The notes under the pieces: model-generated | What the model was told of the DNA's origin: nothing | What the model saw: the letters and a program-made list of their open reading frames with translations, nothing else | The model's database searches: none | Program-made: the position numbers and the translations under genes | Source of the DNA: Flavihumibacter cheonanensis | GTDB lineage: Bacteria; Bacteroidota; Bacteroidia; Chitinophagales; Chitinophagaceae | DNA length: 64,000 nt | Assembly (NCBI RefSeq): GCF_022352215.1 | Contig: NZ_JAKRWF010000003.1 | Span: forward strand, 165,854 to 229,853 | Reading direction: 5' to 3' | Part shown: positions 1 through 64,000 of the stretch, one piece after another | Layout: every line of letters begins with the position of its first letter | Position numbering within the stretch: position 1 is the stretch's first letter

Positions 1-1781
1 GTGGCACTGAGTTCGTTGGCCAATCGTTTTACAATGGACAAACCGAGGCCGGTAGAGGCTTCACCGGCTGTGGGTTTTGGAGAAAGGCGACCATATCGGC
101 TAAACAGCTGCTGCTGCTCCTGCTTACTAATACCAGGACCATTATCTTCCACAATAAGATCAGTAAAAACAGGTCCGGCCTCAATTAAAACCCTTACTGG
201 CTGACCCGGCTCACTGAATTTAATGGCATTCGAGAGCAAATTCTCTACAATACGCTGCAGGAGCTGCTGATCTGTCAGCAGGTAGACCTCCGATTCGCTG
301 GACGGGCCATATAGCCGGATCTTTTTCTCATTTGCAACCGGCTGAAACTGGTCCACAACATGATGCAGAAAAGCAGTAAGATTAATTTCCTCCAGTTCCA
401 GTTTTTCCTGAGTTGTGCCGGCTCTTTCCACTTCCAGTATCTGCCGTATCAACCGTTCGCCATTTTCTGCTGCTTTCCGGATATTCTGTGTGGCTTTTTT
501 CTGCTCCTCATTCATGTGCTCATCCGTTTCCAGCAACCGGCTCCACAAATGAATGCTCGAGAAAGGTGTACTCAGGTCATGCGATACAATACTCATCAGG
601 TTGTTTTTCTCCTGGTTCAATTCTGACAAAGCCTCTTTCTGGCGATTAATAACAGCATTAACTTTTACCAGTTGGCGGTTGGATTTGCGGTAAACTATAA
701 GCAGAACGACACTCAACACCAGGATCAAAAATGCGGCAAGACTGAGTGATCGGAGGTTCCGGTTCTGCAATTTTTCTTTTTCAATGGCGGCCTGTAGCAA
801 CTGGTTTTGTTTTTCGCGGTCGCGGGCATTGAATCGTTCCTGCATTTCTGCAATGGAAGCAGCAGTCTCCTGGTTGACAAGCGCTGTGTCCAGCTGGTAC
901 CAGTTTTGCTGGAACTTATACGCTTCGCGGTATCGCCCCAATCGCTCATACAGTTTGGCCAACAGTGCGTAGGAATCGGCCTCCTTACTTCTGGAATTCA
1001 AAAGCTTTGCCAGTCGTAATGCCTCCCCGCAATAAAACCGTGCTGAATCCATTCGTCCCAGTTCAATGTAAACGTCACCCAGGTTCAGATAATCCGTCCA
1101 GAGGAGTGTCTCCTGCCCTTCTCCCTGGTGCAGCGCTTTATTGGTAATGAAATAATTCAACGCTTTTTGGTAATCCCTTTTTTTAAAAAAAACATTACCC
1201 AGGTTATTGTAAATACTGGACAGAGACTGGCTGGTATTGTATTCGTTCGAAAGTCGAAGACCCTCTTCCAGAAAGAGCCGGGCACTATCAGGTTTATCCA
1301 ACAGATTGTAAATCGCCCCCAGGTTACCTAATCCAGATATAATGCTGGATACTTCGCCCCTGTCTAAGGACAATTGAAGGGATTGTTTGTATACATCCCT
1401 TGCTTTTTCATATTGTTTGACTTCACTGTATGCAATAGCAAGATCACTTAAGGCCGCAATTTCATATTCAATCCATTTACCGGCTCTTGCATCATTCAAA
1501 GTTTGTAAGTAGAATGCAATGGCAGCTTCGTAATTTCCGGAATATTCCTCTGCCAGACCTCTCAGGCGATTGGCTAGCAAACGCCCCTTAGTGAATCCTG
1601 TCTTAGATGATTGCGTTTCGATTTTATCTGCATTCCCCCTTAAATCAGTTACGCGGTCATCTGGAAAATCAAGAGAAAGATCGTACAAATTTTTGATGGC
1701 ATTGGTGTCAGGCTGCTGCGCCTGTAAAAGTCCACCATAAACGGATAACAGAACTGCTAATATGAACCGGTAGCTAATCAA
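1..1781 (-). CDS. TPR-repeat sensor histidine kinase (partial, 3' end runs off window). The reverse translation shows a signal/TM segment, TPR-like repeats, a second TM, a HisKA H-box (SIVSHDLSTP) and HATPase_c. The probable start is a TTG codon overlapping the stop of the downstream response regulator.
   Basis: I translated the reverse complement of 1..1781 by hand and it is a continuous ORF. It is absent from the ORF track because it has no ATG start. HisKA and HATPase_c motifs are present, and it is paired with a LuxR-type response regulator. Confidence 0.75.
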   Translation of the reverse strand, partial: MISYRFILAVLLSVYGGLLQAQQPDTNAIKNLYDLSLDFPDDRVTDLRGNADKIETQSSKTGFTKGRLLANRLRGLAEEYSGNYEAAIAFYLQTLNDARAGKWIEYEIAALSDLAIAYSEVKQYEKARDVYKQSLQLSLDRGEVSSIISGLGNLGAIYNLLDKPDSARLFLEEGLRLSNEYNTSQSLSSIYNNLGNVFFKKRDYQKALNYFITNKALHQGEGQETLLWTDYLNLGDVYIELGRMDSARFYCGEALRLAKLLNSRSKEADSYALLAKLYERLGRYREAYKFQQNWYQLDTALVNQETAASIAEMQERFNARDREKQNQLLQAAIEKEKLQNRNLRSLSLAAFLILVLSVVLLIVYRKSNRQLVKVNAVINRQKEALSELNQEKNNLMSIVSHDLSTPFSSIHLWSRLLETDEHMNEEQKKATQNIRKAAENGERLIRQILEVERAGTTQEKLELEEINLTAFLHHVVDQFQPVANEKKIRLYGPSSESEVYLLTDQQLLQRIVENLLSNAIKFSEPGQPVRVLIEAGPVFTDLIVEDNGPGISKQEQQQLFSRYGRLSPKPTAGEASTGLGLSIVKRLANELSA

Positions 1782-2418
1782 TGAGATTATTCCTCAGTGC
1801 AAATTTTACAAGTCCCACCGTATTCTGTACCCCCAGTTTGGAAATCAGATTTTTACGATGGGTTTCAATAGTGCTGACACTCAAAAAAAGTTGCTGCGCA
1901 ATTTCAGCGTTGCTGTATTCCCTGCATACGAGTCGCAACACTTCAATTTCCCGCCTGGATAATATTTCATCTACTTTGCGATCCTCAATAGTCAGGGTAT
2001 TGCGAAAATTTTCTCCTCCCAAAATATCGACTTCCTTACTAAAATAAGTTCCGCCTTCCTGTACAGTTTTCAAAGCCAGCAACAACTCTTCAATAGAAGC
2101 GTTTTTCAGAATGTAACCCTGGATATTGAATTTGGATAAACGATGAACATACCGCGTTCCCCGCATCAGTGTCAGGTACAAAATTTTTTGCTCAGGCCGA
2201 ATCTTTCTTATCTCACGCAATAGTACATCTTCTTCCATATCCGGCAGGTTGACATCCAGTAACAGTATATCCTCCGTTGATAAATTCGGAAGCTGCTGCA
2301 GCAGCTGGCTGGCAAGCTGACAGGATCCTACTACCTGCAGGGTCGGTTGTTTCGCTAATAACAGGGAAAGTCCCTCCAGATACATCTCATGATCATCTAC
2401 TATAAAAACCCTGGTCAT
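1774..2418 (-). CDS. Two-component response regulator, NarL/LuxR family (REC domain plus C-terminal LuxR HTH)
   Basis: The N-terminus has the IVDDH receiver motif. The C-terminus has the EIEVLRLVCREYSNAEIAQQLFLSVSTIETHRKNL LuxR-type HTH. Confidence 0.9.
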   Translation of the reverse strand: MTRVFIVDDHEMYLEGLSLLLAKQPTLQVVGSCQLASQLLQQLPNLSTEDILLLDVNLPDMEEDVLLREIRKIRPEQKILYLTLMRGTRYVHRLSKFNIQGYILKNASIEELLLALKTVQEGGTYFSKEVDILGGENFRNTLTIEDRKVDEILSRREIEVLRLVCREYSNAEIAQQLFLSVSTIETHRKNLISKLGVQNTVGLVKFALRNNLID

Positions 2419-2560
2419 GCTTGAAAATATGTTTAATAAATATTGCTTTACAGATAAGTCACCTATTACAAAGAAACTATATTTTACCCTTACTTAAAAC
2501 GAAAACGCCGGATAGAATCCGACGTTTTCAATAAAAAGCTACCTGGACAGCCTTACCTGT

Positions 2561-3778
2561 TTACAAATTTTCAATGATCCCGGCTATTCCCTGCCCTCCA
2601 CCTACACAGGCCGTTACCATTCCATATTTTTTATTGAGGCGCTTCATATCATGAATTAATTGAATACTTAATTTAGCACCCGTGCAACCCAACGGATGCC
2701 CGAGGGCAATAGCTCCGCCATTGATATTAACTTTCTCAGGATCCAGACCGGCTTCACGAATAACTGCCAGCGCCTGACTGGCGAATGCTTCGTTTAATTC
2801 GACGAGATCTACCTGGGAAAGTGACAGGCCTGCCTGCTGAACTGCTTTAGGAATAGCAGCAACCGGACCGATTCCCATAATTCGGGGATGCACACCGGCA
2901 CTTGCACAACTTACCAGTCTGGCTAGTGGTTGTAACCCCAGTTCCTTCACCATGGATTCACTCATAACTACCACAAATGCTGCACCATCACTGGTTTGAG
3001 AGGAATTACCGGCCGTAACAACTCCACCTGCAGCGAAAGCAGGTTTGAGTTTGGCAAGTGCTTCCAGGCTGGTATCAGCACGTGGGCCTTCATCCGTATC
3101 CACCACGTATTCTTTTTTCTGTTTTTTGCCTTTGGCATCCAGGTAAACCTGTTCCACTTTCATGGGCAGAATACCTGGTTTGAAAAAGCCGTTTTCTATC
3201 GCGTGAATGGCTTTGCGATGGCTGTTATAAGAGAATTCATCCTGCGCTTCCCGGCTCACTGAAAATTCTTTGGCCACTGCTTCTGCCGTTAAGCCCATGC
3301 TCAGATAATAATCGGGATTTTCAGTTGCCACACTATACGCCGGAACTGTTTTCCAGCCTGCTGTTGGAACCATACTCATACTCTCTGTACCTCCCGCAAT
3401 AATGCAGGAAGCTTGCCCCGACCGGATCTTTGCCGTTGCTATAGCGATGGTTTCCAATCCACTTGCACAATAGCGGTTGACGGTCATACCCGGAACTTCA
3501 ATACCCAGGGCACGAACCGAAATCATTCTGCCCACCTGTAAACCCTGTTCAGCTTCCGGTACAGCATTTCCAACAATCAGATCATCCACCCGCTTGGGAT
3601 CCAGTTGCGGCACACTGGCCATTAACCCTTTGATCAGATCAACCGCCAGGTCATCCGGCCTGTAAAACCGAAAGCCTCCCCGTTTGGATTTTGTCACTGC
3701 TGTGCGAAAGCCAGCTACGATGTAAGCGTCTTGCATGAAATTAGGAATTAGAAATTGTGAATCAGGAAGAAGTATCAA
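2561..3778 (-). CDS. Acetyl-CoA C-acyltransferase (thiolase)
   Basis: It is 405 aa with thiolase motifs ([11 protein letters not shown], and the C-terminal [11 protein letters not shown] next to the catalytic Cys region). Confidence 0.9.
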
Positions 3779-3910
3779 TTCATACTTCAGAATTCATACT
3801 TCTACCTTCAAATTGGTTGCATAGACAACCTTCTTCATCAAATTTAGGAGAATCCGCGTAGATGGAAAAGATTTTTTTGCAATCCCCCTGCAATGGTTTT
3901 TTTTTGATTT

Positions 3911-4957
3911 ATGTATTCTTTTATACGCACCCTTCTTTTCTGGCTACCTGCTGAAACAGCACATTATTTCTCGATGAACAGCCTGCAATTTTTCTGTGGG
4001 ATACCGTTTGTCCGCAGCCTGGTACGACGGAACTTTTCTTATGAGCTGGCCAAACCGGTTAAAGCATTCGGGCTGGAATTCAGAAATGGAGTTGGACTCG
4101 CGGCTGGCTTTGATAAAAATGCCAGATACCTGAGAGAATTGGAATTACTGGGTTTCGGATTTGTGGAGATCGGAACAGTTACCCCACAACCTCAGGAAGG
4201 AAATCCCAAACCCCGCCTCTTTCGCCTGCCTAAAGACAAGGCACTCATCAACCGCATGGGATTTAATAACGACGGCGTAAAAGTAGTAGCTGAGCGGTTG
4301 AAGAACTGGAAATTAGCTCAGTCCTTTACCAAAGAAGGAATATCCCGGCTGATTGTAGGTGGTAATATTGGCAAAAATAAAGTCACCCCGAATGAAGATG
4401 CCTGGAAAGATTATGAAATCTGTTTCCGGGAATTATTTGATGTGGTTGATTATTTTGTGGTGAATGTAAGTTCTCCCAACACTCCCGGCTTAAGAGCGCT
4501 GCAGGAGAAAGACGCGTTGCACAAAATCTTATCTCATCTGCAAACCATCAATGCACAACAGCCGCACCCCAAACCCCTTTTCCTGAAAATTGCTCCTGAT
4601 TTAACGCGCGAGCAGGTGGATGATGTGGTGGACCTGGCCAGGGAAATCCAACTGGATGGTTTAGTAGTGAGCAATACGACCATATCCAGAGATGGTTTGC
4701 AAACCAATCCGAAGGAACTGGAAAACATCGGCGCGGGTGGATTGAGCGGTGCACCCATACGAGAGCGGGCTACTGAATTGGTGCGTTATATTTGCCAGCA
4801 ATCCGAGAATGAAATTCCCGTAATTGCCAGTGGAGGTATTTTTTCAGGAGCAGATGCCCTTGAGAAAATCCAGGCAGGCGCCTGCCTGGTACAGGTATGG
4901 ACTGGTTTTATCTATGCAGGCCCAACTATTGCAAAGCAGATCTGTAAATCAATTTAA
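3911..4957 (+). CDS. pyrD: Dihydroorotate dehydrogenase (quinone), class 2
   Basis: It is 348 aa with an N-terminal membrane-association helix, the GFGFVEIGTVTPQPQEGNPKPRLFRL motif and a C-terminal FMN-binding GGI motif. Confidence 0.9.
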   Translation: MYSFIRTLLFWLPAETAHYFSMNSLQFFCGIPFVRSLVRRNFSYELAKPVKAFGLEFRNGVGLAAGFDKNARYLRELELLGFGFVEIGTVTPQPQEGNPKPRLFRLPKDKALINRMGFNNDGVKVVAERLKNWKLAQSFTKEGISRLIVGGNIGKNKVTPNEDAWKDYEICFRELFDVVDYFVVNVSSPNTPGLRALQEKDALHKILSHLQTINAQQPHPKPLFLKIAPDLTREQVDDVVDLAREIQLDGLVVSNTTISRDGLQTNPKELENIGAGGLSGAPIRERATELVRYICQQSENEIPVIASGGIFSGADALEKIQAGACLVQVWTGFIYAGPTIAKQICKSI

Positions 4958-4976
4958 ATAATTATTCAACCCAGAT

Positions 4977-5789
4977 ATGGAACACCTGTTAACCACCGAA
5001 AGCATCATCAGTTTTATCATACTGGTTGTTTTGGAAGTAGTACTCGGAATCGACAATGTGATCTTTGTAAGTATCATCATGAACCGATTGCCGGAGGAAA
5101 AAGACCAGAAAAAAGCGAGAAGATACTGGATGATCGTTGGTATCATCATGCGCAGCGCCCTTTTGTTTGGTTTGACCTGGTTATTGGGGCAGAAAGGCAA
5201 AAACCTTTTTTCCATTGGCAGTAAAGGATTTGACCTGGCCAGCCTGGTAATGCTGTTTGGGGGCCTGTTCCTGATTTATAAATCCGTAAAGGAAATACAC
5301 CACAAACTGGAGGGAGATGATCCCACAGAGAAAGCTGAAAAAAAAGCCGGACTAGGATTTGCACAGGCAATGGCACAAATTATTATTCTGGATGCCGTGT
5401 TTTCCTTTGATAGTATCCTTACAGCAGGAGGTACTGCCAAACACATCGAGATCATGATTGCTGCAGTGGTTATCGCTATGTTTGTGATGTTCCGGTTTAG
5501 TCCCAATATTTCGGGTTTCATACACAAACACCCAACTTTAAAAATGCTGGCATTATCCTTCCTGGTGATGATTGGCCTTAGCCTTGTTATCGAAGGATGG
5601 GATAGTGAAGCAGCCCATGAGCTGCATCTAAAAAACTATATCTATTTCGGAATGGCGTTTTCTGTGGGAGTTGAAATGCTGAACATGGCAATGCGGAAAA
5701 AGACCAAATTGGCGCCGGTTTCCCTTCGTGAGCCCAAATTGCCAACTGATAAAGGGACTGCTGATGATTATTCCGATATGGCGAGGTAA
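4977..5789 (+). CDS. TerC family integral membrane protein
   Basis: It has multiple TM helices and the TerC-type LEVVLGIDNVIFVS motif. Confidence 0.8.
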   Translation: MEHLLTTESIISFIILVVLEVVLGIDNVIFVSIIMNRLPEEKDQKKARRYWMIVGIIMRSALLFGLTWLLGQKGKNLFSIGSKGFDLASLVMLFGGLFLIYKSVKEIHHKLEGDDPTEKAEKKAGLGFAQAMAQIIILDAVFSFDSILTAGGTAKHIEIMIAAVVIAMFVMFRFSPNISGFIHKHPTLKMLALSFLVMIGLSLVIEGWDSEAAHELHLKNYIYFGMAFSVGVEMLNMAMRKKTKLAPVSLREPKLPTDKGTADDYSDMAR

Positions 5790-5791
5790 TA

Positions 5792-6493
5792 CTAGGTAAT
5801 ACAAAGCAGGGTGGCGCCAACCACTCCGGCGGTTTCCGTTCGGAGCCGGGTCTTACCCAATGTTACAGGAACAAAACCGGATTGCAATGCCAATTCAATT
5901 TCTTCCGGCGTAAAATCTCCTTCCGGGCCAATCAACAGGAGCTGGCTATCTCCGGATACAGCAGCTGAACGCAGCGATGTTCGCTCTGTTTCAAGGCAAT
6001 GTGCAATCCATTTCCGATTGTAACCATCCAGTTGAAGCAGGTCATTATAGCGGAAAGACTGGGTAAGTTCGGGTATCCATGCCTGTTGGCTCTGCAGCAT
6101 CGCGCTTATCAGGATTTGCTGCATTCGTTCCTGCCGGAATTGCTGCTTTTCTGTTCGATGTGCAATAACTGGAATGATTCTTCGTATACCAATCTCCGTT
6201 ACTTTCTCCAGGAACCATTCAAAACGCGTACTATTTTTTACAGGAGAAATAGCAATGGTTACATTGAGTCGCTGATCAGGCTCCTGATCTGCATGAAGAA
6301 CCTCAACACCCGCTCTCTTTTTATGTGCTTCGGTTATACGACACCGTAAAACAAGTCCTTTTCCATTGGTTAACAGCAATTCTTCTCCTTCCTGCATACG
6401 CAATACTGCGATCGCATGCCGTGAATTGCTTTCATCCAGCTGAAACTGTGTAGCCCCATCATACGTGCTGAGATAAAAAAAGGGAAGCGCCAT
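5792..6493 (-). CDS. rsmE: 16S rRNA (uracil1498-N3)-methyltransferase RsmE
   Basis: It is 233 aa. The N-terminal PUA-like region and the C-terminal SPOUT fold pattern are typical of RsmE. Confidence 0.8.
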   Translation of the reverse strand: MALPFFYLSTYDGATQFQLDESNSRHAIAVLRMQEGEELLLTNGKGLVLRCRITEAHKKRAGVEVLHADQEPDQRLNVTIAISPVKNSTRFEWFLEKVTEIGIRRIIPVIAHRTEKQQFRQERMQQILISAMLQSQQAWIPELTQSFRYNDLLQLDGYNRKWIAHCLETERTSLRSAAVSGDSQLLLIGPEGDFTPEEIELALQSGFVPVTLGKTRLRTETAGVVGATLLCIT

Positions 6494-8076
6494 TAGAACG
6501 GTGTTTCATCGTCATCAAAGGGAACATCGTTCATACGGCTGCCGATCTGGCGATAACCGCTTCCCATATCCGGGCCTGCCCCCATTGCACCTCCACCACC
6601 GGCAGAACCAATGGGTTTCCAGCCGGTCGGTAACTGACCAGCAGGTGCGCCATCTCCGCCTTCAATGCCCTCATCCACAAATTTCTGAATATGCAACATG
6701 GCGCGTAGTTTAATCGTTTCCAGTGAACCGTTCCGGTGTTTCGCAATCCGCACATGGGTTTCACCTTTCACACTCTCACCGTTTTCATTCGCATTGAGAT
6801 CATAATATTCAGGACGATAAATAAACATTACCATATCTGCATCCTGCTCGATAGCACCTGATTCCCGGAGATCACTCAACTGCGGCATCTTATTTCCTTC
6901 CTTTCGGGTTTCTACCGCCCGGCTCAACTGTGAAAGAGCAATGATTGGTACTTCCAGTTCTTTCGCCAGTTGTTTTAGCGAGCGGGAAATCTGGGAAATC
7001 TCCTGTTCCCGGTTGGTATTGCCACCGGCACCGCTCATTAACTGGAGGTAGTCGATGATAATCAATCCGAGGTCGTGTTTGTTTTTCAGACGGCGGCATT
7101 TGGCGCGCAATTCGAAAATATTCAGCGCAGCTGTATCATCTATAAAAATCTTAGCCTCCGACAACCGCTGGATCCCCTTGGCATAGAGTTGTTTCATCTC
7201 ATACTCTTCCAGTTTACCGCGACTTATTTTCTCCAGCCAGATTTCAGACTCTGCGGAAAGGATACGTTGTACCAACTGGCCGGCACTCATTTCAAGGCTG
7301 AATACCGCCACCGCAGTGGGTCGGGTCGGATTCAATGCGGCATTACGGGCTAGGTTAAGTGCAAAAGCGGTTTTACCTACTGCGGGACGTGCCGCCAGGA
7401 TGATCAAATCCGTTTTCTGCCAGCCAAAAGTAACTTTATCGATACTGGGGAAACCAGATGGAACACCTGATATATCCTCCGTTTGATTGCGTAAATCTTC
7501 AATTCGCTGAACCGCCTGAACAAGTACTGAATCAATGGAATTGTAATCTTTCCGCAGGTGATTGTTGGTAATGTCAAAGAGTTTGCTCTCTGCTGCATCC
7601 AACAAATCAAATACATCCGTGGAATCTTCATAAGCATCCGCAATTACTTCACCACTGATCCGGATGAGTTCGCGCTGTATGAACTTCTGAAGAATAATCC
7701 GGGAGTGGGCATCTATATTGGCAGAAGAAACAACCGTATTGGTGAGTTTGGTAACATAATAGGGTCCCCCCACCATTTCCAGTTCCTCCCGCTTACGGAG
7801 TTCTTCCACCACCGTGAGAATATCGATGGGCTGACTCTTTTGGGACAATGCCTGCATAGCCCGAAAAATGCGCTGATGCGAATCGACATAAAAACATTCG
7901 GGCTTCAGAATTTCCACAACCGTATCAAAAGCAGTTTTCTCCAGCATAATGGCACCCAGTACGGCTTCCTCAAGGTCTTTGGCCTGGGGAGGAACTTTTC
8001 CATACACCATGGTGCTCAGGTCAAGGGTGCCCTTGCGCCTGTTTTTTCGGTCTTTATTTAGATTAGTAATATCCAT
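6493..8076 (-). CDS. dnaB: Replicative DNA helicase DnaB with a C-terminal Gly-rich extension ending in PFDDDETPF
   Basis: It has the DnaB N-terminal domain, Walker A (GKTAFALN), Walker B and the RecA-like core. It is 527 aa, about 50 aa longer than typical DnaB. Confidence 0.95.
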   Translation of the reverse strand: MDITNLNKDRKNRRKGTLDLSTMVYGKVPPQAKDLEEAVLGAIMLEKTAFDTVVEILKPECFYVDSHQRIFRAMQALSQKSQPIDILTVVEELRKREELEMVGGPYYVTKLTNTVVSSANIDAHSRIILQKFIQRELIRISGEVIADAYEDSTDVFDLLDAAESKLFDITNNHLRKDYNSIDSVLVQAVQRIEDLRNQTEDISGVPSGFPSIDKVTFGWQKTDLIILAARPAVGKTAFALNLARNAALNPTRPTAVAVFSLEMSAGQLVQRILSAESEIWLEKISRGKLEEYEMKQLYAKGIQRLSEAKIFIDDTAALNIFELRAKCRRLKNKHDLGLIIIDYLQLMSGAGGNTNREQEISQISRSLKQLAKELEVPIIALSQLSRAVETRKEGNKMPQLSDLRESGAIEQDADMVMFIYRPEYYDLNANENGESVKGETHVRIAKHRNGSLETIKLRAMLHIQKFVDEGIEGGDGAPAGQLPTGWKPIGSAGGGGAMGAGPDMGSGYRQIGSRMNDVPFDDDETPF

Positions 8077-8652
8077 TTGAACTTTGCAACGTTACCAGAA
8101 CATTATGAAATCGTGAATCAGGTGTTAACACCTATAATCAGGACGGCGAATATAGACCCCCACCCAACTTCGAAAAAATTTTTTAAACCGTTTAGTTTTG
8201 CTAAAGTAATGCAGGAGTTTATCCACAGCTATCAGACGGTTATCCACGGTTAAAGGTGGTATATACACAATTTAAAAAAGTTTTCCTTGATATGGCAATC
8301 TTTATTCACACCAGTTGTGAACAAAGATTTTGGGGCAGATCGTTGGCCAGATACTAGAATTACCAGAATGGCGTTTCCGGCGATTTTGTTTGGTTCTGAG
8401 GTTCATTAAATCGCCCAAAAATGAAGCAGGAGGGGCATTGCGGCGATACCAGCATTTTGACAAAACAACTCAAATACAATGCAGGCAACTGTTTCACGCA
8501 TTTAAAAAAAACAGTAAAATCACCTTTTTTTTCTAAAAGCATCGGTTTCACTACTGTTTCACGCATCCACCAAACTTCAGTTGACAACCAGTGGAACATG
8601 CTGAAGAAGTGCTGAAGGATGCCTGCACAATCTGTTATATTTGCGTTCTTAA

Positions 8653-11094
8653 TTGATAACTACCTACATGACGATTTCGTATAACTGGCTGAGTGAATAT
8701 CTACCCGTTTCGGTTGACCCCGAACGGTTGTCGCGCATTCTTACTTCAATAGGACTCGAAGTAGAAAGTATGTCTCCCTATGAATCTATAAGGGGAGGCT
8801 TAAAGGGACTTGTAATAGGAAAAGTGGTGGCTTGTGAACGTCACCCCAATGCCGATAAACTATCGCTGACCAAAGTGGACATCGGCGCCGAAAACCCACT
8901 TTCCATTGTTTGCGGAGCTCCGAATGTAGCGGTTGGACAAACTGTTGTGGTGGCGCCGGTAGGTACAACCATTTATCCTTTTAACGGTGATCCCCTTACC
9001 ATGAAACTGGCAAAAATCCGGGGAGAAGAAAGCCAGGGAATGATTTGCGCGGAAGACGAGATCGGATTGGGGCCGGATCATGGCGGTATCCTGGTTTTGC
9101 CAGACCACCTGAAAGCAGGCACTCCCTTCAGCCAGCATTTCCCGGTTTATACCGATACCATTTACGAGATAGGTCTTACACCCAACCGGATGGATGCCAT
9201 GAGTCATATGGGTGTAGCCAGGGATGTTTGCGCCTACCTGACCCATCACGATAAAAAAGAATTACGGCTCCGTCCGGTTTCTGTCAATAGTTTTAAAGCC
9301 CAGGATCAATCACTTCCTATCCAGGTAGAATTGCTCGATACCGAAGGCTGTCAGCGTTATTCCGGGGTAAGCATTACCGGTATCACAGTTGCCGAATCAC
9401 CGCAGTGGCTGAAAGACCGGCTGTTATCAATCGGTTTACGACCTATCAATAATATAGTGGACATCACCAATTTCGTGTTGCATGAAACCGGTCAGCCTCT
9501 CCATGCATTTGATGCTTCAGCATTACAGGGTGATAAAATTATCGTACAGCAGGTAAAACAGGATACCCCTTTTATAACCCTGGACGGCAAGGAACGCAAA
9601 CTGGATGCATCAGATATTATGATTTGCGATGCAGTCAAACCAGTTTGTATAGCCGGAGTTTTTGGCGGCCTGGGCAGTGGTGTAACCAACGAAACCAAAA
9701 ATGTATTCCTTGAATCCGCCTGGTTCCATCCCAGCAGAATTCGCAAAACCTCTTTCCGGCATGGCCTGCGCACGGATGCCGCTACCCGTTTTGAGAAAGG
9801 AGTAGATATTTCGCAAACCCTCTATGCCTTGAAAAGAGCGGCATTATTAATTAAAGAACTGGCAGGTGGTACTATTTCCTCCGATATCGTGGATGTATAC
9901 CCGAACCAGGAAGAAAAAAAGCAGGTAGCCATCAAATACCATTACCTGAAAAAACTCAGTGGAAAAAGTTATCACCCCGATACGATCAAAAAAATTCTCG
10001 AAGCGCTTGGCTTTGAAGTAATAAAAGACAGCATCGATGAACTGAGGCTGTCAGTACCTTATCATAAACCGGATATTTCCCTGCCGGCGGATATCGTGGA
10101 AGAAATTTTACGAATCGATGGCCTGGACAACGTGGAAATTCCGCAGGCTATTACGATCACTCCCTCTGTTGAAAACGATGTGGATGGCAAACTAAAAGAG
10201 AAGATTGCCCAGTACCTGGCAGGTTCCGGCTTCCGGGAAATCCTGACCAATTCCATTACGAACAGTGCTTATTATACAGAAGAGCAATTGGATGGGACAG
10301 TCAAAATGCTTAACAATCTTTCGGCCGAATTGAATATACTTCGTCCCTCCATGATGGAAACAGCAATGGAAGTGATTTCGTACAACCATAACCGAAAGAA
10401 TGACCAGTTGCGTTTGTTTGAATTCGGGAAAACCTATTCTACAACCGGAATTGGCAATTACAGGGAACAAATGCATTGCTGCATCTACCTGAGCGGCTTG
10501 TATTCAGAAGGGTCCTGGCGTGCTGCGGCAAAACCAGCGGATTTGTTTGCATTGAAAGGAGTACTCACCCGTTTATGTGCATCTCTTGGATTAAATGCAC
10601 TCAAATTGCAGGAAACGGATCTTCCAGAATTGCAACCGGGATTTGATGTGTATGCAGGTAAAGAAAAGATTGGCACAAAAGGTCAGATTTCCAAAGCCAA
10701 ACTAAATCAGTTTGATATTAAAGTACCCGTATTTATGGTTGATCTTGATTGGGCTGCGGTAGTGAAGCTTGCTGGTTCCAAAAAACTGGTATTCCGGGAA
10801 CTGCCCCGCCAAATCGCGGTAGAAAGGGACCTTGCCATGCTGGTTAACCGATCCGTGGCATATGGAACCATTGAAGCGGCCATCCGTAAAGCAAATCTTC
10901 CGAAACTTGCCGGTTACCGGTTGTTTGACCTGTTTGAAAGCGACAAGCTGGGTGCGGATAAAAAATCAGTGGCTATTAACTTTTCCTTCCTTGATGAGGA
11001 AAAAACAATGACTGACAAAGAGATTGACGCGCTGATGCAGAAACTGATTCAATCGCTGGAAAAAGAAACCGGGGCAGAAATCCGGAAATCCTGA
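8653..11094 (+). CDS. pheT: Phenylalanine--tRNA ligase beta subunit
   Basis: It is 813 aa with a tRNA-binding N-terminus, B3/B4, B5 and FDX-ACB domains in the canonical order. Confidence 0.95.
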   Translation: MITTYMTISYNWLSEYLPVSVDPERLSRILTSIGLEVESMSPYESIRGGLKGLVIGKVVACERHPNADKLSLTKVDIGAENPLSIVCGAPNVAVGQTVVVAPVGTTIYPFNGDPLTMKLAKIRGEESQGMICAEDEIGLGPDHGGILVLPDHLKAGTPFSQHFPVYTDTIYEIGLTPNRMDAMSHMGVARDVCAYLTHHDKKELRLRPVSVNSFKAQDQSLPIQVELLDTEGCQRYSGVSITGITVAESPQWLKDRLLSIGLRPINNIVDITNFVLHETGQPLHAFDASALQGDKIIVQQVKQDTPFITLDGKERKLDASDIMICDAVKPVCIAGVFGGLGSGVTNETKNVFLESAWFHPSRIRKTSFRHGLRTDAATRFEKGVDISQTLYALKRAALLIKELAGGTISSDIVDVYPNQEEKKQVAIKYHYLKKLSGKSYHPDTIKKILEALGFEVIKDSIDELRLSVPYHKPDISLPADIVEEILRIDGLDNVEIPQAITITPSVENDVDGKLKEKIAQYLAGSGFREILTNSITNSAYYTEEQLDGTVKMLNNLSAELNILRPSMMETAMEVISYNHNRKNDQLRLFEFGKTYSTTGIGNYREQMHCCIYLSGLYSEGSWRAAAKPADLFALKGVLTRLCASLGLNALKLQETDLPELQPGFDVYAGKEKIGTKGQISKAKLNQFDIKVPVFMVDLDWAAVVKLAGSKKLVFRELPRQIAVERDLAMLVNRSVAYGTIEAAIRKANLPKLAGYRLFDLFESDKLGADKKSVAINFSFLDEEKTMTDKEIDALMQKLIQSLEKETGAEIRKS

Positions 11095-11384
11095 TGCAGG
11101 CACTACTTGACCATATCAACCGGATCCAGGATAAACTGGCAGAGCTGCAAAAGCAGTATTCCCAGGCGAAAAAGGAACAGGAGCGGATGCAACAGACCTT
11201 TCAACTTCTGCAGGAAAAAGATCGCTTGCAGCAGGCCAGAATTGAAGAACTGGAACGTCAATTAGAAGTAGTTCGTGCTACCCGGCCGGCTTCGATGAGT
11301 GATGCAGATAGGCTGGCGTTGGAGAAAAGAATCAATCAATACCTTAAAGAAATTGAGCAATGCATTGCTCTTTTAAATGAATAA
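11094..11384 (+). CDS. Small coiled-coil protein (hypothetical; possibly a cell-division-associated partner of ZapA)
   Basis: It is 96 aa, heptad-rich and Q/E/K-rich. Its start overlaps the pheT stop (TGATG) and it sits immediately upstream of zapA. Confidence 0.5.
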   Translation: MQALLDHINRIQDKLAELQKQYSQAKKEQERMQQTFQLLQEKDRLQQARIEELERQLEVVRATRPASMSDADRLALEKRINQYLKEIEQCIALLNE

Positions 11385-11387
11385 CCC

Positions 11388-11681
11388 ATGGCAGACCAGT
11401 TGATTCCCGCCAATATTGTAATTGGCGACCGCACCTACCGGATCAAGATCCGGATGCAGGACGAGGAGGCGGTTCGGGCAACGGTAAAGCTCATCAATGA
11501 GAAGATACTGGAGTTCAAAACCCAGTTTTCAGCCAAAGACATGCAGGACTATATTGCGATGGTATTGGTATGGTATGCCACTGAGCAGAGTTCTTCCACC
11601 CGATCGCAACTGGATACCCGTGCTATTGAGGAAAAGCTGGAGCAAATGGAACAGTTTCTGGATAAAATGAAGCAGGGATAA
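11388..11681 (+). CDS. zapA: Cell division protein ZapA
   Basis: It is 97 aa. The N-terminal IGDRTYRIKI region resembles ZapA, and the pheT-zapA-rny neighbourhood is typical of Bacteroidota. Confidence 0.7.
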   Translation: MADQLIPANIVIGDRTYRIKIRMQDEEAVRATVKLINEKILEFKTQFSAKDMQDYIAMVLVWYATEQSSSTRSQLDTRAIEEKLEQMEQFLDKMKQG

Positions 11682-11685
11682 GCTG

Positions 11686-12804
11686 TTATTCCGGAAAAAG
11701 TTCATTCAACTTTTCAAGCAACTCCTTTCCCCGAAGATTTCGGGCAATGATCCTGCCCTCCGGATCCAGCAGAAAATTCTGCGGGATGGCAGTGACCCCA
11801 TAAAGAACTGCCGCCTCATTGTTCCAGTACTTCAGGTCTGAAACTTGGCGCCAGGCTAGTTTATCATCCCGAATAGCTTTTAACCAGGCAGACCTGCCGG
11901 TTGGCTGATCAAGAGAAATCCCGAGGATCTCAAATCCCTTTTCTTTGTATTTGGCATAGGCAGCCACCAGGTTAGGATTTTCATACCGGCAGGGGCCACA
12001 CCAGGATGCCCAGAAATCCAGCAACAGAAACCTGCCCCGAAGGGAAGATAGAGCAACCGGTTGTCCAATTGTATCGGGAAGGGTAAACTCAGGGGCAATT
12101 CTACCGATGGCGGTAGCCCTGGCGAAATCTATTTTTTGCCGAAGTGCCTGTGCAGATGGGTAGTTACGTATCGAAGGTGCCAGTTTTAAAAAAATTGGCT
12201 CTACTTTCTCAGGATCCGTTTCAATGCCGGCATATTCAGTTAAGGCATAAAGTGCCACGGGGGAATTTGGATTGTTTGCGGCAAATTTTCCGTAGACTTT
12301 TTCGCGGTGTTCATTCGCAACTTCCGTGATCTCCGCCTCAATGCGGGCTATTTCGGCAGTATCCCGCCTTCCCCTTGCTTTGCTGAATTGCTCATACAGG
12401 GTATCCAGCCGGAACCTGTAAGGGGCTGCTGCTTTTTCCAGTTCCATGTAATCAAGCTGCGCCAGGGATCCATAGACCCTTAGATTCGTGATGGTATCAG
12501 CATGTAAAATCCGAATGGCACCCGGTTCCAGAAACAGACCGATTACCTGCGATGAACCAGATAAACTAGCCAGGGTAGGCTCCTTCAGCTTCCCGGAAAA
12601 GAAATAATTACCATTCGTTACCTCGGAGCTGTCTTTGATCCATTTATCGCCCATCGCATACTGCAGGTACAGCTTTTTGGGTAAATTTTGAATCCGGGAG
12701 AAACTCCCCTGGAGATTGAAAGATTGATCCTGGGCCCAAAGTGCAGGACCGAAAAACAGGAGTCCCAGTACCATTTTAATGCGCTTCATATTGGATTCTT
12801 TCAT
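11686..12804 (-). CDS. TlpA-family thiol:disulfide oxidoreductase (thioredoxin fold) with an N-terminal DUF4369-like domain. It is likely exported.
   Basis: It has a signal peptide and the WCGPC active site (DFWASWCGPCR). Confidence 0.8.
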   Translation of the reverse strand: MKESNMKRIKMVLGLLFFGPALWAQDQSFNLQGSFSRIQNLPKKLYLQYAMGDKWIKDSSEVTNGNYFFSGKLKEPTLASLSGSSQVIGLFLEPGAIRILHADTITNLRVYGSLAQLDYMELEKAAAPYRFRLDTLYEQFSKARGRRDTAEIARIEAEITEVANEHREKVYGKFAANNPNSPVALYALTEYAGIETDPEKVEPIFLKLAPSIRNYPSAQALRQKIDFARATAIGRIAPEFTLPDTIGQPVALSSLRGRFLLLDFWASWCGPCRYENPNLVAAYAKYKEKGFEILGISLDQPTGRSAWLKAIRDDKLAWRQVSDLKYWNNEAAVLYGVTAIPQNFLLDPEGRIIARNLRGKELLEKLNELFPE

Positions 12805-12944
12805 CCAATTTACGGCCAGATCGGAAAAGCTGCAACCTTTTATGCTTTGAATTCGTATTTTCGCGAATTAGCGTCTTATTCAACCAGTTATGAGCGATAG
12901 ACGACCGAAAGACACGATTGAAAAAAGATTAAAACAATCCATCA

Positions 12945-14510
12945 ATGAACGAAACCATCATACTATTGATTGTTGCCATACTTGCACTTGTAGTGGGCAT
13001 AGTGGCAGGAAAATTTATTTTTAAAGCAAACACGCAGCAAAAAATCCTCGATGCAGAAAACCAGGCCCAGAAAATTGTAAAAGATGCACAATTACAGGCC
13101 GAGACCCTGAAAAAGGAAAAAATACTGGAGGCCAAGGAAAAATTCGTTCAGTTAAAAGCTGAACACGACAAAGAAGTATTGGATCGGAATCGCAAACTCA
13201 GCGATCTGGAAAACAGGGCCAAGCAGAAAGAGGTAAGCATCAACCAGAAAGAATCTAACCTGGACAAGCAGATTAAGGAAAATGAAGCGATTAAAGAAAA
13301 TCTGAACCGCCAGATTGAGCTGGTAAACATCAAGCGTACTGAACTGGAAAAGCACCAGGAAGAACACATTCGGCGACTGGAAAAAATTGCCGGGCTTACG
13401 GCGGATGAAGCAAAAGCGCAGCTGGTAGAAAGCCTTAAAAAGGAAGCACAGACCCAAGCCATTGCGGTACAGCAGGAAATCATCGACGATGCGAAGCAAA
13501 AAGCCAATAAAGAAGCCCGCAAGATCATTATTCAAACCATCCAGCGGACCGCTGCTGAGCAGGCAATAGAAAACTCAATCACAGTATTCAACCTGGAGAG
13601 TGATGAAATCAAAGGACAGATTATCGGTCGCGAAGGCCGTAATATCCGCGCCCTGGAAGCCGCAACCGGTGTAGACCTCATTGTAGACGATACCCCGGAA
13701 GCCATCATCTTGTCTTCCTTTGACCCACTTCGCAGGGAAATTGCCCGCCTGAGTTTACAGCGACTGGTAACAGATGGACGTATTCACCCGGCCCGTATTG
13801 AAGAAGTGGTGGAAAAAACCCGCCGTCAGATTGAGGAGCAGGTAATGGAAATCGGCGACCGTACCGTAATTGAACTTGGAATCCATGGCCTTCACAAAGA
13901 ACTGGTTCGTATTGTAGGTAAAATGCGCTTCCGTTCTTCTTATGGCCAGAACCTGCTGATGCACAGCCGCGAAGTGGCAAATCTTTGTGCGATCATGGCT
14001 TCCGAACTGGGCATGAACCCCAAACTGGCTAAAAGAGCCGGACTCCTTCATGATATAGGCAAAGTTCCGGATGAAGAATCTGAATTGAGCCACGCCCTGC
14101 TGGGAGCTAAACTGGCTGAAAAATACGGTGAGAACCCCGCGGTTGTGAATGCAATCGGTGCCCACCACGATGAAATGGAAATGCAATACGTAATTTCTCC
14201 CATTGTTCAGGCTTGTGACGCTATCAGTGGCGCTCGTCCCGGAGCCAGAAGGGAAATCATGCAGCAGTACCTGCAGCGGATTAAGGATCTTGAAAATATG
14301 GCGATGGCTTACCAGGGTGTTGAAAAAGCCTATGCAATTCAGGCTGGTCGTGAGTTACGGGTAATTGTGGAAGCCGACAAGGTAACAGATGCCGACAGTG
14401 ACCGCCTCAGCTTTGAAATTGCCCAGAAAATCCAGACCGAAATGACCTTCCCGGGCCAGATACGCGTAACGGTAATCAGGGAGAAGAGAGCGGTGAATGT
14501 AGCGAGGTAG
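12945..14510 (+). CDS. rny: Ribonuclease Y
   Basis: It has an N-terminal TM helix, a long K/E-rich coiled coil, a KH domain ([11 protein letters not shown]) and an HD domain (LLHDIGK). Confidence 0.9.
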
Positions 14511-14526
14511 CATTTTTTTATTTTAC

Positions 14527-14558
14527 TTTTGAATATTCACAATCTTTCTCTTACCTTT
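14527..14558 (+). promoter_or_regulatory. Candidate Bacteroidota sigma-A promoter for rplS (TTTG -33-like element and a TAccTTTG -7 element)
   Basis: A TTTG at 14527-14530 and TACCTTTG at 14551-14558 are separated by about 20 nt, and the -7 element lies 25 nt upstream of the rplS ATG. Confidence 0.4.
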
Positions 14559-14582
14559 GCCGTCCGATAAAAAAAGAACGTC

Positions 14583-14942
14583 ATGAACGCAGTAGCATTT
14601 GTTCACGAGCAATTAACCCCCAAAAGAGAATTTCCTAAATTCAAAGCGGGCGATAACGTGACTGTAAATTATAAAATTGTAGAAGGAAATAAGGAGCGTA
14701 TCCAGAGCTTTAAAGGGGATGTGATCAAACGTCAGGGCCAGGGAACTACCCAAACCTTTACTGTTCGTAAAATCTCTGACGGTGTGGGAGTTGAAAGAAC
14801 TTTCCCCCTGTTCAGCCCGAACATCGATTCTATCGCGGTTCACAAAGTTGGTAAAGTACGCAGAGCGAAACTCTATTTCCTGCGTGAGCGTAGTGGTAAG
14901 AGTGCTCGTATCAAGGAAAAGAAAATGGCAGTTGCTAAATAA
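14583..14942 (+). CDS. rplS: 50S ribosomal protein L19
   Basis: It is 119 aa with conserved L19 sequence. Confidence 0.95.
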
Positions 14943-14963
14943 GCAATTCACATTAAAAATAAC

Positions 14964-14988
14964 AAACCGCCTTTTGGCGGTTTTTTTT
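14964..14988 (+). terminator. Rho-independent terminator after rplS
   Basis: The stem is AAACCGCC/GGCGGTTT with a 4-nt loop followed by a T-run. Confidence 0.7.
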
Positions 14989-15082
14989 GTGTTCAAATCT
15001 AATGCTGTTATAAAACCGTATCTTTACAAACTACAAAATCAATTTTAGCATGTTAGTAGCTAATCAATTATTAATGATTTCA

Positions 15083-15274
15083 ATGCCAGGAGGCAGTGAG
15101 TGGATCCTGATCATCCTGGTGGTATTGCTGTTATTTGGTGGAAGAAAGATTCCGGAACTGATGCGTGGGCTTGGCCGTGGTATCCGTGAGTTCAACGATG
15201 CAAAGAACAATGTGAAAGAAGAAATTGAACAGGGCATTAAGGAGAAAGATAAAACCACATCTCCCCAGCAGTAA
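15083..15274 (+). CDS. tatA: Sec-independent protein translocase TatA/E (start probably at the internal Met of the 15050 ORF)
   Basis: [37 protein letters not shown] is a canonical TatA TM helix followed by an amphipathic helix. Confidence 0.8.
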
Positions 15275-15318
15275 GCGTTGGATTCCCGTTACGCAAGCGT
15301 TGAACCAAAGAAATTAGC

Positions 15319-16749
15319 GTGGCATTGTTTGTATTTGAATCGATAGCTCAATATCATAAGGAATTAAACGATGGCTCCACTACCTGTTTATCAGTAGTGG
15401 AGTTTTATTTGCAGCAAATCCGCCAGCAACAACATCTGAATGCCTACATAGAAGTATTCGAAGCGGAAGCACTGGAACGGGCAGCACAACTCGACCGGAA
15501 CAATTCCACCGGACAACCCTTGCCTCCTCTTTTTGGTGTGGTGGTCGGCATAAAAGATGTTTTATGTTATGAAGGCCATGTTGTTTCAGCTGCATCCCGC
15601 ATGCTGGAAAGCTTTACAGCCCCCTATTCAGCAACCTGTATAGAGCGCCTCCTGAATGCAGGAGCCATCATCATAGGCCGATTGAATTGCGATGAATTCG
15701 CCATGGGTTCATCCAATGAAAATTCCGCATTTGGCCCTACTCTCAATGCACTTGATAATGGCCGGGTTCCTGGCGGTTCCTCCGGTGGATCTGCGGTTGC
15801 TGTGCAAGCCGGACTCTGTATGGTTAGCCTGGGTTCCGATACCGGAGGTTCTGTTCGTCAACCCGCTGACTTTACAGGTGTTTATGGATTAAAACCCAGC
15901 TATGGCCGGATTAGCCGTTATGGTCTGATTGCCTATGCTTCTTCCTTCGACCAGGTGGGCATTTTTTCGAAAAACATCGCCGATGCAGCACTTGTACTTG
16001 AAACAATTGCCGGTGCAGATTCTTTTGATAGTACCAGCTCCCCTGCTCCGGTCCCGGCCTATTCCAAAGAACTTAAGGCACCTGAAAAGTCTTACAGATT
16101 CGCTTATTTCCGGGAGGCAGTAGAACATCCATCCCTTGATCCGGAAATCAGAACTGCCCTACTCAATAAATTCGAAGTCCTGAAAACAGCAGGTCACCAG
16201 ATAGAAGCTGTCGAATTCCCATTGCTGGATTATATTGTTCCAACCTATTATATACTTACCACTGCTGAAGCTTCTTCCAACCTCTCCCGCTTTGACGGCG
16301 TTCGGTATGGTCACCGCACAAAGCAGCCGGTGGAGGATTTAGCAGATTTTTATGCACAAAACCGATCCGAAGGATTTGGTCCCGAAGTCAGGCGTCGCAT
16401 CCTGCTTGGAAGCTTTGTACTGAGCGCCGGATACTACGATGCATACTTTACCAAAGCCCAACAAGTAAGACGCCGGTTATTTGACCAAACACAATTGATA
16501 TTCAAAGACTTTGATGCAATTTTAGGTCCAACCGCGCCAACTCCGGCTTTCCGTTTCGGCGAGAAAAAAGACGACCCAATCGCCATGTATCTCGGTGATA
16601 TTTACACCGTTTTTGCCAATCTGACAGGACTTCCGGCAATCTCCCTCCCAATTTTTTGGCACAGTAATGGCATGCCATTTAGCCTCCAGGTTATGACAAA
16701 CCGATTTGAGGAGCTATCTTTGCTCCAGGTTTCAGCGTCACTGGTGTAG
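15319..16749 (+). CDS. gatA: Glutamyl-tRNA(Gln)/aspartyl-tRNA(Asn) amidotransferase subunit A
   Basis: It carries the amidase signature GGSSGGSAVAVQAGLCMVSLGSDTGGSVRQPA and is 476 aa. Confidence 0.9.
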   Translation: MALFVFESIAQYHKELNDGSTTCLSVVEFYLQQIRQQQHLNAYIEVFEAEALERAAQLDRNNSTGQPLPPLFGVVVGIKDVLCYEGHVVSAASRMLESFTAPYSATCIERLLNAGAIIIGRLNCDEFAMGSSNENSAFGPTLNALDNGRVPGGSSGGSAVAVQAGLCMVSLGSDTGGSVRQPADFTGVYGLKPSYGRISRYGLIAYASSFDQVGIFSKNIADAALVLETIAGADSFDSTSSPAPVPAYSKELKAPEKSYRFAYFREAVEHPSLDPEIRTALLNKFEVLKTAGHQIEAVEFPLLDYIVPTYYILTTAEASSNLSRFDGVRYGHRTKQPVEDLADFYAQNRSEGFGPEVRRRILLGSFVLSAGYYDAYFTKAQQVRRRLFDQTQLIFKDFDAILGPTAPTPAFRFGEKKDDPIAMYLGDIYTVFANLTGLPAISLPIFWHSNGMPFSLQVMTNRFEELSLLQVSASLV

Positions 16750-16809
16750 CAAATGTATCTGTCCATCCCTTGAAAATGCGCCAAAAATCTCTGTGAGAAA
16801 CTGTTTTAG

Positions 16810-17916
16810 TTGTTAACCAAAGTCTGGAACATGAAACAATTTCTGTTGGCGGGATGCCTGTTTTTCGGTACCCTAACAAGTGGATTCGCCCAAAAAGCGG
16901 ATCAGTCCATCGTACCTGAGAAAACCAGTGTTGATACCTCCATAATAAATAAATCCACTCAACCGGCTATTGCATCAACAGCGGTCGAGATGGAAACCCC
17001 CTCTACCATTAGAAATCTTTTCGAAGAAACCGGTACTACCATCGGCTCTCCCAAACTGAATCCAAGAGCAGTCAGTTTTGTACAGGATTATATTGAGTCC
17101 TATGGTAAATCCTTACATGCCATGAAAGAATGGGCACTACCCTATTTCAATATGATGGATGGCATCATGCTCCAATATGGATTACCAAGGGAATTGAAGT
17201 ACCTGGCTGTAATTGAATCCAAATTGAAATCAAACGCCGTTTCCCATGCAGGGGCCGTTGGTCCCTGGCAGTTCATGCGGGGTACCGCCATCCGACTGGG
17301 ACTCAAAGTGAATAAATCAGTTGATGAGCGTACCAACTATGTAAAAAGTACCCACGCGGCAGCCAAATACCTTAAAGATCTGTATAAAATATATGGCGAC
17401 TGGCTACTGGTGATTGCAGCCTATAATGCAGGTCCGGGTAATGTACAAAAAGCCATTGCCCGCAGTGGCAGCCGCAATTTCTGGGATCTTCAGTACCACC
17501 TGCCTGCAGAAACCAGAAAGCACGTAAAGAAATTTATTGGCACCCATTATGTGTTTGAAGGACAAGGAGGACTCACCACATTAACCAAAGCAGAAACCCG
17601 CGACCATTATGGAGATGGGCTCTACGCTTACACCAGGAAACTCACTCAGGAAGAAGAAGCTTCCGCACGTTCTCAATCTGTTGCCGGAAAATATCAATCT
17701 GTTGTTATTGCCAAGCATATAATGATGGACATAACCGATTTCAATCGTTACAATCCAGACTTTGATCGCGTTATGTCTACATCTGGGAATGCATATGAAA
17801 TGAAATTACCGGCAGATAAAATGGAATTATTCAATGCCCACAAATATTCCATCCTACAGGAATCTGTCCAGTTGCTACTGTCCTCCACCGCTGTCATGAG
17901 CAGTCCGGGTAAATAA
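16810..17916 (+). CDS. Lytic transglycosylase (SLT domain) protein, exported. The start may be the internal Met at 16831.
   Basis: It has a signal peptide and SLT-domain motifs (ESKLKSN, GAVGPWQFM, AAYNAGPGNV). Confidence 0.8.
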   Translation: MLTKVWNMKQFLLAGCLFFGTLTSGFAQKADQSIVPEKTSVDTSIINKSTQPAIASTAVEMETPSTIRNLFEETGTTIGSPKLNPRAVSFVQDYIESYGKSLHAMKEWALPYFNMMDGIMLQYGLPRELKYLAVIESKLKSNAVSHAGAVGPWQFMRGTAIRLGLKVNKSVDERTNYVKSTHAAAKYLKDLYKIYGDWLLVIAAYNAGPGNVQKAIARSGSRNFWDLQYHLPAETRKHVKKFIGTHYVFEGQGGLTTLTKAETRDHYGDGLYAYTRKLTQEEEASARSQSVAGKYQSVVIAKHIMMDITDFNRYNPDFDRVMSTSGNAYEMKLPADKMELFNAHKYSILQESVQLLLSSTAVMSSPGK

Positions 17917-17929
17917 TTAAGCAGTTGGC

Positions 17930-19243
17930 TTATTTCGTTGTTGACTCCAGTGCTTTGCGGATAGCTTCCACTTTAAGCAGGCACTCCTCGTATTCTCTGG
18001 CTGCATCCGCATACCAGGTAATGCCGGAGCCAACCTGGCAGGATAAATACCTGTCTTCCTGATTATACATGAGGCTTCTGATAACCACATTAAAATCAGC
18101 ACTGCCATCCGATGTACAATAACCCACGGCACCGGAAAATATCCCACGTTGAACCAGTTCATACGCTTCAACTAATTCCAATACCCGCTTTTTGGGCGCA
18201 CCTGTCATAGATCCCATTGGGAATGTTGCCTGCAATACGTCCACCAGGTCAACACCATCCTGCAATTGGCCGGAAATGGTAGAGATCATCTGATGCACCT
18301 GTGGAAAACTGTAAATTCCAAAAAGTTCATCCACCTTTACAGTGCCGGGTTTACAGATCATGGACAAATCATTTCTCACCAGGTCAACCACCATCACATT
18401 TTCCGAACGTTCTTTTTCACTGGCTACAAGTTCTTTAGCGGAACGCGCATCTTTTTCCGGATCCTTAAAGCGGGGAGCTGTTCCTTTGATGGGTTGAGAC
18501 CAGATTTTGCCACCCTCCATTTTGAAGAATCGCTCCGGACTTGCACACATCAGAAAGCGGTTTTCCCATTTGTAGAAAACAGAATAGGGATTGGGTGAAA
18601 TCGAAACCAATTTATTAAAAACAACAACGGGATCAATGACGGTATTTTTCGCCCGGAACTCCTGGCAGAAATTTATTTCATAACAGTCACCCCGATGGAT
18701 ATGCGCTTTTAATGCTTCTACTCTCCGGATGTAATCTTGAGCGCTCATCGCTGCCTCAAGAGTTGCTGAAGGAATCTGAGTGTCCGGTTGAATCGGAGTA
18801 TCCATGATCTGCCGGTAAACCAGCTCAGTTTCCATAGAATAACTACTGATCAATACCTTGTTCTCTCTTACGAGCAGAAGTGTATCCGGCACAAAAAAAC
18901 AGCAATCGGCAAATCCAATCGGATCAGGCAGTTGTGTACCACTTTGCATGGTTTCCGCTTTCATGCCAAAACCGAGGTGGCCAAAAGTCCAGTCGGATGT
19001 CTCCTGTAGAAATTGACGGAGCGCAGGCAACGCAGTTCCTGCCTTTTCTGAGATATTCTTCCATGAACCGGCTGCTAAAAGGCATTCATAGCTATGCAGG
19101 TTTTCCTGGTAACCATGATTGTCCATAAAGCAACAAATGTTGAACGGGCTGGCCCAGTTCAACATTTGAATTTTCAGTGCTGACAGTTGTTCAATGGCGT
19201 ATGCCCTGAATGTTCTGCCGTGCAGCAATATTTCAGTTAACAT
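17930..19243 (-). CDS. pabB: Aminodeoxychorismate synthase component I / anthranilate synthase component I family
   Basis: It has a chorismate-binding enzyme C-terminal domain (motifs such as GAVGY and SGITWYADAAREYEECLLK) and is 437 aa. Confidence 0.75.
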   Translation of the reverse strand: MLTEILLHGRTFRAYAIEQLSALKIQMLNWASPFNICCFMDNHGYQENLHSYECLLAAGSWKNISEKAGTALPALRQFLQETSDWTFGHLGFGMKAETMQSGTQLPDPIGFADCCFFVPDTLLLVRENKVLISSYSMETELVYRQIMDTPIQPDTQIPSATLEAAMSAQDYIRRVEALKAHIHRGDCYEINFCQEFRAKNTVIDPVVVFNKLVSISPNPYSVFYKWENRFLMCASPERFFKMEGGKIWSQPIKGTAPRFKDPEKDARSAKELVASEKERSENVMVVDLVRNDLSMICKPGTVKVDELFGIYSFPQVHQMISTISGQLQDGVDLVDVLQATFPMGSMTGAPKKRVLELVEAYELVQRGIFSGAVGYCTSDGSADFNVVIRSLMYNQEDRYLSCQVGSGITWYADAAREYEECLLKVEAIRKALESTTK

Positions 19244-19734
19244 TAGAAGTCGTCCTCTTCATCGTCGAAGCCGGTGTCATTGAATAAATCAAGATCTTTA
19301 AAATCATCATCAAGACCCAGATCATCCTCTTCTTTACCAGGCTTCTTGGTTCCGGTACTTTTTTTGGTTTTTGATTTAGGCAGATCAAATTCCTCAAAAT
19401 CAGGATCCCAATCGTCCTCTTCCTCTACCTTTTCCCAATCATCATCCTCCAGATCATCCGTATCTTCTTCCTCCTCCTCGTCATCCTCGTCTTTTTTGGA
19501 TTTTGCCGATTTGGATGCTTTCTTGGAAGCTTTTGGAGTTTCCTCCTCATCTTCCAACTCATCCTCCTCGTCTTCCATTTTTTTCTTGGATTTAGAAGAA
19601 GTTTTCTTTACCGGCTCATCACTGGACGAAGCCTTCGGGGTAGTCTTTTTTTCCTTATCAGATTTAGCAGCCATAGCACAAAAGGGATTACATTGTAAAT
19701 TTTCAGCGTTCTTGTTAAATAGCCAAATTTTCAA
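19243..19734 (-). CDS. Highly acidic, low-complexity (D/E/K/S-rich) disordered protein ending in DDEEDDF. The true start may be the internal MAAKS at 19674.
   Basis: The ORF shows strong compositional bias. Its stop overlaps the pabB start (TAATG), which implies translational coupling. Confidence 0.5.
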   Translation of the reverse strand: MKIWLFNKNAENLQCNPFCAMAAKSDKEKKTTPKASSSDEPVKKTSSKSKKKMEDEEDELEDEEETPKASKKASKSAKSKKDEDDEEEEEDTDDLEDDDWEKVEEEDDWDPDFEEFDLPKSKTKKSTGTKKPGKEEDDLGLDDDFKDLDLFNDTGFDDEEDDF

Positions 19735-19760
19735 CTAATAATTTTTAGCGCTTACCAGAT

Positions 19761-21023
19761 TTATAAGGTAACAATCTGATCGCGACCAGGTCCATTAGAA
19801 ATATGACTAACGTCTGCTCCAACAAACTTATTGATGAAGGAGACATATTCTTTCATGGATGCAGGTAAATCCGCCGGATTTTTCAACTGGCTGGTATCCT
19901 GGTTCCATCCTGCTAATGCCTTCAGTACAGGTTTGATCTGGTGACGGGTCATCTGGAATGGGATATAAGGTGTTTCCTTACCATCCACTTCATAAGCCGT
20001 ACAAACCTGGAGTTCCTTGAATTGGTCCAAAACATCCGCCTTGGTCATAATTACTTTGGTAACACCATTGATCATACAGGCATATTTAAGGGCTACCAGG
20101 TCAATCCATCCACAACGACGGGGACGTCCGGTAGTTGCCCCAAATTCATTGCCCAGTTTGCGCAATTCTTCACCGGTTTCATCCATCAGCTCAGTTGGGA
20201 ATGGTCCTCCGCCTACACGTGTACAATAAGCTTTTGTTACCCCCATCACTTCACGGATTTTTTGCGGTGCTACACCCAGACCATTGCATACACCCGAGGT
20301 AGTAGTGTTGGATGAAGTTACGAAGGGGAAGGTACCGAAATCAATATCCAGCATACTGCCCTGGGCTCCTTCTGCCAGTACTTTTTTACCAGCTGCCATT
20401 TGTTCATTGATGAAATATTCGCCATTCACCACGTTCAGGCTGCGCAGGAATTCAATTGCTTCAAAGAATTCTTCCTCCCAGGCAGTGATATCTTCCTGGA
20501 AATTAAAATTATCCAGCAAACGCTGGTGCTTCAGCCGTAAACGGATATAGGAAGTGGTAAAGTTTTTATCGAGCAGGTCTCCCACACGCAAACCATTTCT
20601 ACCGGTTTTATCCATATATGCAGGACCAATACCTTTCAAAGTAGAGCCGATCTTATCGTTTCCTTTTTGCAATTCAGAAGCCTTATCCAATGCACGATGT
20701 GTAGGCAGGATCAGGTGCGTGCGATGAGAGATAAACATATTCTTACGTACATCCACCCCAAAACTTTTTACCGTTTCACATTCTCTTTTCAGAGTTACCG
20801 GATCCAGCACCACACCATTGCCGATCAGATTGATGGTATTTTCATGAAATACTCCGGAAGGGATCTGGTGTAATACTACTTTTTTACCCTCTACATAGAG
20901 CGTATGTCCGGCGTTCGGGCCTCCCTGGAAGCGCGCGATGATATCGTATTGAGGAGCGAAATAATCAACAATTTTCCCCTTCCCTTCATCGCCCCACTGG
21001 AGGCCTAAAATTGCATCTACCAT
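19761..21023 (-). CDS. purA: Adenylosuccinate synthetase
   Basis: It has the N-terminal GLQWGDEGKGK P-loop and a full-length 420-aa PurA pattern. Confidence 0.95.
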   Translation of the reverse strand: MVDAILGLQWGDEGKGKIVDYFAPQYDIIARFQGGPNAGHTLYVEGKKVVLHQIPSGVFHENTINLIGNGVVLDPVTLKRECETVKSFGVDVRKNMFISHRTHLILPTHRALDKASELQKGNDKIGSTLKGIGPAYMDKTGRNGLRVGDLLDKNFTTSYIRLRLKHQRLLDNFNFQEDITAWEEEFFEAIEFLRSLNVVNGEYFINEQMAAGKKVLAEGAQGSMLDIDFGTFPFVTSSNTTTSGVCNGLGVAPQKIREVMGVTKAYCTRVGGGPFPTELMDETGEELRKLGNEFGATTGRPRRCGWIDLVALKYACMINGVTKVIMTKADVLDQFKELQVCTAYEVDGKETPYIPFQMTRHQIKPVLKALAGWNQDTSQLKNPADLPASMKEYVSFINKFVGADVSHISNGPGRDQIVTL

Positions 21024-21103
21024 TTTTATAATTTGACTGCTTGCTTGTAATCAGGCAGCAAAAATAGGTGGATCAGACTCAAATAAAAAACCTGATTCGG
21101 GAA

Positions 21104-21147
21104 ATAAAAAAAGTCGGAAGAAATCCACCTTTCGGGATTCTTCCGAC
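21104..21147 (-). terminator. Rho-independent terminator downstream of the SusD-like gene (minus strand)
   Basis: A perfect 10-bp stem GTCGGAAGAA/TTCTTCCGAC at 21113-21147 is preceded on the plus strand by an A-run, which is a T-run on the minus strand. Confidence 0.6.
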
Positions 21148-21185
21148 TATCAAATTATTAGTATAACCAAAAACTCTTACCCGCT

Positions 21186-22601
21186 TTATTGACAAGGGTT
21201 TACACTATCCCAGTCGGCTTCAGCACGAGGTATGTGAAATTTTTCAAATACCGAATGTGAAGGTTTATCAAGTGGCAGCGTATTCAGCTTATTGTAGCGT
21301 CGCATATCAAACCAGCGATGCCCTTCCATGAACAGGGAATACCGGCGTTGGTGCAGCAGCTCATCAATCAGGGCATTCTTATTTCCGATGGTACCCGGTT
21401 TTGCAATGGCCAATGCAGCCAAACCATTTTGTGTGCGAATATAATCCAGCGCTGTAACTGCCGCAGCCAGTTCATCTTTTTGCAGTTTTGCTTCTGCATA
21501 CATCAGGATCAATTCTTCATTGCGAAGAAATTTAACCGGTGAAGTATTCGTTGCAAACATCTGTACTTCATGGGTCATGAGAGGATAATCCGGTGGTGCA
21601 GTAGCAGTGGTACGCTGCCGAACTCTTGCCGTTCCTCCTTCTGCCATGCTGGCTCCGAAGACCCTTTTATCGCCCGCTTCTGCCTCGGGAACAAAATCAG
21701 ACTGCACCAGAATCGGTGTACTGTTGTTTTCAATACTGCGCCAGATGGGATTGGTTTCATCACCCAGTATGGTTGAATAAAGGAAAGTCGGTCCAACATT
21801 CAAATCTCCATCGAGATCCAGGAACGACTGATTGAGGGTGGTTTCCAGGGTATTCCAGTCCTGCTGATAAAGGGCAATGCGGGCTGCAACAGCACGATTG
21901 AATTGCTTGAATCCACCAATGGTTGCAAGATCACCCCATCCATCTACCATTGGGAAAGGAAACTCAGCAGTACCAGCCTGCTCCAGGGCAGCCAGACCTT
22001 CATCTGCCAGTCCTTTCAGGTAGGTGAGGGATTCTGTATAGTTCTTAAAACAACCCGGTTTCAGCAGATCGCCTTCTGTACTCAGATCCGAAAAGCTGGT
22101 CCGGATTCCATTGGCCCCCATCATGTTCAGACAGTTCAGCATAACATAGGCCTGAACAGTTTTACCGAAACCTTTCGCGGCAGCTTTTTCAGTATCTGAT
22201 AAAGCTGCAGTGTTGGCAGCAGACTGCAGCATGATTTCAGCCCGGCGACGGGTTTGATTGAAATTCGAATACCAGCCATACATAATACCGGCTGCATCCA
22301 GTGGAATTTCTCCCTGCAGCTCCCGGTAATAGCGGCTTTCCGTCTGAGCAAAATACACTACTTCACGACCGATGGAACCTGACCAGGCCCGAAAGGAGAA
22401 GACACCATCCCGCATAACCGACTGAACACCTACTCCCAACTGGCTGATCTGCTGTCGGGTGGCATTTCTCAATACCGATTCCTGGGTTGGTGCATTGGGA
22501 TTGGGAACATAATCCGTTTTGGTACAGGAACTCAATTGTACCGCTGCCAGGGCCAATACAAGCAACTGGCTTTTATAAATTCGTTTCATCATTACTATCA
22601 A
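21186..22601 (-). CDS. SusD/RagB-family nutrient-binding outer-membrane lipoprotein
   Basis: It has a lipoprotein signal (LSSC) and a SusD-like TPR-rich body, and lies immediately downstream of a SusC-like gene. Confidence 0.85.
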   Translation of the reverse strand: MIVMMKRIYKSQLLVLALAAVQLSSCTKTDYVPNPNAPTQESVLRNATRQQISQLGVGVQSVMRDGVFSFRAWSGSIGREVVYFAQTESRYYRELQGEIPLDAAGIMYGWYSNFNQTRRRAEIMLQSAANTAALSDTEKAAAKGFGKTVQAYVMLNCLNMMGANGIRTSFSDLSTEGDLLKPGCFKNYTESLTYLKGLADEGLAALEQAGTAEFPFPMVDGWGDLATIGGFKQFNRAVAARIALYQQDWNTLETTLNQSFLDLDGDLNVGPTFLYSTILGDETNPIWRSIENNSTPILVQSDFVPEAEAGDKRVFGASMAEGGTARVRQRTTATAPPDYPLMTHEVQMFATNTSPVKFLRNEELILMYAEAKLQKDELAAAVTALDYIRTQNGLAALAIAKPGTIGNKNALIDELLHQRRYSLFMEGHRWFDMRRYNKLNTLPLDKPSHSVFEKFHIPRAEADWDSVNPCQ

Positions 22602-22603
22602 TT

Positions 22604-25579
22604 TTATAATCCGATATTGAGGTGAAAGAAATAGCGCTTGGCAAGCGGGAAGGGGGCCAGGTCAACACCACCAGTAAGCGCACCACCGGCGTTACCTGTA
22701 TTGAAGTTGGAAACTTCCGGGTCGTACCCGTAGTAATCGGTAATGGTTACCAGGTTCTGCGCAGAGAATCCCAGTCGTACACTTTGTATCACTTTTCCGA
22801 AGCCAGACTCCAGGAACTTTGTTGGAACCGTATAATACAGACCCAATTCCCGGAGGCGGATATAACTCGCGTCAAAAACGAAATTGGTGATCTCTGAGCC
22901 CTGGCGTTCAATGCCTACCGGATCTCCGGATTTACCTATCGTGCTCCAGTCTTTAGTAGTACCTCCCTCATCTTTCAGCAAGCGGGTAAGGGAGGCATTG
23001 TAACCACCCTGACTGGTATGCCAAAGCATATTGAAATCAAAGTTTTTCGCAAAGCGGATATTGTTATTCCAGCTTAACTGAAAATCAGGCTGGTAATCTT
23101 TGTAGCGAACGGTATTTCCGGCAGTATCCACCCCCCACCATGCTGTGGGCGAAGTTCCGAGTGCGATTCGTTTTCTGCCATAGGTACCGAAACCGGAACT
23201 CGCTACATAAGAAGGCGGAATTGCGAGGCGGGTAACTTCTGTCCGGTTATTCCAGAATTGAATGGAGCTGCTCCAGTCGAAGTTGGCTCGCTTGATGATC
23301 TGTGCATTCAGACCAATCTCTATACCCTTGTTTACAAGGTCTCCTACCGGGAACAGTTTGATGGAGGTTACGCCGGTACCAGGTGCAAGAGTATAGGGAT
23401 ATAAAAAGTCTTTCACTTTTTTACTATACCAGGTTGCTTCAAGAGTAATACGATTTTGCAGGAATCCCAGGTCCAGACCGAATTCGATTTCCTGTGCACG
23501 TTCAGGGTCCAGTGCACTCAATCCAAGTAAGGTAGGCGGTATGGAGCCAAGCTCTCCTCCATAGTTGACCCCCAGCAGATTGGAATACACAGCATCAAAA
23601 GAAGGGAATCCGGAAGCTTCACCATAAGCGGCACGTGGTTTCACCTGCGTTATGACATTAGAATTCCAGAAACCGAAATTCGCTACGTTGATTGCAACGG
23701 CAGCCCTTGGGTAATAATAGTATTTGTCAAAATTGAGTCCGGACAAAGTTGATTTATCTGCTCTTACTCCTACCCTTCCAATGATCTTATCGTCCCAGTT
23801 CAATTCCTGGCTGGCATCAAATGCTACCACGCTACTGCGGTTGATGATATTGCCCGAAGTTACCCGCTGTGCTATACTGGGGTTACGTTGGGCTGGCAAT
23901 AAGCCTTCTCCCTGTATATAGGATTGATCCGTCCGCTGATCATCGCGCAGGAATACAAGTCCTGTGGTGAGTTCGAGGTTTTTGCCAACGGTGGTATTGA
24001 AATTGAGTCCTGCCTGCATATAGGTATAGCGGGATTTATTCGTAGTCAAACGAATTGCGCCTTTCAATGCTGCTTCCCGCATCAGTTGCAGATCTTCCGG
24101 TAAATAAACGGTTGGCTCGGATACCAGGAAGTCAACGCCACCACGCAGACCTAACTTGAGGGTTGACTTACCCCTGGAAAGCAGCTTGATGTTCATCTCC
24201 CCGGAATTTAGAAAGCGATTGGTTTTTTCAATATTCTCCGCACGATCCACAATTTCCATCGGGTTCTGAGCGCGGCCTGGAATCAATGGATAGGATCCAT
24301 CTGGCCGACGAGCGATATCCAGGAAATTAGGGATGTACGGCAGGTGGTAGGTTAATGAAACACCGTTATTGTCATTTCCTGTAAAACCTCTGCTTGCATA
24401 GGAATTGATAAAATTACTGCTCACTTTAAAATCGATCCGGTCCGTCAGCTTGTGATCCAGGTTCATTCGAAAGGATTTCCGGGTATAGCCGGTTTTTTTC
24501 TGAATACCGGTTTCCCGCTGGTAAGATCCTGCGATATAGTAACGGGTACGATCGTTTCCGCCCGACACATTCAGGCTGGTATTGTTGATTTTTCCAGTAT
24601 GACCCCAGACCATTTTTTCATAATCCCAGGTACGGCCATTGGCGGCATCAAAAAGATCAAGTGCGTCCTCTTCGGAAATATTATATGCGCCACCATAGGT
24701 CTGGATCTTTTCTCTCGACCAGTCGGATGATCCCAGGAATTTGCTGGCTTTGGTAAACCCTGCATCCTGATTGATGGTAATACGTGCTTTACCGGTTTTA
24801 CCTCTTTTGGTAGTTATTACAATCACGCCTGCGCCCGCCCTTGAACCATAAATTGCAGAAGCGGAAGGCCCCTTCAGCACTTCCACACTTTCAATATCAG
24901 CCGGATTGATATCCGCAATCCGGTTCGGAGCCTGGTCTTGTGTACCGGCATCGAGGCCGGTGGCACCGGTAAATGCGCGGGTACCCGTTCCCGTTGCAAA
25001 CTGATCGTTGTTAACAATAACACCATCTATCACGAATAATGGTTGGGATGAACCAGCAACGGTAGATACACCTCTTAAGCGTATACTCACGCCACCTCCG
25101 GGTGCACCAGAGTTAGCAGTAATCTGTGCGCCGGGAATCTTTCCACTGATTGCACCATCCAGGGTAGGCGGACGAGTGGAACCAGTAAGCTCTTTGGCAC
25201 TGATTCTGGCCACCGAGTTGGCAGCATTTGATTTCTTGATGGTTGATGCCAATCCGGTTACTACTACTTCATTTAAATTGGAGTCATCCTCTTTTAATTG
25301 AATAAGCAGTTCTCCTGAACGGATGGAAACTACCTGGGTTTGAAATCCAACAAAGGATACTTCCAACCGGTTGGAGCCTGCAGGCACCGAAATGGTAAAA
25401 TTTCCGTTTTCATCTGATTGGGTGGATGTTTGTGCGCCTCTCACCTGTACGGTAGCGCCCTGCAATGGGTTTCCTGCAGGATCTGTAATCCTGCCTTTCA
25501 CAGTTTGCTGTGCAGCAGCCAGCAGTGGCAATACCAGTCCCAGCAGGACAGGCAGCCAGGTCCCGAAAAATCTTCTCAT
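22604..25579 (-). CDS. SusC/RagA-family TonB-dependent outer-membrane receptor
   Basis: It is 991 aa with a signal peptide, a carboxypeptidase-regulatory-like N-domain, a TonB plug and barrel, and a C-terminal aromatic residue. Confidence 0.9.
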   Translation of the reverse strand: MRRFFGTWLPVLLGLVLPLLAAAQQTVKGRITDPAGNPLQGATVQVRGAQTSTQSDENGNFTISVPAGSNRLEVSFVGFQTQVVSIRSGELLIQLKEDDSNLNEVVVTGLASTIKKSNAANSVARISAKELTGSTRPPTLDGAISGKIPGAQITANSGAPGGGVSIRLRGVSTVAGSSQPLFVIDGVIVNNDQFATGTGTRAFTGATGLDAGTQDQAPNRIADINPADIESVEVLKGPSASAIYGSRAGAGVIVITTKRGKTGKARITINQDAGFTKASKFLGSSDWSREKIQTYGGAYNISEEDALDLFDAANGRTWDYEKMVWGHTGKINNTSLNVSGGNDRTRYYIAGSYQRETGIQKKTGYTRKSFRMNLDHKLTDRIDFKVSSNFINSYASRGFTGNDNNGVSLTYHLPYIPNFLDIARRPDGSYPLIPGRAQNPMEIVDRAENIEKTNRFLNSGEMNIKLLSRGKSTLKLGLRGGVDFLVSEPTVYLPEDLQLMREAALKGAIRLTTNKSRYTYMQAGLNFNTTVGKNLELTTGLVFLRDDQRTDQSYIQGEGLLPAQRNPSIAQRVTSGNIINRSSVVAFDASQELNWDDKIIGRVGVRADKSTLSGLNFDKYYYYPRAAVAINVANFGFWNSNVITQVKPRAAYGEASGFPSFDAVYSNLLGVNYGGELGSIPPTLLGLSALDPERAQEIEFGLDLGFLQNRITLEATWYSKKVKDFLYPYTLAPGTGVTSIKLFPVGDLVNKGIEIGLNAQIIKRANFDWSSSIQFWNNRTEVTRLAIPPSYVASSGFGTYGRKRIALGTSPTAWWGVDTAGNTVRYKDYQPDFQLSWNNNIRFAKNFDFNMLWHTSQGGYNASLTRLLKDEGGTTKDWSTIGKSGDPVGIERQGSEITNFVFDASYIRLRELGLYYTVPTKFLESGFGKVIQSVRLGFSAQNLVTITDYYGYDPEVSNFNTGNAGGALTGGVDLAPFPLAKRYFFHLNIGL

Positions 25580-25775
25580 GAATTCATTTTGATTTGGTGT
25601 TTACAATGCCTCAACAATTAATAAATTGTTAAGACGATAACGGGGACACTGACTGCTTGCAAACCGGAAGCGTTGCAGAGAAATCTTACCACTCATCACG
25701 AAAAAAGGGCCTTGAAAAGATTGTGCTTATCAAGACCCCAAACAATTTGAGACCATCTTATCGTGAACCAAAAAA

Positions 25776-28013
25776 TCAGCTTAATTCTGCATCGAAACGA
25801 TCCACACTGTGAATACCACTCAGTGCTTTCAGGCGGGCAACCAACTCATCTAGTTCTTCCTTATCATGAACGAATACTTTGATAGCACCTCTGAAGATAC
25901 CTTCTTTCGCTTCAATGGACAGCGCACTGATATTGATTTTCATTTCACCCGAAATCAGGTTCGTGATTTTGTTTACAACCCCCACATCATCAAGGCCAAT
26001 GATATTGAGTCCGGTCAGGAAAGAAATCTCTTTATTTTTTGCCCATTTTGTTTTCACTACTCTATGACCATAATTCGCAAGTAGCTTGGATGCATTTGGA
26101 CAATTGGTACGATGAATAGTAAGTCCTTTTCCGGTGGTTACAAAACCAAATACATCATCACCCGGAATCGGCTTGCAGCAATTTGCCAGATTGTACATAA
26201 TCTTATCACTGCTTTCCCCGAAGATGATCAGTTCTGTATCTTTTTTGGAGAAATCACTGATGGTGGGATGCTCATTTTTTTCTTCTACCGGTTTTACTGG
26301 TTTGGGCGCTTCCAGTTTATCACCCAGCACATTGAATTCTGATAATTCTTTCAAATCGATCCCACGGGTAGCCACCTGGTAGAAAAAATCGAGCAGTGAA
26401 GGTTGCTTGTAAAACTCTGCTAGTATCTCCGTATTGTGGGTGGAGAAACCGGCTCCCATTCCTTCCAACTTCCGTTGTACAATGTATTTACCATCCTCTG
26501 CAATTTTCCTTTTCTCTTCCTTCAGGGCATCCTTGATCTTGGTTTTAGCTTTGGCAGTTACTACAAAGTTGAGCCAATCTTCCGAAGGCTTCTGTTTATT
26601 GGAAGTAATGATCTCGATCTGATCACCGCTTCTGAGTTTATGACTAAGCGGAACCAGTTTATGATTTACTTTGGCACCAATACAACGGGCACCCACAGCC
26701 GAATGTATGGAGAAGGCGAAATCAAGCGCTGTTGAGCCTACAGGCAGCATTTTCACATCACCTTTGGGCGTATACACATAAATCTCTTCTGCCAGAAAAC
26801 TGGTTTTGAAATCCTGTAAAAAATCGACAGAATCGTTATCGGGTGTTTGCAGCACTTCGCGGATCTGGTGAAACCATTTATCAAAACGGCTTTCATCTGC
26901 TGCCCCCTCCTTGTATTTCCAATGCGCGGCCAGTCCTTTCTCAGCGATCTCGTTCATGCGTTTCGTACGAATCTGTACTTCCACCCATTTTCCCTGCGGC
27001 CCCATCACAGTGGTATGGAGGGCTTCATAGCCATTGCTTTTGGGATTGCTGAGCCAGTCGCGAAGCCGCTCGGGTGATGGGGTGTATTCATCGGTGATCA
27101 TGGAGTACACTTTCCAGCAATCTTCTTTCTCCCGTTCTGTGGGTGAATCCAGAATAACTCGTATCGCAAAGAGATCATATACTTCCTCGAAGCTGACTCC
27201 TTTTTTCTTCATCTTATTCCAGATACTATGAATACTTTTAGGGCGGCCGTGAATTTCAAAATTGAAGCCGCTTTTTTCCATATTCTCCCGAAGCGGACGG
27301 ATGAATTCATTGATATAACGGGTGCGTTCTCTTTTAGTTTCTGCCAGTTTACGGGCTATCTCTTTGTACACATCGGGTTCCATGTATTTCATGGCAAGGT
27401 CTTCCATCTCCGTTTTAATGGTATAGAGCCCCATTCGATGTGCAAGCGGTGAATAAACGTAAACCGTTTCCGAAGCGATTTTGAGTTGTTTTTCCCGCTT
27501 CATGCTCTCAAGGGTGCGCATGTTGTGCAGGCGATCGGATAATTTGATTAGAATTACACGGGGATCATCGGTAAGCGTAAGCAGGATTTTTTTAAAATTT
27601 TCTGCCTGCTGAGAAGCGTTCACATCAATTACATTGGCGATTTTGGTTAGGCCATCTACAATACGGGCGATCTCGGACCCAAATTGCCGTTCAATATCAT
27701 CAAGAGTGATATCAGTATCTTCAACCGTATCATGCAAGAGGGAACAAATGGTAGAACGGACTCCCAGTCCTATTTCTTCCACGCAGATCCTCGCTACTGC
27801 AAGGGGGTGCAGGATATAGGGTTCCCCGCTTTTGCGACGCATGGTTTTATGTGCATCGGCAGCCATCTCAAAAGCTATGCGAACCAGTTCCTTATCGCCG
27901 GGTTTGAGTTTTGGTTTAAGGCATCGGAGCAAAGCCCGGTATTCCCTCAAGATCAACTTCTTTTCCTGCTCTTCAGTAAGATTATATTTCGGTATCACCG
28001 CTACTGTTTCCAT
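25776..28013 (-). CDS. relA: Bifunctional (p)ppGpp synthetase/hydrolase, RelA/SpoT homologue
   Basis: It is 745 aa with HD hydrolase, synthetase, TGS and ACT regions in order. Confidence 0.9.
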   Translation of the reverse strand: METVAVIPKYNLTEEQEKKLILREYRALLRCLKPKLKPGDKELVRIAFEMAADAHKTMRRKSGEPYILHPLAVARICVEEIGLGVRSTICSLLHDTVEDTDITLDDIERQFGSEIARIVDGLTKIANVIDVNASQQAENFKKILLTLTDDPRVILIKLSDRLHNMRTLESMKREKQLKIASETVYVYSPLAHRMGLYTIKTEMEDLAMKYMEPDVYKEIARKLAETKRERTRYINEFIRPLRENMEKSGFNFEIHGRPKSIHSIWNKMKKKGVSFEEVYDLFAIRVILDSPTEREKEDCWKVYSMITDEYTPSPERLRDWLSNPKSNGYEALHTTVMGPQGKWVEVQIRTKRMNEIAEKGLAAHWKYKEGAADESRFDKWFHQIREVLQTPDNDSVDFLQDFKTSFLAEEIYVYTPKGDVKMLPVGSTALDFAFSIHSAVGARCIGAKVNHKLVPLSHKLRSGDQIEIITSNKQKPSEDWLNFVVTAKAKTKIKDALKEEKRKIAEDGKYIVQRKLEGMGAGFSTHNTEILAEFYKQPSLLDFFYQVATRGIDLKELSEFNVLGDKLEAPKPVKPVEEKNEHPTISDFSKKDTELIIFGESSDKIMYNLANCCKPIPGDDVFGFVTTGKGLTIHRTNCPNASKLLANYGHRVVKTKWAKNKEISFLTGLNIIGLDDVGVVNKITNLISGEMKINISALSIEAKEGIFRGAIKVFVHDKEELDELVARLKALSGIHSVDRFDAELS

Positions 28014-28117
28014 ACATTACTTGCTCCTTATCAATATAATAAACAGTACGAATTTAAAGAAAAGAAGGATGTTTTCTTTTATTGGTGAAAACCACTACAT
28101 TTGCAGCCCCTGAGGGG

Positions 28118-28201
28118 ACGTGAGACGTGAGACGTGAGACGTGAGACGTGAGACGTGAGACGTGAGACGTGAGACGTGAGACGTGAGACGTGAGACGTGA
28201 G
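28118..28201. repeat. Perfect tandem microsatellite (ACGTGAG)x12, 4 nt upstream of tRNA-Leu
   Basis: There are 84 nt of exact 7-nt periodicity. The SHVSRLT-repeat ORF on the minus strand is a translation artefact of this array. Confidence 0.95.
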
Positions 28202-28205
28202 AGAA

Positions 28206-28287
28206 GCGGGCGTGGCGAAACTGGCAGACGCACCAGACTTAGGATCTGGCGCCGCGAGGCATGTAGGTTCGACTCCTATCGCCCGCA
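28206..28287 (+). tRNA. tRNA-Leu (anticodon UAG), class II with a long variable arm
   Basis: I folded the cloverleaf by hand. The acceptor stem is GCGGGCG/CGCCCGC. The anticodon stem is CCAGA/TCTGG with loop CTTAGGA. The T-arm is GTAGG-TTCGACT-CCTAT. CCA is not encoded. Confidence 0.85.
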
Positions 28288-28295
28288 CAAACGAA

Positions 28296-28326
28296 GCGAT
28301 CGTTCAATGAACGATCGCTTTTTTTA
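28296..28326 (+). terminator. Rho-independent terminator after tRNA-Leu
   Basis: A perfect 10-bp stem GCGATCGTTC/GAACGATCGC with a 3-nt loop is followed by T7. Confidence 0.7.
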
Positions 28327-29001
28327 TATCAGATGCTGGTATACGGCTACCAGTTTCCAAAAGCCGGTTTCAGGGCCAGGTTTCACCGGCAATTTCCGTA
28401 GCTCATTCAGCACGAATAAAAGCTGTTCATCCTGCCATTCAAAATTCCCAAGGATAAGTTCCTGATCAGTCAGAAAAAGTCCCTTTTTCCCAATACAGAG
28501 ATGGAAATTTTCTTCTGAAACTGCTTCAAAAACCAGTACATCCCTTGGTTGATACCCTGAAAATGAACTATGATGTACCATAGTTGATTGATACGAAACC
28601 GCCAGCAGGGAGTGATAATTAAGTTCCGGCAGTGTCAGTTTGGGGAAAATGTCCAGCTCTGTAAACTTTATTTCGCGGTAGGAAGCTTTTAAAAAGATCG
28701 TTTCGCTAAGAAAAGGAACCTGTCTTAGTTGCATTTGAAGGAGCCGCTGTTCTTCTTCCAGCAGTTTATCGCCATTGAATTGCAGTATTTCGTTGATAGT
28801 CAGGGTTCGGGTAATAAAGGCCTCAAGAGGTATGCAAAAATAATTGGCAATACGAAGTGCAGTTTCAAGTCGGGGTTCCGCCCTGTTCTCTTCATAGGAA
28901 GAGATATTTCCCCGGGTGAGTTCAAATAATTCGGCAAATGCCAATTGGCTTAGCCCTTTGGCTGTTCTAATTTTTTTAATATTGGCGCCGATCCTCGTCA
29001 T
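28324..29001 (-). CDS. XRE-family (Cro/C1-type HTH) transcriptional regulator with an uncharacterised C-terminal domain
   Basis: The N-terminal IKKIRTAKGLSQLAFAELFELTRGNISSYE matches the HTH_XRE pattern. It is divergent from the PspA/flotillin gene set. Confidence 0.7.
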   Translation of the reverse strand: MTRIGANIKKIRTAKGLSQLAFAELFELTRGNISSYEENRAEPRLETALRIANYFCIPLEAFITRTLTINEILQFNGDKLLEEEQRLLQMQLRQVPFLSETIFLKASYREIKFTELDIFPKLTLPELNYHSLLAVSYQSTMVHHSSFSGYQPRDVLVFEAVSEENFHLCIGKKGLFLTDQELILGNFEWQDEQLLFVLNELRKLPVKPGPETGFWKLVAVYQHLI

Positions 29002-29007
29002 TCACTC

Positions 29008-29035
29008 AAAGATAAGTGATATTCTTTTTATCTTT
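29008..29035. promoter_or_regulatory. Inverted repeat AAAGATAA-N12-TTATCTTT in the divergent promoter region between the XRE regulator and the pspA-module genes. It is a candidate operator.
   Basis: A perfect 8-bp inverted repeat sits within 10 bp of the regulator start codon. Confidence 0.35.
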
Positions 29036-29095
29036 ATGCCAATTTTTTTTGCATTTTTTATTTTTTTCAGTAGATTTGTTAGGAACCTTCTGAGC

Positions 29096-29494
29096 ATGGC
29101 AAATCATTATATAGAACAAATTGAAGCCTTTACCCGGCAGTTGGACTGCAGGATTCTGTATCGAAACGAGCAACAGGGCATACTGAAGATTGATAATCCC
29201 GCAGACGGCATCCACAACCTGATCATCGGTATTGCACCTCCGATCCTGATTATGGAGCAGTTTCTGTTTTCCTTCCAGCAGGACCATTGTGATATGTTCA
29301 AACAACTGCTGCAGAAAAACAGGGATACTATACATGGCGCATTTGTTATAAATGAAGAAGGCAATAAAGTGTTGTTTCGGTATACCATGCAACTGGAGCA
29401 TATAAATTTCAATGAGTTTGAAGGAGCGATCAATTCACTGGGACTTCTGCTCAGTGAATATGCAGACCAAATCATTGATTTTTCAAAGCGGTAG
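29096..29494 (+). CDS. Small cytoplasmic protein resembling the YbjN/YjfI-like (T3SS-chaperone-like fold) family. It is the first gene of the pspA module.
   Basis: It is 132 aa from the internal Met of ORF 28916..29494. The upstream part of that ORF overlaps the regulator gene. The family assignment is from memory of motif pattern only. Confidence 0.4.
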   Translation: MANHYIEQIEAFTRQLDCRILYRNEQQGILKIDNPADGIHNLIIGIAPPILIMEQFLFSFQQDHCDMFKQLLQKNRDTIHGAFVINEEGNKVLFRYTMQLEHINFNEFEGAINSLGLLLSEYADQIIDFSKR

Positions 29495-29529
29495 CAATAA
29501 CTGATTTTATCATATTCAAAACTGTAAAC

Positions 29530-30243
29530 ATGAACATTTTTAAACGACTTTTCCGGATCGGACAGGCTGAAATACATGCCGCGGTTGAAAAAATGGAAGA
29601 TCCGGTTAAAATGACAGAACAGGGACTGAGGGAACTTCGCAAAGACCTGGCGGATGCCACTGAAGCATATGCGAAAGTAAAAGCGCTTGCCATCCGAACC
29701 GAAAATGAACAACTCCATTGCCAGAAAGAATCGCTGAATTATGCAGAAAAAGCTATTTTAATCATGCAGAAGGCGCAGGTTGGCCAGGTAGATATGAATA
29801 AAGCGGAAGCGTTAGCTAGGGAAGCCTTATCACTCCGAAGAAAATTCTGGACAGAATCGGAGGAACTGGGCAACCAGGTACTATCGTTGCAGCAGTCGTC
29901 CCGGGAGATGTTGAGGAACACAGAGATCCTTAAGGAAAATATGGAGAAATGGGAAAAAGAATTGAGGACCTTAAAAGCAAGAGCAACAGTAAGCAAGGCT
30001 ACAGAACAGGTAAATAAACAACTTGCCCAACTGGATACCAACGGAACCATTGCTATGCTTGAACGAATGAAAAACAAAGTGGAAGACCAGGAGGCCCTGG
30101 CAAAAGCTTATGGAGAAATTGCCGGTGCCAAAAGCAACTTAAAAGATGAATTGAACGACTTGGTAAAAGATGATTCGTTTTCCATTGAAAAAGACTTACA
30201 AGCCATCAAGGAAAAACTAGGAATAAATCAAAACCTTGCTTAA
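29530..30243 (+). CDS. pspA: PspA/IM30/Vipp1 family protein (phage shock protein A-like; ESCRT-III superfamily)
   Basis: The N-terminal MNIFKRLFRIGQAEIHAAVEKMEDPVKM matches the PspA signature. It is 237 aa and all coiled coil. Confidence 0.9.
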   Translation: MNIFKRLFRIGQAEIHAAVEKMEDPVKMTEQGLRELRKDLADATEAYAKVKALAIRTENEQLHCQKESLNYAEKAILIMQKAQVGQVDMNKAEALAREALSLRRKFWTESEELGNQVLSLQQSSREMLRNTEILKENMEKWEKELRTLKARATVSKATEQVNKQLAQLDTNGTIAMLERMKNKVEDQEALAKAYGEIAGAKSNLKDELNDLVKDDSFSIEKDLQAIKEKLGINQNLA

Positions 30244-30246
30244 GTT

Positions 30247-30927
30247 ATGTCTGATTTTTTTGATCTGCTGTTTCATCCGCTGAGTAATGCTATAATGACG
30301 GTATTAACCGGCATCACTGCTATCTACTGGCTCTTTACTTTTATTGCCGGGGATTTCTTTGGAGACGGGGGAGCAGAGGCAGACATGAATGTACATGGAG
30401 CAGATGTAGATACAGATACCGAATCAGATCTGAGCGATTCCAGTGGCGACAAATCCTTTTTCGATAAGGCCCTGGAATATATCAATATCGGCAAAGTGCC
30501 ATTTATGGTAGTGTATTCTACTTTTAAATTTATCGCCTGGATCATAACTCTGGTTTCTTCTGTAACCCTTGGCCTGGCAGCATGGGGATGGAAATCAGTT
30601 TTTATCCTGCTACCGGTTTTCCTTGTCACTTATTTCATCACCCGATATGCCACCAAACCGTTGGTGAAAGTATACGCTGCAATGGGATATAACGGCGAAG
30701 AAGCGGTAGATCTTATCGGACGAAATGCCATTATGCGTTCAACTATTTCCGGTGAAACCATTGGCGCTGCAGAACTCAAAGTCCAGTCGGATATCATCCG
30801 GATCAATGTAAAAAGCAAAACAGGAGAAGCCCTACTCTATGATGCCCAGGTCATGATTGCCGATGAATCAGCAGATAAAAAATATTATCTAGTTATTCCG
30901 GAAATAAATCTGTCCAATATTGTATAA
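30247..30927 (+). CDS. NfeD/YqiJ-like membrane protein (three TM helices plus a C-terminal OB-fold-like beta domain), a flotillin-associated partner
   Basis: The TM topology, the C-terminal beta-rich segment and its position directly upstream of an SPFH/flotillin gene match the yqiJ-yqiK and nfeD-floT pairing. Confidence 0.6.
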   Translation: MSDFFDLLFHPLSNAIMTVLTGITAIYWLFTFIAGDFFGDGGAEADMNVHGADVDTDTESDLSDSSGDKSFFDKALEYINIGKVPFMVVYSTFKFIAWIITLVSSVTLGLAAWGWKSVFILLPVFLVTYFITRYATKPLVKVYAAMGYNGEEAVDLIGRNAIMRSTISGETIGAAELKVQSDIIRINVKSKTGEALLYDAQVMIADESADKKYYLVIPEINLSNIV

Positions 30928-30986
30928 ACTGGATTCTGCTAGTATATTACCAACCAAACATATAACCTGTAAACCTTTAATCAACT

Positions 30987-33014
30987 ATGGGAGCACTTGG
31001 CGGCATTAGCCTACTGCTGATCGGCGGTATCGTTTTTCTGATTTTCATCGTATTATTTGCATTTGCCACTTTTTACAAAAAAATTCCGCAGGGTAAAGCC
31101 ATTGTGCGTACCGGCGTTGGTGGTGGTAAAGTTGCATTCAACAAAGGAATGTATGTGATTCCCATTTTACATAAAATGGAGATCATGGATATCTCCGTTA
31201 AAAAACTGCAGATCGACCGGATGGAAAACGATGGTCTGATCTGTAAGGATAATATCCGGGCAGACATCAAAGTGGCCTTCTTTGTACGCGTAAATAAAAA
31301 CGTGGACGATGTTCTCAATGTAGCCCAGATTATAGGCACTGAAAGAGCCAGTGATGTGGATACCCTCCGCAATTTATTCGAAGCCAAATTTTCTGAAGCG
31401 CTGAAAACTGTGGGAAAGAAATTCGATTTTATCGAACTCTATGAAGCACGTCGTGAGTTCAGAACAGAAATTCTCAATATCATTGGTACAGATCTGAATG
31501 GGTATATCCTGGACGACTGCGCGATTGATTACCTGGAACAAACAGAAATCTCTTTTTTGAGCCCCCAGAATATCCTTGACTCACAGGGTATCAAAAAAAT
31601 TACGGAGTTAACCGCAGAACAAAACATCAAAGCAAACCTGATCAAGCGGGAAGAAGAAAAAGTAATTAAGAAACAAAACGTGGAAGCAAGGGAAGCAATC
31701 CTTGAGCTGGAACGTCAAATGGCAGAGAAGGAAGAAAAGCAACGCCGCGAAATCGATAATATTAAAGCACGCGAAAATGCGGAGATCATGAAAGTGAGGG
31801 AAGAAGAGCGACTGAAAGCAGAATCGGTGAAAATTAAAACAGAAGAGTCGCTCGCCATACAAGAACAGAACAAACTTCGCCAAATCATAATCGCAGAGAA
31901 AAACAAACTCAGAACCGATGCTGTGGAAACCGAAAGAGTGGAAAAAGACCGGGCACTCGAAGCAACCGAAAGAGAAAAGATCGTAACACTGGCGCAAATT
32001 GAGAAAGAGAAAACAGTGGAAGTGGAACGGAAGAATATTCAGGATGTAATTAAGGAACGGGTTCGCCTGGAAAAGGGCGTAGTGGAGGAACAACAGGGTA
32101 TCAAAGACCTCGAAGCCTTCCGTGAAGTTGAGCGTAATAAAACAGTGGGTATAACAGAAGCGAGTCGGGAAGCCGAAGAAAAACTCATCTTCACCGTAAA
32201 AGCTGCCGAAGCAGATAAGAAAGCTGCCGAGGAAAAAGCCAGACAATTAATCATCGATGCAGAGGCTAAAAAAGAAGCAGCTGTTAAACAGGCAGAAGCC
32301 AGGAAGATTTTGGCGGATGCCCAGGCCAGAGAAGAAGCAACCCTTGGCTTATCTGAAGCAGAAGTTATGATTGCAAAAGCTGAAGCAGCAGAACGCCAGG
32401 GCGCAGTGGATGCAACGGTGATTGAAAAAATTGCAGAAGCTAAACGCAAGGAAGGGTTGACACAGGCGGAAGTAACCAGGGAAAAAGCGCTTGCAGAAGC
32501 AGCAGGAATCCAGGAGAAAGCAGAAGCCATGAAGAAGCTGGATGCGGTTGGTAAGGATCACGAAGAATTCAAACTGCTGCTCCAGAAAGAAAAAGACATC
32601 GCTTTGGCGCAAATTCACATTCAGAAAGATATCGCAGACGCGCAGGCCGATGTATTGGCTGAAGCCCTGCGCACTGCGAAAATCGATATTGTTGGAGGTG
32701 AAACCATGTTCTTCCGGAATATAGTAAACCAGATTTCCAACGCCAAAGGATTTGACCGTCTGATCAATGAAAGTGAACATGCTACGGATATAAAGAAGGC
32801 GCTGATCGGCGATGGCAGCAACAGTGGTGATCTCCTCGAACGTATACGGGAATTTGCCGACAAGTACAATATCTCCACAAATGATATCAAGAACCTGACC
32901 ATATCCAGCCTCATTCTGAAAATGCAACAACAGAGTTCAGACGCCGACCGCCCGATGTTATTAAACCTGGCAAACCTGGCGAGCAGTCTGGGCATTTCTA
33001 ACAAAAAGCTCTAA
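30987..33014 (+). CDS. Flotillin-like SPFH/Band-7 protein (YqiK/FloT-like) with a long E/A/K-rich coiled-coil region
   Basis: It has an N-terminal TM helix, an SPFH domain (KAIVRTGVGGGKVAFNKGMYVIP) and an extended EA-repeat flotillin coiled coil. Confidence 0.9.
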   Translation: MGALGGISLLLIGGIVFLIFIVLFAFATFYKKIPQGKAIVRTGVGGGKVAFNKGMYVIPILHKMEIMDISVKKLQIDRMENDGLICKDNIRADIKVAFFVRVNKNVDDVLNVAQIIGTERASDVDTLRNLFEAKFSEALKTVGKKFDFIELYEARREFRTEILNIIGTDLNGYILDDCAIDYLEQTEISFLSPQNILDSQGIKKITELTAEQNIKANLIKREEEKVIKKQNVEAREAILELERQMAEKEEKQRREIDNIKARENAEIMKVREEERLKAESVKIKTEESLAIQEQNKLRQIIIAEKNKLRTDAVETERVEKDRALEATEREKIVTLAQIEKEKTVEVERKNIQDVIKERVRLEKGVVEEQQGIKDLEAFREVERNKTVGITEASREAEEKLIFTVKAAEADKKAAEEKARQLIIDAEAKKEAAVKQAEARKILADAQAREEATLGLSEAEVMIAKAEAAERQGAVDATVIEKIAEAKRKEGLTQAEVTREKALAEAAGIQEKAEAMKKLDAVGKDHEEFKLLLQKEKDIALAQIHIQKDIADAQADVLAEALRTAKIDIVGGETMFFRNIVNQISNAKGFDRLINESEHATDIKKALIGDGSNSGDLLERIREFADKYNISTNDIKNLTISSLILKMQQQSSDADRPMLLNLANLASSLGISNKKL

Positions 33015-33032
33015 CCGTAAGTGAATGATTGA

Positions 33033-36000
33033 TTGATGGAGGTAAAAGCAGGAATGGATACAAACCGACAGGATGTGCTGGATGCAGGCACATATGAAAT
33101 CATCCGGAACCGTTTGCAGGAACAACGCATTGAATTGTCCGGCAGACTGGCACAATTAAACCAGGCAAGGAAAGAGATTTTCAATTCTTCCGGATTTCAA
33201 TTGATCGCCAACCAACGTATCAGTACGGACAACAATGGCGTGGCCCGGGGCATAACTGCCATCGGTAATACTACCCTCTTCGCCTATAATGTTCACTTTG
33301 GACTTCGGGAGGATATCAAATTATCGGATGTATTCAGCATCTATACTTTCACAGGCGATCACTTTGAGCCTCAGCCATTAAGTATACTGGAAGATCCCGC
33401 ATTTATAACTGATTATACCAACCTTTATAAATACTATCGAGACTCCATTTTTGCCGGATTCCATCAAAAGCAGAATTATCTGTACATGGTATTTCAGACC
33501 AGCAAAAATCCGGATGACCGAAAAGCATTCAAATGGCTGATCCGAAATGGACAGTTGATCTACCAGGACGACCGGAGTATTCACGAGGTCAGAAAAGCAG
33601 CTCAACATGATTTTAAGTGGATCCAGACCGATCTGAGCAACCGTAGGCTGGGTGTACATCCGCATATTTCCATCTTGGATAAAGTGTTTATTGAAGCATT
33701 GAATGGTGATATCACTTTCAAGATTGAAAACAATACAGATACCGGAAAGGGCATATTTTCAGACCCTGTAAATAACCGGGATCAACAATTGGATGATGCC
33801 TTCTATTATTATGCCGACCTGGGTAACCTGATCGCCATAAAGATCAAACCCTACCAGGAAGATTTCCGGGCTTATATCTTTAATGTAAGGACGAAGGAGG
33901 TCACCTCCATACCCAGTTTGGTAGAAGCGGGTATTGTATTGCCGGAGAACCAGGGTATAATTTTTTCGAATGGATATTACCTTCAGAGCGGTGAATACAA
34001 ACTATTTGAAAACGGCCTAACGGATCTTGAATTCATACAAAGTACCGCATCCCCCAACGGTGAAGATTTTCTGTATTGCTTTTACCAGCGGACATCCAAC
34101 ATTTATGTACTGATGTCCTATAACATAATTTCCCGGCAGGTGGAAACTCCGATTATCTGCAATGGATATACAATTTATGATGATGGTAAACTAGTTTATT
34201 TCCGGTCTGAAAATGAAGCGATCCGTCATCACCAGGTACAGATCTGGCAAACACCCTATACCAGTACACTTCAGGAGAATCCGAAACTGGTCAATAATTA
34301 TCTCTACAAAATCGGCAACAAAGACATTGTGGCTGCCATGAGTGAATGCCAGGAAGTATTGCAGTTGATTCAAAAGGAAGACAGTTACGAAGGACTGTAT
34401 GAAGATATCCTGAAAAAATCGTCGGATATCCTGGATGCCTATTTCTGGATCAAAGAGGATGTGGCAGGCAACCTGGCTCAACCACTGACGCAGATCCAGT
34501 CTATCGCCAATACAGCAATAGATGAATTTGCAAAAGTGCAGTCGCAACGCAAGCATGCACGGGAAGTGCTGCTCTCCATGAAGAAAAAAGTGGAGCAACA
34601 GGTGATCGACATCAAGAACGCCTCCATTCAAACACTGGATCAACTGGTACGAATACTGGCGGATACCCGCGGAATGCAGGGCACTGTAATCGATCTGCTT
34701 AATGTTAAGTATGTTGATACAGAAGCTGTGCAACAATTGAGAGAGGTTTTGCAGACCTATAACCAGTCGCTTTCTGAGGATACCGTACAGTTCCTGCTGA
34801 AGGAAGAAGCACTGTTACCCTACGAACAGAAAGTGGCTGACCAGAAGCAGGCAATTGAGCGCATTCAAAAAGCAGTGGATGCGCAACCTGTTTCAGAGGC
34901 CATTCAGGAAATCGCCAAACAACTGGAAATGGTGATTGATATCCTGAACAGCCTTAAAATTGAAGACAGCACACAAACCACGCGGATTATTGAAAAAATC
35001 GCTGTTATTTTCTCTTCCTTAAATGAAGTGAAAGCGGCGTTAACCCGAACTGTTTCCAACCTCAAGACCAGGGAACTTACGGGTGAGTTCCATGCACAGC
35101 TCACCTTACTGGAACAAAGCATGGTAAACTTTCTGGACCTCTCCGATACCCCTGAAAAAGCCGATGAATACTTTACGAAAATCAGCATCCAGGTTGAAGA
35201 ACTGGAGAGTAAGTTCGCCGATTTTGAGGAATTTGTACTGAAGATCGCAGAAAAAAGAGAGGACATCAGTAAAGCGTTTAGTGGTAAAAAAGAAATCCTG
35301 CTAACACAAATCAATAAACGAACCGGCAGCCTGGAACAAATCGGTTTGCGGGTACTAAAGAATATTGAAAATAAGGTTCAGTCGCTCGATAAGAAAGAAA
35401 GCATCTATGCATTTTTTGCATCGGACCTTATGATTGATAAGGTTCGTAACCTGGCTGAAGAATTAAAGACTTTAGGTGATGTAGCCAAGGCCGAAAATTT
35501 GCTGAACCTGATCAAGCTGACCCAGGAAAATGCGCTTCGTCAGCTTCGCGATAAAACTGAACTCTTTACTGGCGGCAACAACATATTATCGCTCGGCAAT
35601 TACAAGTTCATTGTAAACAAGCAGGTACTGGATCTGAATATTGTAAGAAGAAATGAACAACTCTATTACCATTTACTTGGTACCAGTTTTTACAAGGAGA
35701 TTCGGGAGGAAAAACTCTATGCTTATCAGTCTATATGGGACCAGGAGATAATTTCAGAAAATAAGGAAGTATATCGCGCCGAGTTTCTTGCCTATGATGC
35801 TTTCCTGGCGGGTAAACAAGGTGCACAGGATTGGGATGCTGCTGCTTATATCAATGAAAAAACGGAACGTGATTTCGCGGCAGGTTATATTAAAGGGGTA
35901 CATAATACAGATGCTTTAGCAATTTACCAGGCATTGAAAAAGCTACAGGAAGAATTGGGCATCCTTCATTATTCACCAAAGCTGAGAGCCAGTGCGCAAT

Positions 36001-37886
36001 TGTTCTGGATGGAGCTGGATGAGCCGGTGCAGAAACGACTCCGGCAATTAATAACTGCCACCCATTCCATTGAAAAAAGTTTTCCTCAAAGCAGGCAGTT
36101 TGAATTTGCTGAGAATGAAATCGTAAGCACTATTATGAAGACTGAACCGACAATAAATAGAGAAACCGCCGCAGAGATGGCAGTCTATTTGTACCGGGAG
36201 TTTTCAGTAAATAAAGATTTCACAACAAGCCAGCAGGCTTACCAGCTGACAAAATCCTTTAAGGAGTACCTCCAGCAAAACAAACGACTGGAGGCATTTC
36301 ACCAGGAAACCGAAAACCAGGAATTTACCAATCGGGAACGATTCCAATTAATTCAAAGCTGGCTACAGGCTTATCTTCATACTATTCCGGGTGAAACAAC
36401 CAATTGGTATCTGACCGAAGCAGTTGCATTACAGGTATTCAGCCAGCATCCTTTTAAACAAAAAACTGGTGCTGATATAACGGTGCTGGATACACTAAAA
36501 GGAACACATACTGTGATACAGGATGGAAAATATTCCTTGCATTTTCACAGTTTTATTGAAAAACTTCAGCAATACAACCGTACCATAGTACCCGCTTTCA
36601 CAGCTTTCAACCAGGAAAAAGGGAAGCTGATCAAAACCTATCGCAACCAGCTGAAGATTTCAGAGCTGGAACCTAAAGTATTAAGTTCGTTTATTCGTAA
36701 CCGCTTGATCAATGAAGTTTATTTTCCTTTAATCGGGGCGAACCTGGCCAAACAGATCGGGGCTGCAGGTGATGATAAAAGAACCGCAAGGATGGGCATG
36801 CTTTTGCTGGTATCACCTCCAGGGTATGGTAAAACCACATTGATGGAATACCTCGCAAAAACGATGGGACTACATTTCGTGAAAATCAATGGGCCGACTA
36901 TCGGACACAAGATCAGCTCCATTGATCCATTGGAAGCTACCACATCAGGTGCCCGGGAAGAACTTAAAAAAATCAACCTGGCCTTTGAGATGGCCGACAA
37001 TGTGATGCTTTATATTGACGATATCCAGCATTGCAGTGCGGAATTCCTGCAAAAATTCATTTCACTGGCCGATGGACAACGAAAAATGGATGGCATTTTT
37101 GAAGGAGAAAGTAAAACCTACGACCTCCGTGGAAAACGATTCTGTGTAGTAATGGCGGGCAACCCTTATACAGAAAGCGGTGAACAATTCAAAATACCGG
37201 ACATGCTGGCCAACCGGGCAGATGTGTATAATCTCGGAGACGTAATTGGCAATTCAGATTCCTTATTCCAGCTGAGCCTGATTGAAAACTCCGTAGCCGA
37301 AAACAGTTACCTGCAGAAAATCACGAATAAAAGTTTTACGGACCTCTACAAACTGATTCAATACCTGGAGGACGGAGCAGAAACCATACCTGAACTGGAG
37401 GGGAATCACAGCCAGCAGGATTTGGAAGATGCGATGAAAGTACTGAAACACATGCTTCGCATACGCAATATCGTTATACAAGTCAATCAGCAATACATAG
37501 CCAGTGCTGCCATGAAAGACGCCTACCGAACGGAACCGGCATTCAAACTGCAGGGATCCTATCGCAATATGAACAAGCTGGCAGGAAGGGTGGTACCATT
37601 GATGAATGAGGAGGAGATAAGAGACCTGATCCGTGCTCATTATGAAGGAGAATCACAAACCCTCACTTCGGACGCAGAAGCCAATCTGTTAAAACTGAAA
37701 GAAATCGCTGGACTGCTTACTGAAGAAGAGGAAACCCGCTGGAAAGAGATTCAATCTATCTTCAGGAAAAACAATCGTTTTGGGGGAATGGCCGGCCAGG
37801 ACAGCACGGGTCTATTTCTTCAGCAAATGAGTGCTTTTAATGAGCAACTCGAAGCTATCGCGGATGCACTACGAAATAAAAATTGA
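33033..37886 (+). CDS. Giant (1617 aa) protein with a C-terminal Lon-like AAA+ ATPase module and no protease domain. The N-terminal ~1150 aa are beta-rich then alpha/coiled-coil and uncharacterised.
   Basis: It has Walker A LLLVSPPGYGKTTLMEYLAK, Walker B VMLYIDDIQHC, sensor-1 CVVMAGNP and the arginine region KIPDMLANRADVYNL, which resembles Lon NIPAPLLDRMEVIRL. There is no Ser-Lys protease motif. There is an 18-bp gap after the flotillin gene. Confidence 0.7.
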   Translation: MMEVKAGMDTNRQDVLDAGTYEIIRNRLQEQRIELSGRLAQLNQARKEIFNSSGFQLIANQRISTDNNGVARGITAIGNTTLFAYNVHFGLREDIKLSDVFSIYTFTGDHFEPQPLSILEDPAFITDYTNLYKYYRDSIFAGFHQKQNYLYMVFQTSKNPDDRKAFKWLIRNGQLIYQDDRSIHEVRKAAQHDFKWIQTDLSNRRLGVHPHISILDKVFIEALNGDITFKIENNTDTGKGIFSDPVNNRDQQLDDAFYYYADLGNLIAIKIKPYQEDFRAYIFNVRTKEVTSIPSLVEAGIVLPENQGIIFSNGYYLQSGEYKLFENGLTDLEFIQSTASPNGEDFLYCFYQRTSNIYVLMSYNIISRQVETPIICNGYTIYDDGKLVYFRSENEAIRHHQVQIWQTPYTSTLQENPKLVNNYLYKIGNKDIVAAMSECQEVLQLIQKEDSYEGLYEDILKKSSDILDAYFWIKEDVAGNLAQPLTQIQSIANTAIDEFAKVQSQRKHAREVLLSMKKKVEQQVIDIKNASIQTLDQLVRILADTRGMQGTVIDLLNVKYVDTEAVQQLREVLQTYNQSLSEDTVQFLLKEEALLPYEQKVADQKQAIERIQKAVDAQPVSEAIQEIAKQLEMVIDILNSLKIEDSTQTTRIIEKIAVIFSSLNEVKAALTRTVSNLKTRELTGEFHAQLTLLEQSMVNFLDLSDTPEKADEYFTKISIQVEELESKFADFEEFVLKIAEKREDISKAFSGKKEILLTQINKRTGSLEQIGLRVLKNIENKVQSLDKKESIYAFFASDLMIDKVRNLAEELKTLGDVAKAENLLNLIKLTQENALRQLRDKTELFTGGNNILSLGNYKFIVNKQVLDLNIVRRNEQLYYHLLGTSFYKEIREEKLYAYQSIWDQEIISENKEVYRAEFLAYDAFLAGKQGAQDWDAAAYINEKTERDFAAGYIKGVHNTDALAIYQALKKLQEELGILHYSPKLRASAQLFWMELDEPVQKRLRQLITATHSIEKSFPQSRQFEFAENEIVSTIMKTEPTINRETAAEMAVYLYREFSVNKDFTTSQQAYQLTKSFKEYLQQNKRLEAFHQETENQEFTNRERFQLIQSWLQAYLHTIPGETTNWYLTEAVALQVFSQHPFKQKTGADITVLDTLKGTHTVIQDGKYSLHFHSFIEKLQQYNRTIVPAFTAFNQEKGKLIKTYRNQLKISELEPKVLSSFIRNRLINEVYFPLIGANLAKQIGAAGDDKRTARMGMLLLVSPPGYGKTTLMEYLAKTMGLHFVKINGPTIGHKISSIDPLEATTSGAREELKKINLAFEMADNVMLYIDDIQHCSAEFLQKFISLADGQRKMDGIFEGESKTYDLRGKRFCVVMAGNPYTESGEQFKIPDMLANRADVYNLGDVIGNSDSLFQLSLIENSVAENSYLQKITNKSFTDLYKLIQYLEDGAETIPELEGNHSQQDLEDAMKVLKHMLRIRNIVIQVNQQYIASAAMKDAYRTEPAFKLQGSYRNMNKLAGRVVPLMNEEEIRDLIRAHYEGESQTLTSDAEANLLKLKEIAGLLTEEEETRWKEIQSIFRKNNRFGGMAGQDSTGLFLQQMSAFNEQLEAIADALRNKN

Positions 37887-37978
37887 GCAGGTTTTGAAAT
37901 AATCACAATTTAACCTGACAAATATCAGGTTCTCATTAAATTAGGGTAGTGTAATTTCAGGTAATAAAATTAACCATC

Positions 37979-38803
37979 ATGAACGCTATCCTGGTTGCTA
38001 CCGATTTTTCGAATCCTAGTCGCGGTGCCGCCGCTTATGCTGCAGCCCTTGCCAAATTAAATGGCGCAACTCTCACTTTACTGCATGCCTATCTATTACC
38101 CACACCTGTAAGCGAAGTTCCCTATGTGATGGTTTCCGTGGAAGAATTGCAGAAAGACAATGAGAAACTGGTGAAGGAAATGGCGGAGGGACTGGAAAAC
38201 CAATATGACATCAAGGTTCAAACGCTGGTGACGATTGGACTTCCGGCGGATGAAGTTGTATACCAGGCAACTGAAATCGGAGCCGATCTGGTGGTAACGG
38301 GGATGCGTGGAGTAACGAATACCCTTGACAAACTGATTGGAAGCACCACAGCAGCCATTATGAGGAAGTCTACCGTACCAGTGCTGGTAGTACCAGAGCA
38401 ATCGGTTTACGCACCCTGGAAGCAGGTGGTATACGCTACTGATTTCAGCTATACGATGAATTTGCGTTGCTTGAAAATGCTTAAGGTTCTATCAGGAAAT
38501 CAGCCTGATATGCATATGAAAATCGTTTATGTACAAAGACCGGGTGAAATTATGTCAGCCGAACAGATAGCAGGCAAGGTACGGCTGGATCCCATGTTGG
38601 AAACAATACCCCATAGTTATCTCGACCTGGAACATGTATCGGTAGAAGAATCCCTCAAACAATACCTGCACGACCATCCAACGGACGTGCTGGTAATGGT
38701 TGCTCATAAACACAGTTGGTGGGAACGCCTGTTCAGCGGAAGTCATACCCGTGAAATGGTGTACCAGTCGGAAATTCCTTTGTTGGTTCTTCAGGATAAA
38801 TAG
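37979..38803 (+). CDS. Universal stress protein (tandem UspA domains)
   Basis: It is 274 aa with two Usp repeats (MNAILVATDFS and a second domain with VVYATDFS). Confidence 0.85.
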   Translation: MNAILVATDFSNPSRGAAAYAAALAKLNGATLTLLHAYLLPTPVSEVPYVMVSVEELQKDNEKLVKEMAEGLENQYDIKVQTLVTIGLPADEVVYQATEIGADLVVTGMRGVTNTLDKLIGSTTAAIMRKSTVPVLVVPEQSVYAPWKQVVYATDFSYTMNLRCLKMLKVLSGNQPDMHMKIVYVQRPGEIMSAEQIAGKVRLDPMLETIPHSYLDLEHVSVEESLKQYLHDHPTDVLVMVAHKHSWWERLFSGSHTREMVYQSEIPLLVLQDK

Positions 38804-38898
38804 GACTTGTCAATTGCCAATTGCTTCTTACCTTTGCCCCCCATTTTAAGGCAAGCAAAACTGCTTTTGCCCATTTGTATCAACAAAAAACACCATTT

Positions 38899-40278
38899 AT
38901 GGCAACCGTAACGAGGGAAAATATTGGCCAGTTGAACGACAAGATTACTGTGAAACTGTCAAAAGAAGACTACCTGCCCTCCTTCGAGAAAGCACTCAAA
39001 AATTATAGCAAGCAGGCAAATATCCCCGGATTCCGGAAAGGAATGGTTCCGGCCGGCCTGATTCGCAAAATGCACGGTCAGTCGGTATTTACTGATGAGG
39101 TATTGCGCACGGTAGAAAAGCAACTGAGTGATTTCATGGTAAATGAAAAGCTCGAAATTTTCGCTCAACCACTTCCCCTGCCGGAGAACGACAGTGCTAA
39201 CCTGGACCATATGTCTCCTTCAGAGTACTCCTTCGCGTTTGAAGTTGGCCTGAAGCCGGAAATCAGAGTTGCCGACCTCAAAGCTGCCAAATTGCCCTAT
39301 TACAAGATCACTGTTTCTGAAGAAATGCTGGACGAGGAAACCAATCGCCTGCAACTTCGGAATGGAAATATGACCGAGCCAGAACTGGTAGATAATGAAG
39401 AAAATGTGCTGAACCTGAGCTTCCAGGAACTGGACGAAAATGGCGCCGTGAAAGAAGATGGCGCCAAGAAAGATAACTCTGTCCTGGTTAAATATTTCGC
39501 ACCTGCCTTCCGTAGCCAGCTGATGGGTAAGAAAAAAGACGATGTTTTTCAACTGACCCTTAGTGAAGCATTCGAAGAGAAGGAAAGAGAATGGATCCTG
39601 AGTGACCTGGGCCTCTCCAAAGAAGATCCTGCTGCCAGTGGAAAAAAATTCCAGGCTACCATTACCAAAGTAGGGCTGGTTGAAAAAGCTCCTTTGGATG
39701 AGAATCTTTTCAAAGCCATTTTCCCGGGAAAAGAAATTGCTGATGAAGCCGGTTTCCGCGCAGCACTGAAAGAAGATATTGAATTACAACTGGATAATCA
39801 GAGCCGAAACCAATTGTACGATAGCATCTACCATTACCTGATTGACCAGACCCAGATCGAGTTTCCGGAATCCTTCCTGAAGCGTTGGATGCAGCAGGGT
39901 GGGGAGCAGCCCAAAACGGCAGAACAGGCGGAAAAAGAATATCCTTCTTTCGCTAACTCCCTGAAATGGACCCTGATTGTAGATCAGCTGGTAAAAGACA
40001 ATCAAATCGAAGTAAACCAGGACGATCTGCGTGGTTTTGCCAAAGCACAACTGTTTTCCTATATGGGTAACATGAATATGGGACAACTTGACATTGAGCA
40101 ACCCTGGGTGAATGATTATGTAGAACGAATGATGAAAGATCGCAAATTCGTGGAAGACAGCTATCACCGCATCCAGACCGACAAAATTTTCAATGTGGCA
40201 GAAAACCTGGTGACAAGAGATGAAAAGCCGATCAGCCTGGAAGATTTCCAGAAAATGCAGGCGGAGCATCACCACTAG
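38899..40278 (+). CDS. tig: Trigger factor
   Basis: The start is taken at the internal MATVTRENIGQLNDKITVKL of ORF 38821. It has the ribosome-binding motif GFRKGMVP, and tig-clpP-clpX synteny is conserved. Confidence 0.9.
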   Translation: MATVTRENIGQLNDKITVKLSKEDYLPSFEKALKNYSKQANIPGFRKGMVPAGLIRKMHGQSVFTDEVLRTVEKQLSDFMVNEKLEIFAQPLPLPENDSANLDHMSPSEYSFAFEVGLKPEIRVADLKAAKLPYYKITVSEEMLDEETNRLQLRNGNMTEPELVDNEENVLNLSFQELDENGAVKEDGAKKDNSVLVKYFAPAFRSQLMGKKKDDVFQLTLSEAFEEKEREWILSDLGLSKEDPAASGKKFQATITKVGLVEKAPLDENLFKAIFPGKEIADEAGFRAALKEDIELQLDNQSRNQLYDSIYHYLIDQTQIEFPESFLKRWMQQGGEQPKTAEQAEKEYPSFANSLKWTLIVDQLVKDNQIEVNQDDLRGFAKAQLFSYMGNMNMGQLDIEQPWVNDYVERMMKDRKFVEDSYHRIQTDKIFNVAENLVTRDEKPISLEDFQKMQAEHHH

Positions 40279-40282
40279 GAGG

Positions 40283-40360
40283 TGAGACGTGAGATGTGAG
40301 ACGTGAAAAGTGAAAGGTGAAAGAAGGGTGAAAAGTGAGACGTGAAATGTGAGAAGGGTG
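40283..40360. repeat. Degenerate heptamer array of the GTGARAN family (GTGAGAC, GTGAGAT, GTGAAAA, GTGAAAG and others, about 11 units), related to the perfect array at 28118
   Basis: The plus strand is purine-rich with 7-nt periodicity and lies in the intergenic region after tig. Confidence 0.85.
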
Positions 40361-40383
40361 TATGGAGGATAAATGTCCTGAGA

Positions 40384-40413
40384 ATATAATAGACCGTGTG
40401 GTTGCCCCACACG
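40384..40413 (+). terminator. Rho-independent terminator for tig
   Basis: The stem is CCGTGTGG/CCACACGG with loop TTGC followed by a T-run. Confidence 0.65.
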
Positions 40414-40439
40414 GTTTTTCTTTTCCCAGCCAGAGCGGT

Positions 40440-40500
40440 ATTTGGGGTTTCCCTTCTTCCATTCCTCCATCTTCCATTCCCCCCTCTTCCCTACCCCCTC
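40440..40500. repeat. Pyrimidine-only tract. On the minus strand it is a GGA-rich purine repeat that shares GGAATGGAAGATGGA with the locus at 62469.
   Basis: It is about 60 nt of almost pure C/T on the plus strand. An exact 15-mer is shared with 62473-62490 in the opposite orientation. Confidence 0.8.
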
Positions 40501-40609
40501 TTCCATACCTTTTTGTCAGCCCGACTGCCGTTTTTTGCAATGATTTTCAATTGGAAAGGTATTTGCACCAGTCCATTGCCTTATTTTTATCAAAACAACG
40601 AGGATTATT

Positions 40610-41296
40610 ATGAAGTCTGAATTTGAAAAATATGCGGTCAAGCACCGGGGCATCTCGAGTCTGACCCTGCACGATTACCAGAAATATCAGGTAACCAACC
40701 TGACACCGAATATTATTGAAGAGCGTCCGATGAACATTGCGGTGATGGATGTGTACAGCCGTTTGATGATGGACCGCATCATTTTCCTGGGATACCCCAT
40801 TAATGATGAAGTGGCCAATATTGTGACAGCGCAGCTTCTTTTCCTGGAGAGCACTGATCGCACCCGGGATGTGCAGATGTATATTAACTGTCCGGGTGGC
40901 AGTGTGTACGCCGGATTGGGCATGTACGACACGATGCAGTTCATCACACCCGATATTGCGACCATTTGTACAGGAATGGCAGCATCCATGGGTGCTGTGC
41001 TAATGTGTGCAGGTACGAAGGGCAAAAGAACAGCGCTGAAGCATAGCCGTATTATGATGCACCAACCGTCCGGGGCAATTGGCGGGCAGGCATCTGACAT
41101 CGAGATTACAGTAAATGAGATCCGTAAGCTTAAAAAGGAATTATACGAAATCATCTCACATCATACCGGCAAAGGCGTAAAGCAGGTGGAAAAAGACTGT
41201 GATCGCGATTACTGGCTGACTGCGATGGAATCGAAAGAGTACGGACTGGTGGATGAAGTATTACTGGTAAATCCCAGAAAGGAAAATAAAGACTAA
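40610..41296 (+). CDS. clpP: ATP-dependent Clp protease proteolytic subunit (ClpP paralogue 1)
   Basis: The catalytic triad context is present: GMAASMGA (Ser), IMMHQPSG (His) and DRDYW (Asp). The canonical N-terminal axial region is present. Confidence 0.9.
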   Translation: MKSEFEKYAVKHRGISSLTLHDYQKYQVTNLTPNIIEERPMNIAVMDVYSRLMMDRIIFLGYPINDEVANIVTAQLLFLESTDRTRDVQMYINCPGGSVYAGLGMYDTMQFITPDIATICTGMAASMGAVLMCAGTKGKRTALKHSRIMMHQPSGAIGGQASDIEITVNEIRKLKKELYEIISHHTGKGVKQVEKDCDRDYWLTAMESKEYGLVDEVLLVNPRKENKD

Positions 41297-41314
41297 TCTT
41301 AAACTATTGATGCT

Positions 41315-41941
41315 ATGAATAGGACTAATTATTTCTCCTACCGGATGGACGAGGAGGAAGAAGAAAAACAGCGGGAAGACAAACGCGATGAGCTGATGAT
41401 GCTTAATAAGCGACTTGAAAAATACTTTTTCGATGAGCGGGCCGTTTATTTATGGGGACCGGTGGATGATAAATCTGCCAAAGAAGTGGTAACCAAAATA
41501 CTACTCCTGGATGCCGATAAAAAAGAAGAGATCAAGTTCTTTATTAATAGTCCGGGTGGTGTAGTAACCAGTGGTATGGTTATTTACGATACCATGAAGA
41601 TGGTTAAAAGTCCGATCAGCACCATTTGTATGGGATTGGCAGCCTCCATGGGTTCCATCCTGCTGAGTGGTGGCGAAAAGGGCAGAAGGTTCATTTACCC
41701 TCATGGTGAAGTGATGATCCACCAGCCCAGTCTGGGTGGTTACATGCAGGGAGTGAGTGCGGATCTGGAAATCCAGGCCAAACAGACCAAGAGAGTAAAG
41801 GAAATGGGAGCTAAGATACTGGCGGAGAATTGTGGCAAAACGGTTGCCCAGATCATGAAGGATTTTGACCGCGATTACTGGATGGATGCCAAAGAAGCGA
41901 TTGATTATGGCATCGTAGATGGCATCATGGAAAAACTCTAA
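41315..41941 (+). CDS. Second ClpP-family subunit (ClpP paralogue 2) with a divergent, acidic N-terminus
   Basis: It has GLAASMGS (Ser), VMIHQPS (His) and DRDYWM (Asp). The N-terminal 45 aa ([15 protein letters not shown]) are unlike canonical ClpP. Confidence 0.8.
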
Positions 41942-41979
41942 GGAAAGGTTACCTTTGCGGGAAGCAAGCAACAGAGCGT

Positions 41980-43212
41980 ATGGCAAAAAATACATTACAT
42001 TGTTCATTTTGTGGCCGCAGTCGGGATGAAGTAAAAATCCTGATTGCTGGGCAGGATGGGCATATCTGCGAGAACTGCGTGGAACACGCCAGGGAAATTA
42101 TCGAACAGGAATTATTAACCCGTACCGATGGCGCAGGATCCGGATTCAAGTTAACGGTTAAGAAGCCGATCGAAATCAAGCGGTTTCTGGATGAATATAT
42201 AATCGGACAGGACGAGGCTAAAAAAGTACTTGCAGTAGCTGTTTATAATCACTACAAAAGACTCCAGCAGAAACCCACCGAAAATGAGGTGGATATTGAA
42301 AAGAGCAATATTGTAATGGTTGGTGAAACGGGAACGGGTAAAACCCTGCTTGCTAAAACCATCGCCAAATTATTGAACGTTCCATTTGCTATTGTTGATG
42401 CAACTGTATTTACAGAAGCAGGTTATGTGGGTGAAGATGTTGAAAGCATCCTGACCCGCTTATTGCAGGTATGTAATTATGATGTAACGGCAGCGGAAAG
42501 AGGGATTGTATATATTGACGAGATCGATAAGGTTGCAAGAAAAGGGGATAATCCTTCCATCACACGCGATGTAAGTGGTGAGGGTGTTCAGCAGGGATTG
42601 TTGAAGCTGCTGGAAGGAACCGATGTATTGGTTCCACCACAAGGTGGCCGTAAACATCCGGAACAGAAACTGATTAAGATCAATACGCAAAACATTCTCT
42701 TCATCTGCGGCGGTGCATTTGATGGCGTAGACAAGCTGATTGCCCGTAGGGTAAACACGAACGCTATTGGTTTCAATGTCAACAAAGACCAACAGGAAAC
42801 TGCCCGTAAGAACCTGTTGCAATTTGTAAACGCGCAGGATCTGAAACATTTTGGATTGATCCCTGAATTACTGGGACGTTTACCCGTTGTAACTTTCCTG
42901 AATCCGCTGGATGCAGAAACCTTACGCAGCATTTTAACCGAACCGAAAAATTCGTTGATCAAGCAGTACAAAAAACTGTTTGAAATTGAAGGAATAGAAC
43001 TTACCATCGATAATGACGTACTGGATTTCATGGTAGCCAAAGCGATGGAGTACAAACTTGGCGCCAGAGGATTGCGTTCCATCTGTGAAAGCATTCTAAC
43101 CGATGCGATGTTTGAACTACCCTCCAGCAAGGAAACCAAATTCCACCTCAACCTGGAATATGCGGAGAATAAATTTGATAAGAGTAAAATGAGCCTGCTG
43201 AAAGTGGCGTAA
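41980..43212 (+). CDS. clpX: ATP-dependent Clp protease ATP-binding subunit ClpX
   Basis: It has the C4 zinc finger (CSFCGR...CENC), Walker A GETGTGKT and Walker B YIDEIDK. Confidence 0.95.
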
Positions 43213-43222
43213 CGAATTCACC

Positions 43223-43402
43223 ATGAAAGAACTGATAGATAAATTAATGGCGGAAGGGTTAACGGAAGACCAGGCTTACAAGGCGGTAGAGATCGTAAAG
43301 AATTTTGCAAAAGACAAGTTTCCGATTTTCGGAGGAGCCATCGATCGTTTATTCGATAAGTATGGTCCAAAGGAAAAACCGGAAGACGATTTTCTCGATT
43401 AA
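43223..43402 (+). CDS. Small hypothetical protein (59 aa, below the ORF-track length cut-off) immediately after clpX
   Basis: I found this ORF MKELIDKLMAEGLTEDQAYKAVEIVKNFAKDKFPIFGGAIDRLFDKYGPKEKPEDDFLD by hand. It is followed by a terminator hairpin. Confidence 0.35.
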   Translation: MKELIDKLMAEGLTEDQAYKAVEIVKNFAKDKFPIFGGAIDRLFDKYGPKEKPEDDFLD

Positions 43403-43427
43403 AAGTTCAGTGAGTTCAACTAATACA

Positions 43428-43458
43428 GGGTGCAGCATTCAGCTTGCACCCTTTTTTT
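43428..43458 (+). terminator. Rho-independent terminator after clpX and the small ORF
   Basis: The stem is GGGTGCAGC...GCTTGCACCC followed by T7. Confidence 0.6.
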
Positions 43459-43472
43459 ATGTAGGATTTCAT

Positions 43473-43554
43473 TTCCAATATGTCAATTATTTGTTACAAT
43501 ATGTAAAATATTATTTACATTGAGTAAAATATTCTTTACATTAGATCAAATTAG
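43473..43554. promoter_or_regulatory. Four tandem operator-like repeats at 21-bp periodicity (TTACAATATGTAAAATATT, TTACATTGAGTAAAATATT, TTACATTAGATCAAATTAG and a degenerate upstream copy). Each contains a TTACA-N3-TGTAA palindrome.
   Basis: I aligned these repeats by eye. They lie immediately upstream of the membrane-protein and HTH gene pair. Confidence 0.5.
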
Positions 43555-43559
43555 TTATT

Positions 43560-44036
43560 ATGAAACAGCAACCCTTACTTCCCTATCGATTTAAAAAGAT
43601 TGGCTGGCTGCTCTTTATACCTTTTGCCTTTGCGGGCATTTACCTGCATATCACGGATTATGAACCAAATTGGATCACCACCAAAGTTTTTGCCATTTAT
43701 AACGATAGTTTGCTTTCAGATAAGAAATGGTTTTCCATTGTTGAAACGAATATCACCAGCACTTTAATCGGGATCGGATTTTTAATGGGCTGTTTATTAA
43801 TTGCATTTTCCCGAGAGAAAGTCGAAGATGAGTTTATAGCAGGATTAAGGCTGTCTTCGCTGCAATGGGCGGTACTGGTCAATTATTCGTTGCTGCTTTT
43901 CTGTTTTTTATTCATTTACGGATTTGCATTCCTGAATGTGCTCATCTACAATGTATTCACCGTCTTGCTTATTTTTATTGGTCGCTTTAATTACCTCCTG
44001 TTCAAATCCAGAAAAATGAATGCAGATGAAAAATAA
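43560..44036 (+). CDS. Small multi-pass membrane protein (DUF2975-like), partner of the downstream XRE HTH
   Basis: It has four predicted TM helices. It overlaps the start of a short HTH gene, a recurrent membrane-protein plus YozG-like-HTH pairing. Confidence 0.5.
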   Translation: MKQQPLLPYRFKKIGWLLFIPFAFAGIYLHITDYEPNWITTKVFAIYNDSLLSDKKWFSIVETNITSTLIGIGFLMGCLLIAFSREKVEDEFIAGLRLSSLQWAVLVNYSLLLFCFLFIYGFAFLNVLIYNVFTVLLIFIGRFNYLLFKSRKMNADEK

Positions 44037-44229
44037 CCTGAAAGTTGAACGCGCCATTCATGGATTAACGCAGGAGGACCTTGCCAAAAAAATAGGTGTA
44101 AGCCGGCAAACCATCAATGCCATGGAAGCCAATAAGTATGTCCCGTCTACCGTGCTTGCATTAAGACTTGCAAGAGTATTTGGTAAGCAGGTGGAAGATC
44201 TTTTCCAGTTGGACGAAAGCGACGAGTGA
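44020..44229 (+). CDS. Short XRE-family HTH transcriptional regulator (YozG-like; the start may be Met3 at 44026)
   Basis: LTQEDLAKKIGVSRQTINAMEANKYVPSTVLALRLARVF is a canonical HTH_XRE. Confidence 0.8.
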   Translation: MQMKNNLKVERAIHGLTQEDLAKKIGVSRQTINAMEANKYVPSTVLALRLARVFGKQVEDLFQLDESDE

Positions 44230-44262
44230 TTCTCACGTCTGACGTTTCACTTCTCACCACCT
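44230..44262. repeat. Four GTGARAC-family heptamers in reverse orientation (the reverse complement reads GTGAGAA GTGAAAC GTCAGAC GTGAGAA), between convergent genes
   Basis: This is the same heptamer family as the arrays at 28118 and 40283. Confidence 0.7.
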
Positions 44263-45395
44263 ATCGCTTCTCTCGCAATCACAATCTTCTGAATCTCCGA
44301 AGTACCCTCCCCTATTGTACACAATTTGCTGTCGCGATAAAATTTCTCAACCGGAAAATCCTTCGTATATCCGTATCCACCGAAAATTTGTACCGCATCG
44401 GTTGCCACACGTACAGCTACTTCACTGGCATAATACTTCGCCATTGCAGCTTCTTTGGTTACTTTCTGGCCGCGGTTCTTGAGATCGGCAGCCTGGTTGG
44501 TCAGTAATTCAGCAGCAGCTATTTCAGTGGCCATATCAGCCAGCTTGAAAGAAATGCCCTGGAAATTGGAAATGGGCTGATCAAACTGGTGGCGTTCCTT
44601 AGAATATGCAACAGCCGCATCAAAAGCACCTTTTGCAATACCAAGGGACAGGGCCGCAATGGAAATCCGTCCACCATCCAACACTTTCATCGCCTGTTTG
44701 AACCCGTCGCCTACTTCACCAAGCCGGTTAGCATCAGGAATACGACAGTTATCAAATATCATTTCCGCAGTTTCACTCGCACGCATACCCAGTTTATTCT
44801 CTTTTTTGCCGCCGGTAAATCCAGAGGTACCACGCTCCACAATGAAAGCAGTTGCGTTGTTACGAGTCCGGGGCTCCCCGGTTCTAGCCACAACTACGGC
44901 AACATCACCGGATATCCCATGAGTGATCCAGTTTTTGGTTCCATTCAGTACCCACTCATCTCCCTCCTTCACTGCTGTGGTACGCATATTGCCAGCATCA
45001 CTACCAGTATTTGCTTCTGTTAACCCCCAGGCTCCAATCCATTCGGCGGTTGCCAGTTTGGGAAGGAAGCGCTGCTTCTGTTCTTCGTTCCCGAAGGTTA
45101 AAATATGCCCCGTACAAAGTGAGTTATGAGCAGCCAAACTTAAACCCACAGAACCGCAAACCCGGGCGATTTCCGAAATAATTGCCACATACTCAAAATA
45201 ACTAAGCCCGGCTCCCCCATACTGCTCAGGTACCAGTACACCCATGAGGCCCAATTGCCCCATGTCCTTAAATACCTGGAGTGGAAACTCCTGCGACTCA
45301 TCCCATTTCATCACATTGGGTAATATATGCTGGCGGGCAAATTCCCGGGCCGTTTGCGCAACCTGTTCAGTTAATTCCTGGCGTTCAAAATTCAT
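44247..45395 (-). CDS. Acyl-CoA dehydrogenase
   Basis: It is 382 aa with ACAD N-terminal, middle and C-terminal domain motifs, including GGYGY..DFP. Confidence 0.9.
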   Translation of the reverse strand: MNFERQELTEQVAQTAREFARQHILPNVMKWDESQEFPLQVFKDMGQLGLMGVLVPEQYGGAGLSYFEYVAIISEIARVCGSVGLSLAAHNSLCTGHILTFGNEEQKQRFLPKLATAEWIGAWGLTEANTGSDAGNMRTTAVKEGDEWVLNGTKNWITHGISGDVAVVVARTGEPRTRNNATAFIVERGTSGFTGGKKENKLGMRASETAEMIFDNCRIPDANRLGEVGDGFKQAMKVLDGGRISIAALSLGIAKGAFDAAVAYSKERHQFDQPISNFQGISFKLADMATEIAAAELLTNQAADLKNRGQKVTKEAAMAKYYASEVAVRVATDAVQIFGGYGYTKDFPVEKFYRDSKLCTIGEGTSEIQKIVIAREAIGGEK

Positions 45396-45470
45396 AGAGA
45401 ATCAGCTTGTTGTTCTTAGTTCATGAATAACGCAAACTAAGTCTATTTCTGCTAAACTAACAAGTGTTAG

Positions 45471-46526
45471 TTATTTAAATTCACAATATGGTCCTAATTT
45501 CTTCAACAAGTTAGTATCGACCAGGTGAATTTTGCCCAGATCGCTCATTTCCCGAAAGGCCCCGTTGCTATTTCTGTACTGAACAATTGCCTGCGCCAGT
45601 TTCCACCGGATATACGGATGCCGGGCCATTTCCTCCATGGTTGCAGCATTGGGATTCAGTTTTCGAACGGCAACACCATCCAGCTCCAGTTGTGGCAACA
45701 GTTGCTGGAAGACCGAATCAGCCAATCCATACACTTCTTTAATCTGTTCGACCCTGACAAAACCTCCCAAAGCATTTCTATAACTCAGGATCCGACCCGA
45801 TAATTTTGGACCAATCCCCGGCAGGGCCAGCCAGTCGAGACTGTCTGCCTGGTTAATGCGAATCATCTTTGATTTGAAGCCGCCAAGTTTCCTGTTTCCG
45901 TACTCAGTAGAATTAAAACGGCTGTCAACTTTATCCAATACCCGTTGAGATGAAGGATCCTGGTTACCACCTCCAAATGAATTGGTGACAGGTATTGCCA
46001 CGCCAGTTCCAGATTCCAGCCTCACCATTGGTATCAACCGGTCAGCCAACTGTTTCGGCATTCCATAAATCCGATATAAATCTTCTCCCGATCGAAACTT
46101 CCCTCCTTTCTCCCGGTATTTAAGAATGGTTCCAACAGTTTTAGGAGGCACGCCCAACTTTTGCCAATCCAACTCAGTAGCAAGATTCGGATTAAAAGGA
46201 AATAACGCTCCGGAAAATGGCCGACCCTTTTCAAACGATCGCTCATAGGCAGAGGAAGCAATTCCTTCCTGGGTTGAAAATTCCTTACGATCAAACAAAC
46301 TACCTCGCTGCCGTAAAAGATTTACAGTATCAGCTCCCGACTTTTCCAACAAACGGGCAATCAGACTATCAGGTACCGCTACCGGAGCCGGAGGAGCTGC
46401 AGGCCAATAATAGGGTACCACTTTAATAGCCAGCATAACAGCCAGCAAAATCAGTATTCCGATCCGTTCATTTTTGGAAAAATGAAGATATTCCATGACC
46501 CACGTTTTCCATCCCTTCTTTTTCAT
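45471..46526 (-). CDS. Helix-hairpin-helix repeat protein (ComEA-like DNA-binding domains) with an N-terminal TM anchor
   Basis: There are three HhH-type repeats, including LPGIGPKLSGRILSYR. Confidence 0.65.
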   Translation of the reverse strand: MKKKGWKTWVMEYLHFSKNERIGILILLAVMLAIKVVPYYWPAAPPAPVAVPDSLIARLLEKSGADTVNLLRQRGSLFDRKEFSTQEGIASSAYERSFEKGRPFSGALFPFNPNLATELDWQKLGVPPKTVGTILKYREKGGKFRSGEDLYRIYGMPKQLADRLIPMVRLESGTGVAIPVTNSFGGGNQDPSSQRVLDKVDSRFNSTEYGNRKLGGFKSKMIRINQADSLDWLALPGIGPKLSGRILSYRNALGGFVRVEQIKEVYGLADSVFQQLLPQLELDGVAVRKLNPNAATMEEMARHPYIRWKLAQAIVQYRNSNGAFREMSDLGKIHLVDTNLLKKLGPYCEFK

Positions 46527-46576
46527 ACCACAACCTACTACTTATAACAAGCCGGTGCAAGCGTGAAAAAACGGTT

Positions 46577-47293
46577 TTATACCTGTATACTTAACCCATC
46601 ATAGGCGAGTTGGATTCCAGCAGGCAAACTGGCATTGATTAGTTCGTGCAGTCCCAACTGGTGACTGATATGTGTAAAATAAGCATTTGGAACTTTCAAC
46701 TCCTGCACTACCGCCACAGCCTCAGATAAAGTGAAGTGAGAAATGTGTTTTTCATGGCGCAGCGCATTCAGAACGAGGTGACTGCTACCCCGGATCTTGT
46801 CCATCTCATCCGGATCAATCCGGTTGGCATCTGTGATATAGGTGAAATTGCCAAACCGGAAACCGAGTACCGGCATCCGCATATGCCAAACGAGGATAGG
46901 CGTAACCGTTATATCTCCCACAGTGAATGAATCCATATCAATCTGGTTGATCTGAATCTCAGGCACCCCCGGATACCGTGTCTCCGCAAATGCATAAGGA
47001 AACTCCCGGATGATATTCATCTGGGTCATTTCATTCGCATAGATCTGCATGGGTTGCTGTGAAAAATAATTGTATGCCCTAACATCATCAAGTCCGGCTA
47101 TATGATCCTTATGCGGATGTGTGAAAACAATAGCATCCAGCTTCCTGACCCTTGCCCTTAACATCTGGTATCGGAAATCCGGCGTAGAATCTACTACCAG
47201 CGTAGTTGCGGCCGATTGTACAAGGATACTCGACCGCAGTCGGTTATCCCTGGGATCAACTGACCGGCACACCTCGCAATCGCAGGCGATCAT
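46577..47293 (-). CDS. MBL-fold metallo-hydrolase
   Basis: It carries the HPHKDH-like His motif (THPHKDHIAGLDD). Confidence 0.8.
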   Translation of the reverse strand: MIACDCEVCRSVDPRDNRLRSSILVQSAATTLVVDSTPDFRYQMLRARVRKLDAIVFTHPHKDHIAGLDDVRAYNYFSQQPMQIYANEMTQMNIIREFPYAFAETRYPGVPEIQINQIDMDSFTVGDITVTPILVWHMRMPVLGFRFGNFTYITDANRIDPDEMDKIRGSSHLVLNALRHEKHISHFTLSEAVAVVQELKVPNAYFTHISHQLGLHELINASLPAGIQLAYDGLSIQV

Positions 47294-47359
47294 CGGGACC
47301 CCACTACTGGTACCGGTTCCTAAAAATGTTATGGTTAGGGGAGTGGACAGGGGAAATTC

Positions 47360-47683
47360 TTATGCTTGATTGGAATCAGTGGCTGCATCATCGGAAGCAG
47401 CCAGGCGGTGACGTTCAATAATATCTAAATAAGTCTTTTTGGCTTCCGGACTCAATTCCTCCGGATTCACCTGCAATTGTGGAACAAGATCCATCATGGT
47501 ATTGATCTTTCCTTCCAATTGCAGGAATTTATTCAGGACCACCACCTTCTTCTGTTCAAGGATACAATAGCCGCTCTGGAAGGTACCGCGTTCCATACGA
47601 ACGATATACCCGGCTTCTTCCAGCACCTGTTCAATCTTGTTTAATGTAGCCTGTGTGTACTTCATATGCCTGTCAAAATACAA
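47360..47683 (-). CDS. Hypothetical protein
   Basis: This 107-aa ORF has no recognisable motif. Confidence 0.35.
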   Translation of the reverse strand: MYFDRHMKYTQATLNKIEQVLEEAGYIVRMERGTFQSGYCILEQKKVVVLNKFLQLEGKINTMMDLVPQLQVNPEELSPEAKKTYLDIIERHRLAASDDAATDSNQA

Positions 47684-47711
47684 AAATACCGAAAGCCGCT
47701 GGCCGGGCCCC

Positions 47712-49268
47712 TTATTTACTGCACATTTTGATCACAGGTACGATCATCTCCTCCATACTTACCCCTCCGTGCTGGAATGTATTACGATAATAATTTACGT
47801 AATGATTGTAATTATTCGGATAACAGAGATAACCATCCTCTTTGGCAAAAATGAAAGAGGAATTCACCGTAGGTACCGGTAATCCCGCTTCCTTCGGATC
47901 ACGAAATGCCAGCACTTCCTTAGGCTCGTAATTCAGGTTACGGCCATGTTTATAGCGAAGATTGGTAGTCGTCTGTTTATCCCCCACCACTTTATGAGGG
48001 GTATTAACGCGCACAGAGCCATGGTCTGTAGCCAGGATCAGGTTTATCTTTTTACCTGCAATTTTTTTCAGTGCCTGAAACAGAGGAGAATGTTCAAACC
48101 AACTGGCGGTAATGCTGCGATAACTGATCTCATCACTTGCCAGTTCCTTCAATACTTCCATTTCAGTTCTCGCATGGCTAAGCATATCCACAAAATTGTA
48201 GACAATCACATTCAGGTCGTTGCTAAGTAAATTATGAACATTGCTCACCAGTTCATTACCCGCCTGGTGATTCACCACCTTGATATAACTGTATTTGATA
48301 TTGTCTTTCTTTAATCGCTTCAACTGCCCTTTGAAAAATACTTCTTCCTGCAGATTTTTACCGCCTTCCTCTTCATCGTTTTTCCATAAATCCGGAAAGG
48401 ATTTTTCAATTTCTGATGGCATTAGTCCCGCGAAAATTGCATTCCTGGCATACTGTGTAGCAGTGGGTAATATGCTGTAAAAAGTATCTTCTTCCAGTAT
48501 CCGGAAATAATTGGCAAAAATTGGCTGGATCGCTTTCCACTGGTCAAAGCGCAGGTTATCAATCAAAATAAAAAAAGTTGGAACTCCTGGTTCCAGGTGC
48601 GGCAATACCTTAAACTGAAATACAGTGTTGCTCATGATCGGCGCATCGCTTGATTTAGGATGCACCCAGCCTAAGTAGTTTTTGGCGATGAATTTGCAAA
48701 ACTCGTTATTGGCTTCTTTCTTTTGAGAGAGCAAAATTTCCTGCATCTCCGGACTATCACTTTTCTCCATCTCCAGTTCCCAGTACACTAATTTTTTATA
48801 GATATCCATCCATTCGTTGTAGTCCGGATTACTGTTGAGGGCCATAAATAAATCACGAAACTGTTGCTGATAGGCAGAAGTGGTTTTTTCTGCCACGAGT
48901 CTTTTATTATCCAATATTTTTTTCAGGCTCAACAGTACCTGGTTGGGATTCACCGGTTTAATCAGGTAATCACTGATCTGCGAGCCAATCGCATCATCCA
49001 TGAGGTTTTCCGTTTCATTCTTGGTGATCATCACCACCGGTACCTGTTGATTGATCTCCTTGATCTTGGCCAGCGTTTCCAATCCGGTAATACCTGGCAT
49101 ACTCTCATCCAGCAACACCACATCAACCGGATGTTCCTTAACATAATCAATCGCATCAAATCCATTGGCAAGCGTATGTACGGCATAACCTTTGTTTTCA
49201 AGGAAAAGTTTCTGTGATTGCAGACTTTCCATTTCATCGTCGACCCAGAGTATGTTAGCTATTGGCAT
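47712..49268 (-). CDS. Response-regulator receiver domain fused to a PglZ (alkaline-phosphatase-like) domain
   Basis: It has an N-terminal REC (VDDE...D...K) and a C-terminal PglZ-like domain. It is divergent from an HD-domain gene and adjacent to the lpx cluster, as in many Bacteroidota. Confidence 0.75.
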   Translation of the reverse strand: MPIANILWVDDEMESLQSQKLFLENKGYAVHTLANGFDAIDYVKEHPVDVVLLDESMPGITGLETLAKIKEINQQVPVVMITKNETENLMDDAIGSQISDYLIKPVNPNQVLLSLKKILDNKRLVAEKTTSAYQQQFRDLFMALNSNPDYNEWMDIYKKLVYWELEMEKSDSPEMQEILLSQKKEANNEFCKFIAKNYLGWVHPKSSDAPIMSNTVFQFKVLPHLEPGVPTFFILIDNLRFDQWKAIQPIFANYFRILEEDTFYSILPTATQYARNAIFAGLMPSEIEKSFPDLWKNDEEEGGKNLQEEVFFKGQLKRLKKDNIKYSYIKVVNHQAGNELVSNVHNLLSNDLNVIVYNFVDMLSHARTEMEVLKELASDEISYRSITASWFEHSPLFQALKKIAGKKINLILATDHGSVRVNTPHKVVGDKQTTTNLRYKHGRNLNYEPKEVLAFRDPKEAGLPVPTVNSSFIFAKEDGYLCYPNNYNHYVNYYRNTFQHGGVSMEEMIVPVIKMCSK

Positions 49269-49348
49269 AGACTCAAATGTAATTTATCTGTCCGGCTTCG
49301 TACTTTTGCCGGCTAGCTATTAGAAGAATTTAACAAATAAAGCAAGGA

Positions 49349-50578
49349 ATGGCGGAACGGAGAAAAATCATCAATGACCCGGTGTATGGCTTTATCACCA
49401 TTGATCACCCCCTGGTATTCAAGGTGATTGGCCATCCTTGTTACCAGCGGCTGCGCAGGATCCAGCAAATGGCTTTCGCGCACCTGGTGTACCCGGGAGC
49501 AGTACACAGCCGGCTTCACCATTCATTGGGTGCCTATCACCTGATGTGTAATGCCCTGCAGGAGCTAAAAAGCAAAGGCGTTTCGATTACAGCGGAAGAA
49601 GAGCTGGCCGCCAAAATTGCGATTCTGCTGCATGATATTGGTCACGGTCCTTTTTCTCATGCACTCGAGCATACATTAATCGAAGGCGTGCACCATGAAA
49701 GCATCAGCCTGCAGATCATGCAAGTGCTGAACAAAGAAAATGATGGTGCACTGGATACCGCCATTCAGATTTTCAGTAACACTTACGAAAAACCATTCCT
49801 GCATCAACTCGTATCCGGGCAATTGGATGTAGACAGGATGGATTATCTGACCCGTGACAGTTTTTTCACCGGTGTATCGGAAGGCGTGATTGGATATGAC
49901 CGGATAATCAAAATGCTGACAGTCAGGGATGGAGAGCTGTTGGTGGAAGAAAAAGGAATTTTCTCCATAGAGAAATTCCTGGTCGCACGCCGACTCATGT
50001 ACTGGCAGGTTTACCTCCACAAAACTGTATTGGGAGCAGAAAAGATGCTGGTAAATATTATTCGTCGGGCCAAACATTTACTCCAATCAGGCTCCAACCT
50101 ACCTATTCCTTCTCCCGTACTGGAACTTTTCCTGAATCAACAGACGCCTCTCCCACTGGCAGGCGATCGGCTGGATGCTTTTTGCCAGTTAGATGATTAT
50201 GACCTGATGGCTGCTGTAAAAACCTGGAGTCGCCACCCCGACAAGGTATTATCGACCCTTTGCCGGATGCTGATCAACCGGAAACTGTTAAAAGTGAAGT
50301 TACAGGCAGAACCCATGGAACCAGCTAAAGTAGCTGCTATCCGGCAAAACCTGTTGCAGCAGTCCGGCTTCTCGGAAGCAGAACTGGACTATTTTGTATT
50401 TAGTGGTGAGACCAGTAATACCACGTATGATCCAAAGGAAGAAAGGATTCGTATACTTTTCAAGAACGGTACAGTACGTGATATATCGGAAGTAGATAAT
50501 GCACTTATTCAGCACAATTTATCCCGCCCTATTAAAAAATACTACTTTTGCTATTTAGATCCGGGATCGGCTACATAA
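49349..50578 (+). CDS. HD-domain phosphohydrolase
   Basis: It has the HD motif (LLHDIGHGPFSH) and is 409 aa. Confidence 0.8.
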   Translation: MAERRKIINDPVYGFITIDHPLVFKVIGHPCYQRLRRIQQMAFAHLVYPGAVHSRLHHSLGAYHLMCNALQELKSKGVSITAEEELAAKIAILLHDIGHGPFSHALEHTLIEGVHHESISLQIMQVLNKENDGALDTAIQIFSNTYEKPFLHQLVSGQLDVDRMDYLTRDSFFTGVSEGVIGYDRIIKMLTVRDGELLVEEKGIFSIEKFLVARRLMYWQVYLHKTVLGAEKMLVNIIRRAKHLLQSGSNLPIPSPVLELFLNQQTPLPLAGDRLDAFCQLDDYDLMAAVKTWSRHPDKVLSTLCRMLINRKLLKVKLQAEPMEPAKVAAIRQNLLQQSGFSEAELDYFVFSGETSNTTYDPKEERIRILFKNGTVRDISEVDNALIQHNLSRPIKKYYFCYLDPGSAT

Positions 50579-50591
50579 AATTAATTATTCT

Positions 50592-51644
50592 ATGCAATTC
50601 AGTGCTTCACAAATCGCACTACTCATTAATGGCAAAGTAGAAGGAGATGCTCAGGCAACTGTGGGATCATTTGGAAAAATCGAAGAAGCCAAAGCCGGAC
50701 AACTGGCCTTCCTGGCCAATCCCAAATACGAAGATCATCTATATTCTACCAGCGCATCCATCGTTATCATAAACGAAAACCTGGAACTCCGCCAGCCGGT
50801 TAAAGCCGCGTTGATCAGAGTACCGGATGCTTATACTGCCTTTGCTACCCTTTTATCCAAATACCAGGAATTAAAAACCCAACAACTCGTTGGCCGACAG
50901 GAGCCGGTTTACGTAGCTGAGTCGGCTAAAATCGGCGATCAGGTTTTCCTGGGAGCTTTTGTATACATTGGCGAAAACGTAGTAATAGGCAACAACGTAA
51001 AAATATTCCCCAACAGTTTTATTGGTAACAATGTCCGCATTGGCGATAATACTATCATACATGCGGGTGTAAAAATTTACCACGACTGCCAGCTCGGCAA
51101 AAACATCAATGTACATGCGGGAACAGTGATTGGCAGTGATGGATTTGGCTTCGCCCCCCAGGCAGATGGCAGTTTCAAGAAAGTTCCGCAGATCGGTAAT
51201 GTAATTGTTGAAGACTATGTAGAGATAGGTGCGAATGCAACCATTGATCGGGCAACGATCGGCTCTACTATTATTCGCAGTGGTGCCAAGCTGGATAACC
51301 TGATCCAGGTAGCGCATAATGTAGAAGTTGGAAATAATACAGTAATCGCAGCACAAGCCGGGGTAAGTGGCAGTACCAAAATCGGAAACAATGTTATGAT
51401 CGGCGGACAAGCTGGCATTGTAGGGCATATCAGCATTGCTGATGGTACCAAGATCAACGCACAAAGTGGTGTTAGCAAGTCCATCAAACAACCCAATACA
51501 GCAGTAACCGGATCACCGGCCTTTGATTACACCAGTGCCCTGCGCAGCCAGGCCTTGAGTCGCAATTTACCTGACCTTGAAAAAAGATTGAAGGAACTGG
51601 AACAACTAGTAAAGCAATTGCTGGCGGAGCGGGTGAATCTCTAA
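50592..51644 (+). CDS. lpxD: UDP-3-O-acylglucosamine N-acyltransferase
   Basis: It has hexapeptide repeats, an LpxD N-terminal domain and a C-terminal coiled-coil helix. Confidence 0.9.
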   Translation: MQFSASQIALLINGKVEGDAQATVGSFGKIEEAKAGQLAFLANPKYEDHLYSTSASIVIINENLELRQPVKAALIRVPDAYTAFATLLSKYQELKTQQLVGRQEPVYVAESAKIGDQVFLGAFVYIGENVVIGNNVKIFPNSFIGNNVRIGDNTIIHAGVKIYHDCQLGKNINVHAGTVIGSDGFGFAPQADGSFKKVPQIGNVIVEDYVEIGANATIDRATIGSTIIRSGAKLDNLIQVAHNVEVGNNTVIAAQAGVSGSTKIGNNVMIGGQAGIVGHISIADGTKINAQSGVSKSIKQPNTAVTGSPAFDYTSALRSQALSRNLPDLEKRLKELEQLVKQLLAERVNL

Positions 51645-51657
51645 TTTCCCTTTTGGA

Positions 51658-53097
51658 TTGATGCGTTATATTTGCCCTTCAATTTTAAGTATGGACGCAA
51701 ATTTCAATCCCGATAAGCAGCATACCGTTGGAGCGGAGATCAGTATTTCAGGAACCGGCCTGCATACCGGTGTCAAAGTTGACATGACTTTTCGGCCTGC
51801 CGCACCCGGATTTGGAATTCAGTTTCAGCGAATTGATCTGGCCGGACAACCCATCATCAAAGCGGATTGTGACCTCGTAACAGATACTTCCCGTGGTACT
51901 ACCCTGGAAGATAATGGTGCCAGAATAAGCACGGTTGAACATGTGCTGGCTGCCCTGGTAGGCATGGGCGTGGACAATGTGCTGATTGAAATCAATGGCC
52001 CGGAAACTCCAATTATGGATGGCAGTTCACAGCCCTTTGTGGAACTGCTCCAGGAAGTTGGCGTTCAGGAACAGCCTGCTGCCAAAGCCTGGTACAGCAT
52101 CGATGAAAATATTTACCACTACGATGAAAAAAAGCGGGTAGAAATGGTGGCCATGCCTTCCATGGATTACCAGATCACCACCCTGATCGATTTCAATAGC
52201 CCGGTACTGGGCACCCAGCATGCCGGACTCAAGAATATGCGGGAATTTGTGAAAGAAATCAGTCCCTGCAGAACCTTTGTTTTCCTCCATGAACTGGAAA
52301 TGCTACTGGATAACAACCTCATCAAAGGAGGAGATATCAATAACGCGATTGTAGTGGTGGACAAGCCTGTAACAGAAGATGAAATGCACCGGCTGGCAAA
52401 ATCTTTCGGAAGGGATAAAATGGAAGTAAAGCATGAAGGGTACCTCAATAACCTGGAGCTTCGTTTTCCCAATGAACCTGCCCGCCATAAATTACTGGAT
52501 GTGGTAGGTGATCTGGCACTCATTGGTTACCCGGTAAAAGCAAGAATCATAGCCAACCGTCCGGGGCATAGCACGAATGTGGAGTTTGCCAAAAAGATCA
52601 AACAGTACATTAAAAAGAACCGGCACCTGAAAGATGTTCCGGTATATGATTGCAACCAGCCTCCTATTTATACAGCGCAGCAGATCGAACAGACATTACC
52701 GCACCGCTATCCTTTTTTACTGGTAGATAAGATCATTGAACTGACTGATAAAATGATTGTGGGAGTGAAGAACGTAACCTTCAATGAACCTTTCTTCACC
52801 GGGCATTTTCCAGGCAACCCAGTTATGCCAGGTGTGTTGCTTTGTGAAGCCCTGGCTCAAACCGGAGGCATCCTGGCGATCAACTCTATGCCAGCCGGGC
52901 AATATGATACCTATTTCTTAAAAATTGATAACTGCAAATTCAAGCAGAAGATTGTACCTGGTGACACCATGCTCCTCAAAATGGAACTCTCCGCCCCTAT
53001 CCGCAGAGGCATCTGCGAAATGCGGGGAACCGTTTATGTAGGAAATAAGCTTTGTGCCGAAGCCGATATGGTGGCACAGGTGGTGAAACGGGTATAA
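51658..53097 (+). CDS. lpxC: Bifunctional UDP-3-O-acyl-GlcNAc deacetylase / 3-hydroxyacyl-ACP dehydratase (LpxC-FabZ fusion)
   Basis: It has an N-terminal LpxC and a C-terminal FabZ hot-dog fold (FFTGHFPGNPVMPGV). The fusion is typical of Bacteroidota. Confidence 0.9.
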   Translation: MMRYICPSILSMDANFNPDKQHTVGAEISISGTGLHTGVKVDMTFRPAAPGFGIQFQRIDLAGQPIIKADCDLVTDTSRGTTLEDNGARISTVEHVLAALVGMGVDNVLIEINGPETPIMDGSSQPFVELLQEVGVQEQPAAKAWYSIDENIYHYDEKKRVEMVAMPSMDYQITTLIDFNSPVLGTQHAGLKNMREFVKEISPCRTFVFLHELEMLLDNNLIKGGDINNAIVVVDKPVTEDEMHRLAKSFGRDKMEVKHEGYLNNLELRFPNEPARHKLLDVVGDLALIGYPVKARIIANRPGHSTNVEFAKKIKQYIKKNRHLKDVPVYDCNQPPIYTAQQIEQTLPHRYPFLLVDKIIELTDKMIVGVKNVTFNEPFFTGHFPGNPVMPGVLLCEALAQTGGILAINSMPAGQYDTYFLKIDNCKFKQKIVPGDTMLLKMELSAPIRRGICEMRGTVYVGNKLCAEADMVAQVVKRV

Positions 53098-53144
53098 ACA
53101 CCTATTTTTGCACGTCAGATTAAAAATCTGACGTTTTTTTTAAT

Positions 53145-53951
53145 ATGATTCATCCACATACCTATATACATCCGAACGCGAGGCTGGCCACCAATGTGAA
53201 AGTTGATCCCTTTACTGTTATTCACCAGGACGTGGAGATCGGTGAAGGAACCTGGATCAGCAGCAATGTGACCATCATGGAAGGTGCCCGCATCGGTAAA
53301 AACTGCCGGATTTTTCCGGGAGCGGTTATTGCGGCAGTTCCACAGGATCTGAAATTTGAAGGCGAATACTCCATCGTTGAAATCGGCGATGACACTACCA
53401 TACGGGAATTTGTAACCATCAACCGCGGAACCAAAGACCGCGGTCGTACGGCAGTAGGAAAAAACTGCCTAATCATGGCGTACAGCCACCTGGCACATGA
53501 TTGCATTATTGGGAATAATGTAATTATGAGTAACAATGTACAGATGGCCGGACATGTGACCGTTGGTGATTGGGCCATTATTGGTGGTGTGAGTGCGGTG
53601 CATCAGTTTGTACAGATTGGTCAGCATGCTTTCGTAAGTGGCGGATCACTGGTAAGCAAGGATGTACCTCCTTTTATCAAAGCAGCCCGTACACCTCTCT
53701 CCTATGCAGGGGTTAATTCAGTGGGACTAAAACGCCGTGGTTTTAGTGTAGATCGCATCAATCACATCCTGGATATCTATCGCATTCTTTACAATAAGGG
53801 CATGAACACTTCCCAGGCATTGGAATTCATTGAGGAGGAATTCAGTGCTACTGATGAACGGGATGAAATTGTAACCTTTATCCGGGAAAGCGGGAGGGGT
53901 ATCATCAAACGATACACCAAAGGAAGCACGGATGACGATATCTCTATCTGA
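53145..53951 (+). CDS. lpxA: Acyl-ACP--UDP-N-acetylglucosamine O-acyltransferase
   Basis: It has a left-handed beta-helix of hexapeptide repeats plus a C-terminal helical domain. Confidence 0.9.
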   Translation: MIHPHTYIHPNARLATNVKVDPFTVIHQDVEIGEGTWISSNVTIMEGARIGKNCRIFPGAVIAAVPQDLKFEGEYSIVEIGDDTTIREFVTINRGTKDRGRTAVGKNCLIMAYSHLAHDCIIGNNVIMSNNVQMAGHVTVGDWAIIGGVSAVHQFVQIGQHAFVSGGSLVSKDVPPFIKAARTPLSYAGVNSVGLKRRGFSVDRINHILDIYRILYNKGMNTSQALEFIEEEFSATDERDEIVTFIRESGRGIIKRYTKGSTDDDISI

Positions 53952-54570
53952 TACGGGTAAACGATATAACCGCGAATGGATCTTTCGCGGGCTTTCCTAC
54001 GAATTTACTATCGGCAATGCTTATGCTATAACCGGACCAAATGGTTCTGGCAAGTCCACCTTATTACAAGTACTGGCTGGGGCAGTGGCACATTCGGAAG
54101 GTAAAATAAACTGGCAAAATACAACCGGTAGTATTGACCCCGACCAGGTATACAAACAACTTTCTATAGCAGCACCTTACCTGGATCTGATTGAAGAGAT
54201 GACTGCCCTGGAATTTTTGCAATTTCATCAATCCTTCAAACCCTTTTTGCCTGGCTTTTCAATTGAATCCATGCTGGAGCGTGTGGGACTTCAAAATGCC
54301 CTGCACAAGCAAATCCGATTTTATTCTTCGGGAATGAAACAGCGTATCAAATTGATACAGGCTATTTTTTCGGATACAGCACTCTTATTGCTTGACGAGC
54401 CCTGCTCCAACCTGGACACATCAGGAATTAGTATGTACCAGGAATTAATGTCTGCGTTCAGCCAGAACCGACTGGTGATTGTAAGTAGTAATGACCCGCA
54501 GGAATATGGATTTTGCCAGGAGAAATTATCCATCCTCGACTGGAAACCGGTAGCAAAAAAAAACCGTTAA
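53932..54570 (+). CDS. ABC transporter ATP-binding protein
   Basis: It has Walker A GPNGSGKST, the signature SSGMKQR and Walker B LLLDEP. It overlaps the lpxA 3' end by 20 nt. Confidence 0.75.
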   Translation: MTISLSDTGKRYNREWIFRGLSYEFTIGNAYAITGPNGSGKSTLLQVLAGAVAHSEGKINWQNTTGSIDPDQVYKQLSIAAPYLDLIEEMTALEFLQFHQSFKPFLPGFSIESMLERVGLQNALHKQIRFYSSGMKQRIKLIQAIFSDTALLLLDEPCSNLDTSGISMYQELMSAFSQNRLVIVSSNDPQEYGFCQEKLSILDWKPVAKKNR

Positions 54571-55781
54571 CGCCTGCTTGCAATCAGCAGGTTCAGATCC
54601 GTATACTTCAGGTTAAAACGCTGGCTGAGATGAAAATGCGTAAGCGCTCCTTTAAACAGGTAAATGCCGCTACGCAGGTAGATTTTTTGCCAGATCAGGT
54701 TTTCAATACCCCCTTCTTCAGCAGCTTCTAGCAATAAGGGCATCAAAACATTGCTGATACCATGTGAAGCCGTACGGGCAAATCCGGATGGAATATTTGG
54801 AACACAATAATGAATCACCCCGTATTTCATGAAAATCGGTTGTTCATGACTGGTGATTTCGGAAGTTTCAAAACAGCCGCCGCTGTCGATACTAACGTCA
54901 ATGACTACACTACCGGGGCGCATGTTACTCACCATTTCCTCAGTAACAACAACAGGAGCTCTGCCGGTACTTGAACCAAGTGCACCTACTGCTACTTCAC
55001 AGGTTTTGAGTTGTTTGGCCAGTATCTTGGGTTCCAGCACGGAGGTCCAAAGGCGGTGGCCGATATTATTCTGTAATTGTTTCAGCCGGTACACACTGTT
55101 GTCGAACACTTTTACGGAGGCGCCCAGCGCGATGGCTGCCCTTGCAGCATACTCTCCAACGATGCCTGCACCTATGATGATAACTTTGGAAGGTGGAATT
55201 CCGGAAATACCTCCGAGCAAAACACCCTTGCCATGATTAGCCGAACTCAGGTATTGACCGGCAATTAACATCACGGCGCTTCCTGCAATTTCACTCATGC
55301 TACGAACAATGGGAAGAGACCCGCTTTCATCTTTGAGTTGTTCAAAGCAGAGGGCAGTAATTTTTTTGTCCATCATCTTCTCCAACAGGGCAGCTTTAAG
55401 CAGCGTTGTATGCATGGGAGAAATGATTACCTGGCCCATTTGCAGCAGCGGGATATCCTCTTCAATAACCGGAGCACTTTTCACCAGGATAGGAGCTTTA
55501 TACACTTCTGCTTTTTCATAGACGATACGCGCGCCCGCTTCGCTGTAATCACGATCACGGAAATGAGCCGCATCACCTGCATTGTGCTCGATGGTGACCT
55601 GGTGGCCATTACTTACCAGAACACCTACAGCATCCGGTGTGAGGGAGATACGATTTTCCTGGAATGCTATTTCTTTCGGAATACCAATATGCAATTGGGC
55701 GCCGGTTGGTTTCACATCCAAAGTCTCTTCCAGTGTTTCGTAACTGAAGGAGGTGCTGATAAATGGTTTTTGCTGCGACAT
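54567..55781 (-). CDS. ald: Alanine dehydrogenase
   Basis: GIPKEIAFQENRISLTP and a Rossmann GAGIVG motif match the AlaDH/PNT family. Confidence 0.8.
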   Translation of the reverse strand: MSQQKPFISTSFSYETLEETLDVKPTGAQLHIGIPKEIAFQENRISLTPDAVGVLVSNGHQVTIEHNAGDAAHFRDRDYSEAGARIVYEKAEVYKAPILVKSAPVIEEDIPLLQMGQVIISPMHTTLLKAALLEKMMDKKITALCFEQLKDESGSLPIVRSMSEIAGSAVMLIAGQYLSSANHGKGVLLGGISGIPPSKVIIIGAGIVGEYAARAAIALGASVKVFDNSVYRLKQLQNNIGHRLWTSVLEPKILAKQLKTCEVAVGALGSSTGRAPVVVTEEMVSNMRPGSVVIDVSIDSGGCFETSEITSHEQPIFMKYGVIHYCVPNIPSGFARTASHGISNVLMPLLLEAAEEGGIENLIWQKIYLRSGIYLFKGALTHFHLSQRFNLKYTDLNLLIASRR

Positions 55782-55827
55782 GAAATAGATCGAGTTGGAA
55801 AATTACAATTTCTGCGGCGATTTTTGA

Positions 55828-56256
55828 CTAAGAAGGGGTTGAATCCCTGAGTTCGAGGTAGCGGGTGGTTGGGTCCTCAACCCGGATGGTGATGGTAACC
55901 AGGTTATCTGGCAGGAGACGCGGGATTTTTTCAGCCCATTCAATGAAACACCAGTGATTTCCTTCCAGGCAATCTTCTATACCCGCATCTACGGCTTCTT
56001 CTTCAGATTTAAGGCGATAACAATCTATGTGAAAAACAGGCCCACTTTCGCTGGCATATTCATTAATGATGGAAAAAGTTGGACTGCCCACCGGATCTTT
56101 CACACCCAGGGCATCACAAAGTGCATGAACCAGGGTGGTTTTACCCGCTCCCATGGGTGCATTAAAAGCAATGATACGGGGCTGCTTCAGGTAGTTCAGA
56201 ATTTCCCGGGCCACAAGGTGCAATTCTGAGTAGGTAAAACGTCGAACCATATCCAA
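55828..56256 (-). CDS. tsaE: tRNA threonylcarbamoyladenosine biosynthesis ATPase TsaE
   Basis: It is 142 aa with the P-loop GAGKTT. Confidence 0.85.
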   Translation of the reverse strand: MDMVRRFTYSELHLVAREILNYLKQPRIIAFNAPMGAGKTTLVHALCDALGVKDPVGSPTFSIINEYASESGPVFHIDCYRLKSEEEAVDAGIEDCLEGNHWCFIEWAEKIPRLLPDNLVTITIRVEDPTTRYLELRDSTPS

Positions 56257-56332
56257 AATTAGGGCAATTTAACCGCCTTCCTGCCAGCCAGGCTTTTCGT
56301 AAATTTGCTCATTAACAGGCAAATGATGAAAT

Positions 56333-58471
56333 ATGGAATCAATTAATTGGAAAGTGGAAGGAATGACCTGTTCCAACTGTGCCCTCAGTGTAACCAAATA
56401 TCTTGAGAAAGAGGGAATGCAGAATGTGAAAGTTAACCCGATTGATGGCGATGTTCATTTTGAAACAGTTCACTTCGATAAAGAAAAGCAGGCTAGTTTA
56501 ACAAAGGGAATCTCCTCCCTTGGGTATGCGGTTGTACATGAAAAAGCAGCCAAACCAGCCGAGGGCCAGCAACCGCCCATGAACAAATACCTGCGGTATA
56601 TGCTGATCTGTCTGCCCTTTACACTGGTACTTATGTTGCATATGATACCGGGATTACATTGTGACTGGCTTATGAACCCCTGGGTCCAGCTCGCTTTGAG
56701 TTTACCGGTTTATGCAATCGGAATGTATCATTTTGGACGAAGTGCCTGGAAGAGTCTCCGTTCAGGAGTTCCGAATATGAATGTGTTAATTGCCCTGGGC
56801 GCAACTGCCGCTTTTGTATATAGCCTGGTGGGGATATTTCTAGAACAGCCCGGCGATTATCTGTTTTTTGAAACGGCTGCTGCTATCATCACCCTTGTGT
56901 TTTTAGGAAATTACCTGGAGGATCTTTCCATCCATAGCACACAACGCGAATTGAACAAACTGGTCAGGAGTCAAAAAGTAATGGCGAATATGATCGCCTT
57001 TGACGATCAGCACCAGGAATTGGTCTTTCCCATTGAGAATACGCAATTGAAAAGTGGTGATCTGATCCTGATAAAAAATGGGGAGCAGGTTCCTGCGGAT
57101 GCTAAAATATTATGGGGTGAGGCCAGCGTGAATGAATCCATCATTACCGGTGAAAGTGAACCCATTCTAAAAAAGCAGAAGGATATGTTGATAGGCGGCA
57201 GTCTTTTATTAGAAGGAACCGTGAAAGCGCAGGTAACGGCCGGAGCGGATCAGTCGGTATTGGCGAATATCATCAACCTGGTGAAAAAGGCGCAGGGAGA
57301 TAAACCACCCGTTCAGCGTATGGCAGACCGGATCAGCGCGATTTTTGTGCCGGTAGTGCTGGTGATAGCATTGCTGACATTTGGGTTGAATTATATTTTT
57401 CTGTCAGGTTCATCTGAACATGCCCTGCGTGATTCATTAATGCGCAGCATTGCGGTACTAGTGATCGCTTGTCCCTGTGCCATGGGTCTGGCCACACCTG
57501 CGGCGATCGCAGTAGGATTGGGTCGTGCAGCCCGAAAAGGAATACTCTTTCGAAATGCCAAATCCCTTGAAGCGTTTAAAGATATCAAACAGGTGGTCTT
57601 TGATAAAACCGGCACGGTAACCACTGGCAGTTTTACCATCCAGCAATTTGAAGCATTGGGGGTATCGGCAGATGAATTCAAACGAATTGTGGTGTCGCTG
57701 GAAAAATATTCCAATCACCCAATTGCACAGGCGATTAGTCGCGAGTGGAAAAACAACAACCTGATCCGCTGGGCTTCCATTGAAGAAGTAAAAGGCAAAG
57801 GCATGAAAGCAATGAGTAAGGATGGTGATCAATACTGGGCCGGCTCTTATGAAATTGCCAATAGCCATACCCGTGAGGATCATCATAATGTGTATATCCT
57901 GCGAAATGGGGAACTCATTGGCTGGATTGATGTGCGGGATGAAATACGTCCGGAAGCAAAGGAGGTGATGGATTACTTGCATAGTAAAGGAATTCATACC
58001 GTATTGCTCAGTGGCGACCGGCAGGCGAAGGCAGCAGTTATTGCTTCCCAGCTGGGCATCCGGGAAGTGATTGCGGAAAAATCACCAGAACAAAAACTGG
58101 CGATCATTGAAGAACGCAATGCAGCTATACCAACAGCAATGGTGGGTGATGGTATCAATGATGCGCCGGCACTGGCAAAAGCTTCCATTGGAATATCGCT
58201 GAGTGATGCTTCCCAGGTAGCGATGCAAACTGCCGATATTGTTCTTATGAATCACGGATTGACGCAACTCCCGGAAGCGCTGGGATTAGGAAAACACACC
58301 CTGCTTACAATCAAACAGAATTTATTCTGGGCCTTTGCCTATAATGTGGTTGCGATTCCGGTGGCTGCATTTGGATTCCTGACTCCCGCGATTGGTGCAC
58401 TGGTAATGGGCCTCAGTGATGTGGTGCTGGCAGTGAATTCGGTAAGGCTTTTTGTGAAGAGGGTGAAATAA
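56333..58471 (+). CDS. copA: Copper-translocating P1B-type ATPase
   Basis: It has an N-terminal HMA domain (GMTCSNCA), CPC in the TM region, DKTGT and GDGINDAP. Confidence 0.9.
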   Translation: MESINWKVEGMTCSNCALSVTKYLEKEGMQNVKVNPIDGDVHFETVHFDKEKQASLTKGISSLGYAVVHEKAAKPAEGQQPPMNKYLRYMLICLPFTLVLMLHMIPGLHCDWLMNPWVQLALSLPVYAIGMYHFGRSAWKSLRSGVPNMNVLIALGATAAFVYSLVGIFLEQPGDYLFFETAAAIITLVFLGNYLEDLSIHSTQRELNKLVRSQKVMANMIAFDDQHQELVFPIENTQLKSGDLILIKNGEQVPADAKILWGEASVNESIITGESEPILKKQKDMLIGGSLLLEGTVKAQVTAGADQSVLANIINLVKKAQGDKPPVQRMADRISAIFVPVVLVIALLTFGLNYIFLSGSSEHALRDSLMRSIAVLVIACPCAMGLATPAAIAVGLGRAARKGILFRNAKSLEAFKDIKQVVFDKTGTVTTGSFTIQQFEALGVSADEFKRIVVSLEKYSNHPIAQAISREWKNNNLIRWASIEEVKGKGMKAMSKDGDQYWAGSYEIANSHTREDHHNVYILRNGELIGWIDVRDEIRPEAKEVMDYLHSKGIHTVLLSGDRQAKAAVIASQLGIREVIAEKSPEQKLAIIEERNAAIPTAMVGDGINDAPALAKASIGISLSDASQVAMQTADIVLMNHGLTQLPEALGLGKHTLLTIKQNLFWAFAYNVVAIPVAAFGFLTPAIGALVMGLSDVVLAVNSVRLFVKRVK

Positions 58472-58472
58472 G

Positions 58473-58520
58473 TATGGAAAAGGGAGGATGGGAGGATGGA
58501 GGAAAGGAAGATGAATGAGG
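58473..58520. repeat. C-free GGA-rich purine tract (GGAAAAGGGAGGATGGGAGGATGGAGGAAAGGAAGATGAATGAGGG)
   Basis: It belongs to the same GGA/GGAAGATGGA family as the tracts at 40440 (minus orientation) and 62469. Confidence 0.8.
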
Positions 58521-58540
58521 GAACAACAAAACAATAACAA

Positions 58541-60439
58541 TTGCAGCAGGATATTCATTCTATTTTAAAGCAGTACTGGGGGCATTCGGAGTTCCGACCG
58601 CTGCAGGAGGAAATAATCCGAACAGCATTGGAAAAGCAGGATTGCCTGGCGCTGTTGCCTACAGGGAGTGGGAAGTCTGTTTGTTTCCAGGTACCGGCAT
58701 TGGCGATGGAGGGAATCTGCCTGGTAATTAGTCCGTTGATTGCCCTGATGAAAGACCAGGTGGCGCAGTTACGTAAAAAAGGTATTTCAGCCCTGGCGAT
58801 TCATACCGGCATGCCCTACAAAGAGGTGAATAAAACCCTGCAGCTCGCACTGAATGGCCAGATCAAATTTTTATATCTGTCACCAGAACGCTTGCAGACC
58901 AATCTTTTTAAGGAATACCTGCCAGTTCTTCCGGTTACCCTGATTGCTGTGGATGAAGCACATTGTGTATCCCAATGGGGATATGATTTCCGTCCGCAAT
59001 ACCTGCAGATAGCAAGTCTACGGGAAATCCTTCCGGAAGTTCCTATTCTGGCGCTTACCGCTTCGGCTACCCCCTTGGTTCAGGAAGATATAATGACTCA
59101 ATTGCAGTTGAAGAAAGCTGTTGTGCACAAGGGTTCCTTTATTCGTGAAGCCCTCTCCTATAGCTGTTTTGAAGAAAGCAGCAAACTTCCTAAACTATTT
59201 GATATCATTTCCAAAGTGGAAGGCAGCAGCATTGTGTATTGCAGAAGCCGAAAACGCACGGTGGATATCTGTCGTTTCCTGAATGAGCGGGGAATTTCAG
59301 CAACTTATTATCATGCCGGCCTGAACCAGGAGGAAAGAAATGAACGTCAGCAACAGTGGACACAAAATCAGGTACGCATCATCGTTAGTACCAATGCCTT
59401 TGGTATGGGCATCGATAAACCGGATGTACGAACAGTAGTGCATTATGATGTTCCGGATTGCCTGGAGAATTATTACCAGGAAGCAGGCCGTGCAGGCAGA
59501 GACCGGCAAAAAGCCTATGCAGTTCTCTTATACAACCAGCAGGATTTGACTGAAGTGGAGCAGCAACTGGAAAAAAAATTCCCCGACATGGAAACAATTA
59601 AAAAAGTTTACCAGGCAATGGCGAATTTTCTGCATTTGCCTACAGGTACCGGAGAGGGACAATCATTCGATTTTGACCTTACGCTGTTCTGCAAAAATTT
59701 TGACTTGGACCGGATGGTAGCCATTAATGCCTTGCAACTACTTCAGGCCAATGGTTATTGTGCCTTGAATGAATCGGTATATGAACCAGCGAGGGTGCAG
59801 TTTGTTGCGGATCGCAGCTGGCTGGAGCAGGTGGAGAAAAATTATCCGGCACTCGAACCTCTTATTAAAACCCTGCTTCGCACGATAGAAGGAATTTTCA
59901 GTTATCCGGGCATGATTTCGGAAACCTACCTGGCACGGCTATTAAGAACAGAAAGGGAAAACATAATTAATCAATTGAAACAGTTGGAATCACTTGGTAT
60001 AGTAAACTATGAACAGGCCCGTGATCAGCCACAACTGGTTCTATTGACCGAGCGGGTTAAAACTGAAAACATCCAGCTGGACCTGAAAGCCATTGAACGC
60101 AGAAAAAAAATCGCGAAAGAACGACTGGATGCGCTCTTCCAATACACAATCGGCAACACCTGCCGAAGTAGTTTTATTGGTCGCTATTTCGGTGATGCAG
60201 CCATAAAAGATTGTGGCATTTGTGATAACTGCCTTGAAAAAAAGAGGAAAGCAGCAAAACCTCAGCAATTACAAAATAAAATACTGAATTCACTGGAAAA
60301 TGGCGCTAAATCAATAACCACGCTTCAGGCTGAAATTGGCAACAATGCTAATCAGCAGGAATTGCTGGGGGTTATCCGTCTCTTAGAATCAGAACAATTA
60401 ATCCGGGTGCAGATCAGTGGCATGGTAGAACGTTTGTAA
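58541..60439 (+). CDS. recQ: ATP-dependent DNA helicase RecQ
   Basis: It has the DEAH box (VDEAHC), RecQ-Ct zinc-binding cysteines and an HRDC-like tail. Confidence 0.9.
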   Translation: MQQDIHSILKQYWGHSEFRPLQEEIIRTALEKQDCLALLPTGSGKSVCFQVPALAMEGICLVISPLIALMKDQVAQLRKKGISALAIHTGMPYKEVNKTLQLALNGQIKFLYLSPERLQTNLFKEYLPVLPVTLIAVDEAHCVSQWGYDFRPQYLQIASLREILPEVPILALTASATPLVQEDIMTQLQLKKAVVHKGSFIREALSYSCFEESSKLPKLFDIISKVEGSSIVYCRSRKRTVDICRFLNERGISATYYHAGLNQEERNERQQQWTQNQVRIIVSTNAFGMGIDKPDVRTVVHYDVPDCLENYYQEAGRAGRDRQKAYAVLLYNQQDLTEVEQQLEKKFPDMETIKKVYQAMANFLHLPTGTGEGQSFDFDLTLFCKNFDLDRMVAINALQLLQANGYCALNESVYEPARVQFVADRSWLEQVEKNYPALEPLIKTLLRTIEGIFSYPGMISETYLARLLRTERENIINQLKQLESLGIVNYEQARDQPQLVLLTERVKTENIQLDLKAIERRKKIAKERLDALFQYTIGNTCRSSFIGRYFGDAAIKDCGICDNCLEKKRKAAKPQQLQNKILNSLENGAKSITTLQAEIGNNANQQELLGVIRLLESEQLIRVQISGMVERL

Positions 60440-60448
60440 CGCCACCCA

Positions 60449-62023
60449 CTACCAAAGTGTTTTTTTTCTGCTGCTTCTTCCGCCCAGGCCCAATGCACCC
60501 AGCAAGGTTCGGGTGATGGTACTCGTTAGCGTGCGGGTAGCCTGTCTGCCAGCGGAACTGTTGAGCATTTTTTCCAGCACGGTTTTTTCTTCTTTTTTAG
60601 AACCGTTTGCCTTCGCTTCTTTAGCAACCTGCTTCTTTGCTTCTTCGGCAGCTTCGAGTCCGGCTGCCTCTTCCAGTTTGGCTGTCAATAATTCATAGGC
60701 ACTTTCAGCATCTACTTCCTGGTTGTATTTCTTTACCATTTTGCTTCCGGAAACCAGGCCGGCAATTTCCTGTTCAGTCAGAATATCCATCCGGCTTCGT
60801 GGAGAGGTAAGCAGTACATGCGCCAGCGGGGTAGGAATACCTTTTTCATTCAGCAATGTGACAATCGCTTCACCAATACCCAGTTGGGTTAGCAACTCGT
60901 CCGTTTTATAAAACTCCGTTTCCGGATAATTCTCTGCAGTTTGTTTGATCACTTTACGATCAGCGGCTGTAAAAGCCCGAAGGGCATGCTGCACTTTCAG
61001 GCCCAATTGTCCGAGAACATCCTTTGGCACATCCATTGGATTCTGCGTACAAAAGAAAATACCAATTCCCTTGGAGCGGATCAGCTTCACAATCGTTTCG
61101 ATCTGCTGCAGCAAGGCTTCACTTGCCTCCTGGAAAATCAGGTGAGCTTCATCAATGAAGAGGACCAGTTTGGGTTTGTCCATATCCCCTTCTTCCGGAC
61201 TGGAACCATACAATTCTGCCAACAATTGCAGCATGAACGTAGAGAATAATTTGGGACGATCCTGCAGATCCGTAACCCGCAGAATCGAAATCACACCTCT
61301 TCCATCGTCGGAGATCCGCATCAGATCTTCCACCTCGAAACTTTTTTCTCCAAAAAATGGATCCGCCCCCTGCTGCTGCAATTCTACCACTTTACGCAGA
61401 ATGGTGCCGGTAGAAGTAGTTGATATTTTCCCATAGGCTTTCTCCAGTTCCGCCTTGCCTTCAGCACTCACATATTGTAATACCTTGATGAAATCCTTGA
61501 GATCCAGCAAGGGCAACTGGTTGTCATCACACCATTTGAAAATCATGGCAACAAGCCCGGCCTGGGTATCATTCAAACTCAAAATCTTACTCAGCAGCAC
61601 GGGACCGAACTCGCTAACGGTAGCCCTCAAGCGCACTCCGGGTTCATTACTCAGGGAGAGCAGCTCCACCGGGTAGGATGTTGGCTGATAGTCCATCCGG
61701 AGATGCTGGTAGCGTTCTTTGATCTTATCATTACTGGCACCGGCTGCAGCGAGTCCACTCAGGTCACCTTTGATATCCATCAGCAGTACGGGCACGGAAT
61801 TATCACTAAGTACCTCTGCCAGTACCTGCAAGGTTTTCGTTTTACCGGTACCCGTGGCACCGGCAATAAGACCGTGTCGGTTCAGGGTTTTCAGGGGCAG
61901 CAGTATTTCTGCATCCGGAACCGGCTGACCATTCAGTATGCCTATACCAATTTTAGCGGAATCACCTTTAAACGTGTAGCCCTTTTTGATGGCTTCAATG
62001 AACTGGTTCGTATCTGCTGACAT
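60449..62023 (-). CDS. HerA-like/DUF853-family (YjgR-like) P-loop NTPase
   Basis: It has Walker A GATGTGKTKT and Walker B LVLFIDEAH, and is 524 aa. Confidence 0.7.
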   Translation of the reverse strand: MSADTNQFIEAIKKGYTFKGDSAKIGIGILNGQPVPDAEILLPLKTLNRHGLIAGATGTGKTKTLQVLAEVLSDNSVPVLLMDIKGDLSGLAAAGASNDKIKERYQHLRMDYQPTSYPVELLSLSNEPGVRLRATVSEFGPVLLSKILSLNDTQAGLVAMIFKWCDDNQLPLLDLKDFIKVLQYVSAEGKAELEKAYGKISTTSTGTILRKVVELQQQGADPFFGEKSFEVEDLMRISDDGRGVISILRVTDLQDRPKLFSTFMLQLLAELYGSSPEEGDMDKPKLVLFIDEAHLIFQEASEALLQQIETIVKLIRSKGIGIFFCTQNPMDVPKDVLGQLGLKVQHALRAFTAADRKVIKQTAENYPETEFYKTDELLTQLGIGEAIVTLLNEKGIPTPLAHVLLTSPRSRMDILTEQEIAGLVSGSKMVKKYNQEVDAESAYELLTAKLEEAAGLEAAEEAKKQVAKEAKANGSKKEEKTVLEKMLNSSAGRQATRTLTSTITRTLLGALGLGGRSSRKKTLW

Positions 62024-62071
62024 GAAATCGATATTTCCGGGTAAGATAATGGAAAAATGGAATTGGGTGGT

Positions 62072-62443
62072 TTAAAAATCCTCTTCCCTTTCCAGCATCA
62101 GAATGGCACTTTGAGGAACAATAAAATATTTTTCTCCCTCGTACATCACTTCGGTGGCGCCACTCACCAGGAAGATAGCAAGATCTCCTTCGCGCGCCTG
62201 CAGTGGAATATATTTAACCTGTTCTTCTGCCTGCTTCCAGGATTCATCTTCGGGAGGTGTAGGAATCGCATAACCCGGGCCCGTCCGAATTACATATCCC
62301 TGTTGTACTTTTTCTTTTTCCTGCACACCGGGAGGAAGATAAAGACCACTGGCAGTTTGTTCATTTGGTTTGGAGGGACGAATCAGCACCCTGTCACCAA
62401 TTACAATCAGTTTTTTCAGTTTAGCATCAGCTGTAAGGCGCAT
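62072..62443 (-). CDS. GroES-family (Cpn10-fold) protein, stand-alone paralogue not followed by groEL
   Basis: It is 123 aa and has a GroES-like pattern (GDRVLIRP, SGLYLP, GPGY, GDLAIF). Confidence 0.55.
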   Translation of the reverse strand: MRLTADAKLKKLIVIGDRVLIRPSKPNEQTASGLYLPPGVQEKEKVQQGYVIRTGPGYAIPTPPEDESWKQAEEQVKYIPLQAREGDLAIFLVSGATEVMYEGEKYFIVPQSAILMLEREEDF

Positions 62444-62468
62444 GGAGTAGTATTTTTTGGCAAAAATA

Positions 62469-62520
62469 CGGAGGAATGGAAGATGGAAACAAGGGAGACG
62501 GGAGGCAGGAGACGGGCCGC
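62469..62520. repeat. GGA-rich purine tract (GGAGGAATGGAAGATGGAAACAAGGGAGACGGGAGGCAGGAGACGGG) followed by a partially complementary pyrimidine tract
   Basis: It shares an exact GGAATGGAAGATGGA with the minus strand of 40440-40500. Confidence 0.8.
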
Positions 62521-62617
62521 TTCACTCCTCCCACCTCCTTTGTCCCATTTAACAAAATCTTATCCCACTTGGTCACCGGCAGAAAATGAATTAATTTTAT
62601 TATTAACTCATAAATCA

Positions 62618-63328
62618 ATGATCATGGAAGAAAAGAAAGCAAGAATACTATTGTGTGAAGACGATCAGAATCTCGGACTGGTGTTGAAGAATTACCTGGA
62701 ATTGAATGATTTTGATGTGGTGTTGGAACGCGATGGCCGACTAGGTCTCGCAGCCTTTCAGCGTGAAAAATTTGATCTCTGCCTGCTGGACGTAATGATG
62801 CCAAATATGGATGGCTTCAGTTTGGCAGAAGAGATCCGCGATATCGACCCCGATGTGCCCCTGTTTTTCCTAAGTGCCAAAACCATGAAGGAAGATATTA
62901 TCCAGGGTTACAAACTGGGTGCGGATGATTATATCACCAAGCCCTTCGACAGTGAAGTGCTGTTGTTAAAGATTAAAGCTATCCTCAAGCGCAATGAGGA
63001 ACTGAACAAGGAACAGGAAAACAAGGAATTTGACCTTGGCAGTTTCCATTTCAACCCAAAATTGAGAGAGCTTACGCACAGCGGACAAACACAAACCTTG
63101 TCGCCCAAGGAGAATGAATTACTGAAAATGCTTTGTGAGCACATGAATGACCTCTTGCCACGTGAGCAGGCTCTTAAAAAAATCTGGGGTAGTGATACCT
63201 ACTTCAATGGCCGGAGTATGGATGTATACATCGCTAAACTAAGGAAGTACCTGAAAGAGGATTCCAGCATTGAAATCGTCAACATTCACGGCAATGGATT
63301 CCGCCTGGTAGTACCAACTCCTGCTTAA
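62618..63328 (+). CDS. OmpR-family response regulator (REC plus winged-helix DNA-binding domain)
   Basis: The start is taken at MIMEEKKARILLCEDD. The upstream part of ORF 62057 overlaps the GroES-like gene on the opposite strand. It has the receiver motifs and a C-terminal wHTH (RSMDVYIAKLRKYL). Confidence 0.85.
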   Translation: MIMEEKKARILLCEDDQNLGLVLKNYLELNDFDVVLERDGRLGLAAFQREKFDLCLLDVMMPNMDGFSLAEEIRDIDPDVPLFFLSAKTMKEDIIQGYKLGADDYITKPFDSEVLLLKIKAILKRNEELNKEQENKEFDLGSFHFNPKLRELTHSGQTQTLSPKENELLKMLCEHMNDLLPREQALKKIWGSDTYFNGRSMDVYIAKLRKYLKEDSSIEIVNIHGNGFRLVVPTPA

Positions 63329-63344
63329 TCAGTCTTTACACAAA

Positions 63345-64000
63345 TCAATCAAACAAACCTGGGAAGTGACCCGTACGGGGTTGCTTTCCCAGGTGTTCAT
63401 AGGCTTTTAATGTAGCTTCCCTTCCCCGGGGCGTACGTTGCAGGAACCCCTCCTGAATCAGGAAAGGCTCATACACTTCTTCCAGCGTACCTGCTTCCTC
63501 TCCTACTGCCGTTGCAATGGTGGTAATGCCAACCGGACCACCTTTGAACTTCTCAATAATGGTAGAGAGTATCCGGTTATCCATTTCATCGAGACCATGT
63601 TCGTCCACATTCAGGGCTTTCAGTGCATGTTGGGTAATTCCAAGATCAAGTTGCCCATCGTTTAAGACCATAGCGAAATCCCGCACGCGCCGCAATAGTC
63701 CATTCGCAATCCTTGGCGTACCCCGGCTCCGGCGGGCAATTTCGGCAGCTGAATCATCGGTAATAGGAGCATTTAATAAGGCAGCAGAACGACGAATGAT
63801 TTTCTCCAGCGTGCCGGCATTGTAATATTCAAGGCGAGATTTGATCGCAAATCGACTTAATAAGGGAGCTGTTAATAAACCACTCCGCGTAGTGGCACCA
63901 ATGAGGGTAAAAGGATTCAGATTGATCTGGATACTGCGGGCATTTGGGCCACTGTCGATCATGATATCAATCCGGTAATCTTCCATCGCGGCATAGAGAT
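63345..64000 (-). CDS. ruvB: Holliday junction branch-migration helicase RuvB (C-terminal about 220 aa; the N-terminus lies beyond the window end)
   Basis: [40 protein letters not shown] aligns with the RuvB sensor/arginine-finger region. The reading frame is open to the window edge. Confidence 0.9.

Follow-up and report, generated by a model that had tools for sequence, protein, structure and literature searches.

A heptamer array between the relA/spoT and tRNA-Leu(UAG) genes

The stretch of Flavihumibacter cheonanensis DNA (Chitinophagaceae, Bacteroidota) that we analysed (64,000 nt, hereafter the window) encodes flanking proteins that are on record for this species under accessions of two different NCBI assemblies. 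It contains a relA/spoT-family gene and a tRNA-Leu(UAG) gene in divergent orientation, with a heptanucleotide tandem repeat in the spacer between them (Table 1). Reading the sequence directly, we found 12 exact ACGTGAG units with zero mismatches. TRF delimited the array as 28117-28202, with period 7, 12.3 copies, 100% matches, 0 indels, and a score of 172, the highest of the whole window. An earlier note on this DNA had described flawless 7-nt periodicity over 12 copies, ending 4 nt before tRNA-Leu(UAG); both points were borne out, with AGAA as the gap. A two-unit probe (up to 2 mismatches) matched 19 times in the window, compared to 0.20 matches expected from shuffles.

With short head-to-tail units of high purity, the array is a simple-sequence repeat (SSR) or VNTR. 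A CRISPR array was ruled out, as the 7-nt units are contiguous and lack spacers, whereas CRISPR repeats measure 24-48 nt and are separated by unique spacers. Coding potential was also dismissed. Reading frames stay open on the reverse strand (LTSHVSR repeats) for purely mechanical reasons, and they overlap the tRNA. Read as GTGAGAC, the unit contains no GG and thus lacks the G-tract of G-quadruplex heptamer repeats. The earlier note had remarked on an ACGT core in each unit and on CACGTG-like half-sites between adjacent units; the ACGT palindrome is indeed present in every unit, but CACGTG is never formed, the junction reading GACGTG.

Table 1. Coordinates and strands of features in the window.
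Feature	Position	Strand	Remarks
relA/spoT-family (p)ppGpp synthetase/hydrolase gene	25776..28013	-	Divergent neighbour, upstream
TAAATTCG (minus-strand reading)	28049..28056	-	Conserved -7-like box of divergent relA/spoT
TACATTTG	28096..28103	+	Bacteroidota sigma-A type -7 box (TAnnTTTG) of the tRNA-Leu gene; motif match and orthologue conservation
GC-rich block and hairpin	28104..28117	+	CAGCCCC (28104-28110), hairpin CCCC-TGA-GGGG (28107-28117); CAnCCC conserved
(ACGTGAG)12 perfect heptanucleotide tandem repeat (VNTR)	28118..28201	+	Probably transcribed, as most of the pre-tRNA 5' leader
AGAA	28202..28205	+	Last four leader nt before the presumed RNase P cleavage site
tRNA-Leu(UAG) gene	28206..28288	+	ARAGORN (anticodon TAG); Rfam tRNA, 55.2 bits
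Intrinsic terminator	28293..28328	+	13-bp stem (28293-28321), then T run
Degenerate GTGAGAC/GTGAAAA heptamer array	40282..40356	+	4 nt after the trigger-factor (tig) stop codon
Four degenerate GTGAGAC-type units	44231..44257	-	Between convergent XRE-type HTH and acyl-CoA dehydrogenase genes

The tRNA-Leu(UAG) gene is a monocistronic unit closed by an intrinsic terminator, since the terminator lies 3' of the tRNA and the gene that follows it, encoding an XRE-family HTH protein, is on the minus strand. An Rfam search returned no match besides the tRNA, the sequence of which is identical across all Flavihumibacter loci over the stretch compared.

Promoters of Bacteroidota carry a -7 box, TAnnTTTG, which replaces the -10/-35 hexamers (PMC7366714). 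Such a box, cTAcaTTTGCAgCCC, was found 14 nt upstream of the array, and a motif scan of the window detected no TAnnTTTG between the array and the tRNA. A sigma-70 scan returned nothing at this site, as expected for Bacteroidota. Because TAnnTTTG is not enriched window-wide (35 observed versus 51 expected), our promoter call rests on conservation among orthologues. The comparison set consisted of 80 metagenomic loci (L124-L203), taken from an environmental metagenome collection, that encode RelA homologues with 80-85% identity. The divergent relA and tRNA-Leu(UAG) arrangement is kept in 57 loci, the window counted among them, and the box cTAcaTTTGCAnCCC is present in 57/57, in the context AAATnnCCTACnTTTGCAnCCC throughout.

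Across the 57 loci, 10 to 293 nt separate the end of this box from the tRNA 5' end (10-24 nt in 14 loci, 25-60 nt in 10, and over 60 nt in 33). The distance is 102 nt in the window and 16-18 nt when the array is subtracted, which corresponds to the minimal class. The conserved box is upstream of the array in 57/57 loci, and in 14 it stands as close as 10-24 nt to the tRNA, which argues that transcription runs through the array. The putative start lies at approximately 28105-28112, inside the GC-rich block that directly follows the box and is kept in all orthologues, and the whole array would be transcribed within a pre-tRNA 5' leader of about 100 nt. During tRNA maturation, RNase P removes the 5' leader, and presumably the array with it.

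The hairpin at 28107-28117 appears in the MFE fold. In F. fluminis its GC stem is kept while the loop changes from TGA to TTC (CCCC-TTC-GGGG). This comparison, which involved loci L204 and L207, hints at a conserved 5'-terminal stem-loop of the leader. We also observed that the CAGCCCC block resembles the discriminator of stringently controlled stable-RNA promoters and that the divergent neighbour, relA/spoT, is the gene of a (p)ppGpp enzyme.

The relA/spoT box, ACGAATTTAC, is likewise conserved and lies 21-50 nt from the tRNA box in most loci. The two boxes stand back-to-back on one side of the array, which is outside both core promoters. As these conserved -7 boxes lie upstream of the array, the possibility that it forms a promoter or promoter spacer was rejected; with the -7 box and GC-rich block immediately upstream in 57 loci, copy number cannot alter the spacing of promoter elements. 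The earlier note had placed the array where the tRNA promoter or leader should be; of these, the leader position agrees with our data, while the promoter does not.

Copy-number variation and related arrays in Flavihumibacter

At the orthologous site in Flavihumibacter genomes, we found a series of 4, 5, 8, 10, 11, 12, and approximately 15 units, as read from assemblies, of which short-read ones can misjudge arrays of about 100 nt. The allele of approximately 15 units, from the F. cheonanensis assembly GCA_054783375.1, contains an N, so that at least one assembler was unsure of it. This array measures 104 nt, compared to 84 nt in the window, with 14 intact units and one 6-nt unit that holds the N, and it is the sole difference from the window, with 0 mismatches over 8.2 kb of flank. 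A JGI contig of 4.79 Mb (99.6% identity to the window, with 6 mismatches and 1 gap in 3.2 kb) has 11 units, and another JGI contig, which ends inside the array, has at least 10 (99.8% identity). Ten units were present in F. fluminis RY-1 (91% identity), eight in GCA_006365155.1 (86%), five degenerate units in a third JGI contig (89-92%), and four in an ENA contig (90-95%). Purity follows length, with long alleles perfect and short alleles degenerate.

In total, ten independent records from four sources show the array at this position: four NCBI assemblies, three JGI contigs (including the 4.79-Mb one), one ENA contig, and two Logan k-mer contigs that break off within it. All have it in the same register between the same flanks. 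Differences of whole units between conserved flanks (86% to 100% identity) are those of a VNTR, and the array has been retained across at least 14% flank divergence. We also searched metagenomes for contigs of the same species that might reveal heterogeneity within a population; none were found, the best relatives in the scan having 80-85% RelA identity. Judging from these alleles, the array is a true VNTR that is probably driven by slippage, and the pattern of pure long and degenerate short alleles would correspond to the usual SSR life cycle.

These comparisons bear on several proposals of the earlier note. Its suggestion of recent slipped-strand change gained support from the whole-unit differences among close relatives, and the comparison of strains that it proposed revealed variable copy number, from 4 to approximately 15 units. 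It had also named an outcome that would speak against its reading, namely an invariant array with the promoter upstream and the repeat simply part of a processed leader. The promoter does appear to lie upstream, with the repeat in the leader, yet the array is not invariant.

Related units occur elsewhere in the window. The array at 40282-40356 has 2 units fewer in close relatives. The units at 44231-44257 fill a 17-nt gap and overlap the acyl-CoA dehydrogenase stop codon, while close relatives have seven units in a 38-nt gap. These 2- and 3-unit differences were found in strains that are approximately 99.6-99.8% identical in the relA-tRNA region; both arrays are identical between the two F. 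cheonanensis assemblies. The units at these two sites are GTGAGAC, GTGAAAA, and GTGAGAA, and GGGAGAC-like units occur at 62493-62516. The presence of several intergenic loci with a related 7-nt unit within 64 kb is typical of long SSRs (LSSRs), and by its unit the array belongs to a repeat family rather than to the tRNA.

Other repeats were noted in the same regions. Purine-rich heptamers resembling GGGAGAC and GGAAGAT extend over 62480-62516, which is non-coding and upstream of a probable start codon near 62625. In the spacer between the trigger-factor gene and clpP, a terminator-like hairpin at approximately 40393-40420 is followed by a C/T-rich array of period 7/15 at 40450-40510 (TCCCTCTTCCATACC), and both arrays of this spacer have unit-sized indels in close relatives (L302 and L303). 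At 43476-43542, a 21-nt AT-rich unit (CAATATGTAAAATATTAGTTA) is repeated about three times directly in front of ORF 43560-44036, itself followed by a gene for a small XRE HTH protein; these copies look like operator or iteron-type sites.

Heptamer arrays in relatives and across genomes

We scanned 621 kb of related Chitinophagaceae sequence, chosen without regard to repeats, for tandem repeats. Periods 7 and 14 accounted for 57 of the 230 arrays, compared to none at period 7 in a shuffled control, and heptamers are thus over-represented among the tandem repeats of this lineage, a further trait of the LSSR class. The five top-scoring repeats were heptamers without exception, each with its own unit, and every one was located in the relA/tRNA-Leu spacer: a perfect (GTTCGGA)12.6 that starts 10 nt after the same promoter box (L127), (TAGGCTT)13 (L145), (CGTTAAG) in approximately 10 copies (L183), (GAGGTTG)17.6 (L185), and the (ACGTGAG)12 of the window. 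Eleven leaders of tRNA-Leu(UAG) contained repeats of period 7 or 14. The leader of this tRNA is therefore a recurrent site of heptamer expansion at which the unit sequence is not conserved. At least four lineages independently carry long heptamer arrays here, for which a mutational hot spot and selection favouring long or repetitive leaders are equally easy explanations.

The earlier note had suggested a binding-site array for a factor recognising GTGAGAC. Sites of a transcription factor or iterons would share a motif at orthologous positions, but the leaders of relatives have no array or carry unrelated heptamers at the same place. The unit is also not enriched over composition-matched controls in viral contigs, and other arrays of it are not beside tRNAs (1/130), which further argues against such a factor.

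Two additional features of these loci were observed. A heptamer array is often followed, after a short spacer, by an inverted array of the same unit, giving long imperfect hairpins (leaders L187, L172, L181, L130, L186, and L191); the same inverted-pair pattern occurs at L006, L049, L075, L080, L089, L098, and L117 and is known from the GGGAATC repeats of Xanthomonas. The long leaders of L129, L135, L137, L142, L156, and L173 hold partial copies of the tRNA-Leu 5' half (gcgggcgtggcgaaa...ggatctgg), which suggests, from their sequence, past integration or rearrangement at this tRNA.

A scan of 185,579 reference genomes for (GTGAGAC)3 returned at least 120 stretches, spanning Bacteroidota, Gemmatimonadota, Acidimicrobiia, Chloroflexota, Gammaproteobacteria, and other phyla. 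Among the matches listed, there were often several per genome and often inverted pairs; copies had a median of 4 and a maximum of 20, so that the 12.3 of the window are among the longest. Control heptamers were counted in the viral collection only, while the stretches above come from reference genomes. In the viral contigs, GTGAGAC occurred in 2 stretches, compared to 25, 45, 6, and 13 for four composition-matched heptamers. Because these controls outnumber the target, we rejected the notion of a special cross-phylum motif; the counts suggest that almost any heptamer recurs as arrays far above chance, in line with the published dominance of heptanucleotide units among long SSRs of bacteria (Mrazek 2007, as summarised in PMC4679880 and PMC4692102). 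The earlier note had also proposed a search for such arrays next to tRNAs, and only 1/130 other (GTGAGAC)n arrays was located within 300 nt of one.

We also considered an orientation rule, in which the G-rich, stop-containing strand would be the sense strand and the antisense strand would be C-rich and rut-like, pointing to Rho avoidance. A sense ORF ends at the 5' edge in 74/131 (GTGAGAC)n arrays, and the convergent contexts are split 34 versus 8, but the TGA that the unit contains in every frame confounds this sense-strand bias. Unbiased sets revealed no bias (11 versus 14, and 22 versus 19 for non-target arrays), and the rule was dropped. Separately, single viral contigs were seen to carry many (GTGAGCA)n arrays, on both strands and at separate intergenic sites (L258, L255, L246, and L269, all from the 44-kb IMGVR_UViG_3300039307_000285; L281; L239), followed by the related heptamers GTAAAGG and CAAAAGC. 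Genome-specific heptamer families thus occur on viral-classified contigs too.

Possible effects of the array and its known counterparts

Taken together, the array is probably a hypervariable heptanucleotide VNTR that expanded in the pre-tRNA-Leu(UAG) leader and is neutral or nearly so. Transcription would start a few nucleotides downstream of the TAcaTTTG -7 box and run through the array and the tRNA to the intrinsic terminator. RNase P would then cut away the whole leader, leaving the same mature tRNA at any copy number. Strand slippage would add and drop units, possibly aided by heavy transcription and by mini-hairpins that the ACGT cores of neighbouring units may form; such ACGT-NNN-ACGT hairpins are predicted for both DNA strands (z = -3.2 and -4.7). 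The array may be tolerated here since nothing is encoded in the leader, which also falls outside both core promoters and would be discarded. The array would be one member of a widespread class of intergenic heptamer SSRs, and no unit-specific function seems to be needed, as unrelated heptamers occupy the same leader elsewhere and control heptamers are as common or commoner. In silico folding of the precursor gave a predicted acceptor-stem pairing probability of 0.97-0.98 for 0-20 units, with at most 0.09 bp of pairing between leader and tRNA. By this prediction, the array most likely has little effect on the tRNA.

In the opposing interpretation, the number of transcribed units would set how much tRNA-Leu(UAG) is made, an effect of copy number that the earlier note had raised for this CUA decoder. 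Leader RNA structure, pausing, or premature termination could mediate it, as could the rate at which RNase P or other RNases process the leader, and slippage would give heritable, reversible variation in the supply of a tRNA that reads a rare codon. The copy-number polymorphism is real, the array lies within the likely transcribed leader, CUA makes up 4.4% of Leu codons in the window ORFs, and this leader has become longer several times in other lineages. The array RNA is predicted to self-fold through its ACGU cores into a rod whose length would scale with copy number, and a transcribed heptamer SSR with post-transcriptional control is known from the 5'-UTR of H. influenzae hmw1A (PMC12721329). 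However, the predicted tRNA fold is unaffected by copy number, and the self-pairing consists only of 4-bp ACGU helices with 3x3 loops, with no long complementary arm that could provide the long dsRNA hairpin of an hmw-like RNase III substrate. Many relatives manage with a leader of 10-24 nt, and the gene is a housekeeping tRNA rather than a contingency-type surface or restriction-modification gene. We therefore consider tuning of the tRNA unlikely. A stronger form, in which the leader beside relA/spoT is a selected 'evolvability' site and slippage acts as a heritable rheostat on the CUA decoder, making this a phase-variable tRNA, appears improbable. Several Chitinophagaceae lineages would then have independently recruited heptamer arrays, with an effect on leader folding, elongation, or processing rate.

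Other roles would not be tied to this tRNA. GUGAGAC arrays in leaders and 3' UTRs might bind an RNA-binding protein or sRNA, or the excised leader might serve as a sponge that ties the tRNA transcript into a broader network of post-transcriptional control. Related arrays do occur in several transcribed non-coding regions of the same genome, (GTGAGAC)n elsewhere often abuts a same-strand upstream stop codon (median 4-12 nt) and forms inverted pairs, and post-transcriptional roles were proposed for TAACTGA repeats (PMC4679880). Such a shared RNA function is quite improbable, since units differ between lineages at the same site, arrays degenerate and vary freely in length, control heptamers are equally common, the unbiased data provide no general strand rule, and the proximity to stop codons is partly forced by the unit itself. 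The divergent promoter region and the palindrome in each unit could instead point to regulation at the DNA level, through transcription factor sites or a spacer that sets promoter geometry for tRNA-Leu or relA/spoT. We give this a very slim chance, as both -7 boxes are on one side and no promoter elements are separated by the array, orthologues lack the motif or have unrelated units, copy number drifts from 4 to approximately 15, and CACGTG is absent. An assembly or sequencing artefact might be suspected from the N in one assembly, the different lengths in the two assemblies of the species, and the Logan contigs that end in the array, but the agreement of ten independent records in site, register, and flanks leaves it almost no credibility.

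The array differs from contingency loci, where the SSR lies between promoter elements or within an ORF and controls genes for surface, virulence, or restriction-modification functions in host-adapted organisms. It is downstream of the -7 box and outside genes, a change of one 7-nt unit within an RNA leader causes no frameshift, its neighbours are tRNA-Leu and relA/spoT, and the relatives stem from environmental metagenomes. It corresponds to an intergenic heptanucleotide SSR of a known class in an unusual place. Heptamers are the most abundant class of long SSRs in many bacteria (Mrazek 2007, as summarised in PMC4679880 and PMC4692102). Long SSRs as described by Mrazek, Guo and Shah 2007 share with the array, according to those summaries, 7-nt units in perfect intergenic arrays longer than chance, at several loci per genome and with units particular to the genome; array length varies between close relatives, and slippage has been proposed as the origin. 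The GTGAGAC/ACGTGAG unit, a Chitinophagaceae host, and a location in a tRNA leader were not found for them in the literature searched, which covers that work in summary. More broadly, our literature search found neither this unit nor a Chitinophagaceae host of such repeats, and no SSR described in a bacterial tRNA 5' leader.

The GGGAATC repeats of Xanthomonas and the GGGGA(C/T)T repeats of Nostoc (cyanobacterial STRR; Rehm et al. 2015, PMC4692102) are also intergenic heptamers without clear function. Their arrays vary extensively in length and sequence among closely related genomes at corresponding gene pairs, and inverted pairs of them occur where genes converge (PMC4692102). Unlike GTGAGAC, their units contain G3-4 tracts and form G-quadruplexes (PMC4692102), and the taxa differ. 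TAACTGA repeats of marine Beggiatoaceae, Cyanobacteria, and some Bacteroidetes (MacGregor 2015, PMC4679880) are sense-strand heptamers in transcribed 5' regions, with a patchy cross-phylum spread; certain Bacteroidetes have long arrays of them, and contigs stop within the repeats (PMC4679880). They lie just upstream of protein start codons, mostly as 2-6 copies of a single specific unit (PMC4679880), whereas here a tRNA is downstream and the unit is different. Our control counts suggest that cross-phylum recurrence is to be expected for almost any heptamer.

The (ATCTTTC)n repeats of H. influenzae hmw1A/hmw2A similarly form a heptamer SSR of polymorphic copy number between promoter and gene, in the leader (PMC12721329). 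In hmw1A, 5'-UTR structure and RNase III set expression, and repeat change requires transcription (PMC12721329). In those loci, however, a G-rich arm pairs with the repeats, RNase III acts on the resulting structure, and expression of the surface adhesin drops as repeats rise (PMC12721329); the tRNA-Leu array has no complementary C-rich arm, and its product is a tRNA whose leader is presumably removed anyway. The (AGAT)n of Moraxella catarrhalis uspA2, as summarised in PMC4679880, is another SSR of strain-dependent copy number in a transcribed 5' untranslated region, but it is a tetranucleotide upstream of a surface protein gene in a host-adapted pathogen, with a demonstrated optimum copy number.

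Of all these findings, only the repeated colonisation of one tRNA leader by different heptamers is mildly surprising. By analogy, the hmw result may explain why heptamers would expand preferentially in a strongly transcribed tRNA leader, and the site fits the recent finding that transcription promotes change in heptamer repeats (PMC12721329). If neutral, the array would serve as a high-resolution VNTR typing marker for Flavihumibacter strains and as a warning that assemblies disagree and break at this site. It would also provide a clean natural example of a location that tolerates a heptamer SSR, a heavily transcribed RNA leader that is discarded. Should copy number change tRNA output after all, the gene would be the first tRNA gene under SSR control within the literature searched. 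The independent expansions of different heptamers in Chitinophagaceae bear on why 7-nt units dominate the long SSRs of bacteria.

Follow-up and report, generated by a model that had tools for sequence, protein, structure and literature searches.

A giant MoxR/dynein-type ATPase gene linked to flotillin and NfeD in a CesT/PspA operon of Flavihumibacter cheonanensis

The locus described here raises the question of whether a giant ATPase, encoded in close succession with PspA, NfeD-like and flotillin genes, is a genuine partner of these membrane proteins, and on which of them it might act. The locus lies in a stretch of 64,000 nucleotides, referred to below as the window. An earlier note, made from the sequence alone, had proposed a six-gene membrane-stress module with the ATPase acting in the manner of Vps4. 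Its open reading frames were found at the same coordinates, and the XRE regulator is divergent from the operon, as it had claimed (Table 1). The conserved membrane-stress operon is real, but it has already been published, between 2020 and 2024.

The locus and its published class

The plus-strand order, starting from the divergent XRE gene, is CesT/YbjN-like, PspA, YqiJ/YuaF-type short NfeD, flotillin and 1617-aa ATPase. The XRE and CesT genes are separated by 94 nt, and the same-strand gaps in the window are 35, 3, 59, 18 and 92 nt.

Table 1. Coordinates of the genes, domains and promoter features in the window
Feature	Position	Strand	Basis
XRE-family regulator, 225 aa	28324..29001	-	HTH_3 E 2e-10 (Pfam)
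XRE -7 box TATCTTTG, Bacteroidota-type TAnnTTTG	29007..29014	-	sequence reading; promoter function predicted from Bacteroidota consensus
Perfect 8-bp inverted repeat AAAGATAA-N12-TTATCTTT	29008..29035 (arms 29008-29015, 29028-29035)		
17-nt palindrome TGCCAATTTTTTTTGCA	29037..29053	.	family consensus TGCNAA-N5-TTNGCA
Operon -7 box TAGATTTG, Bacteroidota-type	29071..29078	+	conserved position in orthologs; predicted function
CesT/Tir-YbjN-like small protein, 132 aa	29096..29494	+	CesT_Tir_1 PF22550 E 9e-47
PspA/IM30 protein, 237 aa	29530..30243	+	PspA_IM30 E 2e-38
YqiJ/YuaF-type short NfeD membrane protein, 226 aa, ~3 TM	30247..30927	+	YqiJ_N E 1e-3
FloT/YqiK-type flotillin (SPFH), 675 aa	30987..33014	+	ortholog Band_7 matches, homolog names
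Giant soluble ATPase, 1617 aa	33033..37886	+	Pfam matches; start TTG 33033 or ATG 33036
DUF3686 of giant ATPase, aa 34-471	33132..34445	+	PF12458 E 9e-160
DUF7902 of giant ATPase, aa 592-672	34806..35048	+	PF25472 E 1e-24
C-terminal AAA+ module and helical tail of giant ATPase, aa 1205-1617	36645..37886	+	

The small protein had been described as YbjN/YjfI-like. Its YbjN match is weak (E 4e-4), DUF2170/YjfI gave no match, and CesT_Tir_1 is the best family. The true start is ATG 29096, not GTG 28916, and no PDB sequence homolog was found, profile search included. PspA is a member of the bacterial ESCRT-III superfamily, with orthologs 40-85% identical. In the NfeD protein YqiJ_N is matched at 19.8 bits, under the curated cut-off of 23, and three hydrophobic segments are present (about aa 15-35, 88-110 and 113-136). 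Ten of 24 NfeD orthologs match YqiJ_N, the best with E 1e-6.

The window flotillin had no match of its own in Pfam, NCBIfam or PDB sequences, the SPFH profile included, and this weighs against the remodeller reading discussed below. The name is supported by an ortholog alignment, in which three of the 24 members match Band_7 (best E 3e-13) and the orthologs share 49% identity or more with the window protein, and by close homologs named flotillin, YqiK or SPFH in public sources. An N-terminal transmembrane segment (aa 1-34) is followed by an SPFH domain of divergent sequence and a long stretch of helix; the AF2 model failed, with a pLDDT of 48, and this too weighs against the remodeller reading. 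It is the most conserved component, with 49-57% identity across phyla.

The locus falls into the class CesT/Tir-PspA-YqiJ/YuaF-flotillin-AAA+ described by Ravi et al. (bioRxiv 2020; mSystems 2024, PMC11237479), so the statement that the giant ATPase is not a described partner was wrong. These authors had also drawn the ESCRT/Vps4 analogy and suggested ATP-dependent remodelling for PspA-AAA+ associations; their example is Dokdonia donghaensis, with a divergent cHTH+protease gene (PMC11237479). The D. donghaensis locus around ANH61663.1 is the prototype, with the gene set, order and phylum of the window. In both, the divergent regulator is a cro-like HTH protein whose C-terminus resembles a protease, and the giant ATPase has a coiled coil between its N-terminal domain and the AAA+ module at its C-terminus. 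The architecture is equal, the window adding only a non-conserved flanking Usp gene. What is added here to the description of Ravi et al. is the MoxR/dynein type of the AAA+ module, its invariant Asp-Asp Walker B and a conserved 17-nt palindrome over the -33 element.

The Usp gene had been counted as the sixth member of the module. It encodes a tandem protein with two Usp domains (E 1e-37, Pfam) and is a flank gene: among the loci compared it directly follows the ATPase in the window only, and in a syntenic relative three other genes separate the two.

The P. aeruginosa operon bacABCDEF (PA3732-PA3727) looks like a proteobacterial counterpart. As in the window, it encodes a small CesT/YbjN-fold protein, PspA (BacB), a short NfeD, an SPFH protein and then PA3728, a putative homolog of the window ATPase by its literature label 'ATPase'. 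However, BacA belongs to the DUF2170/YjfI family, unlike the CesT_Tir_1 protein of the window, the proposed promoter is sigma-54 dependent whereas the window operon has an XRE regulator, and there is a sixth gene, bacF. The genes bacA-F are co-transcribed as judged by RT-PCR, and in a mutant of bacA the levels of BacB-F are 6- to 13-fold higher (PMC10948618). PA14_16160 is the short NfeD and PA14_16180 (PaFlo3) the SPFH protein; deletion of paFlo3 gives mild phenotypes only (PMC13086221), an observation that also speaks against the remodeller reading.

Gene neighbourhood across phyla

Linkage was counted in 64 loci from five phyla in which at least 3.6 kb of DNA precedes the ATPase gene. In 62 of these flotillin is the gene immediately before the ATPase, and in 61 YqiJ stands upstream of flotillin. 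By phylum, flotillin was found in 40 of 41 loci of Bacteroidota, 7 of 7 of Planctomycetota, 10 of 10 of Verrucomicrobiota, 1 of 2 of Desulfobacterota and 4 of 4 of Bacillota. The two loci that lack an adjacent flotillin (L052 and L065) are a further point against the remodeller reading. The gene order is repeated in dozens of genomes, which is more than chance; no conserved gene was found between flotillin and ATPase or downstream of the ATPase. The earlier note had allowed that the adjacency might prove not to be conserved. It is kept across five phyla, which makes the giant ATPase a genuine member of the operon.

Outside this core the pattern is different for PspA. Among the 41 Bacteroidota loci, 33 have PspA in one operon with the ATPase, and in 32 Bacteroidota loci it lies upstream with a CesT-like gene directly before it and a divergent XRE gene. 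None of the 23 non-Bacteroidota loci with enough upstream DNA has PspA upstream of the NfeD-flotillin-ATPase triad. Even with a cross-phylum PspA profile, 27 of the 28 non-Bacteroidota loci, and several from Bacteroidota, showed no PspA within 10 kb of the ATPase. A jackhmmer search from a planctomycete PspA added one further PspA only, in the planctomycete locus L051, where it is downstream on the same strand (PspA_IM30 E 2e-13, Pfam); in L031 PspA is downstream on the opposite strand.

On this linkage evidence the evolutionary core is a set of three genes, for a short NfeD, a FloT/YqiK-type flotillin and a cytoplasmic ATPase of about 1600 aa, present in at least five phyla. The constant partners of the ATPase, as far as gene order indicates, are flotillin and NfeD, not PspA. 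The remaining part is mostly a Bacteroidota addition and comprises a putative chaperone of CesT type, PspA and the divergent XRE protein, a probable repressor resembling cI/LexA. The succession of a short NfeD-like gene and a FloT/YqiK-type flotillin is also that of yqiJ-yqiK in E. coli and yuaF-floT in B. subtilis; to our knowledge these operons contain no giant ATPase, PspA or XRE regulator.

These counts bear directly on the model of the earlier note, in which the ATPase is a Vps4 analogue that disassembles or recycles a PspA polymer, its main substrate, with ATP. The model agrees with the PspA genes of Bacteroidota, L031 and L051, that is, with an ESCRT-III superfamily protein encoded beside an AAA+ ATPase, and with the remodelling proposal of Ravi et al.; the lacking bacterial disassembly ATPase is an open question in reviews and structural papers. 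However, the ATPase retains flotillin and NfeD where PspA is not found within 10 kb, though such genomes may carry a PspA gene at another place, and its gene is linked more closely to that of flotillin than to that of PspA, so PspA polymers are not the best-supported target.

The giant ATPase and its possible substrates

Homologs of the giant ATPase number at least 3422. At 50% identity and E<=1e-30 there are 343 clusters, and relatives occur in more than 582 species genomes. The protein had been thought recognisable only by a Lon-like AAA+ module, but it also contains DUF3686 and DUF7902. DUF3686 is described as beta-propeller repeats (Ravi et al., PMC11237479); a profile search gave no PDB sequence homolog for it. 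The long middle region (about aa 480-1200), which contains DUF7902, is helical. No hydrophobic segment was found, and Pfam detected no protease domain.

The AAA+ module is the best-conserved part of the protein. Its motifs are Walker A SPPGYGKT (aa 1261-1268), Walker B D1329-D1330, N1377, R1395 and R1511; the Walker A, the sensor-1 Asn and the Arg residues are invariant across the homologs compared. From motif comparison the Arg residues are read as a probable arginine finger and sensor 2. In Walker B an Asp-Asp pair, likewise invariant, takes the place of Asp-Glu, so that hydrolysis may be slow or switch-like, which is another mark against the remodeller reading. Structure comparison placed the module in the MoxR/dynein type, and assignments as Lon-like or Vps4-like were rejected. 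A beta-hairpin separates the strands that carry Walker B and sensor 1, and the module therefore does not belong to the classical clade that includes Vps4. MIT and Vps4_C domains were not detected by Pfam. Taken with the gene linkage, this makes a Vps4-like action on PspA unlikely.

The closest structures to the module are the remodelling chaperones CbbQ (Rubisco activase) and NorQ (nitric oxide reductase maturation), which act on clients. The ATPase might thus, like MoxR proteins, be a chaperone that helps a client membrane complex to mature; flotillin and NfeD would only corral the client, with the scaffold as workbench rather than substrate. Flotillins are thought to concentrate client complexes. 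However, no conserved client gene was found in or beside the operon. MoxR-type ATPases are normally partnered by a VWA/MIDAS protein, and Pfam detected no VWA partner or adaptor in the operon or in the giant ATPase, a result that tells against the remodeller reading as well. The MoxR chaperones CbbQ, NorQ and RavA have about 260-500 aa and a VWA partner, while the window protein has 1617 aa, including a 1200-aa N-terminal extension. A maturation role is in our opinion doubtful.

The explanation that we prefer, and to which we give roughly an even chance, is that the ATPase uses ATP to remodel scaffolds made of flotillin and NfeD, PspA being an optional partner. Starting from the observed gene identities, conserved linkage and AAA+ type, we infer the physical interactions and the direction of remodelling as follows. 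Flotillin and NfeD would build a membrane-anchored SPFH scaffold at the cytoplasmic face. The ATPase could oligomerise through its AAA+ module, while its long arms and DUF3686 heads would grip the SPFH scaffold, or clients within it, and ATP turnover would lead to assembly, disassembly or client release. PspA, which its CesT-like partner would keep, may come to the same patches of damaged membrane to serve there as a repair polymer, and is perhaps a second substrate of the ATPase. SPFH cages are known to pair with AAA+ machines, as in HflK/C-FtsH, where the work of a membrane ring ATPase is coupled to that of an SPFH scaffold. However, FtsH is a membrane-anchored AAA protease of the classical clade, whereas the window ATPase is soluble, without a protease domain and of MoxR/dynein type.

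That the module is an anti-phage or conflict system, carried by a mobile island beside the adjoining tRNA-Leu (28206-28288), is very improbable. XRE regulators and large ATPases are frequent in defence islands, and the module stands in differing genomic contexts among genera. However, PADLOC returned only generic HTH matches and one marginal P-loop match, the tRNA adjacency was seen in the window and its close relative only, and the components are very strongly conserved, unlike fast-evolving defence genes (flotillin is 86-95% identical across orders, among the listed Chitinophagaceae and Cytophagales homologs). Hardly credible is a DNA repair ATPase with incidental membrane-gene neighbours, as the Pfam description of DUF3686 ('ATPase involved in DNA repair') and the NCBI homolog name 'DNA repair ATPase' would have it, given the membrane-protein neighbours in 62 of 64 loci in five phyla, the lack of a DNA-binding or nuclease domain in the profile search, and a searched literature in which no paper was found to mention DUF3686.

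The divergent regulator and its promoter region

The XRE protein combines an HTH at the N-terminus with a divergent C-terminal domain that faintly resembles LexA/S24. A profile of the latter gave recurrent weak matches to the LexA C-domain (E 0.14-0.6), and the alignment showed no conservation of the catalytic Ser column.

The 17-nt palindrome occurs in 21 of 33 XRE-CesT spacers, from five Bacteroidota classes. Its density is 3.8 per kb in these spacers, about 115 times the 0.033 per kb of the remaining DNA of the loci, and 22 matches were observed against 0.07 expected from shuffles. A -7 box follows the palindrome at a spacer of 19-20 nt in 14 of the 21 palindrome-bearing spacers. In the window the right half of the palindrome supplies the operon -33 TTTG (29048-29051), and the -7 box lies 19 nt past it and 17 nt upstream of the CesT ATG. 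The palindrome overlapping the -33 element is a candidate XRE operator, through which the regulator might bind and repress both divergent promoters.

The perfect 8-bp inverted repeat of the earlier note exists, but orthologous spacers do not keep it as a repeat, and 3.5% of shuffles of the AT-rich XRE-CesT spacer of the window yield one. Its left arm is overlapped by the putative XRE -7 box, which lies 5 nt upstream of the XRE ATG and thus implies a near-leaderless XRE transcript. The sequence CAAAGATA recurs beside the XRE start in L001, L003, L033 and L038.

Gene content and domain assignments

The genes and sites of the locus are collected in the following table. The six plus-strand genes are separated by gaps of 35, 3, 59, 18 and 92 nt. 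A mechanical GTG ORF from 28916 overlaps the XRE gene, and the small protein is therefore taken to start at ATG 29096. Its CesT_Tir_1 gene lies directly 5' of the PspA gene, an arrangement that fits the operon class of Ravi et al. (PMC11237479); PDB sequence and profile searches with the CesT-like protein gave nothing useful. The PspA protein is a full-length PspA/IM30 match (132.9 bits against a cut-off of 33.9, residues 2-228 covered).

Features of the locus and its flanks in window coordinates
Feature	Position	Strand	Assignment or remark
tRNA-Leu	28206-28288	+	
Terminator-like hairpin	28293-28321		13-bp stem
XRE regulator, 225 aa	28324-29001	-	HTH_3, E 2e-10 (Pfam)
Conserved palindrome	29037-29053		TGCNAA-N5-TTNGCA
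Predicted -7 box	29071-29078		TAGATTTG
CesT-like small protein, 132 aa	29096-29494	+	CesT_Tir_1, E 9e-47; YbjN just E 4e-4
PspA, 237 aa	29530-30243	+	PspA_IM30, E 2e-38
Membrane protein (YqiJ-like, presumptive short NfeD), 226 aa	30247-30927	+	YqiJ_N, E 1e-3; three hydrophobic segments
Putative flotillin, 675 aa	30987-33014	+	one N-terminal TM segment; no direct family match
Giant ATPase, 1617 aa	33033-37886	+	DUF3686 aa 34-471, E 9e-160; DUF7902 aa 592-672; AAA/AAA_5 aa 1257-1381
Walker B of ATPase	37017-37022		D1329-D1330
Usp, 274 aa	37979-38803	+	two Usp domains
Housekeeping cluster (tig, clpP, clpP, clpX)	38821-43212		tig start probably ATG 38899 rather than TTG 38821
Hairpin after tig	40391-40417		strong, terminator-like
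clpP paralogs	40610-41296; 41315-41941		in tandem

The 675-residue protein itself has no Band_7 (SPFH) match even at E 10, and PDB sequence and profile searches gave no useful match, one of them returning a compositional coiled-coil match to QmcA. An AF2 model built from a 20-sequence, 91%-identical alignment has a pLDDT of 48 and no usable fold. Band_7 is matched by three of the 24 members of the ortholog alignment (best E 3e-13), and sources name the homologs flotillin, SPFH or YqiK. The Chitinophagaceae and Cytophagales homologs listed are 86-95% identical, and 49-57% identity is retained by the orthologs from other phyla in the retrieved loci. From these ortholog matches, identities and names the protein is accepted, by orthology, as a putative SPFH protein of the flotillin type. 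It is far better conserved than its operon partners, yet it is missed by the Pfam Band_7 model; the corresponding values of the ATPase are 63-95% in the first group and about 41-44% between phyla.

The 226-residue protein matches YqiJ_N weakly, and ten of its 24 orthologs match this family. YqiJ_N alone was found: neither the window protein nor the 24 orthologs have a Pfam match to the C-terminal NfeD OB-fold domain. It is labelled a presumptive short NfeD on account of the published YqiJ/YuaF relationship. The putative flotillin, with its N-terminal TM segment, and the neighbouring protein with three hydrophobic segments match the YqiJ/flotillin pair of the published class.

Conservation of the gene neighbourhood

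The neighbourhood was scanned with one genome per species. At least 582 genomes have a relative of the ATPase, and 80 loci were returned, from Bacteroidota, Planctomycetota, Verrucomicrobiota, Desulfobacterota and Bacillota. The loci were searched as six-frame ORFs with iterated profiles from the window proteins, and neighbours were counted where at least 3.6 kb lies upstream of the ATPase gene (n=64).

Numbers of loci with flotillin and with YqiJ directly 5' of the ATPase gene
Phylum	Loci	Flotillin directly upstream	YqiJ
Bacteroidota	41	40	40
Planctomycetota	7	7	7
Verrucomicrobiota	10	10	9
Desulfobacterota	2	1	1
Bacillota	4	4	4
Total	64	62	61

Of the gene order for which the earlier note had proposed a neighbourhood check, the part that stays constant across the five phyla is NfeD-flotillin-ATPase. 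Neither between flotillin and ATPase nor after the ATPase is any gene conserved across the loci. A PspA gene lies upstream of the ATPase in 33 of the 41 Bacteroidota loci, 32 of them with the CesT-like gene and a divergent XRE gene, and in none of the 23 loci of other phyla. PspA thus occurs in three arrangements, since besides the upstream position it can lie downstream, either on the opposite strand (locus L031) or on the same one (L051, a planctomycete of the Anaerohalosphaeraceae). In L051 a divergent PspA (6790-7479; PspA_IM30 E 2e-13) is located just downstream of the ATPase and was scored at E 0.038 by the Bacteroidota-trained profile; a jackhmmer search seeded with it recovered all 35 PspA genes of the first profile and nothing further. 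The partnership with PspA thus recurs but is optional. The association in L051 looks independent of the Bacteroidota arrangement.

The locus is flanked by relA/spoT and tRNA-Leu on the 5' side and by tig, two clpP genes and clpX on the 3' side. The gene order given in the earlier note stands, as does its divergence from the XRE gene, except for the membership of Usp in the module. Among the loci searched, Usp, tig and relA adjoin the ATPase locus in the window copy only. The relA...Usp-tig-clpP-clpX synteny is shared by a relative, L083, with an ATPase of 75% identity; there, three genes (12933-15202), encoding an ECF sigma factor, a 207-residue protein and a 369-residue protein, lie between ATPase and Usp. 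These inserted genes mark the 3' boundary of the module, and Usp, not being conserved next to the ATPase, therefore belongs to the flank. Folding of the ATPase-Usp spacer is no better than that of shuffles (z -0.77). The tRNA-Leu and the hairpin after it separate relA/spoT from the 3' end of the XRE gene. This tRNA has the same position in the close relative L083 and is absent from it in five other genera. A conserved protein of about 183 residues is encoded 3' of the ATPase in three Bacteroidota loci (L019 6277-6828, L037 7084-7632, L078 4687-5235).

The earlier note was largely right as to the genes; its view of the ATPase as an undescribed partner was mistaken, the idea and the gene set being already published. 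Ravi et al. proposed ESCRT-like membrane dynamics for such operons, tabulated a locus of Dokdonia donghaensis (Bacteroidota) with a divergent cHTH+protease gene, and found the shorter flotillin-YqiJ(-ATPase) operons more widespread (PMC11237479). The present locus is an ordinary member of this published, experimentally unexplored class, and adds a member rather than a discovery.

A related case is bacABCDEF (PA3732-PA3727) of P. aeruginosa, which is co-transcribed, with BacB-F raised 6- to 13-fold in a bacA mutant (PMC10948618). BacB is PspA, and BacA belongs to DUF2170, not CesT_Tir_1. PA14_16160 is a short NfeD and PA14_16180 an SPFH protein (PMC13086221), while PA3728 is listed as an ATPase in the literature. 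Two cluster look-ups for an ATPase of this family in P. aeruginosa gave Vibrio, Nocardia, Streptacidiphilus, Aureibacter and metagenome proteins instead, and the putative link between PA3728 and the window ATPase is therefore literature-based.

The giant ATPase and its possible function

The ATPase family comprises at least 3422 matches at E<=1e-10, and 343 of the 50%-identity representatives score E<=1e-30. Among the named members are proteins of Vibrio, Nocardia, Streptacidiphilus and Aureibacter, and full-length relatives of 1550-1930 residues reach down to 25% identity. Ravi et al. describe an N-terminal beta-propeller, a coiled coil and an AAA+ module; the large size and the AAA+ module are confirmed here, and DUF3686 is the beta-propeller according to that work (PMC11237479). 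PDB sequence and profile searches gave no solved relative of the DUF3686 head, and Pfam detected no VWA, MIT, protease or DNA-binding domain in the protein. The literature searched yielded no paper on "DUF3686" and no report on the biochemistry of the giant ATPase. Two public records of homologs probably have annotation problems: JGI calls one of them a "SepF-like cell division protein", and the other, 71% identical, stands under Nostoc ellipsosporum, where it is probably a Chitinophagaceae contaminant of the assembly.

The best conserved part is the C-terminal 400 residues, with invariant Walker A SPPGYGKT, Asn1377, Arg1395 and Arg1511. Walker B, also invariant, is unusual: it is Asp-Asp, not Asp-Glu, in 28 of 28 diverse aligned members. 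Sequence matches to solved structures (Rix7, p97, midasin, RuvB) span the Walker A region alone, and an assignment as classical AAA from them was rejected for this reason; Lon is absent from the top 60. The AF2 model of residues 1205-1617 is confident (pLDDT 85.9), with a beta-hairpin inserted between the strands of Walker B and sensor 1. Structure comparison gave 16.9 for CbbQ and 16.0 for NorQ, both of the MoxR family, followed by midasin (14.8), dynein (13.4-14.0), NVL (13.1), Lon (11.7) and Vps4 (11.2-11.6). By Foldseek, too, the fold is generically AAA+, and CbbQ and NorQ have the highest TM-scores. Together the hairpin and the two comparisons assign the module, as modelled, to the MoxR/dynein type, neither Lon-like nor Vps4-like. 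The earlier note had called it Lon-like; the Lon AAA+ module with an S16 protease was not found. The window ATPase shares the fold of the MoxR family, but the cognate VWA/MIDAS partner is missing nearby, and no operon protein matches VWA.

The most economical model is that the ATPase uses ATP to remodel the flotillin/NfeD scaffold, or clients kept in it. It would be a soluble machine of the MoxR/dynein type, extended at its N-terminus by a very long region. PspA, with its CesT-like partner, could serve as a repair arm that is optional, and the XRE protein, as a repressor, would add a Bacteroidota-specific control. As an ATPase that may take apart bacterial PspA polymers and flotillin cages, the operon class offers a concrete candidate in at least 582 species genomes; according to a 2025 review, bacteria seem to lack a Vps4-like ATPase.

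The Vps4-like reading, in which PspA, as an ESCRT-III-like protein, is the main substrate, is weakened to a less likely alternative by the phyletic pattern of PspA and the type of the AAA+ module. The features of the Vps4/classical clade (MIT, no pre-sensor-1 hairpin, the Vps4 C-terminal helix) differ from those of the window ATPase. A wider claim, that the DUF3686/MoxR-type ATPase is the missing ATP-driven remodeller of bacterial membrane scaffolds, acting on flotillin/NfeD cages and on PspA polymers where co-encoded, and so a counterpart of Vps4 from a different AAA+ clade, is rather improbable in our judgement. The analysis shifts the target for experiments: flotillin/NfeD is the conserved partner, and the ATPase is predicted to be MoxR/dynein-like. 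A role in DNA repair is implied by the common database name, "DNA repair ATPase" being the general name at NCBI; gene context gives it no support, and the name is likely a misnomer. A role in defence is unlikely because PADLOC gave no defence assignment and the operon components are very strongly conserved in sequence.

The divergent promoter region

In the XRE protein the HTH is strongly conserved and the C-terminal domain divergent; the latter gives weak LexA matches (E 0.14-0.6), and the catalytic Ser is not conserved. The regulator of the published class has a cro-like HTH and a protease-like C-terminal part; the window XRE shares the HTH and the divergent orientation.

The perfect 8-bp inverted repeat pointed out in the earlier note is present, but 3.5% of shuffles give one and it is not kept in orthologous spacers; as an operator it was rejected for lack of conservation. 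On the minus strand its left arm reads TATCTTTG, located 5 nt from the XRE start codon, and fits the Bacteroidota -7 consensus TAnnTTTG. Across five Bacteroidota classes, 21 of 33 XRE-CesT spacers share a different, conserved palindrome, TGCNAA-N5-TTNGCA. It occurs 3.8 times per kb in the spacers against 0.033 per kb elsewhere in the loci, with 22 matches observed against 0.07 expected from shuffles. In 14 of the 21 palindrome-bearing spacers a TAnnTTT[G/A] box follows the right half-site TTNG by exactly 19-20 nt. Bacteroidota promoters are known to have their -33 and -7 elements at this spacing, so that a repressor bound to the palindrome would cover the -33 element of the operon promoter. 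The conserved candidate operator provides a handle on regulation. A sigma-70 promoter scan, whose model is not one of Bacteroidota promoters, gave no more sites than shuffles.

The XRE-CesT spacers of Flavobacteriia (L015, L020, L021, L036, L043) are 200-340 nt long and contain, besides the main palindrome, two or three extra related half-palindromes (e.g. CTAACAATATTAGCTAA), which suggests multiple operators.

Follow-up and report, generated by a model that had tools for sequence, protein, structure and literature searches.

GTGARAN heptamer arrays in Flavihumibacter are probably slippage-made variable repeats of transcribed, untranslated spacers

Copies of the heptamer GTGARAN recur in intergenic DNA of the window (the whole 64,000-nt stretch of Flavihumibacter cheonanensis analysed here), which raises the question of whether they are functional elements of a dispersed family or tandem repeats of an ordinary kind. 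Tandem arrays were located by Tandem Repeats Finder (TRF) and by a search for the hexamer GTGARA across the window, with dinucleotide-preserving shuffles of the window as expectation. The hexamer occurs 96 times compared with 70±9 in the shuffles, and 25 of the 96 copies sit in arrays A, B and C (Table 1), that is, in ~190 nt where ~0.2 would be expected. Once the arrays are removed, 71 hexamers are left against the expected 70±9, and the excess is thus confined to the three arrays. Inside them the hexamers keep a strict +7 register, a single 4-nt insertion in array B excepted. For array A (28117-28202 in TRF), TRF reports the unit GACGTGA in 12.3 copies with 100% matches and a score of 172. 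Array B, to which TRF assigns a period of 7/14 (40282-40356), reads GTGAGAC GTGAGAT GTGAGAC GTGAAAA GTGAAAG GTGAAAG aagg GTGAAAA GTGAGAC GTGAAAT GTGAGAA, the insertion (aagg) after 40323 breaking the register. Each of the three arrays has its purines on the RNA-sense strand, and because strands +, + and - are all sense, orientation follows transcription and not one DNA strand. Every unit carries TGA, so that 21 nt suffice for a stop in each frame; the antisense strand is stop-free. The window sequence matches part of contig BAAGQR010000009.1 (GCA_054783375.1) identically.

Table 1. Arrays, neighbouring features and purine-rich tracts of the window (window coordinates)
Feature	Position	Strand	Description	Basis or context
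TACATTTG, putative tRNA-Leu precursor promoter	28096-28103	+		Sequence reading; upstream of array A
Array A	28117-28203	+	12 perfect GTGAGAC units	TRF, hexamer search
tRNA-Leu	28206-28288	+	Anticodon TAG	ARAGORN; Rfam RF00005, 55 bits
Intrinsic terminator-like hairpin	28293-28321		After tRNA-Leu	Terminator scan
tig (trigger factor)	38899-40278	+	Stop codon TAG 40276-40278	
Array B	40282-40355	+	About 10 degenerate GTGARAN units	tig 3' untranslated region
Intrinsic terminator hairpin	40391-40417	+	11 pairs and T run	Downstream of array B, ends tig transcript
Purine-rich low-complexity tract, CT-rich on +	40448-40514 (67 nt)	-	Period about 14-15	
Array C	44230-44257	-	GTGAGAA GTGAAAC GTCAGAC GTGAGAA	TRF period 7 (44231-44257), hexamer search
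Purine-rich low-complexity tract, GGGAGGAT-type	58474-58523	+	Period 8/15	Directly 3' of copA stop, sense
Purine-rich tract	62465-62516	+	GGAGGAATGGAAGATGGAAAC... GGGAGAC GGGAGGC AGGAGAC	Divergent spacer

These counts bear on the earlier note on this DNA, which had described a dispersed family of such heptamers. Its tandem part stands: the arrays at 28117, 40282 and 44230 are real, among them the degenerate array that it had seen after tig (about 10 units in 7-nt register) and the four reverse-orientation units that it had placed between the HTH gene and the acyl-CoA dehydrogenase gene. For the arrays we likewise agree that they are non-random, belong to one motif family, lie in intergenic DNA or at gene ends and are asymmetric, with one purine-rich strand. 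The dispersed part does not stand. Isolated heptamers occur upstream of pheT (8492, 8546, 8557) and at the end of copA (58463), and because the count after array removal equals expectation, these copies are put down to chance. The 13-mers upstream of pheT that had been counted as members contain such chance-level heptamers and are really a 14-nt exact direct repeat, ACTGTTTCACGCAT; the copA copy, also claimed as a member, is indistinguishable from chance once the arrays are taken out. The ACTGTTTCACGCAT repeats lie in a 576-nt spacer beside dnaB that is rich in DnaA-box-like sites and are a feature distinct from the GTGARAN arrays, all of which lie outside the DnaA-box-like cluster (8219-8324).

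Orthologous loci of relatives were fetched via the trigger factor, the neighbouring large ATPase and the tRNA sequence; a search with a 44-mer of the tRNA gave nine loci, including the 7-unit allele L140. Upstream of array A lies TACATTTG, which we take to be a match to the Bacteroidota -7 promoter box (TAnnTTTG), and the block CTACATTTGCA is unchanged in 5/5 aligned relatives, with or without an array. To judge from the sequence, transcription of the leader would start from the TACATTTG box, and array A, whose 3' end is 3 nt short of the mature tRNA-Leu, would occupy almost all of the 5' leader of the tRNA-Leu precursor. The promoter block and tRNA-Leu are invariant across relatives, and the array between them varies. 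The leader holds 12 GTGAGAC units in the window, 7 in L140 (with flanks almost identical to those of the window), 4 in a relative of 94% identity (L124-126), 12 units of another type (GTGAAAA) in L128/L143, and none in L130, L132, L134 and L136. We read the arrays as variable-number tandem repeats (VNTRs), not as a conserved site, because they vary between conserved flanks among relatives. A metagenome search for population alleles with a promoter 20-mer returned no match. The RNA of array A can self-pair via ACGU (z = -2.1), ACGT arising at the GTGAGAC junctions; self-complementarity was rejected as a general cause of expansion, since GTGAAAA arrays expand equally without any.

Turnover of the same kind is seen behind tig. 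Array B begins 3 nt past the tig stop, which itself falls within AGGAGGTGA, and runs in sense orientation; it is identical in L002, an independent ENA metagenome assembly. In the 94%-identity relative the corresponding tract forms a perfect array of GTGAAAG, and 4/4 contigs there break 28-30 nt past the stop. The tract is decayed, A-rich and 7-periodic in L128 and a vestige in L130; L131 and L134 have purine-rich 7-periodic units of other kinds, and L132 has no tract. Purine-rich 7-periodic tracts are found at the tig 3' untranslated region in 7/8 Flavihumibacter-group genomes. The tig terminator hairpin is the second-best terminator-like site in 27900-45500, and a hairpin is conserved there in relatives. 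Between this terminator and the clpP promoter lies the 40448-40514 tract, which together with array B gives the spacer a purine-terminator-pyrimidine layout. The CT-rich tract after the terminator reaches ~560 nt in L128, is present in L131 and L133, and is absent from L130, L132 and L134. Folding of the tig spacer was no better than that of shuffled sequence (z = -0.8), and long-range pairing of the purine array with the CT-rich tract around the terminator, as drawn in the minimum free energy (MFE) structure, was discarded at the same value. Rfam at gathering threshold over the spacers returned tRNA only and no other RNA family.

Array C is sense to the acyl-CoA dehydrogenase gene and covers its last codons and stop, the TGA of unit 2 (44247-44249) being the stop codon itself; at its other end the array comes within 1 nt of the stop (44227-44229) of the convergent HTH gene. 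L002 differs from the window by one SNP within this array. No counterpart was present in the 5 relatives examined, which also lack the adjacent pair of a 158-aa and an HTH gene. Among the relatives examined, array C is found in the window's lineage only, at the junction of a lineage-specific two-gene insertion (158 aa + HTH).

Beyond the genus, a cross-phylum scan with the degenerate pattern GTGARAN x4, one genome per species, gave at least 119 stretches across many phyla, with arrays of up to 43 units, compared with ~0.07 matches expected by chance (44 bits against 1.2e12 positions). Among the matches listed are Bacteroidota (Saprospiraceae, Chitinophagales, Prevotella, Flavobacteriia), Gemmatimonadota, Acidobacteriota and Verrucomicrobiota, as well as Nitrospirota, Chloroflexota, Proteobacteria and others. 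The motif had been called genome-specific, which so many stretches in other genomes contradict. Nor is the motif lineage-specific, being spread across many phyla. The ~0.84 Mb of loci among the matches listed contain 101 more period-7 arrays built from other units.

Gene context at these loci was assigned with arrays masked and with crude ORF calls, an array being taken as near a gene when within 40 nt of its 3' end. At gene 3' ends, 61 arrays are sense and 8 antisense among the matches listed, with a median array-to-stop gap of 4-9 nt. The bias persists at listed loci with a GC content below 45% (20 sense, 2 antisense). The ORF calls are imperfect: in a random sample, 6/10 upstream ORFs were confirmed by Pfam domains reaching the ORF end, and 3-4/10 of the sampled 'genes' were spurious, mostly in high-GC DNA. 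Arrays of other period-7 units at the same listed loci show a weaker tendency towards the sense strand of 3' ends (33 sense, 16 antisense). Where a reverse-complement partner array accompanies a listed match, it lies downstream in 25 cases and upstream in 1, so that the purine arm comes first on either strand. Intrinsic terminators do not follow the arrays as a rule (7 sites downstream, 4 upstream, no difference in MFE). Nor is tRNA adjacency a rule: only 2 array-tRNA pairs within 300 nt were found among the 119 matches listed, both with the array opposite the tRNA strand. A literature search for the GTGARAN motif returned unrelated papers only.

Several known repeat systems resemble the arrays in part. 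In REPs the unit is an imperfect palindrome of 20-40 nt, and RAYT transposases mobilise it. Like GTGARAN arrays, REP, BIME and REPIN elements are extragenic, often lie just past gene 3' ends and often occur as hairpin-capable inverted pairs; unlike them, GTGARAN is a 7-nt tandem unit, non-palindromic save for ACGT at GTGAGAC junctions, no array of the window is paired with an inverted copy of its own sequence, and none of the genes called in the window is RAYT-like. CRISPR arrays are built from 23-47 nt repeats with unique spacers, whereas the units here are contiguous 7-mers without spacers. Iterons are helix-phased repeats of ~17-22 bp at an origin or operator with a cognate protein nearby. 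The GTGARAN arrays have a 7-bp period and lie outside the DnaA-box cluster, and a search for a dedicated binder next to them (PADLOC, Pfam) gave generic HTH matches only.

The arrays agree best with long simple sequence repeats (SSRs). They consist of head-to-tail copies of one unit of 1-11 nt (TRF, hexamer register), are more clustered than composition predicts (hexamers against shuffles) and vary in copy number between conserved flanks (tRNA-Leu leader, tig 3' tract). In the survey of Mrázek, Guo & Shah (2007), as summarised in PMC4679880 and PMC4692102, heptamers outnumber the other long SSRs in most prokaryotic genomes, and polymerase slippage, with a contact of ~7 nt, is the proposed cause. 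The long SSRs described there, with units of 5-11 nt, are like GTGARAN arrays head-to-tail, mostly intergenic and longer than composition predicts, vary between close relatives and are scattered over phyla. Peculiar to the present case are the unit and the host Flavihumibacter, neither of which we found described in the literature searched, and the location of one array in a pre-tRNA leader.

A closer parallel in placement is provided by the heptamer repeats GGGAATC of Xanthomonas and GGGGA(C/T)T of Nostoc (Rehm et al. 2015, PMC4692102). These are intergenic, lie much nearer the 5' ORF than the downstream one, and where they follow a gene they are on its coding strand, 0-50 nt from the stop codon or overlapping it; their sites are conserved, their length and sequence vary between close relatives, they occur in paired inverted copies, and in Xanthomonas the spacers that bear them are more stable (PMC4692102). 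GTGARAN arrays share the intergenic, stop-abutting position on the coding strand, the kept position with variable length and sequence, and the inverted pairs. The same polarity is found at arrays B and C and, elsewhere, in 61 against 8 arrays among the matches listed. The units differ, however: those of Rehm et al. have G-runs, form G-quadruplexes and lack a stop codon, whereas GTGARAN has TGA in each unit and no G-quadruplex potential, a run of at least three G per unit being absent from GTGAGAC, GTGAAAA and GTGAAAG.

TAACTGA repeats have been reported from marine Beggiatoaceae, some Cyanobacteria and five Bacteroidetes (MacGregor 2015, PMC4679880). Both they and GTGARAN are intergenic stop-bearing direct repeats with long arrays (up to 43 copies) in some Bacteroidetes; both occur with other heptamers in the same spacers, are missing from orthologous spacers of relatives and break contigs. 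TAACTGA, in contrast, mostly occurs in 2-6 forward copies a few nucleotides upstream of start codons, whereas GTGARAN arrays follow stops or precede a tRNA, and so share neither the unit nor the start-codon placement of that network. The STRR heptamers of heterocystous cyanobacteria (Calothrix PCC 7601; cited in PMC4692102) are likewise tandem heptanucleotides dispersed at many intergenic sites and have been used as lineage fingerprints. They have other unit sequences and another phylum as host; GTGARAN occurs here in a member of the Bacteroidota, placed by its trigger-factor homologues in Flavihumibacter (Chitinophagaceae), and the class is spread over many phyla. Taken together, the GTGARAN arrays are best read as members of the already described class of heptanucleotide SSRs (PMC4692102, PMC4679880).

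We propose, at a probability of roughly 0.8, that the arrays are heptanucleotide microsatellites or VNTRs made by slippage in transcribed but untranslated spacers. Slipped-strand mispairing during replication, a process suggested by the pattern of turnover, would make arrays grow and shrink and would homogenise them. They would persist where DNA is transcribed but untranslated, since a change in length presumably does little harm there. Array A would be part of the 5' leader of the tRNA-Leu precursor and be cut off by RNase P; array B lies in the tig 3' untranslated region between stop and intrinsic terminator, and array C extends over the last codons and stop of the dehydrogenase gene. The arrays as such probably have no sequence-specific function. 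Neutral slippage alone, however, predicts neither the bias towards sense strands and stop codons (61 versus 8 among the matches listed) nor that several species should have arrays in the same pair of spacers, nor the recurrence of GTGA followed by purines at three loci, and some selective or mutational filter acts on the arrays. The polarity may reflect a purine loading common to sense strands, selection against RNA behind stop codons that is rich in pyrimidines and free of stops, or seeding from the terminator flanks, which are A-rich and T-rich. Within the window, GC and AT skew track gene direction, and sense strands are purine-rich generally.

The same polarity would also be expected if the arrays were selected RNA-level elements shared across phyla, with slippage merely tuning their length, a reading that we regard as unlikely though not far-fetched. 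Such elements might act as a three-frame stop or run-off zone for ribosomes that have frameshifted or read through a stop, as a G/A-rich, C-poor spacer, resistant to Rho or RNase, that insulates a terminator or tRNA fold, or as a multivalent platform for a single-strand RNA-binding protein (S1, Csp, Hfq, CsrA-like). Consistent with this, arrays A-C are all sense, the 61-to-8 bias among the matches listed comes with a gap of only 4-9 nt, the purine arm comes first in 25 of the listed inverted pairs and second in 1, each unit brings a TGA on a strand whose complement has no stops, and 7/8 group genomes have purine-rich 7-periodic tracts in the tig 3' untranslated region, with the tig stop of the window embedded in AGGAGGTGA. 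A role as post-transcriptional regulators has, moreover, been proposed for another heptamer by MacGregor (PMC4679880). Yet copy number, unit and presence all vary in close relatives (12, 7, 4, 0; GTGAGAC versus GTGAAAA), L132 does without both arrays and L130 retains a vestige only. Three units would suffice for a three-frame stop, but arrays reach 12-43. An RNA element also finds no echo in the flanks, where no excess of terminators is seen downstream and MFE is the same on either side, nor in the tig spacer, with its z of -0.8 and no Rfam match.

Far less probable are the roles at the DNA level that the earlier note had suggested, namely protein-binding arrays, replication or transcription barriers (punctuation), or recombination hot spots. 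Copies are indeed multiple and phased, array C sits exactly at the junction of the two-gene insertion, a six-gene block is inserted beside tRNA-Leu, and MacGregor proposed that long heptamer arrays of Bacteroidetes take part in rearrangement (PMC4679880). The block, however, is inserted 3' of tRNA-Leu and array A sits 5' of it, and the two occur separately: L132 has a tRNA-Leu-associated block without array, L124 an array without block. Units repeated every 7 bp do not line up on one face of the helix, and the unit sequence is not conserved between relatives. Orientation tracks transcription (+, +, -) and not one replication strand, and GC and AT skew within the window gave no clear replichore signal. 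No dedicated DNA-binding or recombinase gene adjoins the arrays, and PADLOC, run on the block next to tRNA-Leu and on the 158-aa/HTH pair, gave generic HTH matches and recognised no defence system. The proposed binding, punctuation and recombination roles are thus at odds both with an orientation that follows transcription and with the turnover of copy number and unit between relatives whose flanks are conserved.

Contingency loci, at which slippage would switch a neighbouring gene by phase variation, are more improbable still. A perfect 12-unit array between promoter and gene invites the comparison, and a change by one unit in array C would alter the C-terminal tail of the dehydrogenase. Phase-variable SSRs, however, lie within the 5' portion of a reading frame or between promoter hexamers, and none of arrays A-C does. 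Array A lies past the -7 box and leaves promoter spacing unaffected, the tRNA has no reading frame, array B follows a stop and array C is at an extreme 3' end; the neighbours (tRNA-Leu, tig, acyl-CoA dehydrogenase) are housekeeping genes, and none has to do with the cell surface or with restriction-modification. Chance clusters or assembly artefacts, which come to mind since perfect repeats often get the wrong length in short-read assemblies and since several Logan contigs end within arrays, can practically be dismissed given 25 hexamers in 7-nt phase in ~190 nt against ~0.2 expected, the identity of array B in an independent ENA assembly and the presence of array A, with other copy numbers, in independent assemblies of relatives.

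Read as slippage-made VNTRs, the arrays account for the breaks in short-read contigs behind tig and ahead of tRNA-Leu, and for spurious stop-free antisense ORFs such as 39784-40506(-) in the window and a 203-aa call over the CT-rich tract of L128. The tRNA-Leu leader, with its alleles of 12, 7 and 4 units, could serve as a VNTR for strain typing. As ordinary variable microsatellites, GTGARAN arrays should not be annotated as regulatory sites or lineage markers. The polarity to stop codons, earlier known for G-rich heptamers, is here reproduced for a TGA-bearing motif across phyla.

Two further purine-rich tracts of the window lie apart from the arrays. The one behind copA (58474-58523) is akin to them in composition but is no GTGARAN array. 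The other, in the divergent spacer at 62465, shares GGAGGAATGGAAGA with the - strand of 40450-40488, and these two form the longest inverted pair in the window (39 nt, 77% complementary).

The spacer between dnaB and pheT contains five DnaA-box-like 9-mers within 105 nt, together with runs of A/T and a 14-nt direct repeat whose copies are identical, and is a candidate for either oriC or a DnaA-controlled dnaB promoter. Across the whole window such 9-mers number 60 versus 60, that is, chance level, and their clustering is therefore their sole notable feature. Within dnaB itself, three copies of GTGARA, the hexamer core of the heptamer arrays, are read in frame without stops; this cluster is probably due to chance.

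Further features in spacers and genes of the window (window coordinates)
Feature	Position	Strand	Context and details
GTGARA hexamers (three, 7-8 nt apart)	6759-6779	-	Inside dnaB CDS, sense orientation; GGTGAGAGTGTGAAAGGTGAAAC
dnaB-pheT spacer	8077-8652		576 nt; between dnaB (6493-8076, -) and pheT
DnaA-box-like 9-mer	8219		dnaB-pheT spacer; TTATCCACA
DnaA-box-like 9-mer	8240		dnaB-pheT spacer; TTATCCACG
DnaA-box-like 9-mer	8261		dnaB-pheT spacer; ATATACACA
DnaA-box-like 9-mer	8302		dnaB-pheT spacer; TTATTCACA
DnaA-box-like 9-mer	8316	-	dnaB-pheT spacer; TTGTTCACA
14-nt exact direct repeat	8488-8501 and 8553-8566		dnaB-pheT spacer; ACTGTTTCACGCAT
Six-gene block	28324-37886		Between tRNA-Leu and Usp gene; encodes HTH_3 protein (225 aa); CesT/YbjN-like protein; PspA/IM30; 226-aa protein; 675-aa protein; 1616-aa DUF3686 + AAA 'DNA repair ATPase'
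tig stop codon context	40273-40287		Stop embedded in AGGAGGTGA
CT-rich low-complexity tract	40448-40514		67 nt; between tig terminator and clpP promoter
AT-rich tandem repeat	43476-43542		21-nt unit; upstream of 158-aa/HTH_3 pair
158-aa ORF and overlapping 69-aa HTH_3 gene	43560-44229
Purine-rich GGAGG/GGAAG-type low-complexity tract	58474-58523		Directly 3' of copA stop
Purine-rich GGAGG/GGAAG-type low-complexity tract	62465-62516		Divergent spacer, upstream of Cpn10-like gene

The six-gene block looks like an island adjoining the tRNA gene. It is missing from three of the loci compared in relatives (L124, L130 and L134) and is present, whole or in part, in four others (L128, L131, L132 and L133). 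PADLOC detected no known defence system in the block, and a Pfam search with its 675-aa protein returned no match. The pair formed by the 158-aa ORF, which has no Pfam match, and the HTH_3 gene is confined to the lineage of the window, being absent from L130-L134; heptamer array C lies exactly where this insertion meets the stop of the acyl-CoA dehydrogenase gene.

In the tig-clpP spacer, the CT-rich tract recurs in L131 and L133, is lacking in L130, L132 and L134, and reaches about 560 nt in L128 (19730-20270), where the gene caller predicts a 203-aa ORF on its antisense strand. Polypurine/polypyrimidine tracts of such length are unusual in bacteria. The minus strand of 40450-40488 shares GGAGGAATGGAAGA with the purine-rich tract upstream of the Cpn10-like gene, the two making up the window's longest inverted pair. 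Shine-Dalgarno-like GGAGG is abundant in both purine-rich tracts; Shine-Dalgarno-led initiation is largely unused in Bacteroidota, the phylum of the host. We take the sequence around the tig stop to be perfectly complementary over 9 nt to the 3' tail of 16S rRNA (anti-Shine-Dalgarno), and (G)AGGTGA is also spelled every 7 nt by the GTGAGAG and GTGAAAG arrays of other genomes.

The RNA of array A, (GACGUGA)n (28117-28203), in the tRNA-Leu leader, is self-complementary via ACGU, and its predicted fold is a ladder of 4-bp helices with 3x3 loops between them; for leader plus tRNA, z = -2.1 relative to shuffled sequence. Some terminator hairpins are composed of short tandem units and inverted copies thereof, as in L131 (14365-14470), where the tig terminator lies between GGGAGACGGGAA and TTCCCGTCTCCC, and in L138, where the hairpin 3' of tRNA-Leu (about 2570-2632) reads GAGGTTTAAAGTTTAAAGTTTGA...TCAAAACTTTAAACTTTAAACCTC.
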